Under the pieces are notes generated by a model. The model saw nothing but the letters and a program-made list of their open reading frames with translations. It was not told the origin of the DNA and did not search any database. The translations under genes were made by a program, and so were the position numbers. A DNA stretch of 64,000 nt from a virus (taxonomy: Duplodnaviria > Caudoviricetes): IMG/VR virus record IMGVR_UViG_3300023174_000037. One strand, written 5' to 3'. Below, piece by piece: positions 1-64,000 of the stretch. Positions within the stretch are counted from its first letter, which is position 1. Each line of letters begins with the position of its first letter.

Positions 1-1
1 T

Positions 2-1594
2 CCATTAGAAATATATCTTGATGGAACCAACCAAGGCGAAGGTAACTTTCCTAGTGGGCTAGGTCCTGTTGTGATAAACGATTATGTGCCTACTGGCGCA
101 ATCGCTGTTCAAGTTATACCTATTTTTGTTAAAGAAATACCAAATAGTTTGCAAACCAGTATGGCCGAGCAAATTACTTTAAAAAGAAACTTTGGTCTAG
201 GCTACGATAGTCTTGGCACAATCACCGGAACCTCTGGCACATGGTATCTAATAACCACAACGAATTTGGATGTTGATGCACCGTGGAGTCAAGCCAATGC
301 TGGCAATACATCCGGTGCTGGACTGGATGCAAGTTGGTTTATTGAATTTGTGTTCAACAGCGGATTTTACACTGTTAGTTTCCGTGCGCTTGATTATTAT
401 TTTGGAAGTGTAACTCAAACTAGATTTTTCTTCAGTGGTGATCAATTGGTTTACGACAGCAGAACCGGCACGACTATTAGCGACTTTATAAATGTGTTAA
501 AAACCAACAGTCAGCCTACATCAGCGGCCCCACTGGGGTCAGACATTATAACTAAAATAGTAGGACAACCTATACAAATTGACGGCTTGGTTGACGACTA
601 TCAGGTGTTGGTATCGTTCTCAGACAGAAACAACGATGGTGTACCAGACAATCCTGACTTCTTTCAAGAAGTTGTTGGACCAGTGCCCAATCCAGCATCG
701 GCTGTGAGCCCATGGGTATTTTTAAAACGCATTGTAGATTTTGATAATTTGCAAAGATATGTATTAATTGATTCGGGCATAGTCAACAGTCAGTATGCTA
801 CAGAAAATGATGTGTTAGCAGTTCTAGCTGAATATGTCCCAGGTCAAGTATTTTACACCTATACAGACGATGCATTTTATATACTGGTAGCGGATGTTAC
901 AACCGGTGTTCGTTCGTTGGCAGCAACTGACGAATATATTGCTCAAACTGGACGACAGAACTTGTTTTTCCAATACAGGCACAACAGTCCGCTGACCAAC
1001 CGAATTGATCCAGGTACTACCAATATCATTGATGTGTATGTAGTGACCAACGAATACTACATAGCCTACACAAATTATATTCAAGATACTACAAACACAG
1101 TTACGGAACCTCAACCACCCACTCTTGATTTTTTAAACACTGCCTATGCTGGGTTAAACAATTATAAAATGTTGTCAGACACCATGATCATGAACAGTGT
1201 GCAATTCCAGCCTCTGTTTGGAGCCAAGGCATTGCCTGAACTTCAAGCAACAATTAAAGTTATACGTGCGGCACAGAGCGTGGCCAGCACTAGCGAAATT
1301 CAAAACTTGGTAGTGCAATATCTCAATCAATATTTTAGTTTGGATCTATGGGACTTTGGTGACACATTCTATTTCTCAGAGCTGTCAGGTTTCTTGCATG
1401 ACAAGTTGGCTGGCATTGTGAGTAGCGTAGTTTTGGTTCCTCTCAACCAGGATAAGTATTTTGGAAGCCTATACGAGATTCGTTGTGCCCCAAATCAAAT
1501 ATTTGTGAACGGAGCCACTGTGCAAAATGTTGAAGTAATTACTGCATTGACTAGTACCAATATACGAACTGCTCCTGGCAGCGGAGTAATTTAA
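2..1594 (+). CDS. Baseplate wedge-like virion protein, C-terminal part (5'-truncated by window edge)
   Basis: Frame is open from position 2 (PLEIYLDG...) through track ORF 71..1594. C-terminus (FGDTFYFSELSGFLH...LVP...FGSLYEI) resembles large-phage baseplate wedge proteins. TAATG coupling to the next gene. Confidence 0.6.
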   Translation, partial: PLEIYLDGTNQGEGNFPSGLGPVVINDYVPTGAIAVQVIPIFVKEIPNSLQTSMAEQITLKRNFGLGYDSLGTITGTSGTWYLITTTNLDVDAPWSQANAGNTSGAGLDASWFIEFVFNSGFYTVSFRALDYYFGSVTQTRFFFSGDQLVYDSRTGTTISDFINVLKTNSQPTSAAPLGSDIITKIVGQPIQIDGLVDDYQVLVSFSDRNNDGVPDNPDFFQEVVGPVPNPASAVSPWVFLKRIVDFDNLQRYVLIDSGIVNSQYATENDVLAVLAEYVPGQVFYTYTDDAFYILVADVTTGVRSLAATDEYIAQTGRQNLFFQYRHNSPLTNRIDPGTTNIIDVYVVTNEYYIAYTNYIQDTTNTVTEPQPPTLDFLNTAYAGLNNYKMLSDTMIMNSVQFQPLFGAKALPELQATIKVIRAAQSVASTSEIQNLVVQYLNQYFSLDLWDFGDTFYFSELSGFLHDKLAGIVSSVVLVPLNQDKYFGSLYEIRCAPNQIFVNGATVQNVEVITALTSTNIRTAPGSGVI

Positions 1595-4500
1595 TGGCTC
1601 GTACCAGATCAGTAGATTTCTTACCAGAAATCTTTCAAACCTCTACCAACCGACAAGTGTTAGCTGCAACCTTGGATCAAATGATCCAAGAACCTCAGCT
1701 GAAGCAAATACAAGGATTTGTAGGACGACGTGTTGGTCCTGGAGTTATTCCAGGAGATTATTATGTTGCAGAACCCACAGCAACCCGAACCAATTATCAA
1801 CTTGAGCCAGGTGTGGTCCAGATTGATCCAACTGATAGTAAAAAAGTAGTTGATGCCATAACATATCCTGGCATAACAGATGCTTTAAATCTACAAGGCG
1901 CAGTTACTCAGAACGCTGATCAGCTTTACACCAGCGAGTATTATGCATGGGATCCGTTTGTAGATTTTGACAAGTATGTAAATTATGCACAGTATTATTG
2001 GTTACCTGGTGGTCCAGATGCTGTTGATGTGTTTACAGGAGCAAAACCTCTTACCGACAATTTTGTAGTTACTAGAGCCAATGGCAATTATACATTTTCA
2101 GGTGAGTCCGGAGAGAATCCTACTTTAACATTGGTGCGCGGTGGCAGTTATACATTCCAAATAGCGCAAAATGAAGCAAGCAGTGTCAATTTCCGTGTAT
2201 CAAATCAAGGTACCAGTGCTTGGGTAATCGATTATGTAAATAATCCCACGTTGACTTTGGTGCGTGGTAACACCTATACATTTACCCTGGTATCTACTCC
2301 AGCATTGCCGTTCTACATCAAAACACAACAAACGTTGGGCATCAACAATTTGTTCACGGATGGTGTAACTAACAATGGTGCAGCCACAGGAACAATAACT
2401 TTTGTTGTGCCACAAAATGCACCTGATACATTATACTACAACAATTCTACACAGATGAACATGCAAGGTGTGTTTACGATTGTAGATGCTAGTCCTGGCA
2501 CTGGTCCAAATTTTTGGATTCAAACAAGTCCTGGCGTAAACGGCCGCATACCTGCCACGCCTAACATTAGCAGTCGACTTGGCCCAGTAAATGGAGTAAC
2601 CAACAATGGCATTGATCTTGGCACAATAACTTTTGAAGTTCCATCAAAGAATGATCAAGATTTTTATTATAGTCTTCCTTATATCAATACCAATGGCGGC
2701 CAGGTAAATCTTATAACTGATTTGCAATTTGATCAACTTAACAATGTGTTTGTTGATCAGTTCTTGGCTGAATATCCAAACGGTATTGACGGCATTACAA
2801 ATCTACAAGGCCGCACAATTGTTTTTACAGAACCCGACCCAGATCCGTCGGCAGGCGGCTGGCTGGTTAAATCACAGTTTGACCCATTGGTCAGAACAGC
2901 ACCGCCTGCAACCCCAGTGATAGCAGGCCCAGGATCTTTTGATAGCTTAGAATTTGATCAGACTACACCAATTGCAGATGTGGCAATTCAGCGCAGTGTT
3001 TGGCAAATACAATATGTAACTGCCGATGGCGGAGGCCAGTATATGCGTTTGACCAGCATATACGACATACCGGATTTGTATAAATTCAATATTCAATTTG
3101 GTGAAGTATATTCCAGCACCAGTTGGTACAAAGACGAAAATGGTGCTTTCCAACAAATTCCGTTGTTGGCAGCAATTCAAGACAGACTGTATTATCAAGA
3201 TGGCATTGATCCTGGTATATTTGGCGAAATAAATGTTATTGATCAAAGTGCCGCTGACTCGTTGGATATTTTAGATATACTTGGCAAGAAAAATTATATC
3301 AGCCCCAACGGTGTGGTGTTTACCAATGGACTCAAAGTTCAATTCAATGGATCAGTGGTCCCTGCTGGTTATCAAGGAAATAACTATTATGTTGAAGGGG
3401 TGGGCACGGCCATACAATTGTTGCCAGTTACAGATTTTGTAACACCTGAAACGTATACACAAAGTAGTTCGGTACCATACGACAGCACTCTTTATGATTT
3501 TGGAAATTATGATGCCAGTTTAAATCAACCAGCACAACCAGATTATTTGACGATTAATCGATCAAGTCCTGATTTAAACCCATGGACACGCAGTAACCGC
3601 TGGTTTCATGTCAGCGTAATTGAACAGTCAGCCGCATACAACAACAGTGTATTAATTGTAGACAATGCACTTCGAGCTCGTCGACCTATATTGGAATTCC
3701 GCGGCGGAACCCGGTTAATTGATTTTGGCACCAAAGGTAAACAACCAGTAGACATTATTGATTTGACAAATACAGATGCGTTCAGCACAGTCAACGGCGC
3801 TACTGGCTACGGTGTTGATGGATATAACTTAATAAACGGTAGTCGCATTATATTTGCCGCAGACATTGACCCAGATGTGCGTGATAAAATATATGTGGTA
3901 GAATTTATAACACCTGACACTGTGCCTCCGTTGATAGCTGAACCAGTGATCAATCTAGTACCAGCAACAGATGCAGATGTATTGGTTGATAATAGCGTGG
4001 TATGCCTCAGCGGGCTTACACTGCAAGGCAAAAGTTTTTGGTTTGATGGAGTTAGTTGGATCACTAGTCAACAAAAAACGTCAGTTAATCAAGCTCCTTT
4101 ATTTGATGTTTATGATGCCAATGGTGTAAGTTTTTCTGATCCTATTGTATATCCTAGTAGTGATTTTAGAGGATCTAAATTATTTTCTTATGCTCCGTCT
4201 AGCAATGGTAAAGATCCTGTATTAGGGTTTGCTATCAAGTATCTAAGTTTGTCAAACATTGGCGACATAGTGTTTGACAATAATTTATACACTGACACTT
4301 TTAACTATACTGTAGACAGTGTAGGGTATACTAAAAATATTAGTCTAGGATTTGTTCGCGAGTATCAAGACCGAGTTACCTACCAGCGTGAGTTGGGCTG
4401 GCAAACTGCTGTAGTTCCAAGCCGTGCAAGACAACAATTCCAATTTAACTATGATGGCACTCCATTACAACTTGATGTTGCGGCCTTGTCTAGCACAGTA

Positions 4501-7500
4501 ATTCCAAGTATTCAATTATTTGTAAGCAGTGAGTTTCAAGCACCCTACAAATATTCAGTAGCAACAACCGCTGACAGCACCACAATAACCTGGACGGATG
4601 CCAGCTATGACAACGGTGTGGCATTTGCCACAGGTGATATTATTGAAGTGCTGGTGCTGAGTGATCAGGCCAGTAAAGTGGCATTTTATCAAGTGCCTAT
4701 CAATCTTGAAAACAATCCACTCAACGTCAACAGCCCTTACTTTACAGTTGGCACGGCCAGAACACACTACGAATCAATCTGTGAAAACCTATTAGATTTA
4801 GTTGGACCAATCAACGGTAACAACAACACTCGAGATCTGGGCAATATTATTCCTTACGGCACTAGCATTATACAAAATAGTGCGCCAATGACCTTGGCTG
4901 GATATTTTATGAGGTCAAAGCAATACAATATTTTTGACTCATTGGCCTACAGCAGTAGAGAATACGAACAGTATAAAGCACAATTGTTAAATGCAGTTGT
5001 AACAACCGATTACACAAATTATACAATTCCAGCCATGCTGACAGCAGTTGTTACACAGTTGGTTGCTGGGCGTACCCAGGTCAATCCGTTCTACTGGACA
5101 GATATGTTGCCGGCCAATCCGGTGTATACCTCAACCACAACAACCTATTCGCTGATATCAACACCTGTATTCAATCTTAACACTACCTACGACTTTACCA
5201 GTTCAAACTATCAAAGTGTATTGGTCTATGTCAATGACGTTCTTTTACAAACCAATTATGACTATGTTGTAAGCACAGACGCTCCGTCACTGACCATAAC
5301 CGTACCACTTAATGTAGGCGATGTTATAACCATACAAGAATATGCCACTACCTATGGAACGTTTGTACCTAATACTCCTACCAAGTTAGGGTTGTATCCT
5401 GCGTTCCAGCCCAAAATATATTTGGATACAACTTATGTTAATCCTACATTGGTAATTCAAGGACACGACGGAAGCCTTACAGTAGCATTTGGTGACTTTA
5501 GAGATCAGTTGTTGTTGGAATTTGAAACTAGAATTTTCAACAACTTAAAAATTAAATCTGAAGTACCATTGACCTTAACTGATGTTACTCCTGGACAATT
5601 TAGATCAACTGGATATAGTTTAGCAGAAATCAACGACATATTGGCACCTAGTTTTTTAAGTTGGCTAGGTTGGAACAAATTAACCTATGCTGAACAAACC
5701 TACAATTCTGCAAATCAATTTACATGGAATTACAGTGCTGCAGGTAACAGACTCAGTGGATCAACTACCGGCACCGAATTGCCTTTGCCGGTTGGCGCCT
5801 GGCGCGGGATCTATCAATATTTTTACGACACACCAACTCCACAAAGCACACCGTGGGAAATGTTGGGATTCAGTCAAGAGCCCGATTGGTGGACCGAAAC
5901 ATACGGTCCGGCCCCATACACCTCTGGCAACTTGATTCTATGGGAAGATTTGGCCGCAGGCAAAGTGGCAGATCCTGCAGGTGCATATTACCTACCTAAA
6001 TATGCCCGCCCAGGATTGGTAATGTATGGTGCAGGAAATATTTCAATGCAGAGCGGAGGCTCTGGATATAGTGCTCAAACAACAGTAACTATTTCAAATC
6101 CACCGGCTGGCGACTATTCTACTCCGGCCACACTCGGAACACCAGTTATTGTTGGTGGAGTAATTGTGTCAATACCAGTGACCAATCCAGGTCGTGGGTA
6201 TACTTCTCCGCCAGACATAATTATTAAAGATCTTGGTGGCGGTACTGGCGCCAGAGCATCATGCACTCTCACTCGAGTTCAAGATGTCATACCTGTTGAC
6301 AGCGAAGGTAATTTATTAAGTCCGTTTTTCAGTGTAGTAGGATTATATGATTCCAGCCAGTGGCAAAAGAGCTGGGTGTTTGGTGATGAAGGACCGGTTG
6401 AATATTCATGGCGTACCAGCTCCGCGTTTCCATTTGCAGTCATGCGATTGTTGGCACTTACACGTCCGGCTAAATTCTTTAGTTTGTTTGCTGATAGAGA
6501 TCTTTACAAGTATGACGCAGATCTTGAACAATACTTATACAATCAACGTTACAGACTTGATGCCAATGGTGTAGAAGTGTATGGCAACGGCCTTAGTAAA
6601 GCCAGCTACATTGATTGGATTGTTGATTATAATCGTCAATTGGGCATCAACTCAACAGACAAACTAGCAGAAGATTTGTCCTTGCTTGACGTAAGACTGT
6701 GTTATAGAATGGGCACATTTACAGACAAGCAGTATCTTAGTATTATTGCAGAAACATCCAGTCCCGACAGCACAAATAGCAGTCTACTGATACCTGACAA
6801 CAGCTATAATTTATTGGTATACAAGAACCAACCATTTAGCCAAACTTTGTATAGTGCGGTTGTTATTCAAGTGGTTGACGGAGGCTGGTCAGTTACTGGA
6901 TATAGCTTAACCAATCCATATTTTGAAATATTGGCCAGCCGAACCGGCGGTCCAACACGGGTTATCACTGCCGGCGGCACAAGAGTCACTGTTCCAACTA
7001 CCTATACTCAAAATGTTGTGCAGGTACCTTACGGGTATGTGTTTACCAATCAAACAGTTGTGGCTGACTTCTTATTGAGCTATGGTGCTCTATTGGAAAG
7101 TCAGGGTCTAGTTTTTGACGCAAGAGAAAACGGCACCACACTAAACTGGAATCAAATGGTTCAAGAGTATCTGTATTGGGCCAACCAAGGATGGATGACA
7201 GGCAGTGTAATCAGCCTAAATCCTACTGCTCAAGAGTTGACCCTGGTTACTCCTGAAGCAATTGTTGATTCAATTGTTACGCAGACTCCAGAAAACTTGA
7301 TTCTAGATCAAAATAGAACCACAATTCCTTCATCTCAGTTGGTGATAGATCGTTACGAAAACACCTTTAAGGTAACCAGCTTAAACGAACAAACAATAAG
7401 TTATATTGCCCTGCGCTCGACCAGTTACGAGAGTCTGGTTATTTTAGATAACGTTAGTGTGTTTGGTGACCTATTGTACGATCCAGCCACAGGTGCAAGA

Positions 7501-10500
7501 CAAAGCCGTGTTAACGTTGTAGCAACAGTTGCCGCTGAGTGGAATGGCCAACTAGACGCACAAGGATTTATAAACAACAATACACAAACAGTAAAAGAAT
7601 GGCAACCTTTGCAGAAATATACCAAAGGCGAAATTGTCATTTACAAAAATAATTATTGGCAAGCTCTTAATATCATTCAACCTTCTACACAGTGGAATCA
7701 ATCCTTGTGGTCGCAAAGTAATTACACTAGAATACAAAGTGGCCTGCTGCAAAATATTCCATTGCTGGCCAACCAATTGGCCACCAGTTACGATGTCAAC
7801 CAAGCCAACCTACAAACCGAACAAGATTTATTTGCCTTTGGACTGATTGGATTCAGACCACGTCAGTATATGACTGATTTGAATTTGGGTGATATAAGCC
7901 AAGTTAATCTGTATCAACAGTTGATCAAAGACAAAGGCACTCTCAACAGTGTGCGTTTGTTGACCAATACCAATCTCAACAAAGAAACTGCACAGTATCA
8001 GGTGTATGAAAATTGGGGAATTCAACGAGGCATATATGGCGCCAATGCCAATCGTAGATTTGTTGAAATGCGACTCAACGAAGCATTGTTAACATCAAAT
8101 CCAGGAACGGTGCAAATCATTGCTCCTCAAGAAGTTAGTGTAGCCGATCAAACCATATTGTATGAAAATTTATGGAGAGAAAGTTATAATGTAACCAGTC
8201 CAGATATTTTTCCAACTGCCATTATGCCAGTTGCAGATTCTGCATTGCCCAGCGCAGGATACGTAAATTTAGAAGACGTAGATATAACAGTGTTTGATCT
8301 TGATGGTCAACTAGGACTAGCCGATGGTGTGTTAAACACCATTGGTATTGGAACCACAGTTTGGGCTGCAAAAAGCAATGCCTACGATTGGAATGTTTAT
8401 AGATGTACCGAGGTTCCAGGTTATATAAGTTCTGCTGCGCCAAACCTTAACGGCACTGCAATTGTAACATTTACCCAGCCACCTGGGTTAGTAGTGGGCG
8501 ATGTCCTTATAATTAGATTTTTAGACCCCACAGTCGACGGAGTATACAATGTAATAGCGTTACCTGGGTTAACCTCAGTCGCAATAGCGTTGACAATATC
8601 AAATACTGTAACCGGCACCGGCTTAGGATTCAGCCTACAGACCATGCGTGTCAATCAGGCCAGCGATGTGTTGAATCTGCCTTATACAGCGGCGCTGGGC
8701 CCAGGTGCCAAGGTTTGGGTAGACAACGACGGAACTGGGCACTGGGAAGTTTTGGAAAAAACTGATCCTTTTACCGATGTTGGAGCCATTGAGCCAACAG
8801 TGCCAGCTGTTGATTCAGGTTATGGTAGTGCTGTTGCACAGGCATATCAAAATATTGTTGCCATGGTAGGAGCCCCGGGCTATGGAACCGCTGGTGCAAT
8901 TTATACCTATGTTAAAGATGTCACCGACAGTTACTCTGAGAATTCTATTTTATTGTTGAATGCTGATCAAACTCTTGGCTTTGGCAATGCTATGCAGATA
9001 GGATATCAAAATTGGGCTGTGGCCGGCGCCAGTGCAAGTAGAAGTAATCAAGGTTATGCTGTTGCAATATATCGAGCCACAGGCAGCACAGCATTTGAAC
9101 AACGTCAGCTATTGATACCACCCGACGGTGACTATAGCAATGCTGAATTTGGCTACAGTGTAACTGTGAGCCAAGACGAGCAATGGATGTATGTGTCGGC
9201 TCCGGGACAAAATAAAGTTTATCCATATGGTCGTGTAACCATACCAGGCCAGACCGCACAATTTATTACTCCGGGCACTTATCGAGTTTATGATGTAGGC
9301 GGCATTATTGAATTTGACAACGAATTACAACTAGCAGTGGTATTAAACAACGAACTGTTGACCATTGGTGTTGATTATACTGTGGGCGGCACTGTTGTTA
9401 ACCTAGCCGGAATTCCAGTAGAAGGTCAAAAATTAATAATAACACGCAAAGTTCAACAAGATTACATTGGCGACGGTGTTGAAACTGTTTTTGATCTAGG
9501 ACCATTCTTATACACAGCTGACAATATTGATAGTTTTGTTGTGTCGGTTAATGAAGTAATACAAGTTCCTGATTTTGATTATACATTCAGTGCTACTGGT
9601 GATTATCCAATAACATTTACGACCGCTCCAGATGCCGATAGTGCAATTAAAATATTAACTGGAACTTATTGGCAACCAATGGATGCCATTGAAGGGCCGG
9701 CATCCTCAAGATTTGGTTCAGCTATTCATACCACAACGGACGGTCGCCAAATTATCATTGGCGCCAGCGCCGACGAATCAGACCCGGGGTTAAATTCTGG
9801 AGCAGTTTATGTGTTCAATCGCAGCGTAACACGTTACATCATAAGTGATACTACACAGCTCACTTATGCGTTACCGGCGGGCTATCAAGATCCTGTGGCA
9901 GTGATTTTAAATAGTGTATACTTGACCAACACAGCTCAATATATCAATGGCCAATTCACAGTAACTGGTGGTGATGTAGTATTAGGTGTTGCACTAAATG
10001 TAGGTGATGTATTAGAAATTGAAAGTAATATTTTCACTCAAGTTCAAAAGATAGTACCAGAGGCCCCATATGATGAATCCGCGTTTGGTGCTGCAGTTGA
10101 TATCTGTCCAAATAACTGTAGTATATACACAGGTGCTCCTGTTGACGGAACAATACTGTTAGCAGCCGGTTCAGTGCAACGAAATGTCAACCAGGCTCGA
10201 GTGTATGGAACAATCACATCTACCAACGCAAATCCTACATTGACTGCTGGTGACACTATACTTGTTAATAACATGCCAGTGGCAGTTCCTGCCAGCCCAA
10301 ACAATACAGTTACTGGACTAAAAAATGCTATTATCGCAGCCGCAATACCCAATGTCACTGCTTCTGTGGCCGCTGGATTGTTGACCATCAACATAGTAAA
10401 TGTTGCGGCCGCTGACGCATACAACAGATTGACTGTGTGGCCTGGAATAACTGGCACAGCATTTGACGATCTTGGATTCAACACATATGCATATACTCAA

Positions 10501-13500
10501 ACTATTGTCAGTCCAAATCCATCTGCCAGTGCAAACTTTGGTGCCGCACTAAACATTGACACAACAGCATTGACACTGGTAGTTGGCGCACCACGTGGTG
10601 ATTTGTACGAAGCTGTGATTTTTGACAACGGAACTACATATTTTGACGATCGTAGCACCACATTCTTTAACGAGATTTTAGAAAGTGGTGTGGTATATAC
10701 TTTTGATTATCTGTCCAGTGCCACTGACACAGTTACAAATCCTGGAAATTTTGTCTTTGGTCAACAAGTATATGATAATCAGACAAACACTGCGGACCAA
10801 TGGGGTGCAGCTGTTAATTACACCACTGGTAAACTACTAATAGGAAGTCCAACTGGCGCAGACAATTACGGCCGGGTTGGACAATTTATCAACTTAGATC
10901 GATTGCCTGCATGGAAGATACTGCGTCGCCAGCAACCAGTGGTTGATGTTGCGTTGTTAAACAGTGTATACATGTATAACAAATTACAAAGTCAAGAAAC
11001 ATATTTCTTTGATTTCATTGATCCGTTGCAAGGTAAGATACTAGGAGTTGCTAGACAAAATATTGATTTTATTAGTCAAGTGAATCCAGCTCAGTATAAC
11101 TTTGGGCCGATCAATAATATTGGTAACTTCTGGGGTTCAGAACGAGTAGGAACCATCTGGTGGGACACAACAAATGCACGATTCATTGATCCAAATCAAG
11201 ACAACATTGTGTATTCTAGTCGCCGATGGGGACAATTATTCCCTTCCAGCACAGTGGATATCTATCAATGGGTTGCCAGCTCAACACCACCAGCTGGCTA
11301 CACCGGTGAAGGAACACCATTAAATACCACCAGCTATTCAGTGAGAGCACAGTTAACTACTACTGGCACGTTTGAAACTGTTTATTATTTCTGGGTCACA
11401 GGAATTACAACCATTGCTATCAATGAAGGAAAAACTCTCAGTACCACTGGCATTGCCAGATATATTGAAGAGCCACGCAGTAGCGGAATACCTTATATTG
11501 CCGCACTCAACGCCAGCACAGTGGCAATCTATAATGGATCGCAATATCTTTCAGCCTTTGACACAATACTGCACGTGGATTTTTCACAAGAATTATCAGA
11601 CGCAAATATTCATACTGAATTCCAATTGATTGCTGACGGAAATCCAAACAGTTTCCTTGCTGATAATCTTTATCAGAAGTTACAAGACAGTTTCTGCGGA
11701 TACAATCAAAATGGCGCTCAGGTTCCTGATCCATTCCTAAGTCCTCCAGAACAGTATGGTGTAGCGTTTAGTCCACGCCAGAGTTTGTTTGTTAATCGTT
11801 TACTAGCATTAGAAAACTATCTAACTAGAACCAACGAAATACTAAAGTATTTGCCTATTGTTGAACAGCGCAGATTTATATTGTTAAATTCTAGCGAACC
11901 TGTTCCAGCTGCAGGCAGTGAAGAATACAACAAAGTGTTGGATAACATTGAACAGTTAAGTTTTCAAAATCTAAACCAAGTTCCGTTGGGATACAAATAT
12001 TTAATTCTGTCAGACAGCACATTTAATGGCGCCTGGACAATTTATGAGGTTATTCTAGCGTCCAATGCTCCTGCGGCTCCTAAAGTCACACAGTTGTTTA
12101 GAATTCAGAATTTTAATACAAAAAATTATTGGTACCATATTGATTGGTATAGATTGGGTTACAATTCTTCAACAACACCAGTTGCCCAAGTTCCAAATTA
12201 CGCTAGCCTTGTAACACTCAATGTCACAGTAGGTAGCAGTGTCAAAGTTACAGCCAACGCTCAAAATAAATGGGAAATATATCTCAGAACCGACACTGGA
12301 TGGGATCGTGTTGGTCTACAAGATGGCACTATTGCGTTTGATAACACCTTGTGGGATTATGCCGCCGGCCGTTATGGATTTGACGCCGAAGTGTTTGATG
12401 CCCAGTATTATGATCAAGAACCTGTAATAGAAACACGAAATATCATACAAGCAATTAACAATGAGTTATTCATAAATGACCTGGCTATTTTCAAGAATCA
12501 ATTGTTAATTTTAATGTTCAAGTTTATATTAACCGAAGAACAGGCGCCAGACTGGCTGATGAAGACCAGCTTTATCAATGTTCGTCACGATATCAGATCA
12601 TTGTTGCCGTTTCCAACGTATCGTCAAGACAATCAAGATTTTGTGTCAGACTACCTGCAAGAAGTTAAGCCATATCATGTGCAGGTTAAACAGTTTAATT
12701 TGGTATACAAAGGACAAGATGAATATCCTGGATTTGCCACGGACTTTGACAATCCACCATACTACGATACCTCGCTAGAAATACCGCAGTTTGTCAGCCC
12801 AATTTTATTACCGTATACCAAGAGCACTGCGGTAGGAACCGGCCGGCCTAGTGACATTGCAGATACACCAGCCAACGCAGAGATATGGGCAACAACACCT
12901 TGGCAAGAATGGTACAACAATTATTTGTTAAGTTTAACGTCAGTCAGTGTTACTGCAACAGGATCTGGATATGCCACAGAACCAGAAGTGATCATTGGAA
13001 CCGAATGGACAGCCGACACAGCGTATACGCTAGGTCAACAGGTATTTTATGGATCCAATTTATATTCAGTAACTGTGGCCGGAACTTCTGCTGATGTTCC
13101 GCCATCATGGGTCACTGGTAGTGAACTAAGTGGTACAGCCACATTAACCTATGTTGGAACGCCGGCCACAGCGGTAGCAGTTATCAATTCTCAACTGCAG
13201 GTGATAGCAGTCAATGTTGTTGATGACGGTGCCGGGTATACAACAAATCCTGTGATAACATTTGTAAGCGCCACTGGTACAGGCGCACAAGCTCGGGCCA
13301 ACATGGGCAATCCGCTGGTTCGAGAATTCAATTTGACTATTAAGTATGACCGCTACGAGTATGTAAGCACTATTACTGATTGGAATTATTTGGTAGCTGT
13401 GTATCCGGCCAACACGCAAGTTCGATTTGCAGACACTGTATGGCAAGCAATTGATACTGTAACCAACACTCCAATTGTGCTCAATTCAACAGGAACCGCT

Positions 13501-16392
13501 GGCGAATACACATTGACTGTGCCATCAACTACAGGGCTGGCCACTGGTATGATTGTAACCGGTCTTGGAATCCCAGCTGATACTACTGTTACTGAAATTA
13601 ACGAAGTTGACAATATTGTAACAATGAGTCGTGCGGTGTTGCAGTCAATCACATCAAAGCCCGTAAATTTCTATAGTCCATTTGTAGTTGAAGAATGGGA
13701 TCGAGTACCAGCCAGCACACTAAGTGGTATCAACCGAACACAAGGTTTTTACTTGCCAACAGTTGACCAGCCTGGCCGTAGTTTGCCATTGCTGATAGAC
13801 GGGCTAAACTATCCTGGAGTGCAGGTGTATGGACTGGGATTTGACTTCAATACTGGATATGACGTAGGCAACTATGACATCAATCCATTTGACAATATCA
13901 GCTATGGACCTGAAGGTTTTCCAACTTACGATCCGGCATTGTTAGATGCCACCTATTCAAGTTCATTTGATGATGTGTTCTTGGGAACCAGACCAGCAGA
14001 TATCAATGTCAACGGCGGCGGATACATAGATGAATTTAGCAGTTATGCACCAGAAGAATTAGTTCCAGGCAGTGAGTTTGATACTTTAGATTTCCGTGTT
14101 TATACCTCTCCGGGATTTGATAACACTGGGCTTGGACACGGATTCCCAGCAGCGTCACAGAGATTTGTGTATGATCCAGCAAATCCTGTGTTGAGTTTTG
14201 CAGGGTTTTTAAAGCATCCATTTACAGTTGTTGTGTTTAATGCAACTTCAGGATTGGCTATTGAACCAACTAATTATGATTGGGCCAACTATGAAGTCAC
14301 AATTGATCCAGCAACATCCAATGCTGGAGATATTATAAATCTTTATATAACTGGTGTCGGCGGCGGCAATCAGTTGTATCTCAACACTTATAACCAAGCG
14401 GCGCTTGATGAAATAGTAGTGCCTTTTGCAGTGCCATCTGTATACAACATTACCACAACATACACATGGGGTGATGTAGTTTCCTACAATGGTGATTTTT
14501 ATCGCGCCACAGCAGTAACCACTGGAAATCTTCCAGTCAATTTGGTTGGTTGGACACTGGTGTCCAGCGCCGCAGTGATTTATCAAATATTGATCTACAA
14601 CGGCGAAGAACAACTAGAAGCTGGAACTGACTATACTGTCTCGAGCAGTGGTGGTTCGACCACAGTTACATTTGCTACAACATACGATAATACTGCACGT
14701 ATTAATCTAGCTGTGTTTGGATATGCAGTTGATGGGCCAACTCATAGTTGGAGCCTGCCTGTGTTCCAAACTTTGGAAGCTACCGGCGGAACTACAGTTG
14801 ACTTAATTAATAGTCTACAAGGCACCAACGCAGTTAATCTTATTATAGTAGTCAACGGGCAAAGACTTAATCCGTATCAAGGCAGCGAATACGTGGGTGA
14901 TAACGTAACCGTTGAATATGAGTTGCCTAACAGTTATGGGTACGACCCTGCGTTAGTGTCTGATAACGATGTGTTTGTATTTGTTGACAATGTTAAATTA
15001 ATCCAAGACTTGGACTATGTAGTTGACGCTTACGACGGAATATCTGATTATAGAACCATAACATTCACTACAGCCCCAGTCACTGGATCTAAAATACTAT
15101 TGTCGGTTGCAACTGAATGTGGATATCGATTATACAACCAATCGTTAACATTCCTGCCTGGCAACATACCAGCCGCTGGAGATATTGTTGAAATAATAAC
15201 TTGGAATGATACTTCAGAACAAAGATTGTTGACCGAAGTGTTTGTTGGGCCTGGCACGATCAATAATAACACATTTGATCTTGGACGCGAAGTTACTAAC
15301 CCAGAAAGAATGTTAGTGACACTAAATGGTTATTGGTTGTTCAATGGCATTGACTTTGTGTTCAATGGTACAACTATAACCATTTCAGGTCAAACTATTA
15401 TATCAACAGATGTGGTAGCAGTCACACTCTTTACTGACAGAGTGGTTCCAGACCCAATGGCTTTCCGCATATTCCAAGATATGCGTCAAGTTCAGGCTAC
15501 CTATAGAATTACTCCCAGCACTACAACTACATTAGTTCAACCTGTTGAAATAGCAGACGACATAATTTACGTAGAGGATGCATCAGCGTTAAGTGAACCA
15601 AACTTTGCCACATCATACTCCAATAATATTTCATATAACCTTGGTGCTGTAGTCATATATGGTACTGAGTTTTATCAGGCCATTGCATTTACCACTGGGA
15701 ATTTGCCAACTGATACTGATTACTGGGAGTTAACTGATGGTGCTGCAAATATTTGGGGGATCCTTACTGTCAACGGTGAACGTATTTTGTATCGTAATAG
15801 AGACACTGTGACCAATACCGTCAGTGGACTGTTGCGTGGCACAGCCGGAACGGCAATTACTACTCACAACGTGGGAACATACGTTTACAACATGGGACGT
15901 GAAAACTTAATGCCGCTGGGTTGCCAGAATTATGTGGTATCAAACATAACTAATCCGTTGGAATCCGGAGTAAACCTAGGCGACGGAACCACTATAGAAT
16001 TCGTAGCCAGTGATATATCTTTGGTGATCGCCGGTGCTACAGCTTGGGTAGTATCAAATACTTACGCCTCTGGAGCTGCTGTGGTCAACAGCGGCAACTA
16101 CTATAGAGCAATCATTGCCGTTCCAGCCAACACCGCTATAACCAATACCACTTACTGGGAACCAATGAGTAACGCGGTTGAAGTGTATGTGGGCGGAGCT
16201 AGAATTCCTAATACTGACTACACTATGACTAGTCAAAATCCTGTTACTGTAGAATTTGATACAGCACCACCTGATGGCGCAGAAGTAGCGATCCTAGTTA
16301 AACGAGCACACACCTGGTACAACGTAGATACACCAAACTTGCCGCTTAACGAGACTGACACTATTTGTGCAAGGTTTTTACAGGGACAATAA
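1594..16392 (+). CDS. Giant 4932-aa multidomain virion structural protein (baseplate/tail-associated adhesin-like)
   Basis: Uninterrupted 14.8-kb ORF between structural genes. Contains 7 FG-GAP-like repeats, about 6 CBM5/12-like modules, GxGY-x3-P repeats and repeated 'V(Y/F)VN-x2-L-x4-DY(T/V)V' beta modules. Confidence 0.8.
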   Translation: MARTRSVDFLPEIFQTSTNRQVLAATLDQMIQEPQLKQIQGFVGRRVGPGVIPGDYYVAEPTATRTNYQLEPGVVQIDPTDSKKVVDAITYPGITDALNLQGAVTQNADQLYTSEYYAWDPFVDFDKYVNYAQYYWLPGGPDAVDVFTGAKPLTDNFVVTRANGNYTFSGESGENPTLTLVRGGSYTFQIAQNEASSVNFRVSNQGTSAWVIDYVNNPTLTLVRGNTYTFTLVSTPALPFYIKTQQTLGINNLFTDGVTNNGAATGTITFVVPQNAPDTLYYNNSTQMNMQGVFTIVDASPGTGPNFWIQTSPGVNGRIPATPNISSRLGPVNGVTNNGIDLGTITFEVPSKNDQDFYYSLPYINTNGGQVNLITDLQFDQLNNVFVDQFLAEYPNGIDGITNLQGRTIVFTEPDPDPSAGGWLVKSQFDPLVRTAPPATPVIAGPGSFDSLEFDQTTPIADVAIQRSVWQIQYVTADGGGQYMRLTSIYDIPDLYKFNIQFGEVYSSTSWYKDENGAFQQIPLLAAIQDRLYYQDGIDPGIFGEINVIDQSAADSLDILDILGKKNYISPNGVVFTNGLKVQFNGSVVPAGYQGNNYYVEGVGTAIQLLPVTDFVTPETYTQSSSVPYDSTLYDFGNYDASLNQPAQPDYLTINRSSPDLNPWTRSNRWFHVSVIEQSAAYNNSVLIVDNALRARRPILEFRGGTRLIDFGTKGKQPVDIIDLTNTDAFSTVNGATGYGVDGYNLINGSRIIFAADIDPDVRDKIYVVEFITPDTVPPLIAEPVINLVPATDADVLVDNSVVCLSGLTLQGKSFWFDGVSWITSQQKTSVNQAPLFDVYDANGVSFSDPIVYPSSDFRGSKLFSYAPSSNGKDPVLGFAIKYLSLSNIGDIVFDNNLYTDTFNYTVDSVGYTKNISLGFVREYQDRVTYQRELGWQTAVVPSRARQQFQFNYDGTPLQLDVAALSSTVIPSIQLFVSSEFQAPYKYSVATTADSTTITWTDASYDNGVAFATGDIIEVLVLSDQASKVAFYQVPINLENNPLNVNSPYFTVGTARTHYESICENLLDLVGPINGNNNTRDLGNIIPYGTSIIQNSAPMTLAGYFMRSKQYNIFDSLAYSSREYEQYKAQLLNAVVTTDYTNYTIPAMLTAVVTQLVAGRTQVNPFYWTDMLPANPVYTSTTTTYSLISTPVFNLNTTYDFTSSNYQSVLVYVNDVLLQTNYDYVVSTDAPSLTITVPLNVGDVITIQEYATTYGTFVPNTPTKLGLYPAFQPKIYLDTTYVNPTLVIQGHDGSLTVAFGDFRDQLLLEFETRIFNNLKIKSEVPLTLTDVTPGQFRSTGYSLAEINDILAPSFLSWLGWNKLTYAEQTYNSANQFTWNYSAAGNRLSGSTTGTELPLPVGAWRGIYQYFYDTPTPQSTPWEMLGFSQEPDWWTETYGPAPYTSGNLILWEDLAAGKVADPAGAYYLPKYARPGLVMYGAGNISMQSGGSGYSAQTTVTISNPPAGDYSTPATLGTPVIVGGVIVSIPVTNPGRGYTSPPDIIIKDLGGGTGARASCTLTRVQDVIPVDSEGNLLSPFFSVVGLYDSSQWQKSWVFGDEGPVEYSWRTSSAFPFAVMRLLALTRPAKFFSLFADRDLYKYDADLEQYLYNQRYRLDANGVEVYGNGLSKASYIDWIVDYNRQLGINSTDKLAEDLSLLDVRLCYRMGTFTDKQYLSIIAETSSPDSTNSSLLIPDNSYNLLVYKNQPFSQTLYSAVVIQVVDGGWSVTGYSLTNPYFEILASRTGGPTRVITAGGTRVTVPTTYTQNVVQVPYGYVFTNQTVVADFLLSYGALLESQGLVFDARENGTTLNWNQMVQEYLYWANQGWMTGSVISLNPTAQELTLVTPEAIVDSIVTQTPENLILDQNRTTIPSSQLVIDRYENTFKVTSLNEQTISYIALRSTSYESLVILDNVSVFGDLLYDPATGARQSRVNVVATVAAEWNGQLDAQGFINNNTQTVKEWQPLQKYTKGEIVIYKNNYWQALNIIQPSTQWNQSLWSQSNYTRIQSGLLQNIPLLANQLATSYDVNQANLQTEQDLFAFGLIGFRPRQYMTDLNLGDISQVNLYQQLIKDKGTLNSVRLLTNTNLNKETAQYQVYENWGIQRGIYGANANRRFVEMRLNEALLTSNPGTVQIIAPQEVSVADQTILYENLWRESYNVTSPDIFPTAIMPVADSALPSAGYVNLEDVDITVFDLDGQLGLADGVLNTIGIGTTVWAAKSNAYDWNVYRCTEVPGYISSAAPNLNGTAIVTFTQPPGLVVGDVLIIRFLDPTVDGVYNVIALPGLTSVAIALTISNTVTGTGLGFSLQTMRVNQASDVLNLPYTAALGPGAKVWVDNDGTGHWEVLEKTDPFTDVGAIEPTVPAVDSGYGSAVAQAYQNIVAMVGAPGYGTAGAIYTYVKDVTDSYSENSILLLNADQTLGFGNAMQIGYQNWAVAGASASRSNQGYAVAIYRATGSTAFEQRQLLIPPDGDYSNAEFGYSVTVSQDEQWMYVSAPGQNKVYPYGRVTIPGQTAQFITPGTYRVYDVGGIIEFDNELQLAVVLNNELLTIGVDYTVGGTVVNLAGIPVEGQKLIITRKVQQDYIGDGVETVFDLGPFLYTADNIDSFVVSVNEVIQVPDFDYTFSATGDYPITFTTAPDADSAIKILTGTYWQPMDAIEGPASSRFGSAIHTTTDGRQIIIGASADESDPGLNSGAVYVFNRSVTRYIISDTTQLTYALPAGYQDPVAVILNSVYLTNTAQYINGQFTVTGGDVVLGVALNVGDVLEIESNIFTQVQKIVPEAPYDESAFGAAVDICPNNCSIYTGAPVDGTILLAAGSVQRNVNQARVYGTITSTNANPTLTAGDTILVNNMPVAVPASPNNTVTGLKNAIIAAAIPNVTASVAAGLLTINIVNVAAADAYNRLTVWPGITGTAFDDLGFNTYAYTQTIVSPNPSASANFGAALNIDTTALTLVVGAPRGDLYEAVIFDNGTTYFDDRSTTFFNEILESGVVYTFDYLSSATDTVTNPGNFVFGQQVYDNQTNTADQWGAAVNYTTGKLLIGSPTGADNYGRVGQFINLDRLPAWKILRRQQPVVDVALLNSVYMYNKLQSQETYFFDFIDPLQGKILGVARQNIDFISQVNPAQYNFGPINNIGNFWGSERVGTIWWDTTNARFIDPNQDNIVYSSRRWGQLFPSSTVDIYQWVASSTPPAGYTGEGTPLNTTSYSVRAQLTTTGTFETVYYFWVTGITTIAINEGKTLSTTGIARYIEEPRSSGIPYIAALNASTVAIYNGSQYLSAFDTILHVDFSQELSDANIHTEFQLIADGNPNSFLADNLYQKLQDSFCGYNQNGAQVPDPFLSPPEQYGVAFSPRQSLFVNRLLALENYLTRTNEILKYLPIVEQRRFILLNSSEPVPAAGSEEYNKVLDNIEQLSFQNLNQVPLGYKYLILSDSTFNGAWTIYEVILASNAPAAPKVTQLFRIQNFNTKNYWYHIDWYRLGYNSSTTPVAQVPNYASLVTLNVTVGSSVKVTANAQNKWEIYLRTDTGWDRVGLQDGTIAFDNTLWDYAAGRYGFDAEVFDAQYYDQEPVIETRNIIQAINNELFINDLAIFKNQLLILMFKFILTEEQAPDWLMKTSFINVRHDIRSLLPFPTYRQDNQDFVSDYLQEVKPYHVQVKQFNLVYKGQDEYPGFATDFDNPPYYDTSLEIPQFVSPILLPYTKSTAVGTGRPSDIADTPANAEIWATTPWQEWYNNYLLSLTSVSVTATGSGYATEPEVIIGTEWTADTAYTLGQQVFYGSNLYSVTVAGTSADVPPSWVTGSELSGTATLTYVGTPATAVAVINSQLQVIAVNVVDDGAGYTTNPVITFVSATGTGAQARANMGNPLVREFNLTIKYDRYEYVSTITDWNYLVAVYPANTQVRFADTVWQAIDTVTNTPIVLNSTGTAGEYTLTVPSTTGLATGMIVTGLGIPADTTVTEINEVDNIVTMSRAVLQSITSKPVNFYSPFVVEEWDRVPASTLSGINRTQGFYLPTVDQPGRSLPLLIDGLNYPGVQVYGLGFDFNTGYDVGNYDINPFDNISYGPEGFPTYDPALLDATYSSSFDDVFLGTRPADINVNGGGYIDEFSSYAPEELVPGSEFDTLDFRVYTSPGFDNTGLGHGFPAASQRFVYDPANPVLSFAGFLKHPFTVVVFNATSGLAIEPTNYDWANYEVTIDPATSNAGDIINLYITGVGGGNQLYLNTYNQAALDEIVVPFAVPSVYNITTTYTWGDVVSYNGDFYRATAVTTGNLPVNLVGWTLVSSAAVIYQILIYNGEEQLEAGTDYTVSSSGGSTTVTFATTYDNTARINLAVFGYAVDGPTHSWSLPVFQTLEATGGTTVDLINSLQGTNAVNLIIVVNGQRLNPYQGSEYVGDNVTVEYELPNSYGYDPALVSDNDVFVFVDNVKLIQDLDYVVDAYDGISDYRTITFTTAPVTGSKILLSVATECGYRLYNQSLTFLPGNIPAAGDIVEIITWNDTSEQRLLTEVFVGPGTINNNTFDLGREVTNPERMLVTLNGYWLFNGIDFVFNGTTITISGQTIISTDVVAVTLFTDRVVPDPMAFRIFQDMRQVQATYRITPSTTTTLVQPVEIADDIIYVEDASALSEPNFATSYSNNISYNLGAVVIYGTEFYQAIAFTTGNLPTDTDYWELTDGAANIWGILTVNGERILYRNRDTVTNTVSGLLRGTAGTAITTHNVGTYVYNMGRENLMPLGCQNYVVSNITNPLESGVNLGDGTTIEFVASDISLVIAGATAWVVSNTYASGAAVVNSGNYYRAIIAVPANTAITNTTYWEPMSNAVEVYVGGARIPNTDYTMTSQNPVTVEFDTAPPDGAEVAILVKRAHTWYNVDTPNLPLNETDTICARFLQGQ

Positions 16393-16399
16393 TTCAAGG

Positions 16400-16405
16400 T
16401 AAATA
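16400..16405 (+). promoter_or_regulatory. T4-like late promoter core (TAAATA)
   Basis: TAAATA just after the giant gene stop, 6 nt before the ATG at 16412. The same core recurs upstream of other structural genes. Confidence 0.5.
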
Positions 16406-16411
16406 ATATAC

Positions 16412-16561
16412 ATGGAAAAAACAGCCCAACAACCCGCACAAAACAAGCCTGCTGCTCCTAAGCCCAAACGGCCCAACGAAACCAGTGCCATTTCAGTTGA
16501 GGGATTTGTAAAAATATTTGATCCTAACACTAAAGAGACATTTGTGGAGAAACGAGCATGA
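16412..16561 (+). CDS. 49-aa small protein (not in ORF track), paralogous to N-terminus of next gene
   Basis: MEKTAQQPAQNKPAAPKPKRPNETSAISVEGFVKIFDPNTKETFVEKRA*. Fills the gap and has an ATGA overlap with 16558. Confidence 0.75.
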   Translation: MEKTAQQPAQNKPAAPKPKRPNETSAISVEGFVKIFDPNTKETFVEKRA

Positions 16562-17175
16562 TTCAACCAGGCCTGGCCAAAATTGAAGGTTTTGTCAAAA
16601 TAATTGACCCCAACTCAGGTGAGGTTCTTGTAGATAAAAAGAACGCAATTCATTACGAGAATATCAGTATTGCTATGGCTCAAACCTTAAGCAATCGCAC
16701 CAGCGCCCAGGGCGGCGGCTGGATTTACGAAATGGCGTTTGGCAACGGTGGATCCAGTGTAGACCCAACTGGTGTTATCACATACTTGCCGCCTAATATA
16801 ACTGGCCAAAATGCAGACTTATACAACGAAACTTATGCCAAAGTTGTAAACGACAACAGCGCAGCAGACGTGGATCCTGCAAACAATTACATGACAGTAA
16901 TTCACACCACTGGTATGCCGTATACAGATATTTTAGTGACCTGTTTATTAGACTACGGCGAACCCGCTGGACAACAGGCCTTTGATAACAGCACCAATTT
17001 TAACGGCGAATATGTGTTTGATGAGCTAGGCCTTAAGAGCTGGGCCGGCAGTCCAACTGATTTGATACTAATTACTCATGTAATTTTTCACCCAGTGCAA
17101 AAGAGTTTGAATCGTCAGATTCAAATTGAATATACCCTACGTATCCAGACTCTTACTAACCTGAGTGCCGCATAA
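16558..17175 (+). CDS. Putative virion structural protein (205 aa)
   Basis: Lies in the structural operon. Beta-rich; ends 'FDELGL...LITHVIFHPVQKSLNRQIQIEYTLRI', reminiscent of tail/baseplate-associated proteins. Confidence 0.55.
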   Translation: MIQPGLAKIEGFVKIIDPNSGEVLVDKKNAIHYENISIAMAQTLSNRTSAQGGGWIYEMAFGNGGSSVDPTGVITYLPPNITGQNADLYNETYAKVVNDNSAADVDPANNYMTVIHTTGMPYTDILVTCLLDYGEPAGQQAFDNSTNFNGEYVFDELGLKSWAGSPTDLILITHVIFHPVQKSLNRQIQIEYTLRIQTLTNLSAA

Positions 17176-17202
17176 ATATGAGTATATTAAGTTGCATAAA
17201 TA
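17171..17202 (+). promoter_or_regulatory. Two tandem T4-like late promoter motifs (CATAAATA at 17171-17178 and 17195-17202)
   Basis: Each differs by one base from the T4 late consensus TATAAATA; upstream of a structural gene. Confidence 0.55.
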
Positions 17203-17225
17203 AGAACAGGACGGAGTGAAAAAAA

Positions 17226-18512
17226 ATGTCATACATAATTAACTTAACAAATGGTAACGTATTAACTACTATCGCTGATGGTACTCTTAACACTACCGCT
17301 TGTAGCATGGCGCTGCCGGGAAAAAACTATGCCGGTTATGGTATATATTTAGATGACAATTTTGTTCATCTATTAGAAAACAGTTCCAACGGAACAGCAC
17401 CAACAACTCCGTTGATTGGCCAGTTATGGTGGAATTCTTCAGTCAAAGTAATGAGTGTGTGGAATGGCACTGTTTGGAAAACAATCAGTTCAGCAACATC
17501 CAGCGCCACAGCGCCTGCTTCAAGTGTGCAAGGCGACTTGTGGTATGACACTACTAACCAACAATTAAATGTTTATTCTGGTACAACCTGGATCTTGGTA
17601 GGACCAGCGTTCACCAATGCACAAGGTACCACTGGTGCTATTCCTGCCACAGTGTCAGACAACAGTGCTGTCCAACACACTATTTTACAACTTTATGTAG
17701 GCGGTGTGCTAATGGGCATCATGAGTAAAGATACCACTGCATTTACTCCAAGTCCTGCTATTGCTGGATTTGCCACTATTCAACCAGGCTTACAACTCAG
17801 CACAGTCAGTGCGGCCTACCAATTCCAGGGCACAATTACCAATGCGGCTACTTTAGGCACTTCTAATCTCACTGCCAACAGTTTTATGCGGTCAGACGCT
17901 GCTGCAACCACCACTGGCAAAATAACTACAACCAGCAATCAAGGTTTAGCATTAGGAGCCAATGGTGACCTAGCTATTTCAGTTGCGGGATCGGACATAA
18001 GCATTGTTAATAATGATACCAATGGCAACATTAGGTTTGGTGCCAACGTTGGTGGAACTCCAACCACAGTAATGACCATCAATGGCAGCACTGGTGCTAT
18101 TTCAGGCAATCAAATCAATGCCAACTATGCTGACGTTGCAGAACGCTTTGCAGCCGATGAAGAATTAACAGCAGGAACAGTAGTTGAACTGGGTGGTTCA
18201 GAAGAAATCACTCAAGTTACCGACGATTTGAGCGAAAATGTATTTGGAGTCATAAGTACGAGAGCAGCATATTTGATGAACAGTAATGCTGGAACAAATG
18301 TCACACACCCGCCAGTTGCTATGACCGGGCGAGTTCCAGTTAGAACCATTGGTCAAGTGCGTAAAGGCGATAGATTAGTAAGTGCAGGCGGTGGGTTGGC
18401 CAGAGCAGCAAAAGCTGGGGAAGCCACTGCATTTAATGTGATTGGTCGTGCGCTCAAAGACAAAGTCACCGACAGTGAAGGCACTGTTGAAGCCATTGTT
18501 ACTATTAAATAA
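17226..18512 (+). CDS. Tail fibre/appendage protein with C-terminal intramolecular-chaperone (Peptidase_G2-like) domain
   Basis: Thr/Ser/Gly-rich; GQLWWN and GDLWYDT repeats; C-terminal 'NYADVAERF...GVIS...MTGRVPV...KGDRLVS' pattern. Confidence 0.65.
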   Translation: MSYIINLTNGNVLTTIADGTLNTTACSMALPGKNYAGYGIYLDDNFVHLLENSSNGTAPTTPLIGQLWWNSSVKVMSVWNGTVWKTISSATSSATAPASSVQGDLWYDTTNQQLNVYSGTTWILVGPAFTNAQGTTGAIPATVSDNSAVQHTILQLYVGGVLMGIMSKDTTAFTPSPAIAGFATIQPGLQLSTVSAAYQFQGTITNAATLGTSNLTANSFMRSDAAATTTGKITTTSNQGLALGANGDLAISVAGSDISIVNNDTNGNIRFGANVGGTPTTVMTINGSTGAISGNQINANYADVAERFAADEELTAGTVVELGGSEEITQVTDDLSENVFGVISTRAAYLMNSNAGTNVTHPPVAMTGRVPVRTIGQVRKGDRLVSAGGGLARAAKAGEATAFNVIGRALKDKVTDSEGTVEAIVTIK

Positions 18513-18515
18513 ATA
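18508..18515 (+). promoter_or_regulatory. T4-like late promoter motif (AATAAATA)
   Basis: Overlaps the stop of 17226..18512 and precedes structural gene 18601. Confidence 0.45.
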
Positions 18516-18600
18516 CTGTGACAGGATTAAAATCACCCAGCAATTGTCATGTATAATTGCGTTGAAATTGATCAACTAATACAAAGGGAAATAAAATAAA

Positions 18601-19578
18601 ATGACTTATAGCGTAGGCGGATTAATACAAGCAGCAGACTACAACGGATTTGTTGCTAACACAGCAAGTGCCAATGTCAACGCAGTGTGGAATAGCACAT
18701 ATGGGCAACCAGCATTAGTGACAGCAAACGTTGGATCAACTGTGACTGCCACACAATGGGCATCACTAAACAACACATTAACATCTGTTGGTAATCATCA
18801 AGCCACTACACTAACAAGTAGAACCAGCCCAGTGGCCGGCAACACCATTGCTATCTTGGCCAATGTCAACACTGACCTTACCACAGTTAATTCCAACAAG
18901 TATTATGCCTACGCATCAGGAACACAGTTTACAGCATGGACCGGGACAGCCAGTCAAACAGCAATAGTTGGCCATACCAATCAAACATGGACCATTACAT
19001 TTACTGACACTGTAACTTTTGCCAATGCCACAGCAGCCACTAACTTTTGGGGCAGCGGCGGCCTGATGAAGATACAATTTAGCAAAACCAGCACCGGTCT
19101 GGATGCTGATCCAGACTGGAACAACTTTATTACCAACGTATGCGGCACAGTGTATTTTACTTCAGACGCTAGTAGTAAGGTCATTGCCAACGTTACATAT
19201 TTAGGAACCAAGGTAGTGGGCGGCTCTGGCACTCCGACTGTATTGGCCACAGGAACAGGTTGGAATCAGTTGACCGGTAGTCCAACAACCATTTATCAAC
19301 AGTTTGATACTGCTTATACCTACACCGGTGACTATGTTCAAGTTACTGCAACAAAAACATCATCAACTGTGTTAACTCTAATAACCACTTGGTTCTCTGC
19401 AGCTCGCGCAACGTCAGGATCTAGTAGAACTATTTCAGGCGGAACAGCTACCACAGGTATTACATTTGGAACAGCACCAACCACAGTGGTCACATACTTC
19501 CCACCAGAATCTGTATATCTAGCCAATACTTGGGGCTCAACCAGTGTAGCAAGTTCAGTAAGCGCACCTGTGTATTAA
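18601..19578 (+). CDS. Thr/Ser-rich virion structural protein (325 aa)
   Basis: Very Thr/Ser/Ala/Gly-rich beta-type sequence; last gene before the terminator; AAGGGA SD-like motif upstream. Confidence 0.6.
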   Translation: MTYSVGGLIQAADYNGFVANTASANVNAVWNSTYGQPALVTANVGSTVTATQWASLNNTLTSVGNHQATTLTSRTSPVAGNTIAILANVNTDLTTVNSNKYYAYASGTQFTAWTGTASQTAIVGHTNQTWTITFTDTVTFANATAATNFWGSGGLMKIQFSKTSTGLDADPDWNNFITNVCGTVYFTSDASSKVIANVTYLGTKVVGGSGTPTVLATGTGWNQLTGSPTTIYQQFDTAYTYTGDYVQVTATKTSSTVLTLITTWFSAARATSGSSRTISGGTATTGITFGTAPTTVVTYFPPESVYLANTWGSTSVASSVSAPVY

Positions 19579-19600
19579 TCGACACCCCTCAGTATTACCA

Positions 19601-19620
19601 AAAGGGGCTTTGGCCCCTTT
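19601..19620 (+). terminator. Intrinsic terminator-like hairpin ending the structural module
   Basis: AAAGGGGC-TTTG-GCCCCTTT, a perfect 8-bp stem, followed by a T-rich tract. Confidence 0.75.
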
Positions 19621-19646
19621 ACCTTAATTGCTTTTTGTAGTATAAT
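19618..19646 (+). promoter_or_regulatory. Sigma70-type promoter (TTTACC-17-TATAAT), predicted leaderless start at 19653
   Basis: Perfect -10 at 19641-19646; the A of ATG is the 7th base downstream; no SD. Confidence 0.55.
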
Positions 19647-19652
19647 AAATCT

Positions 19653-19958
19653 ATGGATACCAACGAACTTATCTCCCACAGCCGTGCCCGCTTTGATCAT
19701 CATCAAGCCCGCATTGTGCTTAAAGAAAAATATCAAGCCAAACTGACTTTTGCCCACGCTGGCGGTATGTGGCGTGCCGGTCCGGAATTATTGGTGCTAT
19801 TGGCCACTATACCACCCGGTGATGCAGTAGTGCTAGATTTATACGAAACGCCAATTCGAGTTAACCCGGAGGAACTACGCGGACTAGCTATGACACGTTG
19901 GCAAGAGCAAATGAATGCCTGGTTAGTAGAATACGAAGAACTGAATCGTAACAGATGA
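19653..19958 (+). CDS. Hypothetical protein (101 aa)
   Basis: First gene of the modification operon; ATGA coupling to the next gene. Confidence 0.75.
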   Translation: MDTNELISHSRARFDHHQARIVLKEKYQAKLTFAHAGGMWRAGPELLVLLATIPPGDAVVLDLYETPIRVNPEELRGLAMTRWQEQMNAWLVEYEELNRNR

Positions 19959-20764
19959 CCAAAGGCGTCGTAATATTTGCGTTTAACAATGAGCAGATTG
20001 ATTATCTAGCCATGGCCGCTTGGGCAGCTCGTAACATTCGCAGACATTTAGATTTACCGGTCTGTGTAATCACCGACGTTACAGACACAGCTCGCACAGC
20101 TGATTTTGATCAAGTTGTTTTAACTGAACCGCAACAGACACAACAACATAGATATTTTTACGATTACAAAGCCAGTGCCGTCTGGCACAATACAAATCGA
20201 TCCAGTGTTTACGACCTAACACCATGGGACCATACTCTGGTATTAGATGCTGATTTTGTTGTAGCGTCCGATCAGTTAAAAAGATTATTTGAAATTGATC
20301 AAGACTTTGTTGCACACCGAACTGCGTATGACGTCACTGGGTTTAATGCATTTCATGACAACAACTGGTTTGGCACATACCGAATGCCAATGAGTTGGGC
20401 TACAGTCATGTGCTTTCGTCGAAGTAAAAAAGCTCAATTAATATTCGATACCATGCAGATGATTAGAGACAATTGGTTGCATTATAGACAGTTATACAGT
20501 GTCAGTGAAAATACATTCCGCAATGATTTTGCATTAAGTATTGCTATGAACCTAGTCGATGGCCATACATTAAGCACTCCACCTATTCCGTGGGACTTGG
20601 CCAGTGTTACAGCCAATACTAAATTGACTCAACTTGACCCAGATACATATAAAATATCGTACGTTACCAGCGACGACAAGCCCAAATGGATAGTATTAAA
20701 GCAACAAGATTTTCATGCCATGGGAAAACAAGCATTAGGAGGGATAGTTGCCAATCCTTGCTGA
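19955..20764 (+). CDS. GT-A fold (nucleotide-diphospho-sugar transferase-like) protein
   Basis: 'DHTLVLDADFVV' DxD motif after hydrophobic strands; 'FRNDFALSIA'. Confidence 0.6.
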   Translation: MTKGVVIFAFNNEQIDYLAMAAWAARNIRRHLDLPVCVITDVTDTARTADFDQVVLTEPQQTQQHRYFYDYKASAVWHNTNRSSVYDLTPWDHTLVLDADFVVASDQLKRLFEIDQDFVAHRTAYDVTGFNAFHDNNWFGTYRMPMSWATVMCFRRSKKAQLIFDTMQMIRDNWLHYRQLYSVSENTFRNDFALSIAMNLVDGHTLSTPPIPWDLASVTANTKLTQLDPDTYKISYVTSDDKPKWIVLKQQDFHAMGKQALGGIVANPC

Positions 20765-21521
20765 ACGCGGTTATCTTATACCAGCTGTTGACTCAGAATC
20801 TGTAGACTACTTGGCCTGCGCTCGACAACTGGCTCAATCTATTCGTCAGTGGCACCCAGATGCCAACATCTCTGCAATAACAGTCAAACGATGTGACGAT
20901 CCAGTGTTTGATCATGTTATTCCGTTGCCGTATGGAGACTTAGGTGGGTTTGCTAACGATTGGCAATGTTTTGCCGCCAGCCCATACAGACAAACTATTA
21001 AATTGGAAGCCGACATGTTTGTGGCCAGTCCTATTGATCATTGGTGGACATTATTTGAAAAACGAGATGTTGTGATTAGCCAAGGGTGCAAAGATTTGAC
21101 CAACCAGCCTAGTGATAATAGAACCTATCGCAAACTGTTTGACACCAATTCTTTACCAGATGTGTATAACGCTGTTACCTATTGGAGACTAAGTGCCCAG
21201 GCCAAAGAATTTTTTGAATTGGTACGAAACATATTTGAAAATTGGGATCGATTCAAAACCCTGCTCAAATTTCCAGACGAAGTGGCAACAACAGATGTAG
21301 TGTATGCTATGGCCGCAGTGATTATGGGAGTAGAAACAGTTACACTTCCTAAAGGAATGGGCCCAATGATCACACACATGAAAAGATATATTATACCCAC
21401 ACTCACAGACAACTGGACACAAGAACTGGTCTGGGAAGCAACCAACCCAGGACTTAGAATACATACAGTAGCACAATCAGGATTTGTTCATTATCACATT
21501 AAAGATTGGAGAATTGCATGA
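20748..21521 (+). CDS. GT-A fold-like protein, paralog of the upstream gene
   Basis: TTG start with AGGAGG SD. 'SPYRQTIKLEADM' aligns with 'TPWDHTLVLDAD'; 'TTDVVYAMA' aligns with 'RNDFALSIA'. Confidence 0.55.
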   Translation: MPILAERGYLIPAVDSESVDYLACARQLAQSIRQWHPDANISAITVKRCDDPVFDHVIPLPYGDLGGFANDWQCFAASPYRQTIKLEADMFVASPIDHWWTLFEKRDVVISQGCKDLTNQPSDNRTYRKLFDTNSLPDVYNAVTYWRLSAQAKEFFELVRNIFENWDRFKTLLKFPDEVATTDVVYAMAAVIMGVETVTLPKGMGPMITHMKRYIIPTLTDNWTQELVWEATNPGLRIHTVAQSGFVHYHIKDWRIA

Positions 21522-21793
21522 GTAAAGACGAAGACAAAATCAAACACAGCAAACGGTTGTTAAAAGATACCAATGCCATTAACAAACAAGTCAAGATAGC
21601 CAAAGCACACGGACTTACAAACAACGATCCTATACTGGCAGAACCACACCGACTGGCCAAACATCATGCAATGGATTGTGGTAATCCTGAATGCTATCTA
21701 TGCGGCAATCCTCGCAAAACGCACAAAGATAAATTAACTATACAAGAAAAACGCAGCAATCAAAAGGTTGACGATGACAACGCCAATGACTGA
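21518..21793 (+). CDS. Small basic protein with His/Cys cluster (HHAMDCGNPECYLC)
   Basis: ATG at 21518 with GGAG SD and ATGA overlap; probable metal-binding motif. Confidence 0.7.
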   Translation: MSKDEDKIKHSKRLLKDTNAINKQVKIAKAHGLTNNDPILAEPHRLAKHHAMDCGNPECYLCGNPRKTHKDKLTIQEKRSNQKVDDDNAND

Positions 21794-22133
21794 AGAAGAA
21801 TTTTTCAGTATATGGCAAAGTCAAGTATCGGCCGTACACGGTGATCCAGAGTATCGATTATACTATGATGAAAACGGATTTCCGTTATTTTACAGCATGG
21901 AGCCGTTGCCAGGTAATTACATAGTTGTTGATCAAGAAACATATCTAAACAGTCCTAAACACATCAGAGTATTGAATGAAAAATTAGTAGTATACCAAAC
22001 AAACTTTGCCAAGAAAATAGTGCCTGTGGGATACGGACAAGCCTGTGATCCTAGAAATGTTTGCGTAGTTGTCGACGTTGATCAGCCACACACCAAATGG
22101 AGTTTAAAACATCAGGATCCACCAAATGACTAA
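21768..22133 (+). CDS. Hypothetical protein (~121 aa; start uncertain)
   Basis: Fills the operon gap and overlaps both neighbours. Confidence 0.7.
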   Translation: MTMTTPMTEEEFFSIWQSQVSAVHGDPEYRLYYDENGFPLFYSMEPLPGNYIVVDQETYLNSPKHIRVLNEKLVVYQTNFAKKIVPVGYGQACDPRNVCVVVDVDQPHTKWSLKHQDPPND

Positions 22134-23058
22134 AAAAATTGACATAGCAGATTTAGACTGCATTTACTTGACATACGACGAACCACAGAAAGAAGAGTTC
22201 TGGGTGAAGATACGCAATATGATTCCTTGGGCAAAACGTGTTGACGGGGTCAAAGGATCAGATGCCGCACACAAGGCCGCTGGTGCTGCCAGTGACACTG
22301 AACGTTTCGTCTTGATAGACGGCGATAACATGCCAGATGCAAGATTCTTTAACCTTACAATGGAGTTTCCAGATGGTGAGTGGGAAAATGCAGTGTTTCG
22401 TTGGCGAGCCCGTAATCATATCAATGGCTTGATGTATGGCAACGGAGGACTAAGCTCGTGGACCAGAGCGTTTGTTAACAATATGAAAACGCATGAAGCT
22501 ACTACAGGCACAGTAGAAACCGAAGTGGAGTTTTGTTTTGATCCATTGTATTGGCCCATGTACGATTGTTATAGTACGACTTATCCTAACGGATCGGCAT
22601 TTCATGCATGGCGAGCCGGTTTCCGCGAAGGAGTCAAGATGTGTTTAAATCGTGGTACCAGACCCACTGTGTCAGAATTTCGAGATCGAGTGCATCAACG
22701 TAACTTAGATCATTTAACTATTTGGCACAATGTTGGCAGAGATGTTGAACACGGCATTTGGGCCATTGCTGGCAGCAGAATGGGCACCTACATGACCATG
22801 ATCACTCCACAGTGGGATCATCGTGTGGTGCAAGATTTCGCCGAATTAGAACAACTGTGGAACACTGTAAAAGATTCAGATCCAGAACTGTTGGCCGGAC
22901 GAGTTGCAGAAGATCTAGTTGCACAATTAGACTTGCCCATCAACATGATGCAGGAAAATGAAAGTGCATTCTTCAAGCAACACTATCGCAGCAACTGGCA
23001 TAACCGCGGAGTGATGACTAGAGAAATGGATGTAATTAGACAGCAAGAAGGTTGGTAA
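22126..23058 (+). CDS. Glycosyltransferase family 2-like protein
   Basis: 'SDAAHKAA...ERFVLIDGDN' DxD motif; 'AWRAGFREGVK' shared with the C-terminal domain of 39282..41087. Confidence 0.6.
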   Translation: MTKKIDIADLDCIYLTYDEPQKEEFWVKIRNMIPWAKRVDGVKGSDAAHKAAGAASDTERFVLIDGDNMPDARFFNLTMEFPDGEWENAVFRWRARNHINGLMYGNGGLSSWTRAFVNNMKTHEATTGTVETEVEFCFDPLYWPMYDCYSTTYPNGSAFHAWRAGFREGVKMCLNRGTRPTVSEFRDRVHQRNLDHLTIWHNVGRDVEHGIWAIAGSRMGTYMTMITPQWDHRVVQDFAELEQLWNTVKDSDPELLAGRVAEDLVAQLDLPINMMQENESAFFKQHYRSNWHNRGVMTREMDVIRQQEGW

Positions 23059-23124
23059 CTAATGAAGTCTAATGCATATTATAATTTCTTTACTAGACAG
23101 TGTTTAATTCTGTTTATAGCATAA

Positions 23125-24531
23125 ATGGATATATTATTTTGTTCAGTCCCTGGCACATTTAGTTCGCGCCCTACACTGGCCCCAGCCATATTAAAAGCCT
23201 GTGCAACCCGCGCCGGATTTGATGCCGTGGCCGTGGACCTTAATATTGAAATCTATAACCAAATACTTAAACATCCTAAACAAAAACTATTAGAAGAATT
23301 TTTTCAATTACAAAAAATACATGAAGATATTGTGGAAGATATCGGTGATTTACTTGACTATTGTGTGGATAGGATTTCAAGTTTAAATCCTCGCATATTA
23401 GGACTTAGTCTACTCACACAAGACAGTCAATTTTTTACAGTCTGGTTGTGCTATCATCTTAAAACACTTTACCCAGATCTCAAGATTGTAATTGGTGGAA
23501 GTGGCATCAAAAATTTTATAGCAGAATCTAAAATTAATTTTGCTGATTTATTAAAAACAAAAGGATATATCGACGATTATATCAACGGCGATGGTGAATA
23601 TAGTGTTGTAGAATATCTTAAAAATAATCTACACTATCCGGGTATAAATTCAGGAACCTGGAAACCTGTTGACGATTTAAATGTTTTGCCTTACTCTGAT
23701 TTCTCCGACTATGACTTTGCTCAATATCAAGAATGTGGTATACCTATCTGCGACAGTCGAGGATGTGTAAGAACTTGTGAATTCTGTGACATCATTGAGC
23801 ATTGGAAAAAATATCAATACAGAACAGCCGACAATATATTTAAAGAAATGCAACATCAAATTGCAAAACATAATATCACAAGATTCTTTTTTTACAATAG
23901 TTTGACCAATGGCAATATGAAAGAATTTCAAAAACTGTTGGATCTAATATGCAACTATAATACTAACAATCCTTTGGCACAAATTTCCTGGGATGGATAT
24001 TTCATAGTTAGAGGTAGAGCACAACATCCAGAAGAATTTTGGCAGAAAATTAAAAAATCCAATGGGGTTTTGCTATTGGGCATCGAAAGTGTTATAGAAA
24101 AAGTTAGAATTGCACTTGGTAAGAATTTTACCAATGAAGACATTGACTATCATCTAGATATGGCTAAAAAATATTCTGTTCCATTATTATTGCTGTTGAT
24201 TGTGGGCTACCCAACCGAAACCCAACAAGATTTTGAATTTACAAAACAATGGTTTCGCGAGCGACAACACTATGCTCATACACCAATATTTCAAGTGACA
24301 TTTACATTGGCTGCCATATTACCTAATACCAAACTAGAAAGAAAACAACAAGAATACGGCATTGTTCGCGGAGAAATACCCACAATATGGATGACCCAGG
24401 TAAATGAAATTTCTACGCAAGATAGAATAAATTATTTCAATGAATTAAACAACCTATTAGAATCGTTGGGTATGTCCATAACCAATGGCGGATCTAGTAT
24501 GGACATAACCGCTGATGAACTGATATCATGA
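23125..24531 (+). CDS. Cobalamin-binding radical SAM protein (class B methylase-like)
   Basis: N-terminal 'PTLAPAILKA...AVDLN...ILGLS...IVIGG' B12-type domain, then 'SRGCVRTCEFC' CxxxCxxC; 'LLGIES', 'IVGYPTET'. Confidence 0.85.
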   Translation: MDILFCSVPGTFSSRPTLAPAILKACATRAGFDAVAVDLNIEIYNQILKHPKQKLLEEFFQLQKIHEDIVEDIGDLLDYCVDRISSLNPRILGLSLLTQDSQFFTVWLCYHLKTLYPDLKIVIGGSGIKNFIAESKINFADLLKTKGYIDDYINGDGEYSVVEYLKNNLHYPGINSGTWKPVDDLNVLPYSDFSDYDFAQYQECGIPICDSRGCVRTCEFCDIIEHWKKYQYRTADNIFKEMQHQIAKHNITRFFFYNSLTNGNMKEFQKLLDLICNYNTNNPLAQISWDGYFIVRGRAQHPEEFWQKIKKSNGVLLLGIESVIEKVRIALGKNFTNEDIDYHLDMAKKYSVPLLLLLIVGYPTETQQDFEFTKQWFRERQHYAHTPIFQVTFTLAAILPNTKLERKQQEYGIVRGEIPTIWMTQVNEISTQDRINYFNELNNLLESLGMSITNGGSSMDITADELIS

Positions 24532-24989
24532 AAGTAAATTTAACTTTATTATGCTCGAATACATGTTGCAACGGATCAATTAAAATTGAAATGTTTGACC
24601 AAAAAAAGCTAATTTACACAGGTGAAAATTTAATAGATGGGCCTATGCGTATTGATTGTTCAATAGACTGGCCAACTACAGTAAACATAATTACCAGCAA
24701 TAAACACCCAAACGATATGGAAATTGACGAATCTGGTAATATACTCAAAGACAAATCAATAGAAGTAACAGGAATATTAATAAACAATTTTCCTGTAAAT
24801 CAGGACCTGATTGACAAACTTTTTATATGTTGTAAAGCAGGATCTTCGGATATTACTTATGAAAATTGGTGGGGATTCAATGGAAGTATAAAAATTGAAT
24901 TCAATCAATCTTCGCCAATGAGATATATGTTGGCTTTAAAAAATGAATTTAATATGAATCGATTACATTGGGATACAAATGCACAATAA
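24528..24989 (+). CDS. Hypothetical protein (153 aa, AT-rich)
   Basis: ATGA coupling to the B12 radical SAM gene. Confidence 0.7.
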   Translation: MKVNLTLLCSNTCCNGSIKIEMFDQKKLIYTGENLIDGPMRIDCSIDWPTTVNIITSNKHPNDMEIDESGNILKDKSIEVTGILINNFPVNQDLIDKLFICCKAGSSDITYENWWGFNGSIKIEFNQSSPMRYMLALKNEFNMNRLHWDTNAQ

Positions 24990-26394
24990 AGGTGATGAAG
25001 TCGTAACCGACTTTAAATCAAAGTTCTTAGGTGATGCAGAGTTCATGAAGGCAAATCTTGGTCCTGCACTCTGCCTGGCCAAATGGAAACAGGTCAGTTT
25101 ACATTTACCAACAGGACTGAATAATAGTTGTTACCACCCGCCGTTGCATGCCATTGATGCTACACTGTTGACCAACAATCCCAGCGCACTACACAACACT
25201 CCGCACAAGAAAGAACAGCGTAAGATCATGTTGCGGCAAGAGCGTCCCACTGAATGCTCTTACTGTTGGACGATGGAAGACAACAGTAAATTAAGCGACA
25301 GGCATTATCGTTCGGGCGAGCCATGGGCTGCTAAAGACTTTGATACGGTAGTAAACTCAACAGGAGAAGAGGATGTTGACCCTAGTTACGTTGAAGTCAA
25401 TTTTAATCATGCTTGTAATCTTGCATGTAGCTATTGCAGTCCGCAGTTTTCGAGCACCTGGCAGCAAGAAGTTGACACCCACGGTGGATACCCTACTTCA
25501 ACTGTCCACAATGATCCTAGCCACTTCCGTGGGCGCAATCGTCCTATACCTGTTCGTGAACACAATCCTTATGTAGATGCCTTTTGGGAATGGTGGCCTA
25601 CCCTATACCCAGAACTAGAACACTTTCGCATGACTGGCGGCGAGCCCTTGTTGGATAAAAATACCTATCGTGTGTTTGACTATGTGTTGGCCAACCCTAA
25701 ATCTGACTTGCATTTGAATGTAACGTCAAACTTTAGTGTAGATGAAAAATCATGGCAGAAATACAAAGGCTATGTCAAACAATTATGTGAAGGAGAAAAG
25801 ATTGAACACTTCATGCAATTTGTCAGTTTGGACAGTTGGTTCGAACAGGCTGAATATATTAGGCACGGATTAGATTTTGGTCTACTGTGGGATCGTGTAA
25901 ATCAATTCCTAACAGATATTCCAGGGCGCAATAGTATTACATTTATTATTACCATGAACAATCTTGCCGTGCCTGGCGTTGGAAAACTGTTATCAGGTAT
26001 ATTAGGACTACGTCAAATCTACAGCAAAACTTATCAACGTGTTTGGTTTGATACTCCAGTGTTACGCACACCTACGTGGCAGAGCATACAGATATTGCCA
26101 GAAAGTTATGTAGAGCAACTTGAAACTGCGTGGGCATTTATGCTTAAAAATATTGAAACAGAAGAAACCCGGTTCCAAGGCTTCAAAGACTATGAGATAG
26201 CCAGAATGGACCGAGACATTGCTTGGATGCGTGACGGACAGCGATTAGATCCTGCATATATTAATCAAAATAAAGCAGACTTTTATCGCTTTTTTAAAGA
26301 AGCGGATCGCAGACACGGCACTGACTTTTTAACTGTGTTTCCAGAAATGACAGCCTGGTGGGCAGATTGTGAGTATCATGCTAGGCAATCATAA
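24979..26394 (+). CDS. Radical SAM protein with N-terminal auxiliary Fe-S (Twitch/SPASM-like) domain
   Basis: CLAKW, SCYHPP, CSYCW, then CNLACSYC and TGGEPL. Confidence 0.88.
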   Translation: MHNKGDEVVTDFKSKFLGDAEFMKANLGPALCLAKWKQVSLHLPTGLNNSCYHPPLHAIDATLLTNNPSALHNTPHKKEQRKIMLRQERPTECSYCWTMEDNSKLSDRHYRSGEPWAAKDFDTVVNSTGEEDVDPSYVEVNFNHACNLACSYCSPQFSSTWQQEVDTHGGYPTSTVHNDPSHFRGRNRPIPVREHNPYVDAFWEWWPTLYPELEHFRMTGGEPLLDKNTYRVFDYVLANPKSDLHLNVTSNFSVDEKSWQKYKGYVKQLCEGEKIEHFMQFVSLDSWFEQAEYIRHGLDFGLLWDRVNQFLTDIPGRNSITFIITMNNLAVPGVGKLLSGILGLRQIYSKTYQRVWFDTPVLRTPTWQSIQILPESYVEQLETAWAFMLKNIETEETRFQGFKDYEIARMDRDIAWMRDGQRLDPAYINQNKADFYRFFKEADRRHGTDFLTVFPEMTAWWADCEYHARQS

Positions 26395-27562
26395 ACTTAT
26401 ATTGGACACACACAGTGAAGTGTATAGAGAACTGTTGCCTTGGGCCGACGGTGAGTTTTGGGATTTAAAACAACATGAGATAGTACCCGGTGCAGTGTAT
26501 ATCATGTGCCGAGAACAGGTCAACAAGTATAACTATGAAATACAAGAATTAGCTCGCAGTGGCCAGGTAACAGTAATATTAGACAATGCCGCAGAAGGAA
26601 GCGAAACACTAGTTACTTGGTGTTTTGTCAAAGGATTAATGAATCTAATAGAGGAAGGCCAAATACTATTAATTGGTGGTGGCGACATGGATCCTACCAA
26701 GTGGCCCTACATGAGTTATGAATATTTTTTACCTAAGATATTTGATTTTGACGAGAACGTTGAAACTGGCAGTCGTATCAATGAGTATTTTGCAATCACC
26801 AATAAGCCATACAAGTTCCTATTTTTAAATGGACGTATGCGTAGCCATAGAAAATACCTGTTAGAAAGATTTCAAGCAACAGGATTATTGAATCAGAGTC
26901 TGTGGACAAACCTTGATACTGATCTTGTGCTGGTTAAAAATTTACCTCAGACACGCTGGCAAAATTTTAACAATATGAATATGATCAAATTGGCATTTGA
27001 ACATGATAGCGCAGACGTTATGGAACGTCCAATTGATCTACATTTCTTACCTAAAGAATACGAAACTCCTGCATTTAGAAACAATATAGATCATTTGCCT
27101 TCTGCTGGCACGGTCAAATTCAATCTATTCAACAACACTTGGGGTGATGCTGTAGTAGATGGTGCGGCCTACAGAGATACCTACTTTAGTCTAGTAACCG
27201 AAACTGTTTTTAATTACCCATACAGTTTTAGAACAGAAAAGATTTGGAAACCCATTGCTGTAGGACATCCGTGGATAGCAGTGGCCAATCGAGGCTTTTA
27301 TAGAGACATACACAATTTAGGGTTTCGAACATTTGGACACTTAATTGATGAATCATTTGATCTGACTGACAACAGTCAAGACCGTATAGAACGTATAGCT
27401 CAAGTAGTTGAGGACCTGTGCCAACAAGACCTTGCAAGTTTTTACAAAGAGTGTTATAATGTATGTAAATACAACCAACAGTTGTATACCGAAATGCGTC
27501 ACCAGGTTCCTAGAGAATTACCCGATCAGTTCCACCAATTTATCGACCGACATGTTAAATGA
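26369..27562 (+). CDS. GT-B / GT10-like glycosyltransferase
   Basis: 'FSLVTET...RTEKIWKPI...GFRTF...DESFD' resembles the GT10 'TEK' donor-binding motif; two paralogs in the window. Confidence 0.55.
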   Translation: MSIMLGNHKLILDTHSEVYRELLPWADGEFWDLKQHEIVPGAVYIMCREQVNKYNYEIQELARSGQVTVILDNAAEGSETLVTWCFVKGLMNLIEEGQILLIGGGDMDPTKWPYMSYEYFLPKIFDFDENVETGSRINEYFAITNKPYKFLFLNGRMRSHRKYLLERFQATGLLNQSLWTNLDTDLVLVKNLPQTRWQNFNNMNMIKLAFEHDSADVMERPIDLHFLPKEYETPAFRNNIDHLPSAGTVKFNLFNNTWGDAVVDGAAYRDTYFSLVTETVFNYPYSFRTEKIWKPIAVGHPWIAVANRGFYRDIHNLGFRTFGHLIDESFDLTDNSQDRIERIAQVVEDLCQQDLASFYKECYNVCKYNQQLYTEMRHQVPRELPDQFHQFIDRHVK

Positions 27563-28149
27563 AAGACTTTAAGATAACGCTTACTAACTATGAGTTTGAA
27601 ATACCCAGCAACTGGAGCATAGTAGTAATAGCTAATTACCGCACCGGCAGTACGGCCTTTTGTGATCGGCTGAGTCAAATCACTGGCCTTCCATTTTTAG
27701 GAGAAGTTTTTCATTTTAACCCATCATCGAGACCAGCAGTATATGATCCAGATCAACAAAGCATAATAAAAATTATGCCAAACCATATGCCGCCCACAGA
27801 ACATTGGGATAGGCTGTTTAATCAATCTTTTGTGATTGGGCTATATAGACAAGATTTTGCAGCCCAGGTTTTGAGTTTTGCTGTGGCTTATCACATTGGA
27901 CGTTGGCAAAAAGAAAAAAATGTTGATCTGTTGTTGCCAGCAAATTTAAACTTCTCTAATTCAAAATTGTTGCATTTTATTAAATCTCTTAGGGACAGTC
28001 AAGAAATTTGGAATGACTGCCGGCAATTTTTTGATGTTACATTATGCTACGAACAACTTATGTCAGATTTGTCTGAGTCTATATATGAGGTTATGCCCAA
28101 AATAAAGACATACGACGACACACTTGAACGAATAAGGTCAATACTATGA
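27559..28149 (+). CDS. Sulfotransferase-like protein (P-loop, Stf0-like)
   Basis: 'IANYRTGSTAF' 5'-PSB-like motif; 'LYRQDFAAQVLS'; 'LCYEQL'. Confidence 0.65.
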   Translation: MKDFKITLTNYEFEIPSNWSIVVIANYRTGSTAFCDRLSQITGLPFLGEVFHFNPSSRPAVYDPDQQSIIKIMPNHMPPTEHWDRLFNQSFVIGLYRQDFAAQVLSFAVAYHIGRWQKEKNVDLLLPANLNFSNSKLLHFIKSLRDSQEIWNDCRQFFDVTLCYEQLMSDLSESIYEVMPKIKTYDDTLERIRSIL

Positions 28150-29483
28150 ATGATTTAGAATTCAAACGTCAAGTTCTTGACACTAAAAGTGCCAGCTTCT
28201 GTGCGGCCAAATGGTACAATGCAACCATCTGGTTAGGCTCAGGACAGAGCACCAGTTGCCATCACCCACCAGCACACGCAATCGATACAGAAGCATTAAA
28301 AACAAATCCTAAAGCCATACACAATACGCCAACTAAAAAATTGGATCGTGCTATGATGCAGGCCGGCAATCGTCCACGAGGTTGTGAATACTGTTGGAAG
28401 ATTGAAGACATGGGCGTAGATGCCATCAGCGACCGTGTATATAAAAGTAAAATTTACCCATTGGAGTCATTAAATGAAGCATACAACACACCCAGTCAAG
28501 AAGATGTCAATCTTCGAACGCTTGAAATTGCATTCGATCGCACTTGCCAATTCGCTTGTAGCTATTGTAACCCTGCTTTCAGTAGCACATGGGTTCGAGA
28601 CATACAACGCAACGGCGCCTATGAGCACTTGGTGTCTGATGGGCGTGGCCACTTTACTCACACTCATGATAGTTCTCAACTATACCGTTTTGGTGAAACG
28701 AATCCATACACTGAAGCGTTCTTTAAATGGTGGGAAACAGATCTACACAAGACTCTTCAAGAACTAAGAATCACCGGCGGTGAGCCGTTAATGTCGGGTG
28801 AGACCTGGAAACTGATTGATTGGTTCAAAGACAACAAAGGCCGCAGCACAACCAAATTGGCTATTAACAGTAACTTGGGCATGGACTCAATCAAGTTACA
28901 AGAGTTTATTGCCAAGGTCAAAGACATTCCGCACCTGGAAATATACACCAGCATGGAAGCCATAGACGGACAGGCTGAGTATATTCGTGACGGGCTAGAC
29001 TACAGTCAATGGATGCACAATGTTCAAGAACTATTAGAACATGACAGTATCAAAGCAGTGCATTGTATGTGTACCATCAATGCACTTTGTCTCAACAGTT
29101 TGGATAGTTTGTTAGACCAACTGGTGCGACTAAAGCAAGTTTATGGACGAGAGCGTGTGAGTTTTACCTTAAATATTTTACGCTTTCCTAGCTTTCAAAG
29201 CCCCTTGGTGTTACCAGAACATTTACTGTTATACTATCGCAATCGATTAATCAACTGGGTAATTGCACACCAAGGTCACACATACATGCACGAACATGAG
29301 ATTAATCATCTAAGTAGATTGATTGATTATTTAGATCTTGTCAAGACTCCACACAGTGACACATTTGAAATGCCTAAGTTGCACAACGACTTTAAACAAT
29401 TTCATCAACAATATGATCAGCGCCGCGGCAAAGACTTTGTAACCACATTTCCAGTATTAAAAGATTGGTATAATTCACTATAA
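28146..29483 (+). CDS. Radical SAM protein with N-terminal auxiliary Fe-S domain
   Basis: FCAAKW, SCHHPP, CEYCW, then CQFACSYC and TGGEPL. Confidence 0.88.
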   Translation: MNDLEFKRQVLDTKSASFCAAKWYNATIWLGSGQSTSCHHPPAHAIDTEALKTNPKAIHNTPTKKLDRAMMQAGNRPRGCEYCWKIEDMGVDAISDRVYKSKIYPLESLNEAYNTPSQEDVNLRTLEIAFDRTCQFACSYCNPAFSSTWVRDIQRNGAYEHLVSDGRGHFTHTHDSSQLYRFGETNPYTEAFFKWWETDLHKTLQELRITGGEPLMSGETWKLIDWFKDNKGRSTTKLAINSNLGMDSIKLQEFIAKVKDIPHLEIYTSMEAIDGQAEYIRDGLDYSQWMHNVQELLEHDSIKAVHCMCTINALCLNSLDSLLDQLVRLKQVYGRERVSFTLNILRFPSFQSPLVLPEHLLLYYRNRLINWVIAHQGHTYMHEHEINHLSRLIDYLDLVKTPHSDTFEMPKLHNDFKQFHQQYDQRRGKDFVTTFPVLKDWYNSL

Positions 29484-30739
29484 TGTCATATAATTACAAC
29501 AGTACCGATTTAGTAAAGCCAACGGAACTTACTGAACGTGAAGAATTTTTATTAAAAGATTCTAAAACATTCTGCATCTATCCTTGGATACACCTGCATG
29601 CCTACCCCACTGGTGAAGCTTACCCTTGTTGTCATGCTGAAATGGCCTATCCTGTAGGCAACACTCGCTTCAAGACTCTAGAAGACATTTATCGAGACGC
29701 ACCCATGCGTGAGTTGCGAAAAGACATGTTGAACGAGCAATTCAATCCAGCCTGTAACCGTTGTTACGAGCAAGAAGAATCTGGGTTCTTTAGTGGTCGC
29801 AAGAGTGCCAACAAGCATCATGGACATCATATCAAACGTATAGACGATGATAAGTTTCAAATGAGTTACTGGGACATACGTTTCAGTAACTTGTGTAATC
29901 TCAGTTGCCGCAGTTGCGGGCATATATTCAGTAGCAGTTGGTATCAAGATCAGGCCAAACTAGCCGGCGGCGATTGGAAAGATCGCAATCAGGTGTTGAA
30001 CTATGCTGGGCGGACCGAAACAGACATGTGGGAACAGCTGGTTCCACATTTGGACTATGTAGAGCAGATCTACTTTGCAGGTGGCGAACCGCTAATGATG
30101 ACAGAACATTACAATATCCTAGATGAACTAGAACGTCGTGGCCGTTTTGACGTTAGACTCATATACAATACAAACTTTACACATGTCAAACTAAAAGATC
30201 GCACAGTGTTTGATTACTGGAAAAAGTTTAAAAGTGTAGCAGTTGGCGCAAGTTTAGATGCAATGGGTCCACGTGCAGAGTATATTCGCAAAGGCACAGA
30301 GTGGGACACTGTAGAACGCAACCGGAGACAAATGCTTGAAATATGCCCCAACGTGGATTTTTATATAAGTCCTACACTAAGCATAATGAATGCCTTGCAT
30401 CTGCCAGACTTTCATCGTAGTTGGGTTGACCAGGGTTTTATTCGTCCGCAAGACTTAAATGTAAATATCTTACAAGACCCCAAGCATTTGCGAATTGATA
30501 TAGCACCTGCCAGCTACAAACAGCAGCTTAAAATTAAATTTGAACAACACTTAGAATGGTTACGTCCCCAGGATCCATTGAATCGCGCCACAGTGGGATT
30601 TGAAAGTGCCATTAATTTTATGATGGCATCGGACAACACACAGCTAATAGATTCTTTTTGGCGTAAAACATACGACTTGGATTCAATAAGAAAAGAAAAT
30701 ATACTAGCAGTAATTCCAGAGTTGGCGGCACTCAAATGA
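29483..30739 (+). CDS. Radical SAM protein with N-terminal auxiliary Fe-S domain
   Basis: FCIYPW, PCCH, CNRCY, then CNLSCRSC and AGGEPL. Confidence 0.88.
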   Translation: MSYNYNSTDLVKPTELTEREEFLLKDSKTFCIYPWIHLHAYPTGEAYPCCHAEMAYPVGNTRFKTLEDIYRDAPMRELRKDMLNEQFNPACNRCYEQEESGFFSGRKSANKHHGHHIKRIDDDKFQMSYWDIRFSNLCNLSCRSCGHIFSSSWYQDQAKLAGGDWKDRNQVLNYAGRTETDMWEQLVPHLDYVEQIYFAGGEPLMMTEHYNILDELERRGRFDVRLIYNTNFTHVKLKDRTVFDYWKKFKSVAVGASLDAMGPRAEYIRKGTEWDTVERNRRQMLEICPNVDFYISPTLSIMNALHLPDFHRSWVDQGFIRPQDLNVNILQDPKHLRIDIAPASYKQQLKIKFEQHLEWLRPQDPLNRATVGFESAINFMMASDNTQLIDSFWRKTYDLDSIRKENILAVIPELAALK

Positions 30740-31956
30740 AAATTCCACACGATAAATTTTGCGTATTACCTTGGATCAGTTTAGAAGCCAGCCCAATCGG
30801 CACTGTGCGCCCGTGCTGTTTGGCCGATGATGAACTGGTGGACAATGCTGGCAACAAGTTTAACCTAGCCACAGCTGACTTTAACGGAATACAAAATAGT
30901 GATAGCATGAAACAACTGCGCCAAGAATTCGTTGATGGCAAACAACCTCAAACTTGTCGTAAATGTTGGAAGGAAGAACGTGCCGGTCGCACTAGCAAAC
31001 GTATGCATACACTGGATCGTTTGAAGCACATGTTGCCAGATCAAGAATGGACCGTTGATGCAAAACCTCTAATGTTCTTGGACTTAAAATTAGGCAACAT
31101 TTGTAATCTCAAATGTCGTATATGCGGATCCTGGAGTTCCAGCACTTTTGCCACAGAAGAACTACAACACCTAATGCGTAACGAAGATCGAAAAGATAAT
31201 CATCATTATCATATGTTACGCCAAGGGGCATGGCCTAGAGAAAATCAACAGTTTTGGAATGAAATAGCAGGTATATCGGATCAGATACAGTATATAGAAT
31301 TTACTGGTGGTGAACCGTTCATGATCCAAGAACACTTTAACCTGTTACAGGGTCTAATCGATCGCGGACTGGCCAGCAATATAGAAATACATTATAATAC
31401 CAATGGTACTCAGTGGCCCGAACCGGCCGAAGAAATCTGGCGACATTTTAAAATTGTAGAAATAGCATTCAGCATTGACGATGTAGGTGAACGGTTTGAG
31501 TATCAACGATCAAATGCTGTATGGACTGAAGTAATTAATAACATTGCAAAATTCCGTGCGTTACGCAGTCGACACAGTAACATACGTTTACAAATCTGTT
31601 GCACTATTAACGTGTTTAATGTTTACTATTTAGAAACTGTGGCCCAATGGATTTTAGAACAAAAGATGGACTTTATCTATTGGAATATGATGCACGATGC
31701 ATATTTCTTTAGCATTAGTTCTTTGCCAGATCGAGCCAAACAAGCCATTGCTGATCGACTATTAGCGGCTCAGGTTCCGGGTCCGGTCAAAGAAGAATTT
31801 GCTCGTGTCGTGGATTTTATGAATCGTGGCGTAAGTCTTGACGGACAACAAATACGCAGAGAAGTGGGCAATTTGGATCGTAGACGTGGACAAGATTTAA
31901 GAATTGTGCAACCAGAATTTGCTGAATTAATAGATTATGCCGGCCCAGATGCATAA
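30736..31956 (+). CDS. Radical SAM protein with N-terminal auxiliary Fe-S domain
   Basis: FCVLPW, PCCL, CRKCW, then CNLKCRIC and TGGEPF. Confidence 0.88.
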   Translation: MKIPHDKFCVLPWISLEASPIGTVRPCCLADDELVDNAGNKFNLATADFNGIQNSDSMKQLRQEFVDGKQPQTCRKCWKEERAGRTSKRMHTLDRLKHMLPDQEWTVDAKPLMFLDLKLGNICNLKCRICGSWSSSTFATEELQHLMRNEDRKDNHHYHMLRQGAWPRENQQFWNEIAGISDQIQYIEFTGGEPFMIQEHFNLLQGLIDRGLASNIEIHYNTNGTQWPEPAEEIWRHFKIVEIAFSIDDVGERFEYQRSNAVWTEVINNIAKFRALRSRHSNIRLQICCTINVFNVYYLETVAQWILEQKMDFIYWNMMHDAYFFSISSLPDRAKQAIADRLLAAQVPGPVKEEFARVVDFMNRGVSLDGQQIRREVGNLDRRRGQDLRIVQPEFAELIDYAGPDA

Positions 31957-33244
31957 ACCTGACACCTTGTGTATGGCACCGTGGACACACACATACCTCA
32001 GTCCACAAACTGAGCGTAGAATGTGTTGTGCTTCAAGAGAGCCTGCACAGAGTTTTGAGCAGTATATAGACACATCATCTGGCACTGGCAGATATAATCC
32101 GGTAACCTTAGACGAACATTGGAACAGTGAACACATGCGGTCTGTGCGTCGGCGCATGATGGCTGGTGAAACGCTTTCGGAATGTGAAGTATGCAACGAC
32201 AAGCTATTAAACACAGATGTTTATCGCAGTTATTTCAATCGATTATTTGCACACAAATATGAACATGCCATGGCAAATACCCAGGCTGATGGATCAACTA
32301 CTGTAAAACCTGTCAGTTGGGATTATCGCTTTAGTAACCTATGTAACTTTAAATGTCGCACCTGCGGAGATATGTTGAGTAGCAGTTGGGAAAGTGAACA
32401 ACGTGCCAACAATATGATCAACTGGTCTAATCCTAAAAACAATTGGATGATACCCGTTGTCAGAGAAGAAATATCTAAATTTCAAGACACACAGATTGAA
32501 GCAGAATTTGCTCAAGCAGTGGCAGAACATCGTGTAGAAGAAATATACTGGGTAGGCGGCGAACCTTTGATGTTTGAACAGCATTGGCGTTACATGAAAC
32601 AAATAGTAGATCAAGGTGACGGACACCGTGTTTACGCTAGATATAATACAAACCTTAGTCGAGTTGATTATCGGGGCGTTAATCTTTATCGCGACATACT
32701 TGCTTGTTTGCGAGACTGGCAAGTTTGTGCAAGTTTAGACGGAACTGGCCCGGTTGGTGAGTATATTCGCACTGGACTTGACTACAAACAATGGTTGGAT
32801 AATTTCCGTCAAGGTGTGTCAATTGCCACTAATCGTAGACAAATGCGTATAGACTTTACACTTACTTTGCCTGGATTATTTGAAGTCGCAGCAATACAGG
32901 CATTGGCCCAAGAGCTTGATGTAGACGTATTGGCCAAAGTGATATTTGGATTTACTCCGGACATCATAATGAGCCCATTGGCCTTGCCCAGAGAGTTGCT
33001 AGACAAAAAGGTTGATCAACTAGTGGCCAACTTAAATACAGGCGCACTCCGAGATATACTGCTACAGTTAAAGAATCGCCCCGTCTTTGCAGAGCAATGG
33101 CCGGATGAATATCGAGCAGGGTTAGTCAAAGGAAAAGAACGTATATTGCGACTAGAACAGGTACGCAATGACACTTATACTCTTAAAGATATTTTGAGTG
33201 CAGATTACGAAATTTTGGAATGGTATGAATCGATTGTTACTTGA
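31937..33244 (+). CDS. Radical SAM protein with N-terminal auxiliary Fe-S domain
   Basis: LCMAPW, MCCA, CEVC, then CNFKCRTC and VGGEPL. Confidence 0.88.
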   Translation: MPAQMHKPDTLCMAPWTHTYLSPQTERRMCCASREPAQSFEQYIDTSSGTGRYNPVTLDEHWNSEHMRSVRRRMMAGETLSECEVCNDKLLNTDVYRSYFNRLFAHKYEHAMANTQADGSTTVKPVSWDYRFSNLCNFKCRTCGDMLSSSWESEQRANNMINWSNPKNNWMIPVVREEISKFQDTQIEAEFAQAVAEHRVEEIYWVGGEPLMFEQHWRYMKQIVDQGDGHRVYARYNTNLSRVDYRGVNLYRDILACLRDWQVCASLDGTGPVGEYIRTGLDYKQWLDNFRQGVSIATNRRQMRIDFTLTLPGLFEVAAIQALAQELDVDVLAKVIFGFTPDIIMSPLALPRELLDKKVDQLVANLNTGALRDILLQLKNRPVFAEQWPDEYRAGLVKGKERILRLEQVRNDTYTLKDILSADYEILEWYESIVT

Positions 33245-34328
33245 TGTTATAGAAATGGATCTTGAAGACTTGACTGTATATATTGATGTATACGACTCAG
33301 GGCTTGGCCGTAAATGGCTAGCGGCATTGAACAATTTAATAGCCAACAATCTGCATCTTGAAAAGAACTATTGTTTCTTTGGATTTGCTGACGGACCTAG
33401 AAATGGTCAATTGATAATAAATGAAATAAATCGCAGTATCCAGGCTATTAATAGTGCCAATATAGGTTATACAATCGATGACAACTTTACCCTGGATAAC
33501 AGTGTTGTACCAGGAGATGAAGTTATCATTGTAGCAGATACCAATACAGCTCGACGTGATGTGATACCCGGCGATGTCAACCGTGAGCACTTTAATAATT
33601 TACACAGATACTTTGAAGATCTGCAAGGGGTAAGCGGACACATGAGTCCATACTATGAAAAAGCAGATCCAACTACCCGATGGCATATCAGGCAACTTAA
33701 CTTGTTATGCCATGAATTTGAGTCGTGGCAGTTGAGTTGGAAAAAGAAATATACTGCACCGGCTTGGCAAAGACCCAGTCAGCTCATGTGTTGGTTACAG
33801 GCACCACGGTTTGTATTAGATGATGGGGATTACGGGCTATTTGGAATAGAAACAATGAATCGCCCATTGGGTGGTGTTTATGTTGGAGTAAACAAAGCCA
33901 TTGGTAAACATCATTGGGAAGTATTTGTGGATGAAGCCAACTATAATCCTGACATGATCATTGACAATTTAACAACCACAACCATGCGTAGTCAACTCGA
34001 AGCTGCTGGAGATTTTGATATAGAGTGGGCAAACAATCCCGGCGCTCATGCTTGGCAAAAGAAACACTTGGCAGACTTTAGAACATGGCTAGAGCGCAAT
34101 GGGTTTGACCCTGAAGATAAAAGTTTAACTATTGGACATCCGCAAGTGGGCCAGGTTAATTTAGTTAAGAGTTTTGGAACAGAAGATTACCAGACTATAT
34201 GGGCACAGTTAAATACTAGGCTTAATGTGACAGCAATTCGCACCAGTGATGCCAGTGTTGAGTATCCGTATAACTGGTCTGACTCGGACTATATGCAACA
34301 ACAAATAAAATCATTACAAGGACGTTAA
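33225..34328 (+). CDS. Hypothetical protein (~367 aa; ATG at 33225, track start GTG 33198)
   Basis: Long ORF in the operon between a radical SAM gene and the carbamoyltransferase; no family recognised. Confidence 0.8.
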   Translation: MNRLLLDVIEMDLEDLTVYIDVYDSGLGRKWLAALNNLIANNLHLEKNYCFFGFADGPRNGQLIINEINRSIQAINSANIGYTIDDNFTLDNSVVPGDEVIIVADTNTARRDVIPGDVNREHFNNLHRYFEDLQGVSGHMSPYYEKADPTTRWHIRQLNLLCHEFESWQLSWKKKYTAPAWQRPSQLMCWLQAPRFVLDDGDYGLFGIETMNRPLGGVYVGVNKAIGKHHWEVFVDEANYNPDMIIDNLTTTTMRSQLEAAGDFDIEWANNPGAHAWQKKHLADFRTWLERNGFDPEDKSLTIGHPQVGQVNLVKSFGTEDYQTIWAQLNTRLNVTAIRTSDASVEYPYNWSDSDYMQQQIKSLQGR

Positions 34329-34329
34329 T

Positions 34330-34431
34330 ATGAATTGGATTAAAAACTTATACAATAGAATTCGACTAGAAATCCGCTATCGTAAGAAGTTAAAAGAATT
34401 ACGTAAACGAGATCCATTTATCTATAAATGA
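34330..34431 (+). CDS. 33-aa basic peptide (not in ORF track)
   Basis: MNWIKNLYNRIRLEIRYRKKLKELRKRDPFIYK*; exactly fills the gap; ATGA overlap with the carbamoyltransferase start. Confidence 0.7.
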   Translation: MNWIKNLYNRIRLEIRYRKKLKELRKRDPFIYK

Positions 34432-35885
34432 AGTTACAACATATATTAGGCATCAGCGTTGGCTATCATGATGCGGCTGCCACTGTTATAAACAACCGTG
34501 GCGATATCTTATTTGCTGGACACGCAGAACGTTACAGCAAACAGAAAAACGATGCTGACTTTTGTCAGGGATTAATAGATGAAATTGCACAATACAAACC
34601 AGACGTAGTTGCATACTATGAACGTCCTTGGGCAAAACAAACACGACAATGGTATGCAGGCCAGGGCATTGAATGGAACAAGTTAACAGTTAAACAGATA
34701 TTAAAACAACAGTTAGGCGGCCAAATTGAACCAGAACGTGTGCGTAGTTTCAATCATCATTTGAGTCACGCGGCTGCAGGTTTTCAAACAAGTCCTTATG
34801 ATCGAGCTACAGTGGTGGTCATTGACGCAATTGGCGAATGGGATACTGTTAGCATATGGGGAGCACATTATGACAACGGACAGGCACAATACCACAGACT
34901 GTGGCGACAACAGTATCCCAGCTCAATTGGACTATTTTATAGTGCAGTTACTGGACGCATTGGTCTACGCCCACTAGACGAAGAATACATAACAATGGGC
35001 ATGGCTGCTTGGGGCAACCCTGAGCACACAGACGCTATGAATGAGTTGTTACGAGAAAATTTGCATGTGGGCATTGACCCAGGGTTTTTATCCCAAGCAA
35101 AAGATGTAGATATTGCCGCAAGTGCTCAGGCTGTTGCGGAACAAGAGATATATAAAGTGATGCAACGAGCCAGAGCGTTTGGTTGGAGCAGAAATCTAGT
35201 GTATATGGGCGGTGTTGCGCTCAATTGTTTAGCAAATAGAAAGTTGGGCGAGTATTTTGAAAAAATTTGGATTATGCCTTGTCCTGGTGACGCTGGCAGC
35301 AGTCTTGGTGCCGCTGCACTCACATACGGTAAACGAATTAACTGGAATAACGCATACCTTGGTACTAACATCAGCGGTGAATACCCTGTTGATGCCATCA
35401 TCGATTGCTTACAGCGTGATCGAATCGTTGGTGTGGCCAGTGGTAGAGCCGAGTTTGGTCCCAGGGCCTTGGGAAACAGAAGTTTGCTCGCAGACCCGAG
35501 AGGATCGGATATAAAAGATCGAGTAAATGAGATCAAACGCAGACAACAGTTCCGTCCGTTTGCTCCAGTGGTATTAGAAGAATATGCAGATCTTTATTTT
35601 GAAATGCCACGTGGCTGGGTAGACAGTAGATATATGCAGATTGTTGGACGTTGTAAGTTTCCTGATGTGTTTCCTGCTGTCATTCATGTTGACGGAACCA
35701 GTCGTATACAGACAGTGCCCAAGGATGGATCTGGAATACGAAAATTACTAGAACGCTGGATGGAGTTGACTGGTTGCCCTGTGCTGTTAAACACCAGTCT
35801 TAATATACGTGGCGAACCCATGGTCAATGATCGTGCAGATGCAGATCGCTTTGAACAGTTGTATCGTGTTCGAGTTTGTAGTTAA
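34428..35885 (+). CDS. O-carbamoyltransferase (NodU/CmcH/TobZ family)
   Basis: 'GYHDAAA', 'HHLSHAA', 'DAIGE', 'GGVALN', 'EFGPRALGNRSLLADP', 'FRPFAP', 'LLNTSLNIRGEP'. Confidence 0.92.
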   Translation: MKLQHILGISVGYHDAAATVINNRGDILFAGHAERYSKQKNDADFCQGLIDEIAQYKPDVVAYYERPWAKQTRQWYAGQGIEWNKLTVKQILKQQLGGQIEPERVRSFNHHLSHAAAGFQTSPYDRATVVVIDAIGEWDTVSIWGAHYDNGQAQYHRLWRQQYPSSIGLFYSAVTGRIGLRPLDEEYITMGMAAWGNPEHTDAMNELLRENLHVGIDPGFLSQAKDVDIAASAQAVAEQEIYKVMQRARAFGWSRNLVYMGGVALNCLANRKLGEYFEKIWIMPCPGDAGSSLGAAALTYGKRINWNNAYLGTNISGEYPVDAIIDCLQRDRIVGVASGRAEFGPRALGNRSLLADPRGSDIKDRVNEIKRRQQFRPFAPVVLEEYADLYFEMPRGWVDSRYMQIVGRCKFPDVFPAVIHVDGTSRIQTVPKDGSGIRKLLERWMELTGCPVLLNTSLNIRGEPMVNDRADADRFEQLYRVRVCS

Positions 35886-37126
35886 ACAAACCAAGCCGCC
35901 CATTCTGGAACCACTTCACAAAGTGGTTTTTTGCTGGCTGTATCTTCTATTTTAATATGTTTAATAAAACGATCTAATGCGGCAGGGTTAAACTCAACGT
36001 GTTCTACTGTGCTAATTAATCTATCTATAGTTTGCACGTATCCGTATTCATAGTTTGTATACTTAGGATCAAGATAATGTTCGTAACGTTTGCGTCCTTC
36101 ACGCAGACGACTCAATGCCAACGCTTTTAATTCTGTAGGCATAGCTGCAACGCCTAAATGCTGTTGGAATACATGACTTATGCTGGCAAACTTTAAATCG
36201 TTAGCGTGACACCAATCAACAAAGTCCATGGCACTTAGTATATTAATAGCAGTGACCACATGATTGACTATTTCGTGAACTGGGCTTGCGTGTATCTTTC
36301 GAACATTTTCTTCAATGGTTGCCCATTGTGCTCCACGACGTTGATACTCTATTACATCACCTACACCGTCGATGCTCACAGTATACAATACTCGCTTAAA
36401 CTGTTTGAATTTCTCAACCAACCTGTCAGGAAAGTGGCTGGCATTGGTTAAGATAGTTATAATTATATCTTTGGCTAACCCTTGTTCAATCACATAGTCA
36501 ATCAAACGATTGACCTCGGGCTGTAAGATAGTTTCTCCACCGGTAAATCCCAAGATCTTTACATCTTTAATTACAGTTAAGAAGTCAGCGTCAACTGGAT
36601 TAATTTCGTATTTGGATTTAATGCCTTGTTTGATGTCAAATGCATAGCGTTGGCTACTAGCGCCCGAATAACACATTACGCAGGCATAGTTACAGTAGTT
36701 GCTGGGCATGTAGTCTATGGCATATACTTTATCAGCAGTTAACCCTGCATCAATAACACGTTCAACTTCGGCTAGAATATCTACATCTAAATGCTCAAAC
36801 AAATATTCGTTATTGAGTTGCCTAGGACTACTTGCTCCTGCACGTTCGGCATTGATACAAGTGCCGCATACATCTGTTAATTTCTTGTCAAGAAATGATT
36901 GTCGCAAATCTTTCCAAACTTGAGTATTTCTTGATTCAGTTATGTTGTTATTTTGTATATCCCATTGGGGTCCAGCCTGAATAACACTGCAAGGTCTCAC
37001 ATGGTTAACAACTGATTGGTCTGGTGCAACTACTCCGCAAGTAGAGTAAAAGCTATTGACAAATGGTGCCAAACACATTCGTTCGCCGTAGGCATCATAT
37101 AGCTGTTTTACATCTGCTTTGCTCAT
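35882..37126 (-). CDS. Radical SAM protein with N-terminal auxiliary Fe-S domain
   Basis: MCLAPF, PCS, CGTC, then CNYACVMC and TGGET. Likely start ATG 37126 (ATGA overlap with the amidinotransferase stop). Confidence 0.85.
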   Translation of the reverse strand: MSKADVKQLYDAYGERMCLAPFVNSFYSTCGVVAPDQSVVNHVRPCSVIQAGPQWDIQNNNITESRNTQVWKDLRQSFLDKKLTDVCGTCINAERAGASSPRQLNNEYLFEHLDVDILAEVERVIDAGLTADKVYAIDYMPSNYCNYACVMCYSGASSQRYAFDIKQGIKSKYEINPVDADFLTVIKDVKILGFTGGETILQPEVNRLIDYVIEQGLAKDIIITILTNASHFPDRLVEKFKQFKRVLYTVSIDGVGDVIEYQRRGAQWATIEENVRKIHASPVHEIVNHVVTAINILSAMDFVDWCHANDLKFASISHVFQQHLGVAAMPTELKALALSRLREGRKRYEHYLDPKYTNYEYGYVQTIDRLISTVEHVEFNPAALDRFIKHIKIEDTASKKPLCEVVPEWAAWFV

Positions 37127-38142
37127 AGATAAGTTTCTAGGCCACCCCGGCGACGTAGATCTTGTGTGCAACAACTAATGCCACCGTCCCAGAAATAGCT
37201 ATGACGCAGTTCGCTTATAATAGGATTAATTCTGTGCTTTTTACAAAAATCAAATACGTTTTTATTGTATGCTGAAAAGATAACATTTTCTTCATCTAGC
37301 ACTAAACAGTTGACATCAAACACTGTTTCGGCCACAAAGCCGGTCCATTTGTTGAGATACTTGTCCACAAAAGCAGTAAACTCTGGCGTAGGCGTTTGTC
37401 CTTGCACATACCACGCACCCGGATTACTTTCATACTTGAATTTGCCCACTTCCATTGCGGCCCAGATTGAGCTATCCCAAACCTTGCATACTTCCCATCC
37501 TGGAAAGTCCTTGGATAGGTGTAAATGCATGTCGTGTTTGCTGCTTAATATAACTCCGGGCTTGAGGATAGCAAATACAGCATCGCCATGCCCGTCGGTA
37601 ATGGCTTCGTGTATACGATACTCTGGACCTAATACATTATCCACAATCCAACGAGTTTGTTTGGGCTTTAAGTAATCACTGTTGTCAAAGAATACATCAC
37701 GTCCTACTCGCACAATGCAACTGGCACTGGCCCCGTTTAATATGCAATCTGGATCCCAGGCACTCTTGTGCGGATTAACAACTTGGTCGCTAAATGTTGC
37801 ACATATATCATCCAATTCTTGTATAGGCAACACACGTAGCAATTTATCTCCAAGGCTAATTTGCCAATCTCTTGGAGTAAGCGGTGGCAATGGCGCTCCA
37901 TCATTGAGTATTTGGCTAGTTTGAAAATTATCTTTGCTGTCGATGCCGGGACGTAATACCTTCGCACCATAAGTTTCAATTGTGCGCTGAAGGTTGGTTA
38001 AATCTTCTTCGGTTTCTGCCAGTATCTGTTGTAATTGATTACGGACCTGAGCATCTTCAATAAAATCAAAATAGTCTGGTGGATAAGCTCGCCCTACTAT
38101 AACTTCTTCCAAGGGTTGCCAACTGGTATAACTGCTAATCAT
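37123..38142 (-). CDS. Amidinotransferase (GATM/StrB1-like)
   Basis: 'SYTSWQPLEEVIVGR', 'PRD', 'GHGDAVF', 'DVNCLVL', 'DGGISCCTQDLRR' with catalytic His and Cys. Confidence 0.85.
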   Translation of the reverse strand: MISSYTSWQPLEEVIVGRAYPPDYFDFIEDAQVRNQLQQILAETEEDLTNLQRTIETYGAKVLRPGIDSKDNFQTSQILNDGAPLPPLTPRDWQISLGDKLLRVLPIQELDDICATFSDQVVNPHKSAWDPDCILNGASASCIVRVGRDVFFDNSDYLKPKQTRWIVDNVLGPEYRIHEAITDGHGDAVFAILKPGVILSSKHDMHLHLSKDFPGWEVCKVWDSSIWAAMEVGKFKYESNPGAWYVQGQTPTPEFTAFVDKYLNKWTGFVAETVFDVNCLVLDEENVIFSAYNKNVFDFCKKHRINPIISELRHSYFWDGGISCCTQDLRRRGGLETYL

Positions 38143-39283
38143 TACGATCCTTTATAGTGGTAAATTCATTTAACATTGTGTTTAATTCCGTCCATAGTAT
38201 ATTAGCAAATTCACCTCGATAAAAATGATGATAATTGTGCTCAACTATGGGCAAACAGGCTTGGTGTATTTGTTGTCTTTCGTTTACAGATAAATTATTT
38301 AAGTCTTTTAATAACTGAGCAACTTTTTCAATGCGAACAATGTCGTTGGTTTCCAGGTCATAGCTTTCATCGAATATGCCCGCAAATGTTTTAAATCCGT
38401 ATTCGCGCAAGTATGCTAAACTACCGGCGGGTGCAACCAATACAAATGGCATTTCTAATGCTATGGCTTTAAAAGTCTTTTCGGTTATATGAATCCTACG
38501 TCCAAAGTAAACAGTTTCGGTTGGCACATATACTAGGCTGTCGGCTGCTTCGACAAAGTTGCCCAATTGATAACTGTGCATTTCTTGTTGATCTTCTCCA
38601 GCAAATAGTCTAGGAAGGTCTGCTCGGGTCAATACATCGGTTATGTCCTGGTATACATGAGCATATTTTTGTGCTATAATAGATATATCTACACGTTCGT
38701 ATTGGCACACCCTGGGTGCGCTGATATGATTTTGCTCTAGGCCTTGCTTAAAGATGTTGTATAAAAATAACACACGATGATCACGTTTACCTGCCACAAT
38801 GCGGTTTGGACTCATAAAAGTTCGAGTGGGTCGGCGATCTCTCGCTCTAGGAATTAAAAATGTTCGATCGTATCCGCGAAACCAATCTAAACAGGCCCAA
38901 CCATGATAAAAATAATAGTGTGGAGTCCATTCGTAACGACGGCAAAGATTCTCAACAAATTCGCCGCGCTCGCTTACAACAACATGACCAATTTGCTTGG
39001 GCTTTGCTGGCCGCGGTGTTGGAGGCGTTGTGTCTGGCCAAAATAAATCAGTATTTCTTCGATCTACTTCGTCGAACAACGGTTTAAAAATATCTAAATG
39101 CACAGGCTCTTGATCATGCATAAACACATAATTGTTTTCTATTATGCTATCATTGCCTAAGTTAAATAAAGAGTCTGGGCTGGTATTGCCCGGTGGATCA
39201 CAAAAGAACACTCGAGTTCCGGGCTGTTTATCTTTAAACCAAGGCCAAAATGTATGGTTGTAAATCTCATCTATTCTAATCAT
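38135..39283 (-). CDS. GT-B / GT10-like glycosyltransferase
   Basis: 'VYVPTET...HITEKTFKAI...GFKTF...DESYD'; paralog of 26369..27562. Confidence 0.55.
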   Translation of the reverse strand: MIRIDEIYNHTFWPWFKDKQPGTRVFFCDPPGNTSPDSLFNLGNDSIIENNYVFMHDQEPVHLDIFKPLFDEVDRRNTDLFWPDTTPPTPRPAKPKQIGHVVVSERGEFVENLCRRYEWTPHYYFYHGWACLDWFRGYDRTFLIPRARDRRPTRTFMSPNRIVAGKRDHRVLFLYNIFKQGLEQNHISAPRVCQYERVDISIIAQKYAHVYQDITDVLTRADLPRLFAGEDQQEMHSYQLGNFVEAADSLVYVPTETVYFGRRIHITEKTFKAIALEMPFVLVAPAGSLAYLREYGFKTFAGIFDESYDLETNDIVRIEKVAQLLKDLNNLSVNERQQIHQACLPIVEHNYHHFYRGEFANILWTELNTMLNEFTTIKDRND

Positions 39284-41087
39284 GTTTGACGTATTTTATT
39301 CTGGAATTAAACCTAATCTATTTGCTCATGAGCAACAGGCAGATAGTATTGATCATGCTAGGGAGTTAAGCGGTACTAGATACTTCTGGTGGATAAACTA
39401 TTTAACTGACTACACAAAGTTTGATTTTTTATATGAACCTGTGCCCTGGGAAAGTCATCAACGTCATGCCTGGCCTAGTCAGTGGCAAAAGGATGCAGAG
39501 ACTTATCTAGTTCCTAAGCAAGGCTATTCAGAAACCAACTACAAGACTGGCCCTATCTTAATACGGCAACAGGATCGAACCAATTGGACTATTCCTGAAA
39601 CATTTGACCCAGATTCTTTTGATTTCTCCTGGCACCCAGATGCTACAGAACCAGGATACATATATCAATTTGGCACACAACATCAACGCACAGGCGGTCC
39701 ACAATATCGTGTAGCAGGCGCAACAGATTTAAAGTTTTGCGATCAAGTGCGTGGTAGCGTCAAGTCAGGTGCTACACCTATAGTTGAAATTAACCATATG
39801 GATGGTAACGCCGGGCAAGTAGCCGGAACAGTTGCTACTGTTAGATACTTTGACAACTATAAAGATATCTTAACTAGAATTGCTAATACCAGTGAACATG
39901 AGTATTTGTGGATCATTAGTAGCTGTTGTGACTACAGCAAGTTTGACTTCAGTTGGCATCCAGAGCTATGGCAAAATACTATGTTACATGTATTTGCATC
40001 AAGTGGAGAAAAGTTCGGTGATACATTCTATATGCATGTGCCTAGTTTTAAGAAACGCATAGGGCAATTTGAACTATTAGATTGGTATGATGTAAACTTT
40101 GTGGGTCCCGGAGTTCCACGTAGGCCCGTGCCTGTTATACAACACACGTATGATACACATGTAGAAGCAATTAAAACAATTGATTGGTCTGGTCCGCTAG
40201 CTGTGTTTAGCACAGATGATCAAGTAGGAGAAATACCCACTGTTCCGCTGTGGAGAGAAAAAACCAAGACCATTGTTCCATTAAGTGCTGGCGCCAGCAA
40301 GGTCATTGTGCCTAAAACCGCAGTTCCTTATATCAAACGTCAGGCATATGACTATCCCTACATAGATCGCACACAGCGTCATATGTATACAGATGAACCA
40401 TTGGACATTGTGTTTATTGACAACGGTGAACCCAATGCCGAACGCAATTACCAACACATGGGAGAAGTGGTCAGTCTGACTTGGCGTAATCGCATACATC
40501 GCAGCAGTAGAGTTAATGGGCGTGTAGCGGCCTATCAAGCTGCCGCTAAATTAAGTCAGACACCTTGGTTCTTTGCTGTATTTGCTAAGTTGCGTGTAAA
40601 CAAAGAATTTAATTGGTCGTGGCAACCAGACCGCTTACAAGAACCCAAACACTATATCTTTCACGCACTCAATCCCATTAACGGATTAACATACGGTCAC
40701 CAGGCCATGATTGCTTACAACAAGGAATTGGTCCTAAACAACCCAGGTATTGGATTAGACTTTACCTTAGATAGTGAACATGAAGTAGTTCCTATCTTAA
40801 GTGGAACAGCTGAATATGTCGATAGTGCCTGGTCAGCTTGGCGCACAGCATTCCGCGAAGTATTAAAGTTGAAAGGCAATACCGACGTTGAAAGCGAATA
40901 TAGACTTAATCGTTGGTGCGTTAATGGCGAAGGAGCCAACGCCCAATGGAGCAGTTTAGGCGCACAAGATGCTGTGGAATACTATGATGCAGTTGGTGGG
41001 GATTTTACCGAACTCAAGAAGAGCTATGACTGGGCTTGGTTGGCTAGCTATGCTTTGCTGAAGCGCAATCTAACACAGCATCAATAA
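39282..41087 (+). CDS. Multidomain glycosyltransferase-like protein (601 aa) with FDFSWHP-type repeats
   Basis: FDFLYEP, FDFSWHP (x2), FNWSWQP repeats; C-terminal domain shares 'AWRTAFREVLK' with 22126..23058. Lone + strand gene in a - strand block. Confidence 0.65.
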   Translation: MFDVFYSGIKPNLFAHEQQADSIDHARELSGTRYFWWINYLTDYTKFDFLYEPVPWESHQRHAWPSQWQKDAETYLVPKQGYSETNYKTGPILIRQQDRTNWTIPETFDPDSFDFSWHPDATEPGYIYQFGTQHQRTGGPQYRVAGATDLKFCDQVRGSVKSGATPIVEINHMDGNAGQVAGTVATVRYFDNYKDILTRIANTSEHEYLWIISSCCDYSKFDFSWHPELWQNTMLHVFASSGEKFGDTFYMHVPSFKKRIGQFELLDWYDVNFVGPGVPRRPVPVIQHTYDTHVEAIKTIDWSGPLAVFSTDDQVGEIPTVPLWREKTKTIVPLSAGASKVIVPKTAVPYIKRQAYDYPYIDRTQRHMYTDEPLDIVFIDNGEPNAERNYQHMGEVVSLTWRNRIHRSSRVNGRVAAYQAAAKLSQTPWFFAVFAKLRVNKEFNWSWQPDRLQEPKHYIFHALNPINGLTYGHQAMIAYNKELVLNNPGIGLDFTLDSEHEVVPILSGTAEYVDSAWSAWRTAFREVLKLKGNTDVESEYRLNRWCVNGEGANAQWSSLGAQDAVEYYDAVGGDFTELKKSYDWAWLASYALLKRNLTQHQ

Positions 41088-42129
41088 CGTATTCAACTTC
41101 TAAGTCACTAAGCTCTGGATAGATAGGCAAACTTAATACTCTACGAGCCATAGCACTGGCAACACTTAAAATATCTGGTCCTGTATAATCCGCATAAGCA
41201 GGCAACTCGTGCAATGGTTCTTTGTAATGAATTTTGGTTTCAATACCTTTGATGGCCAAGTTGTGAGCAAGCGTATCTCTGCTGTCTACATCAATCACAA
41301 ACTTGTGAAAACAATGCGTTTCAAAGTTGCCAGCATCAATTAAACATCTGATGCCCGATTTGTGTAAACGTTCCATCCAGTATCGTGCAATGGTTTTTCG
41401 GCGCAATTGCCAGGCATCTATGTAGCGTGTTTTGACCAACATTTGCGCTGACTCTGTTTCGCTCATTCTACTGTTAGTGCCTATACTGGTATGCTTGGGT
41501 TTACCGTTGTTGGTCCACTCACGTGCAAACTCCAGCAGGTCTATGTCATCAGTTACAACAGCACCGCCATTGCCATAGGCATTCAAGTTCTTCATTGGAT
41601 CAAAACTCAATGCAGTAGCATTGCCAACGCGAGTGTAATTATTGCTTAACCAGTGTTGAGCACCATCTTCGATTATCAAGTCTGTGGCCCAAAAGCGATC
41701 AGCATTGACTGCCGCACCATACAAGCCAACCAACACAGTGGCCTGCACACTTAGGTCATGTGGTATTTTTTCTTTATCTAGCAAGCCGTGATAGTCAGTA
41801 TCGCCAATATACACTTTCCAACCAGCACGTATAAATGCATTGGCGGTGGCCACGTAGGTCATTGCAGGAACAACTACAGTGGGTGGAACCACACTGGTTT
41901 GTAGTCTATAAAACTCAGCAATTATTTCTAGTGCCTGACTACCTGAATGGCAAGTTACAGCATATTTGCTGTGATTCTTTTGGGCTAACCAGTTTTCAAA
42001 TTCAGCAGTATAGTTACCTGCCATGAGTTGGCCACTACGTAACACCTCGTCGGTCACGTCCAGGATTTCTGTGCGAAGCGTGTTATACTGTTTTTTGAGA
42101 CCAGTAAACGGAATCTTTAAGCCATTCAT
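41044..42129 (-). CDS. DegT/DnrJ/EryC1/StrS PLP-dependent sugar aminotransferase
   Basis: 'IEDGAQ', 'SFDPMKNLNAYGNGGAV' (PLP Lys), 'VLSLPIYPEL'. Confidence 0.92.
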   Translation of the reverse strand: MNGLKIPFTGLKKQYNTLRTEILDVTDEVLRSGQLMAGNYTAEFENWLAQKNHSKYAVTCHSGSQALEIIAEFYRLQTSVVPPTVVVPAMTYVATANAFIRAGWKVYIGDTDYHGLLDKEKIPHDLSVQATVLVGLYGAAVNADRFWATDLIIEDGAQHWLSNNYTRVGNATALSFDPMKNLNAYGNGGAVVTDDIDLLEFAREWTNNGKPKHTSIGTNSRMSETESAQMLVKTRYIDAWQLRRKTIARYWMERLHKSGIRCLIDAGNFETHCFHKFVIDVDSRDTLAHNLAIKGIETKIHYKEPLHELPAYADYTGPDILSVASAMARRVLSLPIYPELSDLEVEYVIDAVLDCASAKHS

Positions 42130-43051
42130 AATATATTTGAAATCCTTCGTCTATATCAACTTTAGGATCAAACCCTAAGTCTTGTCGTGCTGCGTTGATG
42201 TTTAATGCTCCGCGACTAGGAAAGTCTACATCTTTGTCACGAATCTCTATGGTACCTTTACCTACAATTTGAACGGCTAATCGAGCAGCCTCGAGCAAGG
42301 TTTTTGAATGACTTTTTGTAATGTTATATGTCTTGTTAATATGTTTGCTTAGTGTAGCCGCAACAATACCATCTGCGGCATCATCAACATAGGTAAAGTC
42401 CAAAGTTTCATTTGCGCCGTTTACTTTGATAGCGCCGCCGCGCATGGCAGTAAGAATAAATTTGCTAATAACACGGTCTTCAACATCCAGCGGACCATAC
42501 ACAGCACTGGGTCGAATAATCATGTAACTCATTCCGGTCCTACGGGCATAGTCTTTGACCAACCATTCTCCGGCCAGTTTCATAATACCATACTGTCCTT
42601 GTGGGCAACATACAGCATCTTCGGTGACATCATTGTCGAAGTCACCGTAAACCATTGAACTACTGATATAGACAAATTTTCTTACACTATGTTTTTTAGC
42701 GGCTTCGAGTAGGTTAAGTAGTCCTTCACTCATGGTTTGACTACCGCGCTGTGGATTTACATTGACTACTTTTTGTCTAGGAAAGCTGGCCAGATGTAAC
42801 ACAGTGTCTGGTTTATAGGTTTGCATTAACCAATCAATACCATCTTGATCTGCAATGTCAACTGCATGAATTCGAGTTGTTGCAATCTTTTTACGTCGTT
42901 CCTCTAACAAATAATCCAATTCCTCTTGTGGAACCATTCCGTAGTTGGTCTTTATATCTGTTATAAAGACTTCGTGTCCTAGCGATTCAAGACGCTGAAC
43001 AATGTTGTGTCCAATGAGACCTAGGCCTCCAGTTACTAAGATTTTTGCCAT
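42083..43051 (-). CDS. NAD-dependent NDP-sugar epimerase/dehydratase (extended SDR)
   Basis: 'ILVTGGLGLIG', 'SSSMVYG', 'YGIMK' YxxxK, 'DFTYVDDAA'. Confidence 0.92.
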   Translation of the reverse strand: MAKILVTGGLGLIGHNIVQRLESLGHEVFITDIKTNYGMVPQEELDYLLEERRKKIATTRIHAVDIADQDGIDWLMQTYKPDTVLHLASFPRQKVVNVNPQRGSQTMSEGLLNLLEAAKKHSVRKFVYISSSMVYGDFDNDVTEDAVCCPQGQYGIMKLAGEWLVKDYARRTGMSYMIIRPSAVYGPLDVEDRVISKFILTAMRGGAIKVNGANETLDFTYVDDAADGIVAATLSKHINKTYNITKSHSKTLLEAARLAVQIVGKGTIEIRDKDVDFPSRGALNINAARQDLGFDPKVDIDEGFQIYYEWLKDSVYWSQKTV

Positions 43052-43386
43052 TTTAATGCCCAATACGTTTGATCTTGCTCTCGAAGTCGAGCAATGATAT
43101 AATACTTGTATCCGTAAGTAGATGGATCCGTATGTCTATGCCAAAATGGTGTTTCGACCGCGTGTTCCATTACCCATTTGCCCATTTCACTTTCCTGCCA
43201 CTCGTATATAGGTTGTGCTGCATACAAGTCCGGATCTTCTACATCTCCCATAGTAAACGAGTAAACTATTACGTCAGAAAGTTTAACAACCTTATCACCG
43301 ATCAGTCGATACTCATCGGATTTAAATAGCTGATCGGCTTCAGCTGACCGATGTCTAGGATGCATTTGATTTATAGCATCAAACAT
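43036..43386 (-). CDS. Hypothetical protein; probable member of the small C-terminal 'xLK(W/F)' family
   Basis: Likely start ATG 43386; ends 'ARLREQDQTYWALKWQKS'. Confidence 0.65.
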   Translation of the reverse strand: MFDAINQMHPRHRSAEADQLFKSDEYRLIGDKVVKLSDVIVYSFTMGDVEDPDLYAAQPIYEWQESEMGKWVMEHAVETPFWHRHTDPSTYGYKYYIIARLREQDQTYWALKWQKS

Positions 43387-43387
43387 A

Positions 43388-43864
43388 TTACTGTTGTCGA
43401 AGAGCTTTGAATGTTTCTGCTTCAACTACACGTTTGCGTAAACTGCTACTACTAAACGAGTGATCGCGTCCGTTAAAGATAAGTTCAATATTACGCATAT
43501 AACATTCTTCACGCCCGGTGAACTCTTTGTCTTGGTATTCAACACCCAGCACTCGTATGTCCAACGGAAGTATCAACAACAAGTCAACTAGGTCTTGCTC
43601 TGTTTGATAAACAACCACTTCGTCAACATAACGACAAGCGGCCAATTGTATTTGCCGTTCTACAATACTTTGAACTGGATGATTTTTAGTATCAGGACGA
43701 TCAATTGTTGGATCTGTTTGTAAGCCAGCAATCAAGTAATCGCAATGATTCTTTGCTTCGGCCAACATGGCAATATGCCCAGCGTGTAGCATATCAAAGG
43801 TAGAAAATGTGATGCCAATCTTCTTACCATCTTCTTTGAGTTTTCTAATGTGGTTGAATATCAT
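43388..43864 (-). CDS. Cytidylyltransferase-like protein (TagD / HxGH family)
   Basis: 'FSTFDMLHAGH', 'QSIVERQIQL', 'HSFSSSSLR'. Confidence 0.85.
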   Translation of the reverse strand: MIFNHIRKLKEDGKKIGITFSTFDMLHAGHIAMLAEAKNHCDYLIAGLQTDPTIDRPDTKNHPVQSIVERQIQLAACRYVDEVVVYQTEQDLVDLLLILPLDIRVLGVEYQDKEFTGREECYMRNIELIFNGRDHSFSSSSLRKRVVEAETFKALRQQ

Positions 43865-43870
43865 ACTACT

Positions 43871-43899
43871 ATTATAACAGGTTTATTGCGCTTTTGCAA
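43871..43899 (-). promoter_or_regulatory. Sigma70-type promoter (TTGCAA-17-TATAAT), predicted leaderless start at 43864
   Basis: -10 at 43876-43871, -35 at 43899-43894; the A of ATG is the 7th base after the -10. Confidence 0.65.
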
Positions 43900-44551
43900 C
43901 GAATTCTTTGACCATTGGGAAGATACTTTCTAATGCATCAGCACAGGCTTGGGCTACTTGTCTATGTTCTTTTTGGGTTTCGGGACCACTACGCAATTCA
44001 ATATAGTGTAACCAGCTGCGTAAGGTGCCTTGCATATACAAGCGACTGGTAGTGATACCCTCTGGCAGAATAGCACGAGCTTGTTCTTTGGCAATGCCCA
44101 GCTCAATGGCCTTGTTATAAATCATACTGATATGAGTGCTAACAAACCCTTGTTGCGCTTGCCACCACTTGTCTAACTCTGGATCATCTGTGGCCAAACT
44201 GTTCTGGCGATTCTTTGTATCTTGTAGTCGAGTTTCTTTGAACTCAAATCCAAGATCAGCCACAGCATAACGCTGACTAAACTCTTGGAAGCTGAAGCTA
44301 CGATGACGCAGGATCTGTCTAGCAATGTCACGTGTGGTTTCAATTTCTAAACAAGCTGACACCATTTCAAGTGGGCTCCAGTGTTGATGCTTGATAAGGT
44401 AACGAATCAACTTTTCACTGGTGTCTGTGTTGGTTTGGTTAGCTGGATTGCTAACCCTAGCGCAGTAAGCAACCAATTCTTGAGCATTCACAATGCCCTG
44501 GCTTGCTAATTCTGCGCTAGGTTGGCTCGACGAAACTAAGGTTACTTTCAT
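43883..44551 (-). CDS. thyX: Flavin-dependent thymidylate synthase
   Basis: ThyX motif 'RHRSFSFQEFSQRY'; 'HWSPLE'; 'KEQARAILP'. Confidence 0.95.
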   Translation of the reverse strand: MKVTLVSSSQPSAELASQGIVNAQELVAYCARVSNPANQTNTDTSEKLIRYLIKHQHWSPLEMVSACLEIETTRDIARQILRHRSFSFQEFSQRYAVADLGFEFKETRLQDTKNRQNSLATDDPELDKWWQAQQGFVSTHISMIYNKAIELGIAKEQARAILPEGITTSRLYMQGTLRSWLHYIELRSGPETQKEHRQVAQACADALESIFPMVKEFVAKAQ

Positions 44552-45678
44552 AATTGATAATCTTTACATTGTGCGGTCAATAACTCTTCAAGAGTTTTAC
44601 TGTAAAATAAATCCAAATTGGCCTGTCTACGTGCTGTTGTGTCATGAAAAATTTGGGCAAGATCTAATGACATAAGTTGATCTATTACTTGATGAATCAT
44701 ATCTATTCTTTTATTTAAGTTTGTTTCGTTATCATATAAATGATTGTGCATTATGTCATCAAACACATCAAACCCAATTAGTCTAAGAAAATTAACTGCT
44801 CCAGGATTTGATAACCACAGGCCCAGTTGTCCTGCCATGATAGGTTTCCAGGTTTTCTCGGTGACTGTAATTGTATTGTTTAATGTAGACGTTTCTGTTG
44901 CATAATTGACATAGCTGTTGGTGTAAGCTGGATGCGTAATTGCATGAGCATTAGGTTGATCATTCATTTGAGATGGTAATGTGGTTCTTAACAATTCAAA
45001 CTTTCTTATAATATCATCATTCCACCACTCTTTTGGTGTTGACTGGTTCTCTATTGTTTTGTTCCATTGATTGTGCATAGTAAACAACAACTGATCAAAA
45101 TATGATTTTTCTTTTAATTTAACAAAATTTTCAACACGATGATATCTAGCCTGACTATTCAATGAAGAAATTTTATATTGACAGTGATGGTCTGTAGCAG
45201 TAGTAGAAGTTTTATAAAGATATTTTTGCATTAGATACCAAAAAGGAAAAAAACAAATATGATCTTTTGGATTTAAAAAATAAGTAACATCTCCGGACAG
45301 CACAACAAAATTATTGGTTAATTTCAATAGTTCGCTGACTACAGTTTCTTCGTAGCAATTAAATGGATCTGCCGACATGTTAACAATTAACATGCCGTCT
45401 TTAAGACGTTGATTAACAATATCTGTTTCAAGGCGCCATCTACCTTGTTTTCCTGCTGGCGCCAATCTAACAAGCGAGTTAATATGCACAGATTTTAGCA
45501 GTAATTGATTCCATGGCTGGGTTAAATCAGAATATTTTCTTGAATCAAAAATATATTTACCCAGACATGGATCTTCTTTATCTGCTAATTTAGCATCCTC
45601 ATAGATATATTGTTGTTTAGAGTTTTCCAAGCAGTTTATCAGTTTCGGGTTGAACCAGGTTAGCCACGGCTGTAACAT
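44548..45678 (-). CDS. GT-B / GT10-like glycosyltransferase (AT-rich; start may be TTG 45630)
   Basis: 'NYATETS...VTEKTWKPI...GFDVFDD'; third paralog. Confidence 0.55.
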   Translation of the reverse strand: MLQPWLTWFNPKLINCLENSKQQYIYEDAKLADKEDPCLGKYIFDSRKYSDLTQPWNQLLLKSVHINSLVRLAPAGKQGRWRLETDIVNQRLKDGMLIVNMSADPFNCYEETVVSELLKLTNNFVVLSGDVTYFLNPKDHICFFPFWYLMQKYLYKTSTTATDHHCQYKISSLNSQARYHRVENFVKLKEKSYFDQLLFTMHNQWNKTIENQSTPKEWWNDDIIRKFELLRTTLPSQMNDQPNAHAITHPAYTNSYVNYATETSTLNNTITVTEKTWKPIMAGQLGLWLSNPGAVNFLRLIGFDVFDDIMHNHLYDNETNLNKRIDMIHQVIDQLMSLDLAQIFHDTTARRQANLDLFYSKTLEELLTAQCKDYQL

Positions 45679-45919
45679 CTACTACAAAGTCAACATCTCG
45701 AATTTGATAATCGTTCTCATTGAAGTAGCGGGTGAGCATGGTTTCAACTTCTTCTAGGTCAAGACCTTGTTTAAGTAGGGTATGAACGTTGATGGTTTTC
45801 TGCTTGCCGCCGGCCAACTTGATTACAACTTTTTTAATGCACTCTAACGGTACATCAGTTTTGTTTACGTCGGCAAGAATCAGTTCCCATTGGCTTATAA
45901 AGTCATCATTGTGTTGCAT
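45617..45919 (-). CDS. Hypothetical protein (100 aa)
   Basis: Packed into the - strand operon; overlaps both neighbours. Confidence 0.7.
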   Translation of the reverse strand: MQHNDDFISQWELILADVNKTDVPLECIKKVVIKLAGGKQKTINVHTLLKQGLDLEEVETMLTRYFNENDYQIRDVDFVVDVTAVANLVQPETDKLLGKL

Positions 45920-46652
45920 CTGCCGTCACAGTCTTTGGTTTGTTAGGACCACGGGTGCGGCGCTTTGGTGCTTCAAAAGACTCAGTTTCCGGTGCAACTG
46001 CTCTGGCTGTAACAGTAGGATCCATACGTTCGGCATCCTTTTTCATACGGGCAGCTTCTGCAACCATAGCACGGGCATTGATTTCCATAGCCTTGGCCTG
46101 TGCCAGCATGTTGGCCGCAATGTCTCGATCGCTTAGTGCGCCATCTTGTCCGGCTTTGAGTGTAGGAGGTGCAACATACGCAGTGTTGGCCTTGGCAGAT
46201 TGACCTGCCTTGTATTCTGCTTCAGCTTTGCGTTTGACTTCCGGAGCAACCATGCCACGGCTGGCATCGTTCTCGGCCATCTTCTTGATAGCTTGCTCGC
46301 CTTGTTTCATTTCGTTCAACATTTTGTTTAGTTCATCTAAACGAATTTTGGCATCACCGGTTGGAGTTACAATAACATCACTGGTACGTAGTTTTTTAAT
46401 CATACGCTCTTGGTGTAAGGTTTCTAACACTGGACGGCCATCTGGAAGGTAAGCACGATGCAATGCATCTGCTAGCTCTTCGCTTTGTTGAGCAACATCG
46501 CTTTCCAACGCCTTCTGGATTGAATCTTGCCAGTGTGCGTGTAAGGTATCTGGATAGATAACCAGGCACATGTGATCTTCACCGGGTACCTGACGGAACA
46601 GGATGCAGATCTTGCGATCTCCGTGCTTGCCTACGTGTTTCATAAATGCCAT
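45906..46652 (-). CDS. Hypothetical protein (248 aa) with coiled-coil/low-complexity C-terminus
   Basis: Long ORF with a GGAG SD upstream. Confidence 0.8.
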   Translation of the reverse strand: MAFMKHVGKHGDRKICILFRQVPGEDHMCLVIYPDTLHAHWQDSIQKALESDVAQQSEELADALHRAYLPDGRPVLETLHQERMIKKLRTSDVIVTPTGDAKIRLDELNKMLNEMKQGEQAIKKMAENDASRGMVAPEVKRKAEAEYKAGQSAKANTAYVAPPTLKAGQDGALSDRDIAANMLAQAKAMEINARAMVAEAARMKKDAERMDPTVTARAVAPETESFEAPKRRTRGPNKPKTVTADATQ

Positions 46653-46653
46653 A

Positions 46654-46863
46654 TTATTCTCCTTGGGTTTCGCCGGCTACAGCGTTTGATGCTTCTTGGG
46701 CTTTCGCCTGCTCGATTACTGCTTCTAAAAATACAGTGAGCTTGTCATAAACAGTGCCCACCATACTGAGTTCTTCGCCACGGAATGCACCACGCGAAGC
46801 AGCTAAGTTAATAATGTTCTTGATTGTGTCAAGATCAGAGATTGTAATTGTGTTGTTTTCCAT
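46654..46863 (-). CDS. Hypothetical protein (69 aa)
   Basis: MENNTITISDL...ASRGAFRGEEL; ATG 46863 lies 5 nt after TAAATA. Confidence 0.7.
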   Translation of the reverse strand: MENNTITISDLDTIKNIINLAASRGAFRGEELSMVGTVYDKLTVFLEAVIEQAKAQEASNAVAGETQGE

Positions 46864-46868
46864 ATAGA

Positions 46869-46874
46869 TATTTA
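46869..46874 (-). promoter_or_regulatory. T4-like late promoter core (TAAATA)
   Basis: Lies downstream of the terminator at 46911 and just before ATG 46863. Confidence 0.45.
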
Positions 46875-46910
46875 CGACTAATCTATGCCGTTGATTTATT
46901 TTCTCAAACA

Positions 46911-46936
46911 AAAACACCCCGGTTTAGGGGTGTTTT
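46911..46936 (-). terminator. Intrinsic terminator (possibly bidirectional)
   Basis: AAAACACCCC-N6-GGGGTGTTTT, a perfect 10-bp stem, followed by TGTTT on the - strand. Confidence 0.8.
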
Positions 46937-46953
46937 GGCTAAACTGACACTGA

Positions 46954-47076
46954 CTAACCTTTTAAAAATCCCCATAGCCAACCAGAACAATCCAGCAACC
47001 ACATACGCATACGCCATCTGACGCTGCTACCACGTTCTTGTGCTTTTTTAAATCTCAGTTGATATATCGGATGCAT
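46954..47076 (-). CDS. Possible 40-aa basic/Trp-rich peptide
   Basis: MHPIYQLRFKKAQERGSSVRWRMRMWLLDCSGWLWGFLKG*; fills the space before the terminator. Confidence 0.4.
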   Translation of the reverse strand: MHPIYQLRFKKAQERGSSVRWRMRMWLLDCSGWLWGFLKG

Positions 47077-47308
47077 TGATCTTTGCCTCATCAAGTGGGT
47101 GCATTTCACCTGGTGTTCTGTTGGTGTAGAACTTTTCGTCAGGCACAGCGACAACCATTATTTCATCCATGGTGTTGCAATATGGATCAAATGGATTGGA
47201 ATGTTTGACAATTGCACACTTGGTTTCATCACCTTGATCAAACCGTTCCAGCTTGCTGAGCAAAGTAAGCAGGTTTCTTTTAGACAAATAAATTCGTTCA
47301 TCGGTCAT
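47048..47308 (-). CDS. Hypothetical protein (86 aa)
   Basis: ATGA coupling and an AGGA SD. Confidence 0.7.
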   Translation of the reverse strand: MTDERIYLSKRNLLTLLSKLERFDQGDETKCAIVKHSNPFDPYCNTMDEIMVVAVPDEKFYTNRTPGEMHPLDEAKINASDISTEI

Positions 47309-47547
47309 GTTCTCAATCCTTTAATTTCATTGTAGCTGACTCTGATATAGTTGTGCCACTCTGTGCCAATTTTCATAGGCAAGTCTAAATGAACACTGAC
47401 ACGAACACCTTCTAGTTCGTTACGCATGTTATCAGTGTAAGCCGTGCCCACATATGGAATCTTCATATATGTTCCTTCGACTCTGTCTCCAAACTTGTAT
47501 CTAGGCGTGGGACGATTGGCTTCAAAGTATTCTGCTAGGCTACTCAT
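47305..47547 (-). CDS. Hypothetical protein (80 aa, SH3/KOW-like 'YKFGDRVEG')
   Basis: Likely start ATG 47547, just after the stop of 47549..47701. Confidence 0.65.
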   Translation of the reverse strand: MSSLAEYFEANRPTPRYKFGDRVEGTYMKIPYVGTAYTDNMRNELEGVRVSVHLDLPMKIGTEWHNYIRVSYNEIKGLRT

Positions 47548-47548
47548 T

Positions 47549-47701
47549 TTAATTGTAATCCTTAGGTAAACAAATATGATTTTTCTTTGTGCCTTGTGCA
47601 TTAATGCACTGTTGTTTGGTACGGTGTTCACTGACCACTTCCACGTTGGGATTAGGTAGCGGACCCGGTACAAGAATTAAAACCAACACCCAATCGTACA
47701 T
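47549..47701 (-). CDS. 50-aa protein with N-terminal hydrophobic segment (not in ORF track)
   Basis: MYDWVLVLILVPGPLPNPNVEVVSEHRTKQQCINAQGTKKNHICLPKDYN*; TGATG coupling to the gmhD-like gene. Confidence 0.55.
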   Translation of the reverse strand: MYDWVLVLILVPGPLPNPNVEVVSEHRTKQQCINAQGTKKNHICLPKDYN

Positions 47702-48486
47702 CATAATTTATCCAATGTAGTTAATGTTTTTGTCATGTCAGCACAGGTATATTTTTGATACGAATTTTCAAGTTCTTTCGGCATCGAAACAAATGATATC
47801 TGAGATGGATATTTTTTGCCAATCTCTGTTGCTACATCCAAAAATGTTCTAGTTGAACCTGTACCAAAGTTCCATGTGCCTGATTCTTTAACGTCTAAGA
47901 ATCTAAGGTGCATGTCAACTATTTGACCGACATGGATAAAATCTCTGTGATAATTGTTACTGCCATCAAACACTTGAATTTTTCCGATACCACCTCGGGC
48001 TTGTTTTGTAAATTTATAAAACGGACTGGCCTGGTCGCCTTTGTGTTCTTCGCCTTCGGGCCCGTATACATTGAAATATCTAAAAATTTGAGTGGTGTTA
48101 CCGCCCATGTGTCTGTTAATATAACGCTCGCTGAGGTATTTGCTCCAGGCATACGGAGTCTTGGGATCAACAGGTGCATCTTCTTTGAATGTGCTAGTCA
48201 ACCCATATACTGATGCAGAACTGGAAAATTGAAAGTTAACACCAAATGTTTTACAAGCATGATACAGTTGTTCAGTAAAGTCAACATTTTGTCGCATTAT
48301 TTTTTCTACATCTTTTTCAGTTGTAGAACTGATTGCACCCACATGAATCACCCAGTCTTGATCGATAACACTGGGCATAGCACCGTCACTCCACTCGTAA
48401 GTAGAAACACAGTGACCTTTTTCTTCTAATGCTTTGAGTAATTGTGAACCAATAAATCCATGATGACCAGTTAATAAAATATTCAT
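47701..48486 (-). CDS. hldD: ADP-L-glycero-D-manno-heptose 6-epimerase-like SDR
   Basis: 'LTGHHGFIG', 'SSSASVYG', 'YAWSK', 'FRYFNVYGP..EHKGDQAS', 'RDFIHV', 'YQKYTCAD' follow the HldD/RfaD pattern. Confidence 0.75.
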   Translation of the reverse strand: MNILLTGHHGFIGSQLLKALEEKGHCVSTYEWSDGAMPSVIDQDWVIHVGAISSTTEKDVEKIMRQNVDFTEQLYHACKTFGVNFQFSSSASVYGLTSTFKEDAPVDPKTPYAWSKYLSERYINRHMGGNTTQIFRYFNVYGPEGEEHKGDQASPFYKFTKQARGGIGKIQVFDGSNNYHRDFIHVGQIVDMHLRFLDVKESGTWNFGTGSTRTFLDVATEIGKKYPSQISFVSMPKELENSYQKYTCADMTKTLTTLDKL

Positions 48487-48839
48487 TTTTGACTATCGCC
48501 CTTCATAACTCGATAGTTATCTTCTATTGAGTCGGGTGTGCTTACTTCTATAACTGTGCCAGCTTCAACGCATTCCAATTGATGTGGTTTGCAAGGTTCG
48601 TTGTGCCATACCGCACCATCACGCAATTCTTTTTCGTGTAGTTCGGCAGTCCTGGTATCAATCCATCGCACAATAAATTTACCACTTTGAATATACCAAG
48701 TTTCTTCTTTGTTTCGATGAAAGTGCATACTGAATTTGGCACCGGTTTCAAAGTTCATGAACTTGCCGCAGTATTTGTCGTTGGTAGCCCAGATGTATTC
48801 AGAACCCCAACCTTTAGGAACTAACCCTTTAAGTTGCAT
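48483..48839 (-). CDS. Cupin-domain protein (sugar isomerase-like)
   Basis: 'KGWGSE', 'SMHFHRNKEETW', 'PHQL', 'IEVSTPD'. Confidence 0.75.
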   Translation of the reverse strand: MQLKGLVPKGWGSEYIWATNDKYCGKFMNFETGAKFSMHFHRNKEETWYIQSGKFIVRWIDTRTAELHEKELRDGAVWHNEPCKPHQLECVEAGTVIEVSTPDSIEDNYRVMKGDSQK

Positions 48840-49599
48840 ATATTTCCTCTAAGCGTGGTGCATATACACCTACGTGTTGAACTGTTACTGCTGATGCCTT
48901 GTTTGCAAACTTTACAGCAGCTGGCATGTGTCCTGTGTTCAAAAACTCGTATACTAATGCTGCTAAAAATGTATCGCCGGCGCCGCATACATCAGTTACA
49001 TCGCCTACAATTTCAGCGGCATATACCCAACCATTCCATACTGCTCCGTCTCCACCATGTGTAACAATTAAATGCTCTAGGGAAGGTAAACTTGTTGCAC
49101 AACTTTTTTCTAATGCATTGATCTTAACATAACATCCTGCTAGTCTTGCCAGATCTGTTTTCTTTGTATCTACAAATATAGGACCTGTATACTCTTTACG
49201 TAATTCTTCAATCAGTTCGTAACTAACTGTGCCTTTATTATAGTCGCTGACAACAATGGCATCATACCCGGGTGGAATAAGTGTATCAAAAACAATAGGA
49301 TCGCTTTCGGTATCTCTATCTACTCTAAGTAAATGTTGTTTACTGCGCTCGTCAATCATACGTTGTTTTTTACTGACAGCACCGTGCAGGTAAGTTACTA
49401 TACATCCTAGTGCTTCGAGATTTTTGCATACATTACTGGCCATTCCGTCGCTTGTGATGTTATATCTTGGAACAAATACAGGTACAGGTGCCTCAGGACT
49501 AATACGTTCTACACTGCCATAGGTGTAGGTGTCTTCGCCGGCATCACCTATTAATAATATGTTGAATTGTTTTTGTTGTTGAATGTTCTGTTCTGTCAT
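48829..49599 (-). CDS. PfkB-family kinase, HldE/RfaE heptose-7-phosphate kinase domain
   Basis: 'LIGD...D.Y.YG...RISPEAPVPV', 'SDYNKG', 'DVCGAGDTF'. Confidence 0.85.
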   Translation of the reverse strand: MTEQNIQQQKQFNILLIGDAGEDTYTYGSVERISPEAPVPVFVPRYNITSDGMASNVCKNLEALGCIVTYLHGAVSKKQRMIDERSKQHLLRVDRDTESDPIVFDTLIPPGYDAIVVSDYNKGTVSYELIEELRKEYTGPIFVDTKKTDLARLAGCYVKINALEKSCATSLPSLEHLIVTHGGDGAVWNGWVYAAEIVGDVTDVCGAGDTFLAALVYEFLNTGHMPAAVKFANKASAVTVQHVGVYAPRLEEIYAT

Positions 49600-49942
49600 A
49601 ATACATTACCTGTTTACATAAAGATTCTCCAACTACAGATTTATCTTTGTAGTCGGATCCTTTTACCATAACGTCTGGTTGATATAATTTGATCAGTTCA
49701 ATTAACTTTTCTTTGGTGTCAAACACCCGAACCATATCAACACACCTTAACGCACTTAAAATTTTAACTCGATCATCTTGGGTGTTGATTGGACGCGATT
49801 CTCCTTTGAGCTCTTTTACGCGGCTATCACTGTCTATACACACCAACAATTGGTTACCAAGACTTTTGGCATATTCTAACAATGCAATATGACCAACATG
49901 AAGTAAGTCAAATGTTCCATTGACTATTACTTTTTTGATCAT
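49544..49942 (-). CDS. HldE/RfaE domain II-like heptose-1-phosphate nucleotidyltransferase
   Basis: 'NGTFDLLHVGH', 'LKGESRPIN', 'VKGSDY', 'STTKTI'. Confidence 0.85.
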   Translation of the reverse strand: MIKKVIVNGTFDLLHVGHIALLEYAKSLGNQLLVCIDSDSRVKELKGESRPINTQDDRVKILSALRCVDMVRVFDTKEKLIELIKLYQPDVMVKGSDYKDKSVVGESLCKQVMYYDRTEHSTTKTIQHIINR

Positions 49943-50295
49943 GATATTATTCCTTCTACACGCTTACCTTCTTTGAGAGTCTGCATCAGCTGACGGTTGC
50001 GTTCCTTTTGTTCACCAGCAGCACGTTTCTTGTCATCGCTAACACGCAATATCATGTCGTATTCTCTGGCCCAACGCACACCGTGTAGCCATGTTTCCAG
50101 TTGTTCTAGACTGCCCACATACAGTTCGGCATCTCGTGAATAAATGGGCAAGGCATCCGGATCTTTTGGTACAAGACTTAGGCCTCTTTCTTCGTTTTCC
50201 CAATCGCCATGACGGGGCTTGCTGAATTTGAAACCAAGCGCATCGACTTGTTCTTCTATGCGTTTAATTCTTTGAATTGTGTTCCAACCGCTCAT
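49939..50295 (-). CDS. Hypothetical protein (118 aa)
   Basis: ATGA coupling on both sides. Confidence 0.75.
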   Translation of the reverse strand: MSGWNTIQRIKRIEEQVDALGFKFSKPRHGDWENEERGLSLVPKDPDALPIYSRDAELYVGSLEQLETWLHGVRWAREYDMILRVSDDKKRAAGEQKERNRQLMQTLKEGKRVEGIIS

Positions 50296-50477
50296 TCTTC
50301 AACTCCAATGTCTAAATCTTGTGTGACCATGTCGACTATGCTGCTATAACAGGTAGGACAAAAAGCAACAGGAAGGATACCAAAATATCCCACAACTCCG
50401 CCCTCGTCTTCGTTAAATTCACAACTGCATACATTACACTTGTGCTCATCACCTACGTGTTCAAAGCCTTTAATCAT
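50292..50477 (-). CDS. Small zinc-ribbon-like protein (CNVC...CPTC)
   Basis: Two CxxC pairs; likely start ATG 50477 with a GAGG SD. Confidence 0.65.
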   Translation of the reverse strand: MIKGFEHVGDEHKCNVCSCEFNEDEGGVVGYFGILPVAFCPTCYSSIVDMVTQDLDIGVEE

Positions 50478-50601
50478 TTGTAACCTCAATTTTAATTAGC
50501 GGTCCTCTTACAATTTGTCGCTGTTTAGGAAAGTCAGTCCAGTTGATGTATAGTGCTACGAACATAACGACAATCACTATGGCATCAACTGTTTTTCTCA
50601 T
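50470..50601 (-). CDS. 43-aa single-TM membrane protein (not in ORF track)
   Basis: MRKTVDAIVIVVMFVALYINWTDFPKQRQIVRGPLIKIEVTND*; fills the gap. Confidence 0.55.
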   Translation of the reverse strand: MRKTVDAIVIVVMFVALYINWTDFPKQRQIVRGPLIKIEVTND

Positions 50602-51232
50602 GCCGTTCAATGTGTTCTCGTAACACAGTTTCAACCAGCTGATTCAATGTGACATCACGTTCATGTGCCAACTTCATCAAGTCAAATAATTGATCATTGT
50701 CCAAAGTCAACGGCATCTGAACACGAGTGTCATAATCTTCGCCGGCTACAATGGCCTGTGCTTTTTCCAACCAATCTTCAACGACATCCAAATCAACAAA
50801 CTTGACATCGTCCCATGCTTGGTTCAAGTCAACTATTCGTTGTTTAGCTTCTTTTTCGTACGCCTTGACAAATCCAGGATTGATAATACGATAAGCACGA
50901 TTATGGGTATAATCGCACACTTCCGCTTCATACACAGTTTGATCCCGGGTATCAAAAATAATGCTACCACTTACACCACCGGCATCGTGAATGCCGTTCC
51001 ATGAATCCAAGGTATAGGCATTGGGCCCGTAACATTCCCAACCGTATTCGCTGCCTTCGGTAATGCGGTAACCAAATGTTTCAAAAAATTGTTTCAAGGT
51101 AATCATAGGTTCATTTCTATTAAAGGTCACAGGTTCTTCCCAAAATGCACATTCACACACATATTCCCCAGCTTGATGCGAAGCATTTCTCATATACCCA
51201 TGTGGTGCGTCTGGATGAGTTTTACAAGTCAT
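50585..51232 (-). CDS. Hypothetical protein with C-terminal ribbon-helix-helix-like segment
   Basis: 'LFDLMKLAHERDVTLNQLVETVLREHI'; AAGGA SD. Confidence 0.7.
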   Translation of the reverse strand: MTCKTHPDAPHGYMRNASHQAGEYVCECAFWEEPVTFNRNEPMITLKQFFETFGYRITEGSEYGWECYGPNAYTLDSWNGIHDAGGVSGSIIFDTRDQTVYEAEVCDYTHNRAYRIINPGFVKAYEKEAKQRIVDLNQAWDDVKFVDLDVVEDWLEKAQAIVAGEDYDTRVQMPLTLDNDQLFDLMKLAHERDVTLNQLVETVLREHIERHEKNS

Positions 51233-51241
51233 TTTATTTCC

Positions 51242-51421
51242 TTAATCAAACTGAACGTCAACAATTTGACCATTATGGATAATGTAATAACAATCAACAA
51301 GACCATAACTAACCCAAACACACTCGTTTCCAGGACGCATAGTGTAGTTGGTAACGCCTCGTTTCAATAAGTCATCAATGACCAATAACCTATCAAACGT
51401 GTTTACTTCTTGCAACATCAT
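51242..51421 (-). CDS. 59-aa hypothetical protein (not in ORF track)
   Basis: MMLQEVNTFDRLLVIDDLLKRGVTNY...IVDVQFD*; ATGA overlap with the stop of 51418..51600. Confidence 0.65.
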   Translation of the reverse strand: MMLQEVNTFDRLLVIDDLLKRGVTNYTMRPGNECVWVSYGLVDCYYIIHNGQIVDVQFD

Positions 51422-51600
51422 TCAACTCCGAAATGTTCACGAATCAAATCACCCTGCGTCCGGCCACCTTCAGCAAGTATCCAATCGACTTGGCTGGCAC
51501 ATTCCCGAACAATCAACCGGGCGAATTCTTCAAGACGCACATGGCTAATACAATGTTCTACTTGTGCTTTTACAGCAATCTCTTTAAGATGTTCGTTCAT
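51418..51600 (-). CDS. Hypothetical protein (60 aa)
   Basis: TAATG coupling to the VWA gene; 'EEFARLIVRECA...HFGVE' typical of small phage proteins. Confidence 0.7.
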   Translation of the reverse strand: MNEHLKEIAVKAQVEHCISHVRLEEFARLIVRECASQVDWILAEGGRTQGDLIREHFGVE

Positions 51601-52889
51601 TAGTGATTCTTTTCTTCTTCATAGTAAGCAAACTGACCAAATGGTGGAACAATCGTAGTGGTGCCATGCATGATAAACACCGTGTCGCAATAGTTCTCAT
51701 CACCCCAACTACCGCAAGGATATCCGTCTGTGAACATGATATGACGCTTGGGTTCAATTTCATTTTCTTTGAAATAGCGGAACACACAATCAAAGTCGGT
51801 GCCGCCACCACCCATGACTTCATATTCTGTAATGTCGTCTAAGTTCTCACTGTCAAACTGTTGCGGATTATACACTTCAGTATCAAAGCTCACCACATGA
51901 ATACGATAGTTAGGGAACTGTTCCATAATACCAGCTACCTCACCCAGCACATCTTTCAGTATCTTTTCGCCCATTGAACCTGACGCATCAATACTGATAG
52001 CAATGTCAATCATTGGTTCCAGTTTCATACCCGGCATAACAGCATCCATGTGCCAACCTCTACGACTGCTACGCAACCAGGTATAGTCACTTTTGATAGT
52101 GCTCTCCAATTGCATACGAATAAGCTCACGCCAATTCATTTTAGGTGCAGTCATATCTTGGATGATGCGTTTGACACCAGCAGGCAAGTTACCAGCACCA
52201 TCACTTGCAGCCGCGGCCGCCAGCACTGCTTCTTTGATTTCGTCACGGATCTTTTGTTTTTCTTCTGCACTGTATTTGGGACGGCCTCGGCCTTTTTCTT
52301 TACCGTCGCCATCCTTGTCGCTACCTTCACCGTCACCTTCGCCATCCAAGTGCTCGTCCAGCATTTTTTCAATCAAACTGCCGATGTCAATCTTTTCAGC
52401 GTTCTCGTACAAGATATCATAGATTTCTTCTGAACTCATGTCTTGATACTTGGCATCGTACAGGCATGGTACCGTGGTAATAAACTCGCCTACACGATGT
52501 TTCTTCAAGTCAGCATTGACACAATAATCATTGGCAATGTTAAACAATTGCGGATCGCGATCGCCTCTGCGGCCAAAGTGATCATACACACAATGCAGGA
52601 CCTCGTGTCCAAACAAGAACTCAACCTCTTTGGGTTTGAGCATGTTGACAAACCGACTGTTATAGTAAAAATTACGGCCGTCTGTGGCGGCAGTAGGACA
52701 CCATTCGTCAGCATTTACCAACTTAAGACGGGTGGCCAAGTTGCCAAAGAAGCTGGCACGGAGTAGCAGGCCCACACGGGCAGTTATCAATTTTTCGCGA
52801 ATCTCGCGATCTAATTTAGGGTCCGTGGCACCCACTAAATTCTTAAATTTATCTGCTTCTTTTTTATTTGCTGTAGTGGCTGTGCTCAT
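51600..52889 (-). CDS. Putative metallopeptidase + VWA domain protein (DUF2201-like)
   Basis: 'AATDGR', 'HEVLH' HExxH, acidic Gly-rich linker, MIDAS 'DASGS', 'GGGGTDF', 'FTDG'. Confidence 0.88.
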   Translation of the reverse strand: MSTATTANKKEADKFKNLVGATDPKLDREIREKLITARVGLLLRASFFGNLATRLKLVNADEWCPTAATDGRNFYYNSRFVNMLKPKEVEFLFGHEVLHCVYDHFGRRGDRDPQLFNIANDYCVNADLKKHRVGEFITTVPCLYDAKYQDMSSEEIYDILYENAEKIDIGSLIEKMLDEHLDGEGDGEGSDKDGDGKEKGRGRPKYSAEEKQKIRDEIKEAVLAAAAASDGAGNLPAGVKRIIQDMTAPKMNWRELIRMQLESTIKSDYTWLRSSRRGWHMDAVMPGMKLEPMIDIAISIDASGSMGEKILKDVLGEVAGIMEQFPNYRIHVVSFDTEVYNPQQFDSENLDDITEYEVMGGGGTDFDCVFRYFKENEIEPKRHIMFTDGYPCGSWGDENYCDTVFIMHGTTTIVPPFGQFAYYEEEKNH

Positions 52890-52917
52890 AAGTGTCCTAA
52901 ATTTTTACTATACTAAT

Positions 52918-52946
52918 ATTATACAATAAAGGCCTTTTCCGGTCAA
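52918..52946 (-). promoter_or_regulatory. Sigma70 early promoter (TTGACC-17-TATAAT)
   Basis: Near-consensus; near-identical copy at 53403-53431. Confidence 0.85.
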
Positions 52947-53377
52947 CCAGCAAGAATCTTGTAAATTCTACTGGCTAGCACCCGTTCTCTGCGCCATGCT
53001 TCCTGCTCCCAGGGCTGATCCCAATAACCTGCTTGGACCTTTTTACCCATCCAATAGAATGTGGGTTTTTCGCCACGGTATTTAACCTGCGTTTGACCCA
53101 GTGCAAATTGCTTGACATGCACCATTTCGTGACATAGGGTAGAGATCAATAACTCACTATCCAATGCAGAATCCAATAACATTATAATAGAAGTTGGAGT
53201 ATCTGGATCCAGTCCAACAACTCCACGCATACCGTCTCTTTTGACCAGTCCACGATCACTTCTGATAAGCAAATTAAAACGACTGCGAGTGAGTTTCAGT
53301 TCTGGAATCAATACTCGTACCAATGAATCAATTAGAGCTCGACGACCTTTACTACGACATACTATTTGGTACTGCAT
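52943..53377 (-). CDS. HExxH zinc metallopeptidase-like protein (144 aa)
   Basis: 'CHEMVHVKQF', 'PWEQEAW'. Confidence 0.7.
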   Translation of the reverse strand: MQYQIVCRSKGRRALIDSLVRVLIPELKLTRSRFNLLIRSDRGLVKRDGMRGVVGLDPDTPTSIIMLLDSALDSELLISTLCHEMVHVKQFALGQTQVKYRGEKPTFYWMGKKVQAGYWDQPWEQEAWRRERVLASRIYKILAG

Positions 53378-53402
53378 TTACTTCCTTGGTGTTTAAGTTT
53401 AT

Positions 53403-53431
53403 ATTATACAATAAAGGACTTTCCTGGTCAA
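53403..53431 (-). promoter_or_regulatory. Sigma70 early promoter (TTGACC-17-TATAAT)
   Basis: Near-consensus; AAGGAAG SD downstream. Confidence 0.85.
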
Positions 53432-53434
53432 CCG

Positions 53435-53737
53435 CTAGGTGTTTAGGTATTTTAGTGCAAACCAAGTTTGCTGGGCTTCGTTGTAAAAATCAAGATGCAC
53501 TTGATCTTCATAATGATAACGATGTGTCCAACCTTCTTCTTTCATTGATTCCCATTCTATGGGATTGTGCGGAACTAGACCTTTATGATGTCTAACAGTA
53601 AATCCCAACTCTCGTTTGCATTTTGCAGATATAAGCATGATACTAATACCATATTCGTTCCTGAGTCGCTCGGCTAGGTCGTACCATTCATACGGTTTAT
53701 GGAATATGATCAAATTTTTCTTAACGGTTATTTTCAT
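53435..53737 (-). CDS. Small protein, C-terminal 'FxLK(Y/F/W)' family
   Basis: Ends 'LDFYNEAQQTWFALKYLNT'. Confidence 0.7.
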   Translation of the reverse strand: MKITVKKNLIIFHKPYEWYDLAERLRNEYGISIMLISAKCKRELGFTVRHHKGLVPHNPIEWESMKEEGWTHRYHYEDQVHLDFYNEAQQTWFALKYLNT

Positions 53738-53945
53738 TGGGTAAACCTTTGACTAAATCGATAGCACGTTGAGCATACGTACCCATTCGACCGCCCTGAT
53801 CCATACGTGCTATATCTTCTAGTGCAGTCATCATAATTTCGGCCTCTTCGGCCATTTTAAAACAACGATTGCGTAGGTTGCCAGCTTCTATCCATGACAT
53901 ACACATAGATATAAACTTGGCAATTAGCACACTCCAGTTAATCAT
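53721..53945 (-). CDS. Hypothetical protein (74 aa)
   Basis: ATGA coupling; helical sequence. Confidence 0.65.
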   Translation of the reverse strand: MINWSVLIAKFISMCMSWIEAGNLRNRCFKMAEEAEIMMTALEDIARMDQGGRMGTYAQRAIDLVKGLPNENNR

Positions 53946-54166
53946 AAAAATTTTAATCGAAACATCAGAGCGTCTCGCTCGTTAGCAAACCAATAACAAT
54001 CTTCGTGCGGCCCTTCTACAATCACCGCCATGGCAATATCTGGAAAGTCTTTCCACCAAGCAATATTCCATTCACCTATGTTGGCCAAACACCAAGGCTC
54101 GCACTCTTTATAATGAGTGTAAGTTTTGACAGGAATAGTCAAGTGTGGATTTCGATCTATGGCCAT
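53942..54166 (-). CDS. Small protein, C-terminal 'FxLKF' family
   Basis: 'PWCLANIGEW...YWFANERDALMFRLKFL'. Confidence 0.75.
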   Translation of the reverse strand: MAIDRNPHLTIPVKTYTHYKECEPWCLANIGEWNIAWWKDFPDIAMAVIVEGPHEDCYWFANERDALMFRLKFL

Positions 54167-54414
54167 TACTTAAACCGCAATCTAAACAAGGTAGCATCCG
54201 CAGGATCAATAAAATAAAAAGCCGATACTTCATCAAAATACACACTGACATCGGTAGTTTCTACCAACTCTGACCAGACCAAACTTAGGTTCTGTTCTCG
54301 GCAATACCGCTTCATTTGCCACATCCTAAATGCAGGATCTCCAATCAATACCTGATGGCATTGGCTCAGCACTTCTTCAGGAGGTCTAGGTAGTGTCCAG
54401 TTATTGGTATGCAT
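54166..54414 (-). CDS. Small protein, C-terminal 'FxLRF' family
   Basis: 'FYFIDPADATLFRLRFK'. Confidence 0.75.
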   Translation of the reverse strand: MHTNNWTLPRPPEEVLSQCHQVLIGDPAFRMWQMKRYCREQNLSLVWSELVETTDVSVYFDEVSAFYFIDPADATLFRLRFK

Positions 54415-54695
54415 TATTGTCCAAACTTCAATAGGAATACAGTGTATTTCTTTTCATCCACTACTACATAATCAAGATCGATGCCACCCAGCTTGTGATT
54501 TACAGTGAGCTTGACACCGTAGTATTCTCGCATGTAGTCTTCAAAGGTAAGGAATCCTTGGCCTATTGGAACGGCCTCAGCCAACTGATCCCATTCTTTT
54601 TTAGCCTGTTGTAGTCGTGCAAAATTTTGGGTATCGCCGCCAATGACAGTGTCTAAACGAGCCGCGGTGTTGCGATAGTATTCGTCTTTACTCAT
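54414..54695 (-). CDS. Small protein, C-terminal 'FxLKF' family
   Basis: 'YVVVDEKKYTVFLLKFGQ'. Confidence 0.75.
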   Translation of the reverse strand: MSKDEYYRNTAARLDTVIGGDTQNFARLQQAKKEWDQLAEAVPIGQGFLTFEDYMREYYGVKLTVNHKLGGIDLDYVVVDEKKYTVFLLKFGQ

Positions 54696-55096
54696 AAACT
54701 TAGATAATCTATTGCTGTCTTTAAACGGTCAATATCATCGTTAAAATTACCAATTGCTCTGTTGCAATCGTGACACAACCAACCACGAAATTGGTTAGTA
54801 TCGTGATCATGATCACAACACCAAGTGCCTGATTTTTTTCCGCCACGGCCACGAACCTGTTCTTCCGTTCTTTTACAAATTGGACATGCATGATTCACCG
54901 GTACAGGCGGAGCAGTTTCTTTGATCAGTTTACGCACTCGTCCTAGTTCTTTTTCACAGGCACGGCATTCAGATCTTAGATAGTTGCCACCGCTGGCCTT
55001 ACAAAAACTTCCTAACGGCAAGTCTTGGTCGCAGATTCTACAAACTTTGGTTTCGTCGTCAAGACCATCAAATAGTTGAGCAATATTATTCATCAT
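54692..55096 (-). CDS. Endonuclease VII-domain protein with N-terminal Zn finger
   Basis: CRIC...CRAC; 'CPICK', 'DHDH', 'RGWLCHDCN', 'AIDYL'. Confidence 0.85.
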   Translation of the reverse strand: MMNNIAQLFDGLDDETKVCRICDQDLPLGSFCKASGGNYLRSECRACEKELGRVRKLIKETAPPVPVNHACPICKRTEEQVRGRGGKKSGTWCCDHDHDTNQFRGWLCHDCNRAIGNFNDDIDRLKTAIDYLSL

Positions 55097-55367
55097 CCCA
55101 CCACTTGATTACTTTTGCTTTGAGTTTGACTAATGTAAACTCGCGTGGATCTACCCACCGATGTCCATGCCACGCTGGATGCACTTGATATACACCGTTA
55201 CGATTCTCCAACCATACACGACTGCTACGGGCTACAAACTCGTCGTGTGTTTTAAAACACATCTTACCGTTGTCCGCAGGGCTACAATTGGCCATGCACC
55301 AATAACGCCATTTGTCGCCAAAAACTGTAACTTCGTATTTAGGATCTATTTCGTAATAGTAATCCAT
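55086..55367 (-). CDS. Hypothetical protein (~93 aa)
   Basis: Likely start ATG 55367 (TAATG coupling); 'WRYWCMANC'. Confidence 0.7.
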   Translation of the reverse strand: MDYYYEIDPKYEVTVFGDKWRYWCMANCSPADNGKMCFKTHDEFVARSSRVWLENRNGVYQVHPAWHGHRWVDPREFTLVKLKAKVIKWWDDE

Positions 55368-55537
55368 TATCCCCACCTCAACATAAACAACACATAATCA
55401 CTGTCTAACTCAAACTCAAACACACCTTCTGAGATAAACAACCAAGGTCCTTCACAAGTTTGGCTACACCAATCAATGCAAGGTTGCCAACCTTGATATG
55501 GTGTCTTGTTCGGTGGCATGATACTGGCTATTTTCAT
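55367..55537 (-). CDS. 56-aa protein, C-terminal 'FxLRW' family (not in ORF track)
   Basis: MKIASIMPPNKTPYQGWQPCIDWCSQTCEGPWLFISEGVFEFELDSDYVLFMLRWG*; ATGA overlap with the radical SAM stop. Confidence 0.7.
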   Translation of the reverse strand: MKIASIMPPNKTPYQGWQPCIDWCSQTCEGPWLFISEGVFEFELDSDYVLFMLRWG

Positions 55538-57051
55538 TTAAGCACTAATAACCTGGCCTGTTCTAGTTCTGGAATGTAATTGCCTAATTGACTTCCTCTA
55601 GCTTGATCTAATTGATCATTGTATCGAAAAAATTCAATAAGAATGTTAGGGTCATAATCGTAATTTTTAAATCGATCAATAATTTCATTTATAACATAAC
55701 TGGTATTTCTTCCGCCGTTGTAATAAACTTTAGTCTCTCGGCAACGATACATTGATTCTAACACTTGTTCTCGCAATGGATTATGCCAGGGTCCTAGATA
55801 TGATCCTACACCGCCTGCAGGTTGAACTAGACTATTACATTTAGGAAAATCTCTATCATAAAATTCGTAAATTTCATGAACACGGGTAGCATTCCACATA
55901 CTAATTACTGTTTGAAATCCTATAGTATGCCCTTGTTCTAGTATACGGAAGCAATTGTCTCGCATGGTATCAAAGTTGCTGCCCCATCTAACGTAGTCAT
56001 TAATCTTTTTGTAACCATCAAAACTTACGCTAAATGTTACACTGGGAAATTCCTTCAAGAGGTCTAACAAGGTATTACTGATTTTTTGTGCATTGGTTCC
56101 GATGTTTAAGTCAAATTCAGTTTGATTTTGTTTGATACAGCGTCTTAGGAACGCATAAAACTCAGGAAAAATAGTAGGTTCTCCTCCTGCCCAGTATATA
56201 CGTTTTACAGTATCAAAATCAATTTTATCATATGGAAACTCTTGGAAATTCCAATTGTCTGTGACCACTGGAATACCGAGTCGTATATTTTCTTCTTCAA
56301 TCAGATGACTGTGCTTGTCATCGCACATGCGGCACATTATATTACACTTATTACTAGGACGTATTTCATAATTAACAGGATATTTTATATTTTTTAAATC
56401 TTCCTTGTCAGTTAATCTGAGATCTACGGCCCATTCTAAAGATTCAAATTGTCTAGCACTTTCACCGTTGTGTTCTTCTCGTTCATAGCAGATGTTGCAT
56501 TTCTCTGGCATTTGAATTCCAGACAACATGTTATTTCTGATAGGAGCAAAAGCCGAGTCGGTTGACCAATCTTCAATTAGATCAATTTTGGTTACAGGAT
56601 CTGGGCATTTCGGGCACATAACTGCTGATCCGTAATCGTTTATTAAATTTAAAAAAGGCAATGCACACAATGCCTTATTGGTCCTTAGTAAATTATACCA
56701 ATACAAGATATCCTTGTTACTGCTATTGTTTTTGAATACAGTGTTATATCCTTTTTCCTCTAGTTCTATCATGAGTCTAAAGGTGTTTACAAATGATTTC
56801 CAATGTGGATACAAATCTACGCTTAGATCCAACATTACAATTGAATCAAATTTTGGCGCAAGGTTAAGAACAATATCACCGGGTGAAACATCGGCTATGC
56901 TAGTATGGTAATAACCGAATTCATTAATGGAAAAATTATCAGAAGATATCAATCCGTGATTGGTGGTTGCATCCTTGGCAGCAAGTGTGCTGGTCAGTTG
57001 GTCTGTTAGTTCTGTTTCATTACCGATACATAAGATTTTTTTATTAAACAT
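55534..57051 (-). CDS. Radical SAM protein with extra N-terminal domain and auxiliary Fe-S domain
   Basis: About 125-aa N-terminal extension, LCALPF, MCP, CNICY, then CNIMCRMC and AGGEPT. Confidence 0.85.
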   Translation of the reverse strand: MFNKKILCIGNETELTDQLTSTLAAKDATTNHGLISSDNFSINEFGYYHTSIADVSPGDIVLNLAPKFDSIVMLDLSVDLYPHWKSFVNTFRLMIELEEKGYNTVFKNNSSNKDILYWYNLLRTNKALCALPFLNLINDYGSAVMCPKCPDPVTKIDLIEDWSTDSAFAPIRNNMLSGIQMPEKCNICYEREEHNGESARQFESLEWAVDLRLTDKEDLKNIKYPVNYEIRPSNKCNIMCRMCDDKHSHLIEEENIRLGIPVVTDNWNFQEFPYDKIDFDTVKRIYWAGGEPTIFPEFYAFLRRCIKQNQTEFDLNIGTNAQKISNTLLDLLKEFPSVTFSVSFDGYKKINDYVRWGSNFDTMRDNCFRILEQGHTIGFQTVISMWNATRVHEIYEFYDRDFPKCNSLVQPAGGVGSYLGPWHNPLREQVLESMYRCRETKVYYNGGRNTSYVINEIIDRFKNYDYDPNILIEFFRYNDQLDQARGSQLGNYIPELEQARLLVLK

Positions 57052-57056
57052 AGATT

Positions 57057-57062
57057 ATTATA
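57057..57062 (-). promoter_or_regulatory. Possible -10 element (TATAAT) for a leaderless start at 57051
   Basis: TATAAT-AATCT-ATG; no convincing -35. Confidence 0.35.
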
Positions 57063-57063
57063 C

Positions 57064-57393
57064 TTATAGTGGATCACCGTAGCGTATTTTAAACCACGAC
57101 AATTCTTCATCACCTCTTAGGTAGATTTTGTGTAACTTCCAATTAATAGTAAATGCCCAATATGGGTTGATATCGTGTTGATCTTTTTTTATATCTTCGG
57201 TGTATCCATATGTTTCGCTCATCCACTTTCTTACATCGTGAAAGTCCAATACTCGTCCTATATCAATGATATATTTAAAATGGTCATTTGGTATGGTATC
57301 TTCTAAGGTATATCTCATTGCTTTACTTGCCGCGGCCATTTCTGCCATAACCTGGTCGTGGACTTCTTTCCAGTAGTCGTATTGTGTTTTCAC
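57064..57393 (-). CDS. Small protein, C-terminal 'FxIRY' family (109 aa)
   Basis: GTG start with AAGGGG SD; 'KWMSETYG...YLRGDEELSWFKIRYGDPL'. Confidence 0.7.
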   Translation of the reverse strand: MKTQYDYWKEVHDQVMAEMAAASKAMRYTLEDTIPNDHFKYIIDIGRVLDFHDVRKWMSETYGYTEDIKKDQHDINPYWAFTINWKLHKIYLRGDEELSWFKIRYGDPL

Positions 57394-57397
57394 GATT

Positions 57398-57463
57398 GCC
57401 CCTTATAAAAGGCAGGAGGGCAGTGCGAACACAGCCCGTGTTATAAGATAACACCACCCTCCT
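57398..57463 (-). other. Predicted structured RNA element (three-way junction) after the AAA ATPase gene
   Basis: AGGAGGGT/GCCCTCCT closing stem, GTGTTAT-CTT-ATAACAC hairpin, GTG-TTCG-CAC hairpin. Confidence 0.5.
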
Positions 57464-57472
57464 TAGACCATC

Positions 57473-58561
57473 TTACTTGTCGCTGGCTTGCAAAATATAC
57501 TTGCCATAACGCTGATGGAACTCGTCGAAGTTCTTCAGCTTGGTAGGTTGGAACGGTAAGTTGTATGTGGTAAGTGCAATACGGGCACCCATCACAACCA
57601 ACTCAGTTTCAAAGTTCTTCATCATATAAGCAAAGAAGTTATCTGCCATCTCATGGAACTGTTTATCCGACACCTTGCGTTCAATGGCACCTTTGAGCTC
57701 GTAGCACATACTAATCACTAAACTATACATGGCCGATACTTCTTTGACATTCAGTTCTTTTTCCTTGCCAGCTAAGATGTCTTCGGGCTTGGGCATACGA
57801 CCTGCAATCTTACGATGGGCCATAAACTTAACAGCAAGTCCTTCGCCTACAGTACCAGCAATCAGGTTCATAATTGTATCGTCATCGCCTTCTTCGTCTT
57901 CTAGCAATTCTGACACAAAGGTCCAGGTACGTGGTGTAGCAAAGGCACGGCTTGCTGACTTGGCATCAAAGTCATACAAGTCTTGCTTGGCAAAACTCAA
58001 ATAACCAACCACGTCTTTGTGGATGTTCTTGTTTACAGCCCACTCTTGCCAAGGACCGAACTCGACCTTCATCTCTTGGTGGATGAAACGATTTGCCAGT
58101 GGTGTCGGCATACGATATGTAACACCTTTATCGCTTTCACGATTACCTGCGGCAACTAGAACTACATTCTTAGGCATGTGATACTTGCCAATACGACGGT
58201 TAAGAATTAGTTGATAAGCCGCGGCTTGAACACTGGGTGCGGCACTATTAAGTTCATCCAAGAATAGGACTACAATAGGATACTGGCTGGCAAGTTCTTC
58301 GTCAGGCAGTTCAATTGGCGGAGCCCAATCCATCTTGCCAATTTCTTTATTGTAAAAAGGAATGCCACGAATGTCTGTGGGCTCCATCTGACCCAACCGT
58401 AGATCGATCATATAACCGCCCAGTTCTTCGGTAATGTCTGCTACTAGCTCACTTTTACCAATGCCGGGGGGACCCCACAGGAATAGTGGGCGTTGTTTTT
58501 TAAATGCTTTGAGCAAACTCTTGCGAGCTTGAATTGATGTTACTGTTCTTGTTTCTGACAT
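57473..58561 (-). CDS. MoxR-like AAA+ ATPase
   Basis: Walker A 'GPPGIGKS', Walker B 'LFLDE', 'AAGN', 'LANRF', 'TPRTW'; AAGGA SD. Confidence 0.9.
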   Translation of the reverse strand: MSETRTVTSIQARKSLLKAFKKQRPLFLWGPPGIGKSELVADITEELGGYMIDLRLGQMEPTDIRGIPFYNKEIGKMDWAPPIELPDEELASQYPIVVLFLDELNSAAPSVQAAAYQLILNRRIGKYHMPKNVVLVAAGNRESDKGVTYRMPTPLANRFIHQEMKVEFGPWQEWAVNKNIHKDVVGYLSFAKQDLYDFDAKSASRAFATPRTWTFVSELLEDEEGDDDTIMNLIAGTVGEGLAVKFMAHRKIAGRMPKPEDILAGKEKELNVKEVSAMYSLVISMCYELKGAIERKVSDKQFHEMADNFFAYMMKNFETELVVMGARIALTTYNLPFQPTKLKNFDEFHQRYGKYILQASDK

Positions 58562-58603
58562 GGCTGTGTCCTTAGGTTACGGTTAAAAAATTACTATATG
58601 TTT

Positions 58604-58632
58604 ATTGTATATTAAACAGACTTCTGCGTCAA
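58604..58632 (-). promoter_or_regulatory. Sigma70 promoter (TTGACG-17-TACAAT) for the AAA ATPase
   Basis: -35 at 58632-58627, -10 at 58609-58604. Confidence 0.75.
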
Positions 58633-58821
58633 TCGGTCAATGATCTGTTGTTGTAAAATCGCAACATCTTCGCGGTCTACATAGAAATCAGTGCGTGGGT
58701 CATAATACTCACCTGCTTTGGAATCGTAATACAAGACAGCACCACTAGGGTAGTGAAACGGGCCTTCCAGTCCCTTGCGGGGACCGTATTCTTGATTATG
58801 CTTGAAAACGGTATAGGCCAA
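58612..58821 (-). CDS. Hypothetical protein (69 aa)
   Basis: Likely TTG start right after the upstream stop; 'GPRKGLEGPF...LYYD...YYDP.TDFYV'. Confidence 0.65.
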   Translation of the reverse strand: MAYTVFKHNQEYGPRKGLEGPFHYPSGAVLYYDSKAGEYYDPRTDFYVDREDVAILQQQIIDRLTQKSV

Positions 58822-58822
58822 T

Positions 58823-59089
58823 TTAAACTTCCATTTCGTAGAATGTAACAGTAGGATCAATGCTGAGCAATTCTTCGGCACAACGGGTTAAACGGCGCAT
58901 CTTGTCACGTACCATTGCAGGAGGCAATTCACCATCACATGTAAGATTTTCAGGACTCATGTCGCTGTCAATACTGTTGGCAATTGTCTGGCGGTCCTTG
59001 GCGTTGAGCAAGCTCAATTCCTTTCCTTTAAAGATTCGAGTCCACTGATTCTTCTGTGCCACATAGGCTTCTAGTGTGCTGATATTCAT
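58823..59089 (-). CDS. Hypothetical protein (88 aa)
   Basis: AAGGAG SD; own promoter upstream. Confidence 0.75.
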   Translation of the reverse strand: MNISTLEAYVAQKNQWTRIFKGKELSLLNAKDRQTIANSIDSDMSPENLTCDGELPPAMVRDKMRRLTRCAEELLSIDPTVTFYEMEV

Positions 59090-59118
59090 CTGTGCTCCTT
59101 TTTAGTTTCTATACAAGT

Positions 59119-59147
59119 ATTATAGCAAAATGGGCATTTCTGGTCAA
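59119..59147 (-). promoter_or_regulatory. Sigma70 early promoter (TTGACC-17-TATAAT)
   Basis: Near-consensus; near-identical copy at 59384-59412. Confidence 0.85.
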
Positions 59148-59377
59148 CCAAATGCTTTGACTAGACCCGTAAGCCCAATTGCCAGTGCTACAATGTTCAC
59201 TAGCAACTGTGGTTTATTTGCAACACGGATTGACCAGGCCATAAACAGAATTGTGCCTAAAAAGAAGGCAAGGATATTGTAAGGGTAGGCCGCTGGGCCC
59301 ACGGCGTTGAGACTGTGACCTGCTATAATAAACACGGCCCCGGTCCACTGTAGTATTTCATTGATTTCTAACTTCAT
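59144..59377 (-). CDS. Small 3-TM membrane protein (77 aa), predicted leaderless
   Basis: Three hydrophobic segments; ATG 59377 is the 7th base after the -10. Confidence 0.7.
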   Translation of the reverse strand: MKLEINEILQWTGAVFIIAGHSLNAVGPAAYPYNILAFFLGTILFMAWSIRVANKPQLLVNIVALAIGLTGLVKAFG

Positions 59378-59383
59378 ACCCAT

Positions 59384-59412
59384 ATTATAGCAAAATAGGT
59401 ATTTCGGGTCAA
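59384..59412 (-). promoter_or_regulatory. Sigma70 early promoter (TTGACC-17-TATAAT)
   Basis: Near-consensus. Confidence 0.85.
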
Positions 59413-59435
59413 CCGCAAAAAGTAATACTCAAGTA

Positions 59436-60419
59436 TTACAGTTTAACAAAGTGCTTCTCTTCAAGATTTCTGTATAGCGGTTTCATGTGCGAGCTAAAAG
59501 ATAGGGCATCTCTGAATCGTTGATTGGCTGGACTACATGCATCAACCCAGCGACTATCACCGATCTGTAAAATCAGACTGATAATTTCTAACAAGATATT
59601 CTTACTCTGTGTATATTGTGTATTTCTACGATGCCAAAAATTGTCCGACGGTGTGACAGTATGCACTGATGCCAGATTGTCTTGCCACATCATCAACAAT
59701 GCTGAAACAGACAATCCTAATTTCTTATAATCATAATCAACATTGATATTGGTGTGTTTAATATATTCTCCAAGATCTTGATACAACGACATTACAATTC
59801 CGAGATAGTTGGTTACAAAACAATAGTCACTCATATTAGTGATATGGAAAAATTCTGGAGAATTCTCGTGATATTTTCTATAACCTAAGATACTATTAAC
59901 TGGCAACTCATAACGGTCTAGAGTAATTGATCCTGGCCGTGCAATTTGCATACCAATTGGTGTAGTGTAACTCATGTCAATGGCAGGCCCGGCCTCTGCA
60001 AAGTCAATCATTACATAAGCTTCGGTGTCATCTACTGGTACACGAAAAATTCCAAAGTCGGCACGATCCACTAGAGAAATCCATTGCTTGGTTCCTGACA
60101 CTACGTTACCATCCAACCGCATTGAGTCGGCCGCTTTGAAATTGCTAAAACATCCAATTTGATTTTCATATGTAGGATCGTAAAACTCTGGCAACTGATT
60201 TTGAAACTTGGTTTCAATATGTAAACGTGGATAATGGTTGTGTTGAACACAATGAGCAATACTGAGATCATATTTGGCCAAGGTCAACAAATTATGAAAC
60301 CACTGCTCGCGTTTGGTTGTAGTTGATCGAGCAATATTCAAATCAAAGTAAGGCTTTAACTTTTTTAAAGTGTCTCGATTAAAATCAGTTACATCAGTTT
60401 GTATTAACGTTTCTATCAT
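59436..60419 (-). CDS. Divergent acyl-CoA dehydrogenase-like flavoprotein
   Basis: 'LAKYDLSIAHCVQHN' and 'VVSGTKQWISLVDRADF' resemble ACAD N/middle domains (DxS..., GxKxWIS). Confidence 0.55.
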   Translation of the reverse strand: MIETLIQTDVTDFNRDTLKKLKPYFDLNIARSTTTKREQWFHNLLTLAKYDLSIAHCVQHNHYPRLHIETKFQNQLPEFYDPTYENQIGCFSNFKAADSMRLDGNVVSGTKQWISLVDRADFGIFRVPVDDTEAYVMIDFAEAGPAIDMSYTTPIGMQIARPGSITLDRYELPVNSILGYRKYHENSPEFFHITNMSDYCFVTNYLGIVMSLYQDLGEYIKHTNINVDYDYKKLGLSVSALLMMWQDNLASVHTVTPSDNFWHRRNTQYTQSKNILLEIISLILQIGDSRWVDACSPANQRFRDALSFSSHMKPLYRNLEEKHFVKL

Positions 60420-61540
60420 TATGCGCCCAGGTCGTATTCTTTACTGAACATCAGTCGAAGATTTACTAATTGGTTCTTTTCTCTGAGGTATTGATTGTCA
60501 TTCACAAAATCCATAAGTCTAGTTTCGCTTTGTAAGTTAAACAATCCTTTGACATAGTTTAATGCGGTTGTATTGTCGTTCTTTAAGAATCCTTGTAGTG
60601 TTGGATCTGGATTGGCAATTAAATCAGCGTAGGATTTTTCACCACTTACATCTATACTAAAATATTGGTCGCTACGCATTTTTTGTAAATGACTAGCACC
60701 ATCACTTACTTCTGGATGACGTCCACAGGCTGTGGCCCAGCCCCTGTAACCATCAGGAGTACGAAGCCATTTTGCTTCGGCCCAGTCACCATCATACAGT
60801 GGTAAATTATTTGTTGCTATGTGTCGTTTAACTGCGTGTTTAACAAGATGATTTTGTTTGATATTGATCAATGGTTCCAAGAAAAAACGATTCAAGTGAT
60901 CGTAGCTCATGGTCTGACGTAGCGGACTATCAAGGTGTCTGGCATACCAACGCCCTTGTCTGTAGACCAGTCTTGGCTTTTCAAATCCGGCCACTGCCGT
61001 CCATCGTTTACCTGCATGATTGCGTTCAATCAGGTGCTTGACACCTTCTGCGCCAGTGCTCATACCAAACATCAACAAGTCACCTTTGTTTTTCCATACC
61101 CAATCTTCGTCTGGGCAATCAAGACTTCTTAAAGTGGTATCATTTTGATCGTAACGAGTAATGATGGTGGTTGGGTCATAATGGTTGGCCCGGATCCAAT
61201 CCACATGATGATCTGGATACTGTGCCAAGTGTGCTGATGCTTTAATTAATATTTCGTCAATGCGTATATTGGCACGTTTAAAAATATTATAGATAGTATG
61301 ACTGTCTGTGCCACCCGACCACAACAGTATTACACGTTCGTATTGTGATCTTAAACTCAGTGCATGAGCAGTCATTAATTCATCCAATGACTGCTCGGGC
61401 TCTACAGTCCAATCAAATTGATCATACAAGCTGTCTCTACAGTAAAACTCCACTGGATTGCCTGATGTCATTGCTTCCATCAAGGCAGGGTAGATATTGT
61501 ATATAAACTTGTGACCAACTCGATAGGCTATAGTATCCAT
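60419..61540 (-). CDS. PP-loop (N-type) ATP pyrophosphatase, asparagine-synthetase/QueC-like superfamily
   Basis: 'VILLWSGGTDSHT' SGGxDS motif. Confidence 0.65.
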   Translation of the reverse strand: MDTIAYRVGHKFIYNIYPALMEAMTSGNPVEFYCRDSLYDQFDWTVEPEQSLDELMTAHALSLRSQYERVILLWSGGTDSHTIYNIFKRANIRIDEILIKASAHLAQYPDHHVDWIRANHYDPTTIITRYDQNDTTLRSLDCPDEDWVWKNKGDLLMFGMSTGAEGVKHLIERNHAGKRWTAVAGFEKPRLVYRQGRWYARHLDSPLRQTMSYDHLNRFFLEPLINIKQNHLVKHAVKRHIATNNLPLYDGDWAEAKWLRTPDGYRGWATACGRHPEVSDGASHLQKMRSDQYFSIDVSGEKSYADLIANPDPTLQGFLKNDNTTALNYVKGLFNLQSETRLMDFVNDNQYLREKNQLVNLRLMFSKEYDLGA

Positions 61541-61543
61541 GTA

Positions 61544-62521
61544 TTACTCGATGCTTTTTGCTACATTTCGCATGATGTTCAAAGTGTTGACTTGAACTTG
61601 GCGTTGATCTTCAGGAGTGCCCCCAAAGTTAGCAATGTGCAACATTTCAATATCCTTAACATATTTTGGATTTTTCAATGCAGTGTTGACCACAGTGTTG
61701 ATTTGTGCAATGACTTCACGCGGTGTGCCGGCTGGAGCATACAGTCCATACCAAATTGGCACGTCAACTGCTGGAACACGATTAGCAATGCTGACAAGTC
61801 GTGCATCTGGCACATCTTTCTTGACAATAGCAACACCACGTCGATCCAGCGCGGCAATAATTTTAACTTTGCCTGCTTTGAAATGCGGATTCATTGCGGT
61901 GTAGGTATCAAACACAAATGGAACATGTCCACCTAATATGTCGGCCACTTGCGGTGCTGAACCTTTGTAGAAAACAATATTGGGTCGTGGCAGTCCTTCT
62001 CGCTTGGCCCACTCGTAAAAAATGTTACCGGTGTAGGTATTCCAAAATCCCAAATTGAATTTTTCTGGATTTTTCTTCACATACTCCTTGAATTCGTCAT
62101 ATGTGTTTACAGGAACATTGTTGGCCACAGCCAAAACCGCTGTGCCAGCACCCAATGAGATAATTGGATCAAAACTGTTTTCGGTATATTCAATACCGGG
62201 TGCCCGTTGTCGAAAGGCAATGTTGGCATCAATAAATCCATTTCCGCCAACGTAGATAGTGTGACCATCTGGTCGAGCTGCCGCAACATAATTGCTACCA
62301 ATCACAGTGTCGGCACCAGGTTTGTTTATCACAACACTCTTCCAACCTTGAGCCTGGAAGATTTCATCCAACACACGACCCCATTTGTCTGTGGCACCAC
62401 CAGGTGGGTACGGCACTACAATTTCAACAGTTTTGGTTGTGGGTGTAAATCCTTGCGCTGACACAATTGAGGCCAAGGCAACTAGCATGCCAAAGATGGC
62501 AACTTTTAATAATCGAAACAT
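61544..62521 (-). CDS. Bug/TctC tripartite tricarboxylate transporter substrate-binding protein
   Basis: AGGAG SD; signal peptide MFRLLKVAIFGMLVALASIVSA; 'VPYPPGGATD', 'NKPGA', 'PDGHT', 'YKGSAP', 'WYGLYAPAGTP'. Confidence 0.9.
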   Translation of the reverse strand: MFRLLKVAIFGMLVALASIVSAQGFTPTTKTVEIVVPYPPGGATDKWGRVLDEIFQAQGWKSVVINKPGADTVIGSNYVAAARPDGHTIYVGGNGFIDANIAFRQRAPGIEYTENSFDPIISLGAGTAVLAVANNVPVNTYDEFKEYVKKNPEKFNLGFWNTYTGNIFYEWAKREGLPRPNIVFYKGSAPQVADILGGHVPFVFDTYTAMNPHFKAGKVKIIAALDRRGVAIVKKDVPDARLVSIANRVPAVDVPIWYGLYAPAGTPREVIAQINTVVNTALKNPKYVKDIEMLHIANFGGTPEDQRQVQVNTLNIMRNVAKSIE

Positions 62522-62597
62522 TTGTTTTTCTCCTAAATTTGAAAGTTTCTTTAAGAGCTTGCAGAAGAACTCTGCTACGGCTCGGCGTTCTGCATTA

Positions 62598-62626
62598 ATA
62601 ATACAGTAAAGACATTGCAATGTCAA
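62598..62626 (-). promoter_or_regulatory. Sigma70 promoter (TTGACA-17-TATTAT) for the Bug gene
   Basis: Perfect -35, near-consensus -10, 17-bp spacer. Confidence 0.7.
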
Positions 62627-62672
62627 GCGTCGATTTGAATGCCGACGTCGGAGGAATCCGGCGTTGCAAGAA

Positions 62673-62680
62673 TATTTATA
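62673..62680 (-). promoter_or_regulatory. Perfect T4-type late promoter TATAAATA
   Basis: Exact consensus immediately after the halogenase-like stop. Confidence 0.6.
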
Positions 62681-64000
62681 CTAGTAATTTAACTCGTCAA
62701 AGATTTCGTCAGATGTTTTGCCATCAAATCTGTTTTCCTTAAGCCATTCGTAGTAGTTTGGCCATTTGGATTCACGAATATACTTGTTTCTTGCTTGATT
62801 ATACTGACAAAACGCCGTGAACATTTCCAAATCACGATCTGTTGGGCGCGGTAACTTGAATTTAGAAACATCAACATTACAACTAACAACTAATCTGGCG
62901 TAGGCCTGTTGCCAGTTCCAGGTCAGTCGTGAATTAATACCGCTGGTTTTCATTTCAATAATGTCTTGAAGTTGCTCTAGAAAATGTTCGTCTTGGGCTC
63001 GTTGTCTTTGTAGATCCCAAAAGTTGCCAGTCTTGTTGGAAAATCCCAGCATGAGAGTCATTCTTAATGCCACTTCGTCCAATACGGGTTTTTGTAATGC
63101 GTTGTATTGAGTTTCAATGTCTTGAATCGACAACTCATGCTGATTCAGTAACTTGATAAGATTTTCTAATCCCCGACTGTGGGTTCCAATTAGATTGCCA
63201 TCAAACGGATGAATCAATCCTGATGCCAGTCCAAACGCAATGGTGTTACCATAGCATGATCGTTCATAATAGCCTGACTTCCACGAAATCACCAAGGGAT
63301 CGGTTACTTTATAATCACCAGCCTTGGACTGTAGATACTCGTGTATCTTGTCTTTTTCTGCCATAGAACTCATATAGCAATAGCCGTTGCCAGTTCTGTG
63401 ATACAGATTTATTTTAAATCCCCAGCCGTGTTCCAGGCCCGAGAACGTTGTGGCTCCAACCATTTCTGTATGTGGGTCAGTGTATTTTCGTGGATAGACC
63501 ATGGCACTGTCGGGCGCATATTTTGAATGATCAATCCATGATTGATTATCTAGTCGAGACATAATTACTCGTCTAAAACCAGTTAGGTCCAAATACATAT
63601 CACCAACAATATTTTTGTGACTGTCTGTTACTACACTAGTAATGTGTCCGTTGTGATCTTGTTCAATATCCTGTATCACTGCATCAATTTCTTCGACCTG
63701 ACCTGGAAAGTTAGCAATACAAATGTCGCGCATTAGAATAGCAGTTTTATCAGCATCAAAATGATAGGAGAATCCGTCATTGGGTCTCAGTATATAATTG
63801 TTGTTGGCGTCGTAAGGTGCCTTTGGAACGCTTGAAAAATATTGGGTATCAATAATATCATCAACCATCTGATTCATAGTCCGAGGGTTTTGTTGATGTG
63901 CCCATAACCAAGTATCGATGATGCCGGCATCGCCGGGTCGTGCTGTCCATGTTTCATAATAGTCAGGATAGTCAAACGCAGAATAAAATTTGACAAGACT
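62681..64000 (-). CDS. Tryptophan-halogenase-family flavoprotein (5'-truncated by window edge)
   Basis: Frame is open to 64000. 'YHFDA', 'YLDLTGFRRVI', 'GWGFKINL.HRTGNGY.Y', 'GLASGLIHPFDG' follow the PrnA-family layout with degenerate motifs. Confidence 0.7.
   Translation of the reverse strand, partial: SLVKFYSAFDYPDYYETWTARPGDAGIIDTWLWAHQQNPRTMNQMVDDIIDTQYFSSVPKAPYDANNNYILRPNDGFSYHFDADKTAILMRDICIANFPGQVEEIDAVIQDIEQDHNGHITSVVTDSHKNIVGDMYLDLTGFRRVIMSRLDNQSWIDHSKYAPDSAMVYPRKYTDPHTEMVGATTFSGLEHGWGFKINLYHRTGNGYCYMSSMAEKDKIHEYLQSKAGDYKVTDPLVISWKSGYYERSCYGNTIAFGLASGLIHPFDGNLIGTHSRGLENLIKLLNQHELSIQDIETQYNALQKPVLDEVALRMTLMLGFSNKTGNFWDLQRQRAQDEHFLEQLQDIIEMKTSGINSRLTWNWQQAYARLVVSCNVDVSKFKLPRPTDRDLEMFTAFCQYNQARNKYIRESKWPNYYEWLKENRFDGKTSDEIFDELNY

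Follow-up and report, generated by a model that had tools for sequence, protein, structure and literature searches.

A conserved gene island of a freshwater jumbo phage that probably encodes a guanidino- and carbamoyl-bearing sugar decoration

The amidinotransferase gene of this phage lies in an enzyme block that probably builds an unusual sugar decoration bearing guanidino and carbamoyl groups. The window, i.e. the whole stretch of DNA analysed (64,000 nucleotides, IMGVR_UViG_3300023174_000037), comes from an uncultured giant (jumbo) T4-related phage of a freshwater lake. A plausible but tentative reading is that the island makes a tailored nucleotide-sugar which is attached to the virion fibres. 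The gene types named in the initial annotation (carbamoyltransferase, radical SAM, amidinotransferase, two glycosyltransferase (GT)-like genes, DegT and SDR) are all found at 34428-43063, but the borders given there are too narrow because paralogs and more sugar genes stretch the island to about 22-50 kb of the window, approximately 28 kb. Its radical SAM genes number eight, of which seven are N-terminal-twitch paralogs and one is of B12 type; there are also three GT-B-like paralogs and two GT-A-like genes, and a heptose-nucleotide set is present in split HldE/HldD-like form. A baseplate wedge gene together with a 4932-aa ORF directly precedes the island, and baseplate and fibre/tail genes adjoin it. 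The genes are as follows.

22126-23058, plus strand: relative of the GT-A-like protein (orf601 family), 310 aa, provisional left edge of the island; phmmer against 39282-41087 E 3.6e-7, no Pfam match
23125-24531, plus strand: B12-binding radical SAM enzyme; Pfam Radical_SAM 47 bits and a sub-threshold B12-binding match
24979-26394, plus strand: N-terminal-twitch radical SAM paralog; NF033640 300 bits (cut-off 170), CxxxCxxC at residue 146
26369-27562, plus strand: GT-B-like paralog of orf382; phmmer against 38135-39283 E 2e-13
28146-29483, 29483-30739, 30736-31956 and 31937-33244, plus strand: four tandem N-terminal-twitch radical SAM paralogs; NF033640 286-394 bits, CxxxCxxC at residues 123-138
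33198-34328, plus strand: conserved 376-aa protein, present in 70 of 81 loci and invariably flanked by the radical SAM array and the carbamoyltransferase; Pfam, PHROG, NCBIfam, Atlas and the PDB profile search gave no match
34428-35885, plus strand: NodU/CmcH/TobZ-family carbamoyltransferase; Pfam Carbam_trans_N and Carbam_trans_C, PHROG 1601
35882-37174, minus strand: N-terminal-twitch radical SAM, accessory gene; Pfam Radical_SAM, NCBIfam NF033640 221 bits (cut-off 170)
37123-38142, minus strand: amidinotransferase of the AGAT/StrB1 family (P0001, 339 aa), by PDB homology and catalytic residues
38135-39283, minus strand: predicted GT-B-fold glycosyltransferase-like protein P0002 (orf382); AlphaFold pLDDT 88, Foldseek GT-B matches
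39282-41087, plus strand: predicted multi-domain GT-A-like protein P0003 (orf601); AlphaFold pLDDT 86, Foldseek
41044-42129, minus strand: DegT/DnrJ/EryC1-family PLP sugar aminotransferase; Pfam PF01041 183 bits, full length
42083-43063, minus strand: extended SDR of nucleotide-sugar epimerase/oxidoreductase type; Pfam Epimerase 159 bits
43036-43425, minus strand: small conserved protein, 129 aa, in 56 of 81 loci; no family by Pfam, PHROG or NCBIfam
43388-43864, minus strand: RfaE-domain-II-like sugar-phosphate nucleotidyltransferase, accessory, in 9 loci; Pfam CTP_transf_like, TIGR02199 78 bits (below cut-off)
43883-44551, minus strand: ThyX flavin-dependent thymidylate synthase, co-transcribed; Pfam Thy1 147 bits
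44548-45678, minus strand: third GT-B-like paralog; phmmer E 1e-10 against 26369-27562 and E 5e-8 against 38135-39283
47701-49942, minus strand: heptose-nucleotide-type set of HldD-like epimerase (47701-48486), cupin (48483-48839), RfaE-domain-I-like kinase (48829-49599) and RfaE-domain-II-like nucleotidyltransferase (49544-49942), with scores of 192, 121 and 130 bits that are each below the equivalog cut-off

Synteny of the island extends to over 60 viral contigs, complete genomes of 337-364 kb among them. Most of 80 related viral loci share the gene order, and the grouping is therefore not due to chance, with the restriction that synteny among close relatives is largely inherited and hence not independent evidence. 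The last three of the four tandem radical SAM paralogs are core genes of the conserved block and are found in 71-72 of 81 loci. P0001 is the best conserved gene, with a median identity of 81% in 34 relatives compared with 52-75% for its neighbours. Overlapping or abutting genes give translational coupling in the order orf382, amidinotransferase, radical SAM, where the orf382 stop overlaps the amidinotransferase start by 8 nt, and in a second run comprising orf376, ThyX, the nucleotidyltransferase, orf129, the SDR and DegT. These overlaps place the amidinotransferase in operons whose genes are translationally coupled and include sugar-type enzymes and proteins of glycosyltransferase fold. The start of orf601 shares a CATG with the divergent orf382.

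Judged by homology, P0001 is a member of the streptomycin/creatine-type amidinotransferase family (AGAT/StrB1, pentein/GME superfamily). As a single sequence (phmmer) it matches the solved AGAT, StrB1, HsvA and SxtG with E values of 3e-15 to 9e-9, and the profile of its family gives 5e-33 (HsvA) to 1e-30 (StrB1) with amidinotransferases as the only matches; the homology spans the full length. The residues Asp92, Asp149, His185, Asp187 and Cys324 align with Asp170, Asp254, His303, Asp305 and Cys407 of AGAT, and the catalytic Cys-His-Asp triad and both guanidino-binding Asp are present (5/5 intact). In 40 diverse homologs H185, D187 and C324 never vary, and the conservation of D92 is at least 90%. 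The amidinotransferase called in the initial annotation is thus genuine. No Pfam, NCBIfam or named PHROG match was obtained for P0001, and PF02274 gave none with the threshold relaxed to E 10; given the clear PDB homology, this miss is attributed to the limited reach of the model and not to a missing feature. The human AGAT (1jdw), Streptomyces StrB1 (1bwd), Erwinia HsvA (5wpi) and cyanobacterial SxtG (6u1r) have an N-terminal SYxxWxPLEEVIVG and a C-terminal GGxxC in common with P0001. All four score alike with the family profile (110-118 bits), and none can therefore be singled out as the closest. P0001 is shorter, without the AGAT and HsvA insertions, and is also shorter than StrB1 within the same module; its compact form would fit an open site for a bulky acceptor.

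The earlier statement that amidinotransferases are not typical of phages is overstated, as over 595 viral contigs encode relatives and Campylobacter phages were described with such genes as early as 2010 (PMC2853527). Among 79 distant viral loci with a family member, twitch radical SAMs or GT-like families are found in 31, none of the sugar, radical SAM or GT families of the window is nearby in 40, DegT is nearby in 2 and a carbamoyltransferase in 0. The amidinotransferase family as a whole is thus not tied to sugars. The co-occurrence of amidinotransferase with DegT that had been suggested as a check holds in this lineage and in Synechococcus phage S-SCSM2R but in only two of the distant loci; DegT and the carbamoyltransferase are lineage-specific partners, DegT being shared with S-SCSM2R. 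The association that recurs is another one. Amidinotransferases less than 35% identical to P0001 are again accompanied by arrays of N-terminal-twitch radical SAM genes and by GT-A-like genes of the orf601 family (loci L130/L146/L153/L155, L151/L154/L156/L162, phage CP220 and S-SCSM2R ORF301-310), and Radical SAM is by far the commonest Pfam family in 146 neighbouring ORFs (25 members).

These patterns bear on whether the amidinotransferase acts instead on a small amine such as glycine, lysine/ornithine or a polyamine, in arginine/polyamine metabolism or DNA packaging, with the sugar genes merely physically linked. The 40 loci without sugar, radical SAM or GT neighbours are in agreement with this, as are the commonest neighbours of the distant homologs (a 172-aa protein, ATE_C/FemAB-like transferases and DUF6614), the far higher conservation of the gene than of its neighbours and the top profile match of P0001, HsvA, which we take to be a polyamine amidinotransferase. 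An S-SCSM2R homolog, ORF266, was also found in the virion proteome (PMC12801897). The translational coupling to the GT-B-like gene argues against it, as does the fact that lineages less than 35% identical repeatedly show the amidinotransferase linked with GT-like genes and radical SAM arrays, and we regard a small-amine substrate as unlikely.

Two proteins encoded close to the amidinotransferase are predicted to have glycosyltransferase-like folds. P0002 is predicted to have the two-Rossmann-domain GT-B fold: GT-B enzymes are its only matches, with VIA Z of 8.5-11.7 across 240-285 residues (11.7 to T4 BGT, 10.6 to FucT and 9-10 to many GT-B enzymes), Foldseek probability is about 1 to GlgM, SdgB and OtsA, and the fold matches include OGT, POGLUT1, SdgB and GtfC. 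Its Atlas clusters are virus-only. P0003 varies from 533 to 1784 aa across relatives and has N-terminal modules consisting of 'FDFSWHPD' repeats. Its residues 370-515 are modelled with the GT-A (nucleotide-diphospho-sugar transferase) fold, with Z of 10-12.4 to B4GALNT1, WrtF, hyaluronan synthase, A64R and SpsA, and also match sugar nucleotidyltransferases of the same fold. Foldseek matches for P0003 are LH3, Mimivirus R699, K4CP and ArnC, and in fold it resembles the protein-glycosylating GT-A enzymes LH3, Mimivirus R699, PBCV-1 A64R and SunS/ThuS. No DxD motif was identified in P0003; the expected position, as placed by eye, reads F-A-K within the invariant V433 F434 A435 K436. Neither protein has a sequence-family match, and both were assigned solely from their folds, at intermediate Z scores.

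The best structural matches of P0002 are T4 DNA beta-glucosyltransferase (Z 11.0-11.7) and, lower, the alpha-glucosyltransferase (Z 9.5-9.8). This would fit a DNA hypermodification in which the GT-B-like paralogs put a sugar on a modified base for the tailoring enzymes to decorate, and the ThyX gene within the operon and the soluble appearance of all the enzymes are compatible with it. The Z gap to ordinary GT-B enzymes is however about 1, which amounts to a tie, a ThyA-type hydroxymethylase is absent from five complete or near-complete relatives, and the island sits in the structural block away from the replication and modification genes. DNA as the acceptor is accordingly distinctly improbable. 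ThyX is probably a passenger and not a pathway gene.

The carbamoyltransferase carries both the Kae1-like N-terminal and the C-terminal domain (PF02543 126.6 bits, cut-off 24; PF16861 164.5 bits, cut-off 27) and matches PHROG 1601 'Nol-like carbamoyltransferase' with E 2e-91. It belongs to the family without being a NodU ortholog, since the NodU equivalog gives 141 bits compared with 1000. The seven NF033640 paralogs all exceed the cut-off of 170 bits, at 204-394 bits, and CxxxCxxC was found at residues 123-161 in the six that were checked. The radical SAM gene at 35882-37174 has an ortholog in few relatives, with at least 42% identity in seven loci and paralog-level identity of 22-28% elsewhere. 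Radical SAM/SPASM-type enzymes modify peptides more often than sugars, a point against the sugar reading.

DegT has its best PDB matches in the scyllo-inositol transaminase 7b0d, QdtB, DesV and WbpE but reaches no NCBIfam equivalog cut-off; the lysine of its 'SFDPMKNL' aligns with that of the equivalent motif of 7b0d (PLP-binding lysine). RmlB-type NDP-hexose 4,6-dehydratases have an Asp-Glu acid/base pair in an S/T-D-E-V-Y-G motif, plus YxxxK. The SDR has YGIMK but reads SSSMVYG where these enzymes have the pair, and its absence makes the SDR one of epimerase or oxidoreductase type. The TIGR01181 score (135 bits, cut-off 365) and the best PDB match, the UDP-glucose 4-epimerase 4zrm, likewise speak against an RmlB-type 4,6-dehydratase.

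The enzyme set parallels aminoglycoside tailoring, where StrB1-like amidinotransferases, TobZ-like carbamoyltransferases, the twitch radical SAM BtrN and the DegT enzymes StsC/BtrS are found. A small molecule of aminocyclitol/aminoglycoside type could therefore be the product, in line with the streptidine/bluensidine analogy of the initial annotation, with the scyllo-inositol transaminase as best solved match of DegT and with the reading of the S-SCSM2R module as 'antibiotic synthesis genes' (PMC12801897). The entry enzymes for a cyclitol are nevertheless absent: the five complete or near-complete relatives, with positive controls, have no DHQ-synthase-type/sugar-phosphate cyclase (PF01761) and no inositol-phosphate synthase (PF07994), nor do the window ORFs scanned with Pfam (a subset of all ORFs), although supply by the host is possible. 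No export or self-resistance genes were seen in the island, which is set between fibre genes and encodes several GT-like proteins of macromolecule type. The streptidine analogy is weakened, and a product of this kind is very unlikely.

What stands of the guanidino/carbamoyl-sugar pathway first suggested is the real amidinotransferase, the coupled sugar and GT-fold genes and the conserved order; the non-dehydratase SDR, the lineage-restricted DegT and carbamoyltransferase and the missing cyclitol entry enzymes speak against its original form. We propose the following donor, acceptor, sugar, target and order of steps. A nucleotide-activated sugar would be made by the phage, with the split HldE/HldD-like heptose-nucleotide genes of the island, and oxidised to a keto-sugar by the SDR. 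DegT would aminate the keto-sugar and the amidinotransferase would convert the amine to a guanidino group, with the amidino group taken from L-arginine via a thio-uronium intermediate on Cys324; since the acceptor is conjectural, the guanidino-sugar itself is so too. A hydroxyl would be O-carbamoylated by the TobZ/NodU-type enzyme, and the twitch radical SAM paralogs may make further changes, e.g. oxidation, epimerisation or C-C chemistry. In a final, cytoplasmic step the phage-specific GT-B-like and GT-A-like transferases would link this product to a macromolecule, and the likeliest acceptors are fibre or baseplate proteins of the phage itself. We know of no guanidino sugar in natural glycans, and a literature text search found none.

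The modified sugar could also be added to host LPS or capsule during infection, blocking superinfection. This is how the glycosyltransferases and rfaE genes of host recognition clusters, and glycosyltransferase-rich islands generally, are usually interpreted in T4-like marine phages (PMC7029224), and the HldE/HldD-like heptose genes represent LPS-core chemistry. A crude hydropathy scan found every island protein to be apparently soluble, with no membrane protein, and the five relatives have no priming phosphoglycosyltransferase (Bac_transf, WecA/MraY-type transferase) and no Wzx flippase, i.e. no lipid-carrier machinery. Host enzymes could supply both functions, but together the soluble proteins and the missing lipid-carrier genes point to a cytoplasmic acceptor, and transfer to the host surface seems improbable.

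Modules of related composition are found in other phages. Campylobacter phages CP220/CPt10 have a radical SAM and putative glycine amidinotransferase module (Timms et al. 2010, PMC2853527) with four radical SAM genes, the amidinotransferase, a further radical SAM and two nucleotide-diphospho-sugar-transferase-like genes. In CP220 it likewise comes right behind baseplate genes (gp5-like lysozyme, PAAR), but its amidinotransferase is only about 23% identical to P0001, host and phage lineage differ, and no carbamoyltransferase, DegT or SDR is annotated within about 12 kb on either side. S-SCSM2R ORF301-310 (PMC12801897, 2025) form one co-oriented block of glycosyltransferases, a DegT/AHBA-synthase-family protein, radical SAM and an 'inosamine amidinotransferase', and a second amidinotransferase adjoins KdsA/KdsB. 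This module differs in that 2OG oxygenases replace the large radical SAM array and in having no carbamoyltransferase; ORF266 is 29% identical to P0001 and ORF309 gave no tblastn match with it.

Giant viruses (Mimivirus R699/L230-type, chlorovirus A64R) encode soluble GT-A enzymes by which virion proteins are glycosylated in the cytoplasm, and they also encode the synthesis of amino-sugar nucleotides. The likeness of P0003 to these enzymes is in fold only (7-16% identity), giant viruses infect eukaryotes, and to our knowledge those with virion glycosylation have no amidinotransferase or radical SAM array. A parallel in setting is offered by the host recognition cluster of pelagimyophages and cyanomyophages (Zaragoza-Solas et al. 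2020, PMC7029224), which is hypervariable and linked to fibres. Like the island it is large, lies inside the structural block of T4-like aquatic phages and combines radical SAM cassettes with genes for fibres, glycosyltransferases and rfaE-type enzymes. Amidinotransferases are not mentioned in that paper, and the core of the island is, in contrast to the hypervariable cluster, strongly conserved.

All gene types named in the initial annotation are present, as found by ORF listing and family scans. The genes concerned are:

34428-35885, plus strand: carbamoyltransferase of the NodU/CmcH/TobZ family (family scans)
35882-37174, minus strand: radical SAM enzyme (family scans)
37123-38142, minus strand: P0001, later identified as the amidinotransferase (without Pfam, NCBIfam or named PHROG match)
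38135-39283, minus strand: P0002, GT-B-like (without Pfam, NCBIfam or named PHROG match)
39282-41087, plus strand: P0003, GT-A-like (without Pfam, NCBIfam or named PHROG match)
41044-42129, minus strand: DegT aminotransferase (family scans)
42083-43063, minus strand: extended SDR (family scans)

Downstream, a 129-aa ORF (orf129), a cytidylyltransferase-like gene and ThyX are further members of the minus-strand operon of DegT and the SDR. No usable match came from Pfam, NCBIfam or PHROG for the amidinotransferase, P0002 (orf382), P0003 (orf601), orf129, the 376-aa protein orf33198 or the GT-B-like paralog orf376. An all-against-all comparison of the window ORFs gave seven N-terminal-twitch radical SAM paralogs in the island, each exceeding the NF033640 cut-off and with CxxxCxxC present in all six that were checked. 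It also gave three GT-B-like paralogs (26369, 38135 and 44548), a second GT-A-like gene at 22126 that is a paralog of 39282-41087, two nucleotidyltransferases and two SDRs. With a B12-type radical SAM enzyme added, the island extends from about 22 kb to about 50 kb in the window. No transmembrane segments were found in the island proteins with a crude hydropathy scan. The scan for sigma-70 promoters and terminators was at chance level (52 found, 47 expected) and a single copy of the T4 late motif TATAAATA is present where 4.8 would be expected, so that no expression timing can be read from these signals.

The source is a T4-related jumbo phage. The window starts with a baseplate wedge gene. 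The close relatives of the phage are complete genomes, 337-364 kb long, that carry direct terminal repeats. Directly 3' of the wedge gene is a single 4932-aa ORF (1594-16392, plus strand), which may be a giant fibre or VrlC-type protein marking the start of a host-recognition block.

The amidinotransferase was found with 79-89% identity in 136 viral contigs. Searching 21 window proteins against the 80 related loci kept (tblastn) showed one gene order that is conserved in nearly every locus of sufficient length: three radical SAMs, orf33198, carbamoyltransferase, amidinotransferase, GT-B-like, GT-A-like, DegT, SDR, orf129 and ThyX. Two genes are accessory, namely the radical SAM at 35882 and the nucleotidyltransferase at 43388. 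Among the core genes, conservation is highest in the amidinotransferase.

Median identity of core genes, computed on the 34 loci holding all 11 core genes
Amidinotransferase: 81% (minimum 80%)
Radical SAMs: 66-75%
Carbamoyltransferase: 68%
SDR: 67%
ThyX: 65%
DegT: 62%
GT-A-like: 60%
orf33198: 59%
GT-B-like: 52%

Cultured phages gave no megablast match to the 34-44 kb part. A scan of 185,579 species genomes with the amidinotransferase alone gave a single match, a 148-kb contig of a 'Haliscomenobacter sp.' MAG (NZ_JBBAKG010000003.1), which carries the same syntenic island with an amidinotransferase of 80% identity. The contig is probably of phage origin and ended up in the bin of a Saprospiraceae MAG, which is a weak hint of the host.

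Among solved structures, the 339-aa P0001 matches only amidinotransferases, namely AGAT, StrB1, HsvA and SxtG, and with a profile of 40 homologs these matches strengthen to E values of 5e-33 to 1e-30. The four enzymes score about equally (110-118 bits) and the phage clade is therefore a separate branch and not a copy of any one of them. Asp92, Asp149, His185, Asp187 and Cys324 of P0001 align to Asp170, Asp254, His303, Asp305 and Cys407 of AGAT, and His185, Asp187 and Cys324 are invariant in all 40 homologs aligned. P0001 lacks long insertions found in AGAT and HsvA and has fewer residues than StrB1 in the same module; a protein this compact may have an open site for a bulky acceptor. The family has 707 representatives at 50% clustering and is encoded by more than 595 viral contigs. 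The ten representatives looked up were all metagenomic, one of them labelled 'glycine amidinotransferase', and three distant representatives were encoded on short contigs with unannotated neighbours.

The partners of the amidinotransferase were counted within about 10 kb in 79 distant viral loci, where it is 26-45% identical to the query representative. A twitch radical SAM and a GT-B-like gene were each found in 17 of the 79 loci, a GT-A-like gene in eight and a carbamoyltransferase in none. Any radical SAM or GT-like gene was nearby in 31 loci, and 40 had none of the families of the window. Two distant architectures recur, one with GT-A, radical SAM, amidinotransferase and two radical SAMs and the other with five radical SAMs, amidinotransferase and GT-A. 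Among the 146 neighbouring ORFs of 11 loci with such architectures, Radical_SAM, with 25 members, far outnumbered every other Pfam family. The commonest neighbours in loci with neither radical SAM nor GT partners were a 172-aa protein (38 loci), an ATE_C/FemAB-like protein (23 loci) and DUF6614 (20 loci). The ATE_C/FemAB-like neighbour is of aminoacyl-transferase type, and many of these phages are T4-like and aquatic. Tandem pairs of amidinotransferases occur in three distant loci (L106, L107 and L123).

The initial annotation had placed these genes in a pathway analogous to that of streptidine, in which the SDR or a radical SAM makes a keto-sugar, DegT aminates it, the amidinotransferase guanidinylates it and the GTs transfer it. 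This interpretation is partly supported. The observation is confirmed and extended: a real amidinotransferase belongs to a conserved tailoring island of sugar type. The order of steps that had been proposed is, however, not general. The expected co-occurrence with DegT holds for the conserved gene order of the close relatives but for only 2 of the 79 distant loci.

The motifs GxxGxxG and YGIMK are present in the SDR. A 4,6-dehydratase role is ruled out by the motif SSSMVYG, which lacks the Asp-Glu pair found at this position in RmlB-type dehydratases. The best solved match is UDP-glucose 4-epimerase, and the SDR may oxidise or epimerise a sugar. The closest solved matches of DegT are scyllo-inositol transaminase and the C-3 aminotransferases QdtB, DesV and WbpE, the C-4 aminotransferases being much more distant. 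Other sugar genes in the island are an HldD-like epimerase, a cupin, an RfaE-domain-I-like kinase and two RfaE-domain-II-like nucleotidyltransferases, part of which form a split set:

47701-49942, minus strand: HldE/HldD-like set of epimerase, cupin, PfkB-type kinase and RfaE-domain-II-like nucleotidyltransferase

Every score of the HldE/HldD-like genes is under the equivalog cut-off. Judged from sequence, the set points to synthesis of a nucleotide-heptose by the phage itself, and the activated sugar of the pathway may be a heptose.

AlphaFold models of P0002 and P0003 were built on alignments of phage homologs (pLDDT 88 and 86, respectively). The P0002 model has a GT-B fold, with Foldseek matches to GlgM, SdgB, OtsA and BshA; VIA gave Z scores of 11.7 for T4 beta-glucosyltransferase and 10.6 for a fucosyltransferase, with about 45 further GT-B enzymes at 8.5-10. 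P0003 is modelled as multi-domain with a GT-A fold in residues 370-515 (Z 10-12.4), and its best whole-chain Foldseek matches are LH3, Mimivirus R699 and chondroitin polymerase. A DxD motif was not found in P0003, its likely position being an invariant F-A-K in an alignment of unconfirmed register. The N-terminal part carries modules, each about 55-60 aa long and containing the motif FDFSWHPD...YIYQFGTQ, for which no family match was obtained. Their copy number differs greatly among the close relatives, giving protein lengths from 533 to 1784 aa. A search for protein homologs of P0003 gave close relatives only, and in the ESM Atlas the P0002 and P0003 families look virus-specific.

Modules of this type have been in the literature since 2010 without explanation. 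In the Campylobacter phage CP220, the baseplate genes are followed closely by four radical SAM genes, an amidinotransferase, a further radical SAM and two GT-A-like genes; the radical SAM and amidinotransferase genes among them were noted in a paper of 2010 (PMC2853527). In the Synechococcus phage S-SCSM2R, glycosyltransferases, a DegT-family gene, a radical SAM and an amidinotransferase are together in one block, named antibiotic-synthesis genes by its authors, and a second amidinotransferase, ORF266, was found in the virion proteome (PMC12801897). It seems very improbable that the island, and likewise these two modules, is a factory for a free, cationic, aminoglycoside-like pseudo-saccharide with guanidino and carbamoyl groups and radical SAM tailoring, made in the infected cell against competitors (other phages or neighbouring bacteria) or host translation. 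The soluble enzymes, the position in the fibre block and the folds resembling protein glycosyltransferases are circumstantial evidence, with which glycosylation of virion proteins fits best.

Searches of five complete or near-complete relatives, with positive controls each time, found no DHQ-synthase-type cyclase or inositol-phosphate synthase, no ThyA-type hydroxymethylase, and no Bac_transf, WecA/MraY-type transferase or Wzx. The absence of these entry enzymes weakens cyclitol, hydroxymethyl-pyrimidine and phage-encoded lipid-carrier routes, of which the host could supply the missing parts.

Should virion glycosylation be correct, hundreds of aquatic phages, together with the Campylobacter phages that serve in biocontrol, make a class of sugar tailored by guanidino, carbamoyl and radical SAM chemistry, which to our knowledge has not been described in any glycan. 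The modified sugar would probably be displayed on host-contacting structures, with relevance to host recognition, phage stability and the chemistry of the N-terminal-twitch radical SAM enzymes, a family for which we know of no assigned reaction. Easy to express and more constrained than any other gene in the block, the amidinotransferase gives direct experimental access to a pathway left unexplained in published phage genomes.

A 196-aa ORF between radical SAM paralogs (27559-28149, plus strand), which matches Stf0 sulfotransferase weakly and below threshold (E 0.001), is missing from all 80 related loci. The protein orf33198 (33198-34328, plus strand) gave no family match in the Atlas, a PDB profile search or a Pfam scan of 37 members; it always has the radical SAM array on one side and the carbamoyltransferase on the other, and H136, E140, C171, H172, E173 and E175 are invariant. 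A conserved 248-aa protein (45906-46652, minus strand) has a Lys/Arg-rich tail with a KRGRPxK-like motif and seems to be a DNA-binding or structural protein, not an enzyme. Each of five related jumbo genomes, complete or near-complete (G001-G005), has two or three genes of the amidinotransferase family at separate loci (for example G001:C1:325975-326889 and G005:C1:43779-44837). A GT-B-like gene is close to one of the extra copies, and a twitch radical SAM lies about 7 kb from another.

Follow-up and report, generated by a model that had tools for sequence, protein, structure and literature searches.

A three-gene operon of large aquatic phages links a TctC/Bug-family receptor to a predicted PP-loop enzyme and may serve carboxylate uptake and conversion

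The closest described counterparts of the receptor encoded at the phage locus reported here are the tripartite tricarboxylate transporters (TctABC) and the orphan Bug receptors known from Betaproteobacteria such as Bordetella. Many bacterial Bug genes adjoin enzyme genes rather than tctAB, and Bug/TctC proteins can signal via sensor kinases, as in the BctC–BctE system of Bordetella. Most auxiliary metabolic genes of phages encode single enzymes taken over from hosts; cyanophage PstS, a phage-encoded periplasmic binding protein, is also an auxiliary metabolic gene product. The receptor encoded at the present locus shares with the bacterial proteins the Pfam family, the signal peptide and two ligand-loop motifs, and its gene likewise adjoins enzyme genes and not tctAB. 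It differs from them in being encoded by lytic-type giant phages and in being fixed to a phage-only PP-loop enzyme; in addition, neither the window nor any locus examined has a recognisable TctB. Like PstS, it would be a phage-supplied, putatively exported, high-affinity receptor that plugs into a host transporter, whereas a dedicated cytoplasmic enzyme, frequent multiplication of the receptor and, in some lineages, a permease subunit of the phage's own set it apart. A literature search found no paper on a TctC/PP-loop cassette, only a passing tctA domain match in SUP05 viral contigs. We favour, at about an even chance, an auxiliary phage operon for carboxylate uptake, ATP-dependent activation or amidation, and flavin oxidation.

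The window, which is the whole 64-kb stretch analysed from the IMG/VR phage, a giant and uncultured phage of a lake, contains four minus-strand ORFs (62681..>64000, 61544..62626, 60419..61540 and 59436..60419), the first of which is open at the window end. All four of the co-oriented genes in the preliminary description are real, and both junctions that it gave were read directly in the sequence. The TctC and PP-loop genes are separated by a 3-nt gap (stop TAA, TAC, start ATG), and a TAATG is common to the PP-loop stop and the ACAD-like start. Within the 61544..62626 ORF, translation most likely begins at position 62521, where an ATG is preceded by an AGGAG Shine–Dalgarno sequence and gives a 325-residue protein with a signal peptide. 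The features are arranged as follows.

62681..64000, minus strand: halogenase-family gene, C-terminal 439 codons, cut by the window end (Pfam Trp_halogenase, phrog_2928)
62673..62680, minus strand: TATAAATA, T4 late-promoter-like motif directly 3' of the halogenase stop
62598..62626, minus strand: sigma-70-type promoter TTGACA-17-TATTAT upstream of the TctC operon (11/12 match)
62522..62597, minus strand: conserved 5' leader with a small GCAGA/TCTGC hairpin and the AGGAG Shine–Dalgarno sequence (alignment of relatives)
61544..62521, minus strand: TctC/Bug-family solute receptor, 325 aa, Sec signal peptide, putatively exported (Pfam TctC)
60419..61540, minus strand: predicted PP-loop ATP pyrophosphatase with an AsnB-like synthetase domain, 373 aa (SGGTDS, model fold)
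59436..60419, minus strand: 327-aa flavoprotein-like protein with an ACAD fold, its gene translationally coupled to that of the PP-loop protein (model fold)
59384..59412, minus strand: next sigma-70-type promoter, TTGACC-17-TATAAT (11/12 match with TG extension)

The family calls made earlier hold for the halogenase-like and TctC proteins by Pfam and for the PP-loop and ACAD-like proteins by structure, where both stand in a predicted-fold comparison. None of the four proteins has an NCBIfam match, and a megablast search with the region as query matched none of 50,697 phage records.

The predicted transcription unit consists of the TctC, PP-loop and ACAD-like genes and not of all four genes, because the stretch between the halogenase and TctC genes holds a sigma-70 promoter close to consensus, followed by a conserved leader. 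The early-type and late-type promoter motifs noted earlier are both present, but upstream of three genes rather than four. In the aligned relatives, the promoter and leader are conserved along with the cassette, irrespective of the upstream gene: the −35 element is invariant and a TATAAT-like −10 element is kept in 7/7 relatives, and the leader is nearly invariant among relatives with 78–94% identical proteins. The leader has no Rfam match, and its consensus fold displays no informative covariation. The count of TATAAATA carries no weight because its single copy in the 64-kb window is below the 4.8 copies expected by chance. Its core, TAAATA, is invariant in seven relatives whatever gene lies upstream, and the conserved leader of the cassette has its left edge at this motif. 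Downstream, the three-gene unit is bounded by the TTGACC-17-TATAAT promoter, which lies 24 nt past the ACAD-like stop.

The halogenase-like protein matches Pfam Trp_halogenase (PF04820, 1.8e-36; 126 bits, cut-off 21) at profile positions 150–416 only, and phrog_2928 (7.9e-40). The window copy lacks the N-terminus, and the motif tests were performed on a full-length orthologue of 541 residues (P0203) from a 156-kb relative (L005). This orthologue matches solved Trp halogenases and the cyanophage flavin-dependent halogenase VirX1 at 5e-31 to 1e-27 (1.1e-27 to VirX1), and it shares with them the GxGxxG motif (GAGFSG at residue 9) and a Lys aligned to the Lys of 9luq_A, the residue that bears the halogenating species in these enzymes. 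It differs from them in two motifs that contain the essential positions of flavin-dependent halogenases, WxWxIP and a conserved Glu. In the alignment with 9luq_A, G-W-Q-W-Q-I-P is replaced by G-W-G-F-K-I-N and E-P-L-E-S by H-P-F-D-G. Halogenating activity is doubtful because WxWxIP reads W-G-F-K-I-N and a His replaces the first Glu. The gene, once counted as a cluster member, is a lineage-specific local neighbour outside the conserved cassette. It lies upstream of the cassette promoter, is found in the closest relatives only and is missing from phages with 78–87% identical PP-loop proteins (absent from L001, L009 and L012).

The receptor belongs to the TctC family (Pfam PF03401, 5.2e-29; 102 bits against a curated cut-off of 27). 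Its matches to solved relatives range from 8e-38 to 2.5e-15, with those to 2dvz_A, BugD, Bug27 and terephthalate- and adipate-binding proteins at 8e-38 to 5e-18. The best chains are 2dvz_A (8e-38), which we take to be glutamate-bound BugE, and BugD (2.7e-28), and both ligand-loop motifs are aligned. The N-terminus comprises a basic and then a hydrophobic segment that ends in V-S-A, and a hydrophobicity scan located an N-terminal hydrophobic signal segment in 26/26 distinct phage TctC-like proteins. A search of one genome per prokaryote species found no relative of the receptor, and hence no host clue; tblastn against phage isolates gave one weak match, to an unannotated faecal phage contig.

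TctA was found neither in the window nor in the 156-kb, 43%-complete fragment of the closest relative, and a 98%-complete relative carries three PP-loop genes and two TctC genes without TctA. On this basis, uptake would depend on a host permease. In deeper lineages, phage-encoded TctA occurs alongside TctC and PP-loop genes in at least seven loci: it lies in the same operon in L029, L031, L032, L034, L036 and L038 (Pfam 1.5e-59) and adjoins the PP-loop gene in L049 (Pfam 1.6e-66). The phage records G003 and G005 also carry TctA. The receptor could alternatively report an external metabolite or block host uptake or a host receptor, as in superinfection exclusion or lysis timing, with the enzymes acting elsewhere. 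Such a role has the BctC–BctE precedent and the many phages of the set with TctC and without TctA in its favour, but it is quite improbable: at least seven loci encode TctA within the operon, no signalling partner is encoded nearby, and the fixed pairing with an enzyme is left unexplained.

Uptake, the role that we prefer for the receptor, would supply the product of the adjoining PP-loop gene. In this protein, SGGTDS occupies residues 75–80 and is invariant in 30 homologues. The predicted model (pLDDT 93) places the motif at the β1-α1 junction, where strand 69–74 is followed by helix 78–89. Nearly all Foldseek matches of the model down to E 0.03, and about 30 VIA structural matches at Z 5–9.6, are PP-loop enzymes; the fold matches include AsnB, LarE, TilS, NAD and GMP synthetases and PAPS reductases. 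By motif and fold, the protein is a predicted member of the PP-loop ATP pyrophosphatase superfamily. Asparagine synthetase ranks first (Z 9.6 and 9.1 over 276 residues, rmsd 5.8, identity 9–10%), followed by beta-lactam synthetase (8.4), carbapenam synthetase (8.0) and TsnB9 (7.9), whereas PP-loop enzymes outside the AsnB-type group reach Z 6.7 or less. Thus AsnB and its lactam- and hydroxamate-forming relatives are the best structural neighbours (∼250–276 residues, Z 7.9–9.6), and they carry SGGxDS at the same structural position. In the Atlas, the model gives TM 0.51–0.57 to Asn_synthase clusters, and the nearest clusters of the family are labelled viral. The closest fold is predicted to be the synthetase domain of asparagine synthetase, which joins a PP-loop domain to a helical C-terminal subdomain; the likeness is moderate and one of structure only.

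The phage protein differs from AsnB-type enzymes in its length (∼370 aa), its identity to them (7–10%) and the lack of a glutaminase domain or a Pfam Asn_synthase match. The PP-loop domain starts at approximately residue 47, and the ∼45 residues before it hold no N-terminal Ntn glutaminase domain. The window protein has no Pfam match at E≤0.01, Asn_synthase (PF00733) included, and no PHROG match, and 10 distant family members have no Pfam match at E≤0.05. In five related phage records, Asn_synthase gave only sub-threshold PP-loop-level matches, in other genes. When the PP-loop and ACAD-like proteins were compared with solved structures by sequence and by profile, no meaningful match emerged. 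The family is large, with at least 1,221 clusters at 50% identity (E≤1e-10), and the window protein and two distant members had no tblastn match among phage isolates. Its profile found only two MAG contigs in one genome per prokaryote species, one with an adjacent TctA gene; mis-binning of phage DNA is one possible origin of these contigs.

The chemistry expected by analogy with AsnB-type enzymes is adenylation of a carboxylate and then attack by a nitrogen nucleophile. QueC-like or sulfur-transferase chemistry was rejected because the family has no Cys cluster conserved among its homologues. The AsnB fold family includes lasso-peptide cyclases as well as beta-lactam synthetases, and a beta-lactam synthetase is among the best structural matches of the model, so that the enzyme could form a lactam in a RiPP-like peptide in the manner of a lasso-peptide cyclase. 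This peptide-tailoring alternative, raised in the preliminary description, was rejected as very improbable: no precursor-like ORF, leader protease or RRE-type recognition-element gene is conserved beside the pair or was seen at the loci, each of the small ORFs downstream has a promoter of its own, and the fixed partner is a putatively exported solute receptor.

The ACAD-like model (pLDDT 90) runs in the order helices, strands, helices, as in the three-domain α/β/α ACAD fold. Foldseek matched it in the PDB (E 2.5e-11) to acyl-CoA dehydrogenases and ACAD-fold flavin monooxygenases at TM 0.70–0.75, and in the Atlas to bacterial ACAD clusters at TM 0.76–0.80. The likeness to the superfamily, which includes DszC/TdsC, HsaA, KijD3, DnmZ and MAB_4123, lies in this α/β/α fold (TM 0.70–0.80), and the fold matches do not separate dehydrogenases from monooxygenases. 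The phage protein is ∼50 residues shorter and has no Pfam match at E≤0.01, ACAD domain models included, no PHROG match and no tblastn match among phage isolates. By eye, its G-x-K-x-W-I-S and R-D-A motifs resemble ACAD motifs, and R-D-A is not followed by the Glu that MCAD-type enzymes carry there.

The fixed core across relatives is TctC plus PP-loop. A TctC-like gene directly adjoins 18 of 30 distinct PP-loop genes and lies within two genes of five more, and four of the 30 have no TctC gene within 10 kb. The pairs are always co-oriented, occur in both gene orders and are kept down to 22–35% identity with start/stop overlaps, several loci having two or three pairs. Pairwise distances for the TctC-like proteins are correlated with those for the PP-loop proteins (Mantel r 0.88, 0/5000 permutations), although shared phage ancestry alone predicts the same. 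The ACAD-like gene is optional; it stands beside PP-loop paralogues in four arrangements, one of which (L045) reads TctC, AMP-binding enzyme, SDR, BKACE, an unnamed 219-aa gene, PP-loop and ACAD-like. Independent occurrence of the genes, which would speak against the proposed module, is seen for the halogenase and in part for the ACAD-like gene, while TctC and PP-loop remain linked in very divergent phages.

These data also bear on whether the locus is simply a mosaic of unrelated auxiliary genes in a hypervariable region upstream of conserved AAA/DUF2201 genes, with adjacency due to common inheritance only. The surroundings of the pair change even among close relatives: the halogenase and ACAD-like genes are absent at 86–87% PP-loop identity, the ACAD-like gene stands alone in L043, and DctP or radical SAM genes appear at other loci. 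A mosaic is nonetheless unlikely in view of the deep persistence of the pair in both orders with overlaps and several paralogous pairs per genome, the recurrence of PP-loop/TctA adjacency on an unrelated 4.5-kb contig, and the cassette's own conserved promoter and leader.

The neighbouring genes vary, and they fit a biosynthetic as well as a scavenging role. A TRAP DctP receptor gene adjoins the pair in six loci, radical SAM genes are frequent neighbours, a DegT-type sugar aminotransferase gene adjoins the PP-loop gene in L029 and L034, and oxygenases also occur. In a biosynthetic tailoring pathway, the PP-loop enzyme would amidate the carboxyl group of a sugar or other building block made by the phage, as AsnB-like/PP-loop sugar amidotransferases do, the ACAD-fold protein would be a KijD3/DnmZ-like N-oxygenase, and the receptor would supply a precursor at most. 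The DegT and radical SAM neighbours, the high rank of KijD3 and DnmZ in the fold comparison of the ACAD-like model and a weak match of the PP-loop model to a Legionella N-acetyl sugar amidotransferase (Z 4.5) are in line with such a pathway. We hold it to be improbable, however, as the most constant partners are the transport parts TctC, TctA and DctP and not sugar-nucleotide enzymes, and ordinary ACADs and other PP-loop enzymes match the two folds at least as well as the sugar enzymes do.

The favoured order of import, activation and oxidation, already suggested in the preliminary description, gains comparative support from the TctC/PP-loop linkage, TctA in the operon and the recurrent ACAD-like gene. 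The operon would be transcribed from its own sigma-70-type promoter, as its consensus match and conservation suggest. The receptor, with a signal peptide kept in every homologue, would be exported by Sec to the host periplasm, where, judging from its family, it would bind a carboxylate and pass the ligand to a TctA(B) permease. This permease would be the host's in the IMG/VR phage and phage-encoded in the deeper lineages, where co-occurrence is observed and transport presumed. In the cytoplasm, the motif and the AsnB/beta-lactam-synthetase-like fold suggest that the PP-loop enzyme would adenylate the carboxyl group (ATP to AMP and PPi) and that ammonia or an amine would displace AMP to give an amide or lactam. 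The ACAD-fold enzyme, judged by its fold, may then dehydrogenate or oxygenate the substrate or product. The leading guess for the substrate is an amino-dicarboxylate of the Glu/Asp type, because the receptor is nearest to 2dvz_A and BugD and the enzyme fold is nearest to asparagine synthetase.

The cassette is a portable unit with its own promoter, in which a receptor is joined to a virus-specific enzyme family that no Pfam model covers and, in some cases, to a permease subunit. Tentatively, it may represent a dedicated viral uptake-and-conversion system, by which giant aquatic phages, while infecting a cell, take a specific acid from the water and turn it into a needed amide-type product, the paralogous pairs having different specificities. 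If so, the conversion could shift the nitrogen economy from Glu/Asp to Gln/Asn or furnish a component of some phage-specific modification, and a large orphan protein family would gain a function. Large freshwater and marine phages would then alter what an infected cell takes up and how it is used, which would bear on how carbon and nitrogen move through lakes and oceans.

The 59436-64000 region of the window is occupied by four co-oriented genes, all called as ORFs on the minus strand. The genes, together with two promoter motifs, are listed in minus-strand order:

Extending past the window end, minus strand: halogenase-like gene (Pfam Trp_halogenase 1.8e-36, match from profile position 150)
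62673-62680, minus strand: TATAAATA, a T4 late-promoter-like motif, single copy in the window by motif scan
62626-62598, minus strand: sigma-70-type promoter TTGACA-17-TATTAT, 11/12 match
From ATG 62521 (listed start TTG 62626), minus strand: TctC receptor gene (Pfam TctC 5.2e-29)
Third of four, minus strand: PP-loop gene, 373 aa, assigned by SGGTDS motif and fold
Fourth of four, minus strand: ACAD-like flavoprotein gene, 327 aa, assigned by fold

The ATG at 62521 follows AGGAG and opens the TctC gene with a classic signal peptide, making the listed TTG start unlikely. The junction between the TctC and third genes reads TAA-TAC-ATG, and that between the third and fourth genes reads TAATG, so that direct reading bears out the 3-nt gap and the overlap of the preliminary description.

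The 373-aa and 327-aa proteins have no match in Pfam, PHROG or NCBIfam and were modelled with AlphaFold2 on alignments of 30 metagenomic homologues each (pLDDT 93 and 90, respectively). In the 373-aa protein family, the S-G-G-T-D-S sequence at residues 75-80 is invariant across the 30 homologues and is located in the model exactly between the first strand and the first helix of a Rossmann-like domain. Foldseek neighbours of this model are nearly all PP-loop enzymes, weakly matched (E about 2e-3). In an exhaustive structural search, the asparagine-synthetase family ranks first, with Z scores of 9.6 and 9.1 for the human and E. coli asparagine synthetases, 8.4 for beta-lactam synthetase, 8.0 for carbapenam synthetase and 7.9 for TsnB9; no other PP-loop enzyme scores above 6.7. 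In the ESM Atlas, three viral-labelled clusters (TM 0.78-0.82) are followed by Asn_synthase clusters (about 0.56), in agreement with a language-model search of the protein. The motif position and structural neighbours identify the protein as a PP-loop enzyme, with the synthetase half of AsnB as its nearest structural counterpart. The glutaminase domain of AsnB is absent from the 373-aa protein, which also does not match the Pfam Asn_synthase family. The lack of a conserved cysteine cluster in the family disfavours thiolation or nitrile-synthetase chemistry.

The 327-aa model adopts a three-domain ACAD fold. It matches acyl-CoA dehydrogenases and ACAD-fold flavin monooxygenases in Foldseek (E 2.5e-11, TM 0.70-0.75) and ACAD clusters in the ESM Atlas (TM 0.76-0.80). 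Both enzyme assignments of the preliminary description thus hold structurally.

The PP-loop and ACAD-like homologues are found only in metagenomes, on contigs of up to 360 kb, and searches of 50,697 records of phage isolates returned none. When 1.84 billion representatives were searched by profile, 1,460 clusters fell in the PP-loop family (1,221 at E<=1e-10), and among the best 150 of these most are about 370 aa. Ten distant family members have no Pfam match. When one genome per prokaryote species was searched with the family profile, only two matches were obtained, both on MAG contigs: L048 (Haliscomenobacter), which may be a mis-binned phage contig and also encodes an ATP-dependent DNA ligase, a Bax1-I protein and ClpX, and L049 (Chthoniobacteraceae). 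The window stretch itself recurs almost verbatim in metagenomes of lakes and fresh water that several studies produced between 2018 and 2025.

The most constant feature of the cassette is the linkage of the receptor and PP-loop genes. Thirty-nine loci were retrieved, and their genes were classified by local profile searches and clustering. Among 30 distinct PP-loop genes (90% clusters), a TctC-like gene directly adjoins the PP-loop gene in 18, lies within two genes in 5 and within five in 3, always on the same strand; the remaining 4 have none within 10 kb. The pairing is kept down to 22-35% identity, with either gene first and often with the stop codon of one overlapping the start of the other; all 26 distinct TctC-like proteins retain a signal peptide. 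PP-loop distances correlate with those of the partner receptors (Mantel r 0.88), a figure to which shared phage ancestry contributes. Two or three paralogous pairs per phage are present in loci L016, L018, L019, L022, L023 and L025 and in record G004. One 98%-complete 354-kb genome carries three PP-loop and two TctC genes.

The 159 nt between the halogenase stop and TctC contain both promoter motifs, and an equally good promoter is next found 24 nt past the ACAD-like stop. When the TctC upstream regions of seven relatives were aligned (alignment A3), 62522-62680 on the minus strand was almost invariant, although the proteins diverge by 6-22%. The conserved stretch starts at TAAATA and takes in the -35, a -10 resembling TATAAT, a leader with hardly any changes and the Shine-Dalgarno sequence. 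The preceding gene, which may be the halogenase, the 151-aa gene, DctP or else a small ORF, makes no difference to this. Putative hairpins are GC-rich before the -35 and GCAGA/TCTGC in the leader; the region has no Rfam match. Because promoter and leader are conserved whatever precedes them, the predicted unit is promoter-leader-TctC-PP-loop(-ACAD-like), with the halogenase gene outside it. The four-gene unit proposed earlier is not retained.

Neighbouring genes vary among the loci from relatives.

Table. Composition of loci related to the window
L005/L008: PP-loop identity to window 94%; halogenase present; ACAD-like present
L014: 90% (partial gene); halogenase present; contig ends before ACAD-like position
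L009-L011: 87%; halogenase absent; ACAD-like absent; neighbour DctP
L012: 86%; halogenase absent; ACAD-like absent; neighbour DctP
L013: 84%; halogenase present; ACAD-like present
L001/L002: 78%; halogenase absent; ACAD-like present
L018: 52%; ACAD-like upstream of the pair
L045:203-6996: TctC, AMP-binding enzyme, SDR, BKACE, unnamed 219-aa gene, PP-loop paralogue, ACAD-like
L044:2154-8001: AMP-binding enzyme, PP-loop paralogue, SDR, BKACE, two ACAD-like genes

An ACAD-like gene without partners is found in L043. From this varied composition, the ACAD-like gene is a recurrent yet facultative partner, and the halogenase-like gene is confined to the window's lineage. That unrelated genes have simply gathered in a variable island is improbable; composition does vary, and the receptor and PP-loop genes stay paired. 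The longer L044 and L045 operons, from other jumbo phages, occupy the equivalent genomic site, upstream of AAA/DUF2201 genes.

The halogenase-like orthologue in L005, a 156-kb viral contig and the closest relative, is 541 aa long. The protein retains GxGxxG and the aligned lysine of a solved halogenase. Its halogenating activity is uncertain because W-x-W-x-I-P is replaced by W-G-F-K-I-N and the first Glu of E-P-L-E-S is His. Tailoring of a phage-made molecule, a biosynthetic role, is unlikely. Past the window end, at L005:4724-6122, the region upstream of the halogenase holds two small conserved genes and one for an oxygenase of the Asp/Arg-hydroxylase family; the 151-aa gene of this set directly precedes TctC in relatives without halogenase. 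In L005:13330-16010, compared with 55534-57051 (minus strand) of the window, a further radical SAM gene of 387 aa, absent from the window, lies between a 109-aa gene and a 505-aa radical SAM gene. In L003, a 505-aa protein (Pfam Radical_SAM and a weak B12-binding match) is encoded two genes upstream of the pair, and L020 and L028 have similar proteins of ~490-550 aa close to theirs. A single ORF of 4,932 codons spans 1594-16392 on the plus strand of the window.

Transport genes recur beside the pair. A TctA permease subunit (Pfam 1.5e-59) lies in the same operon in six deep-branching loci, with a seventh case on a 4.5-kb MAG contig, and TctA genes occur in two large phage records. Full-length TctA (Pfam up to 8.7e-142) is present on phage contigs L029, L031, L032, L034, L036, L038, L040-L042 and L049; no TctB was recognised beside these genes. 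One 316-kb record has two TctA copies. A TRAP-type DctP receptor (Pfam 2.2e-39) is encoded just upstream of the pair in L009, L012, L015, L016, L018 and L022, which gives some phages adjacent receptors from two transporter classes. Periplasmic sensing or exclusion, in which the exported receptor would act apart from import, is quite unlikely; TctA accompanies the pair repeatedly.

Carboxylate uptake, ATP-dependent activation and flavin oxidation are proposed as the model for the cassette with about even confidence. The TctC-type receptor, which aligns with 2dvz_A and BugD at its ligand-loop motifs, would be exported and bind a carboxylate, which TctA(B) from host or phage would import. The PP-loop enzyme would adenylate the carboxyl group, a nitrogen nucleophile would displace AMP, and the ACAD-like flavoprotein would afterwards oxidise the substrate or product. 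The closest solved relatives of the receptor and the closest fold of the enzyme prompt the guess that the substrate may be a Glu/Asp-type amino-dicarboxylate. The L045-type operon fits small-acid metabolism, since it combines the same genes with an adenylating enzyme of the classical AMP-forming type, a dehydrogenase and an enzyme that cleaves beta-keto acids. The small-molecule module put forward in the preliminary description is supported in its uptake and activation parts by the TctC/PP-loop linkage and TctA; its alternative, a peptide-tailoring cassette, finds no support and is highly improbable.

Among the papers searched, none describes a TctC/PP-loop cassette; the sole mention is a tctA domain match in viral contigs of SUP05 (PMC4164917), which a review takes up again (PMC6359870). 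The cassette is a combination of known superfamilies that is virus-specific and widespread.
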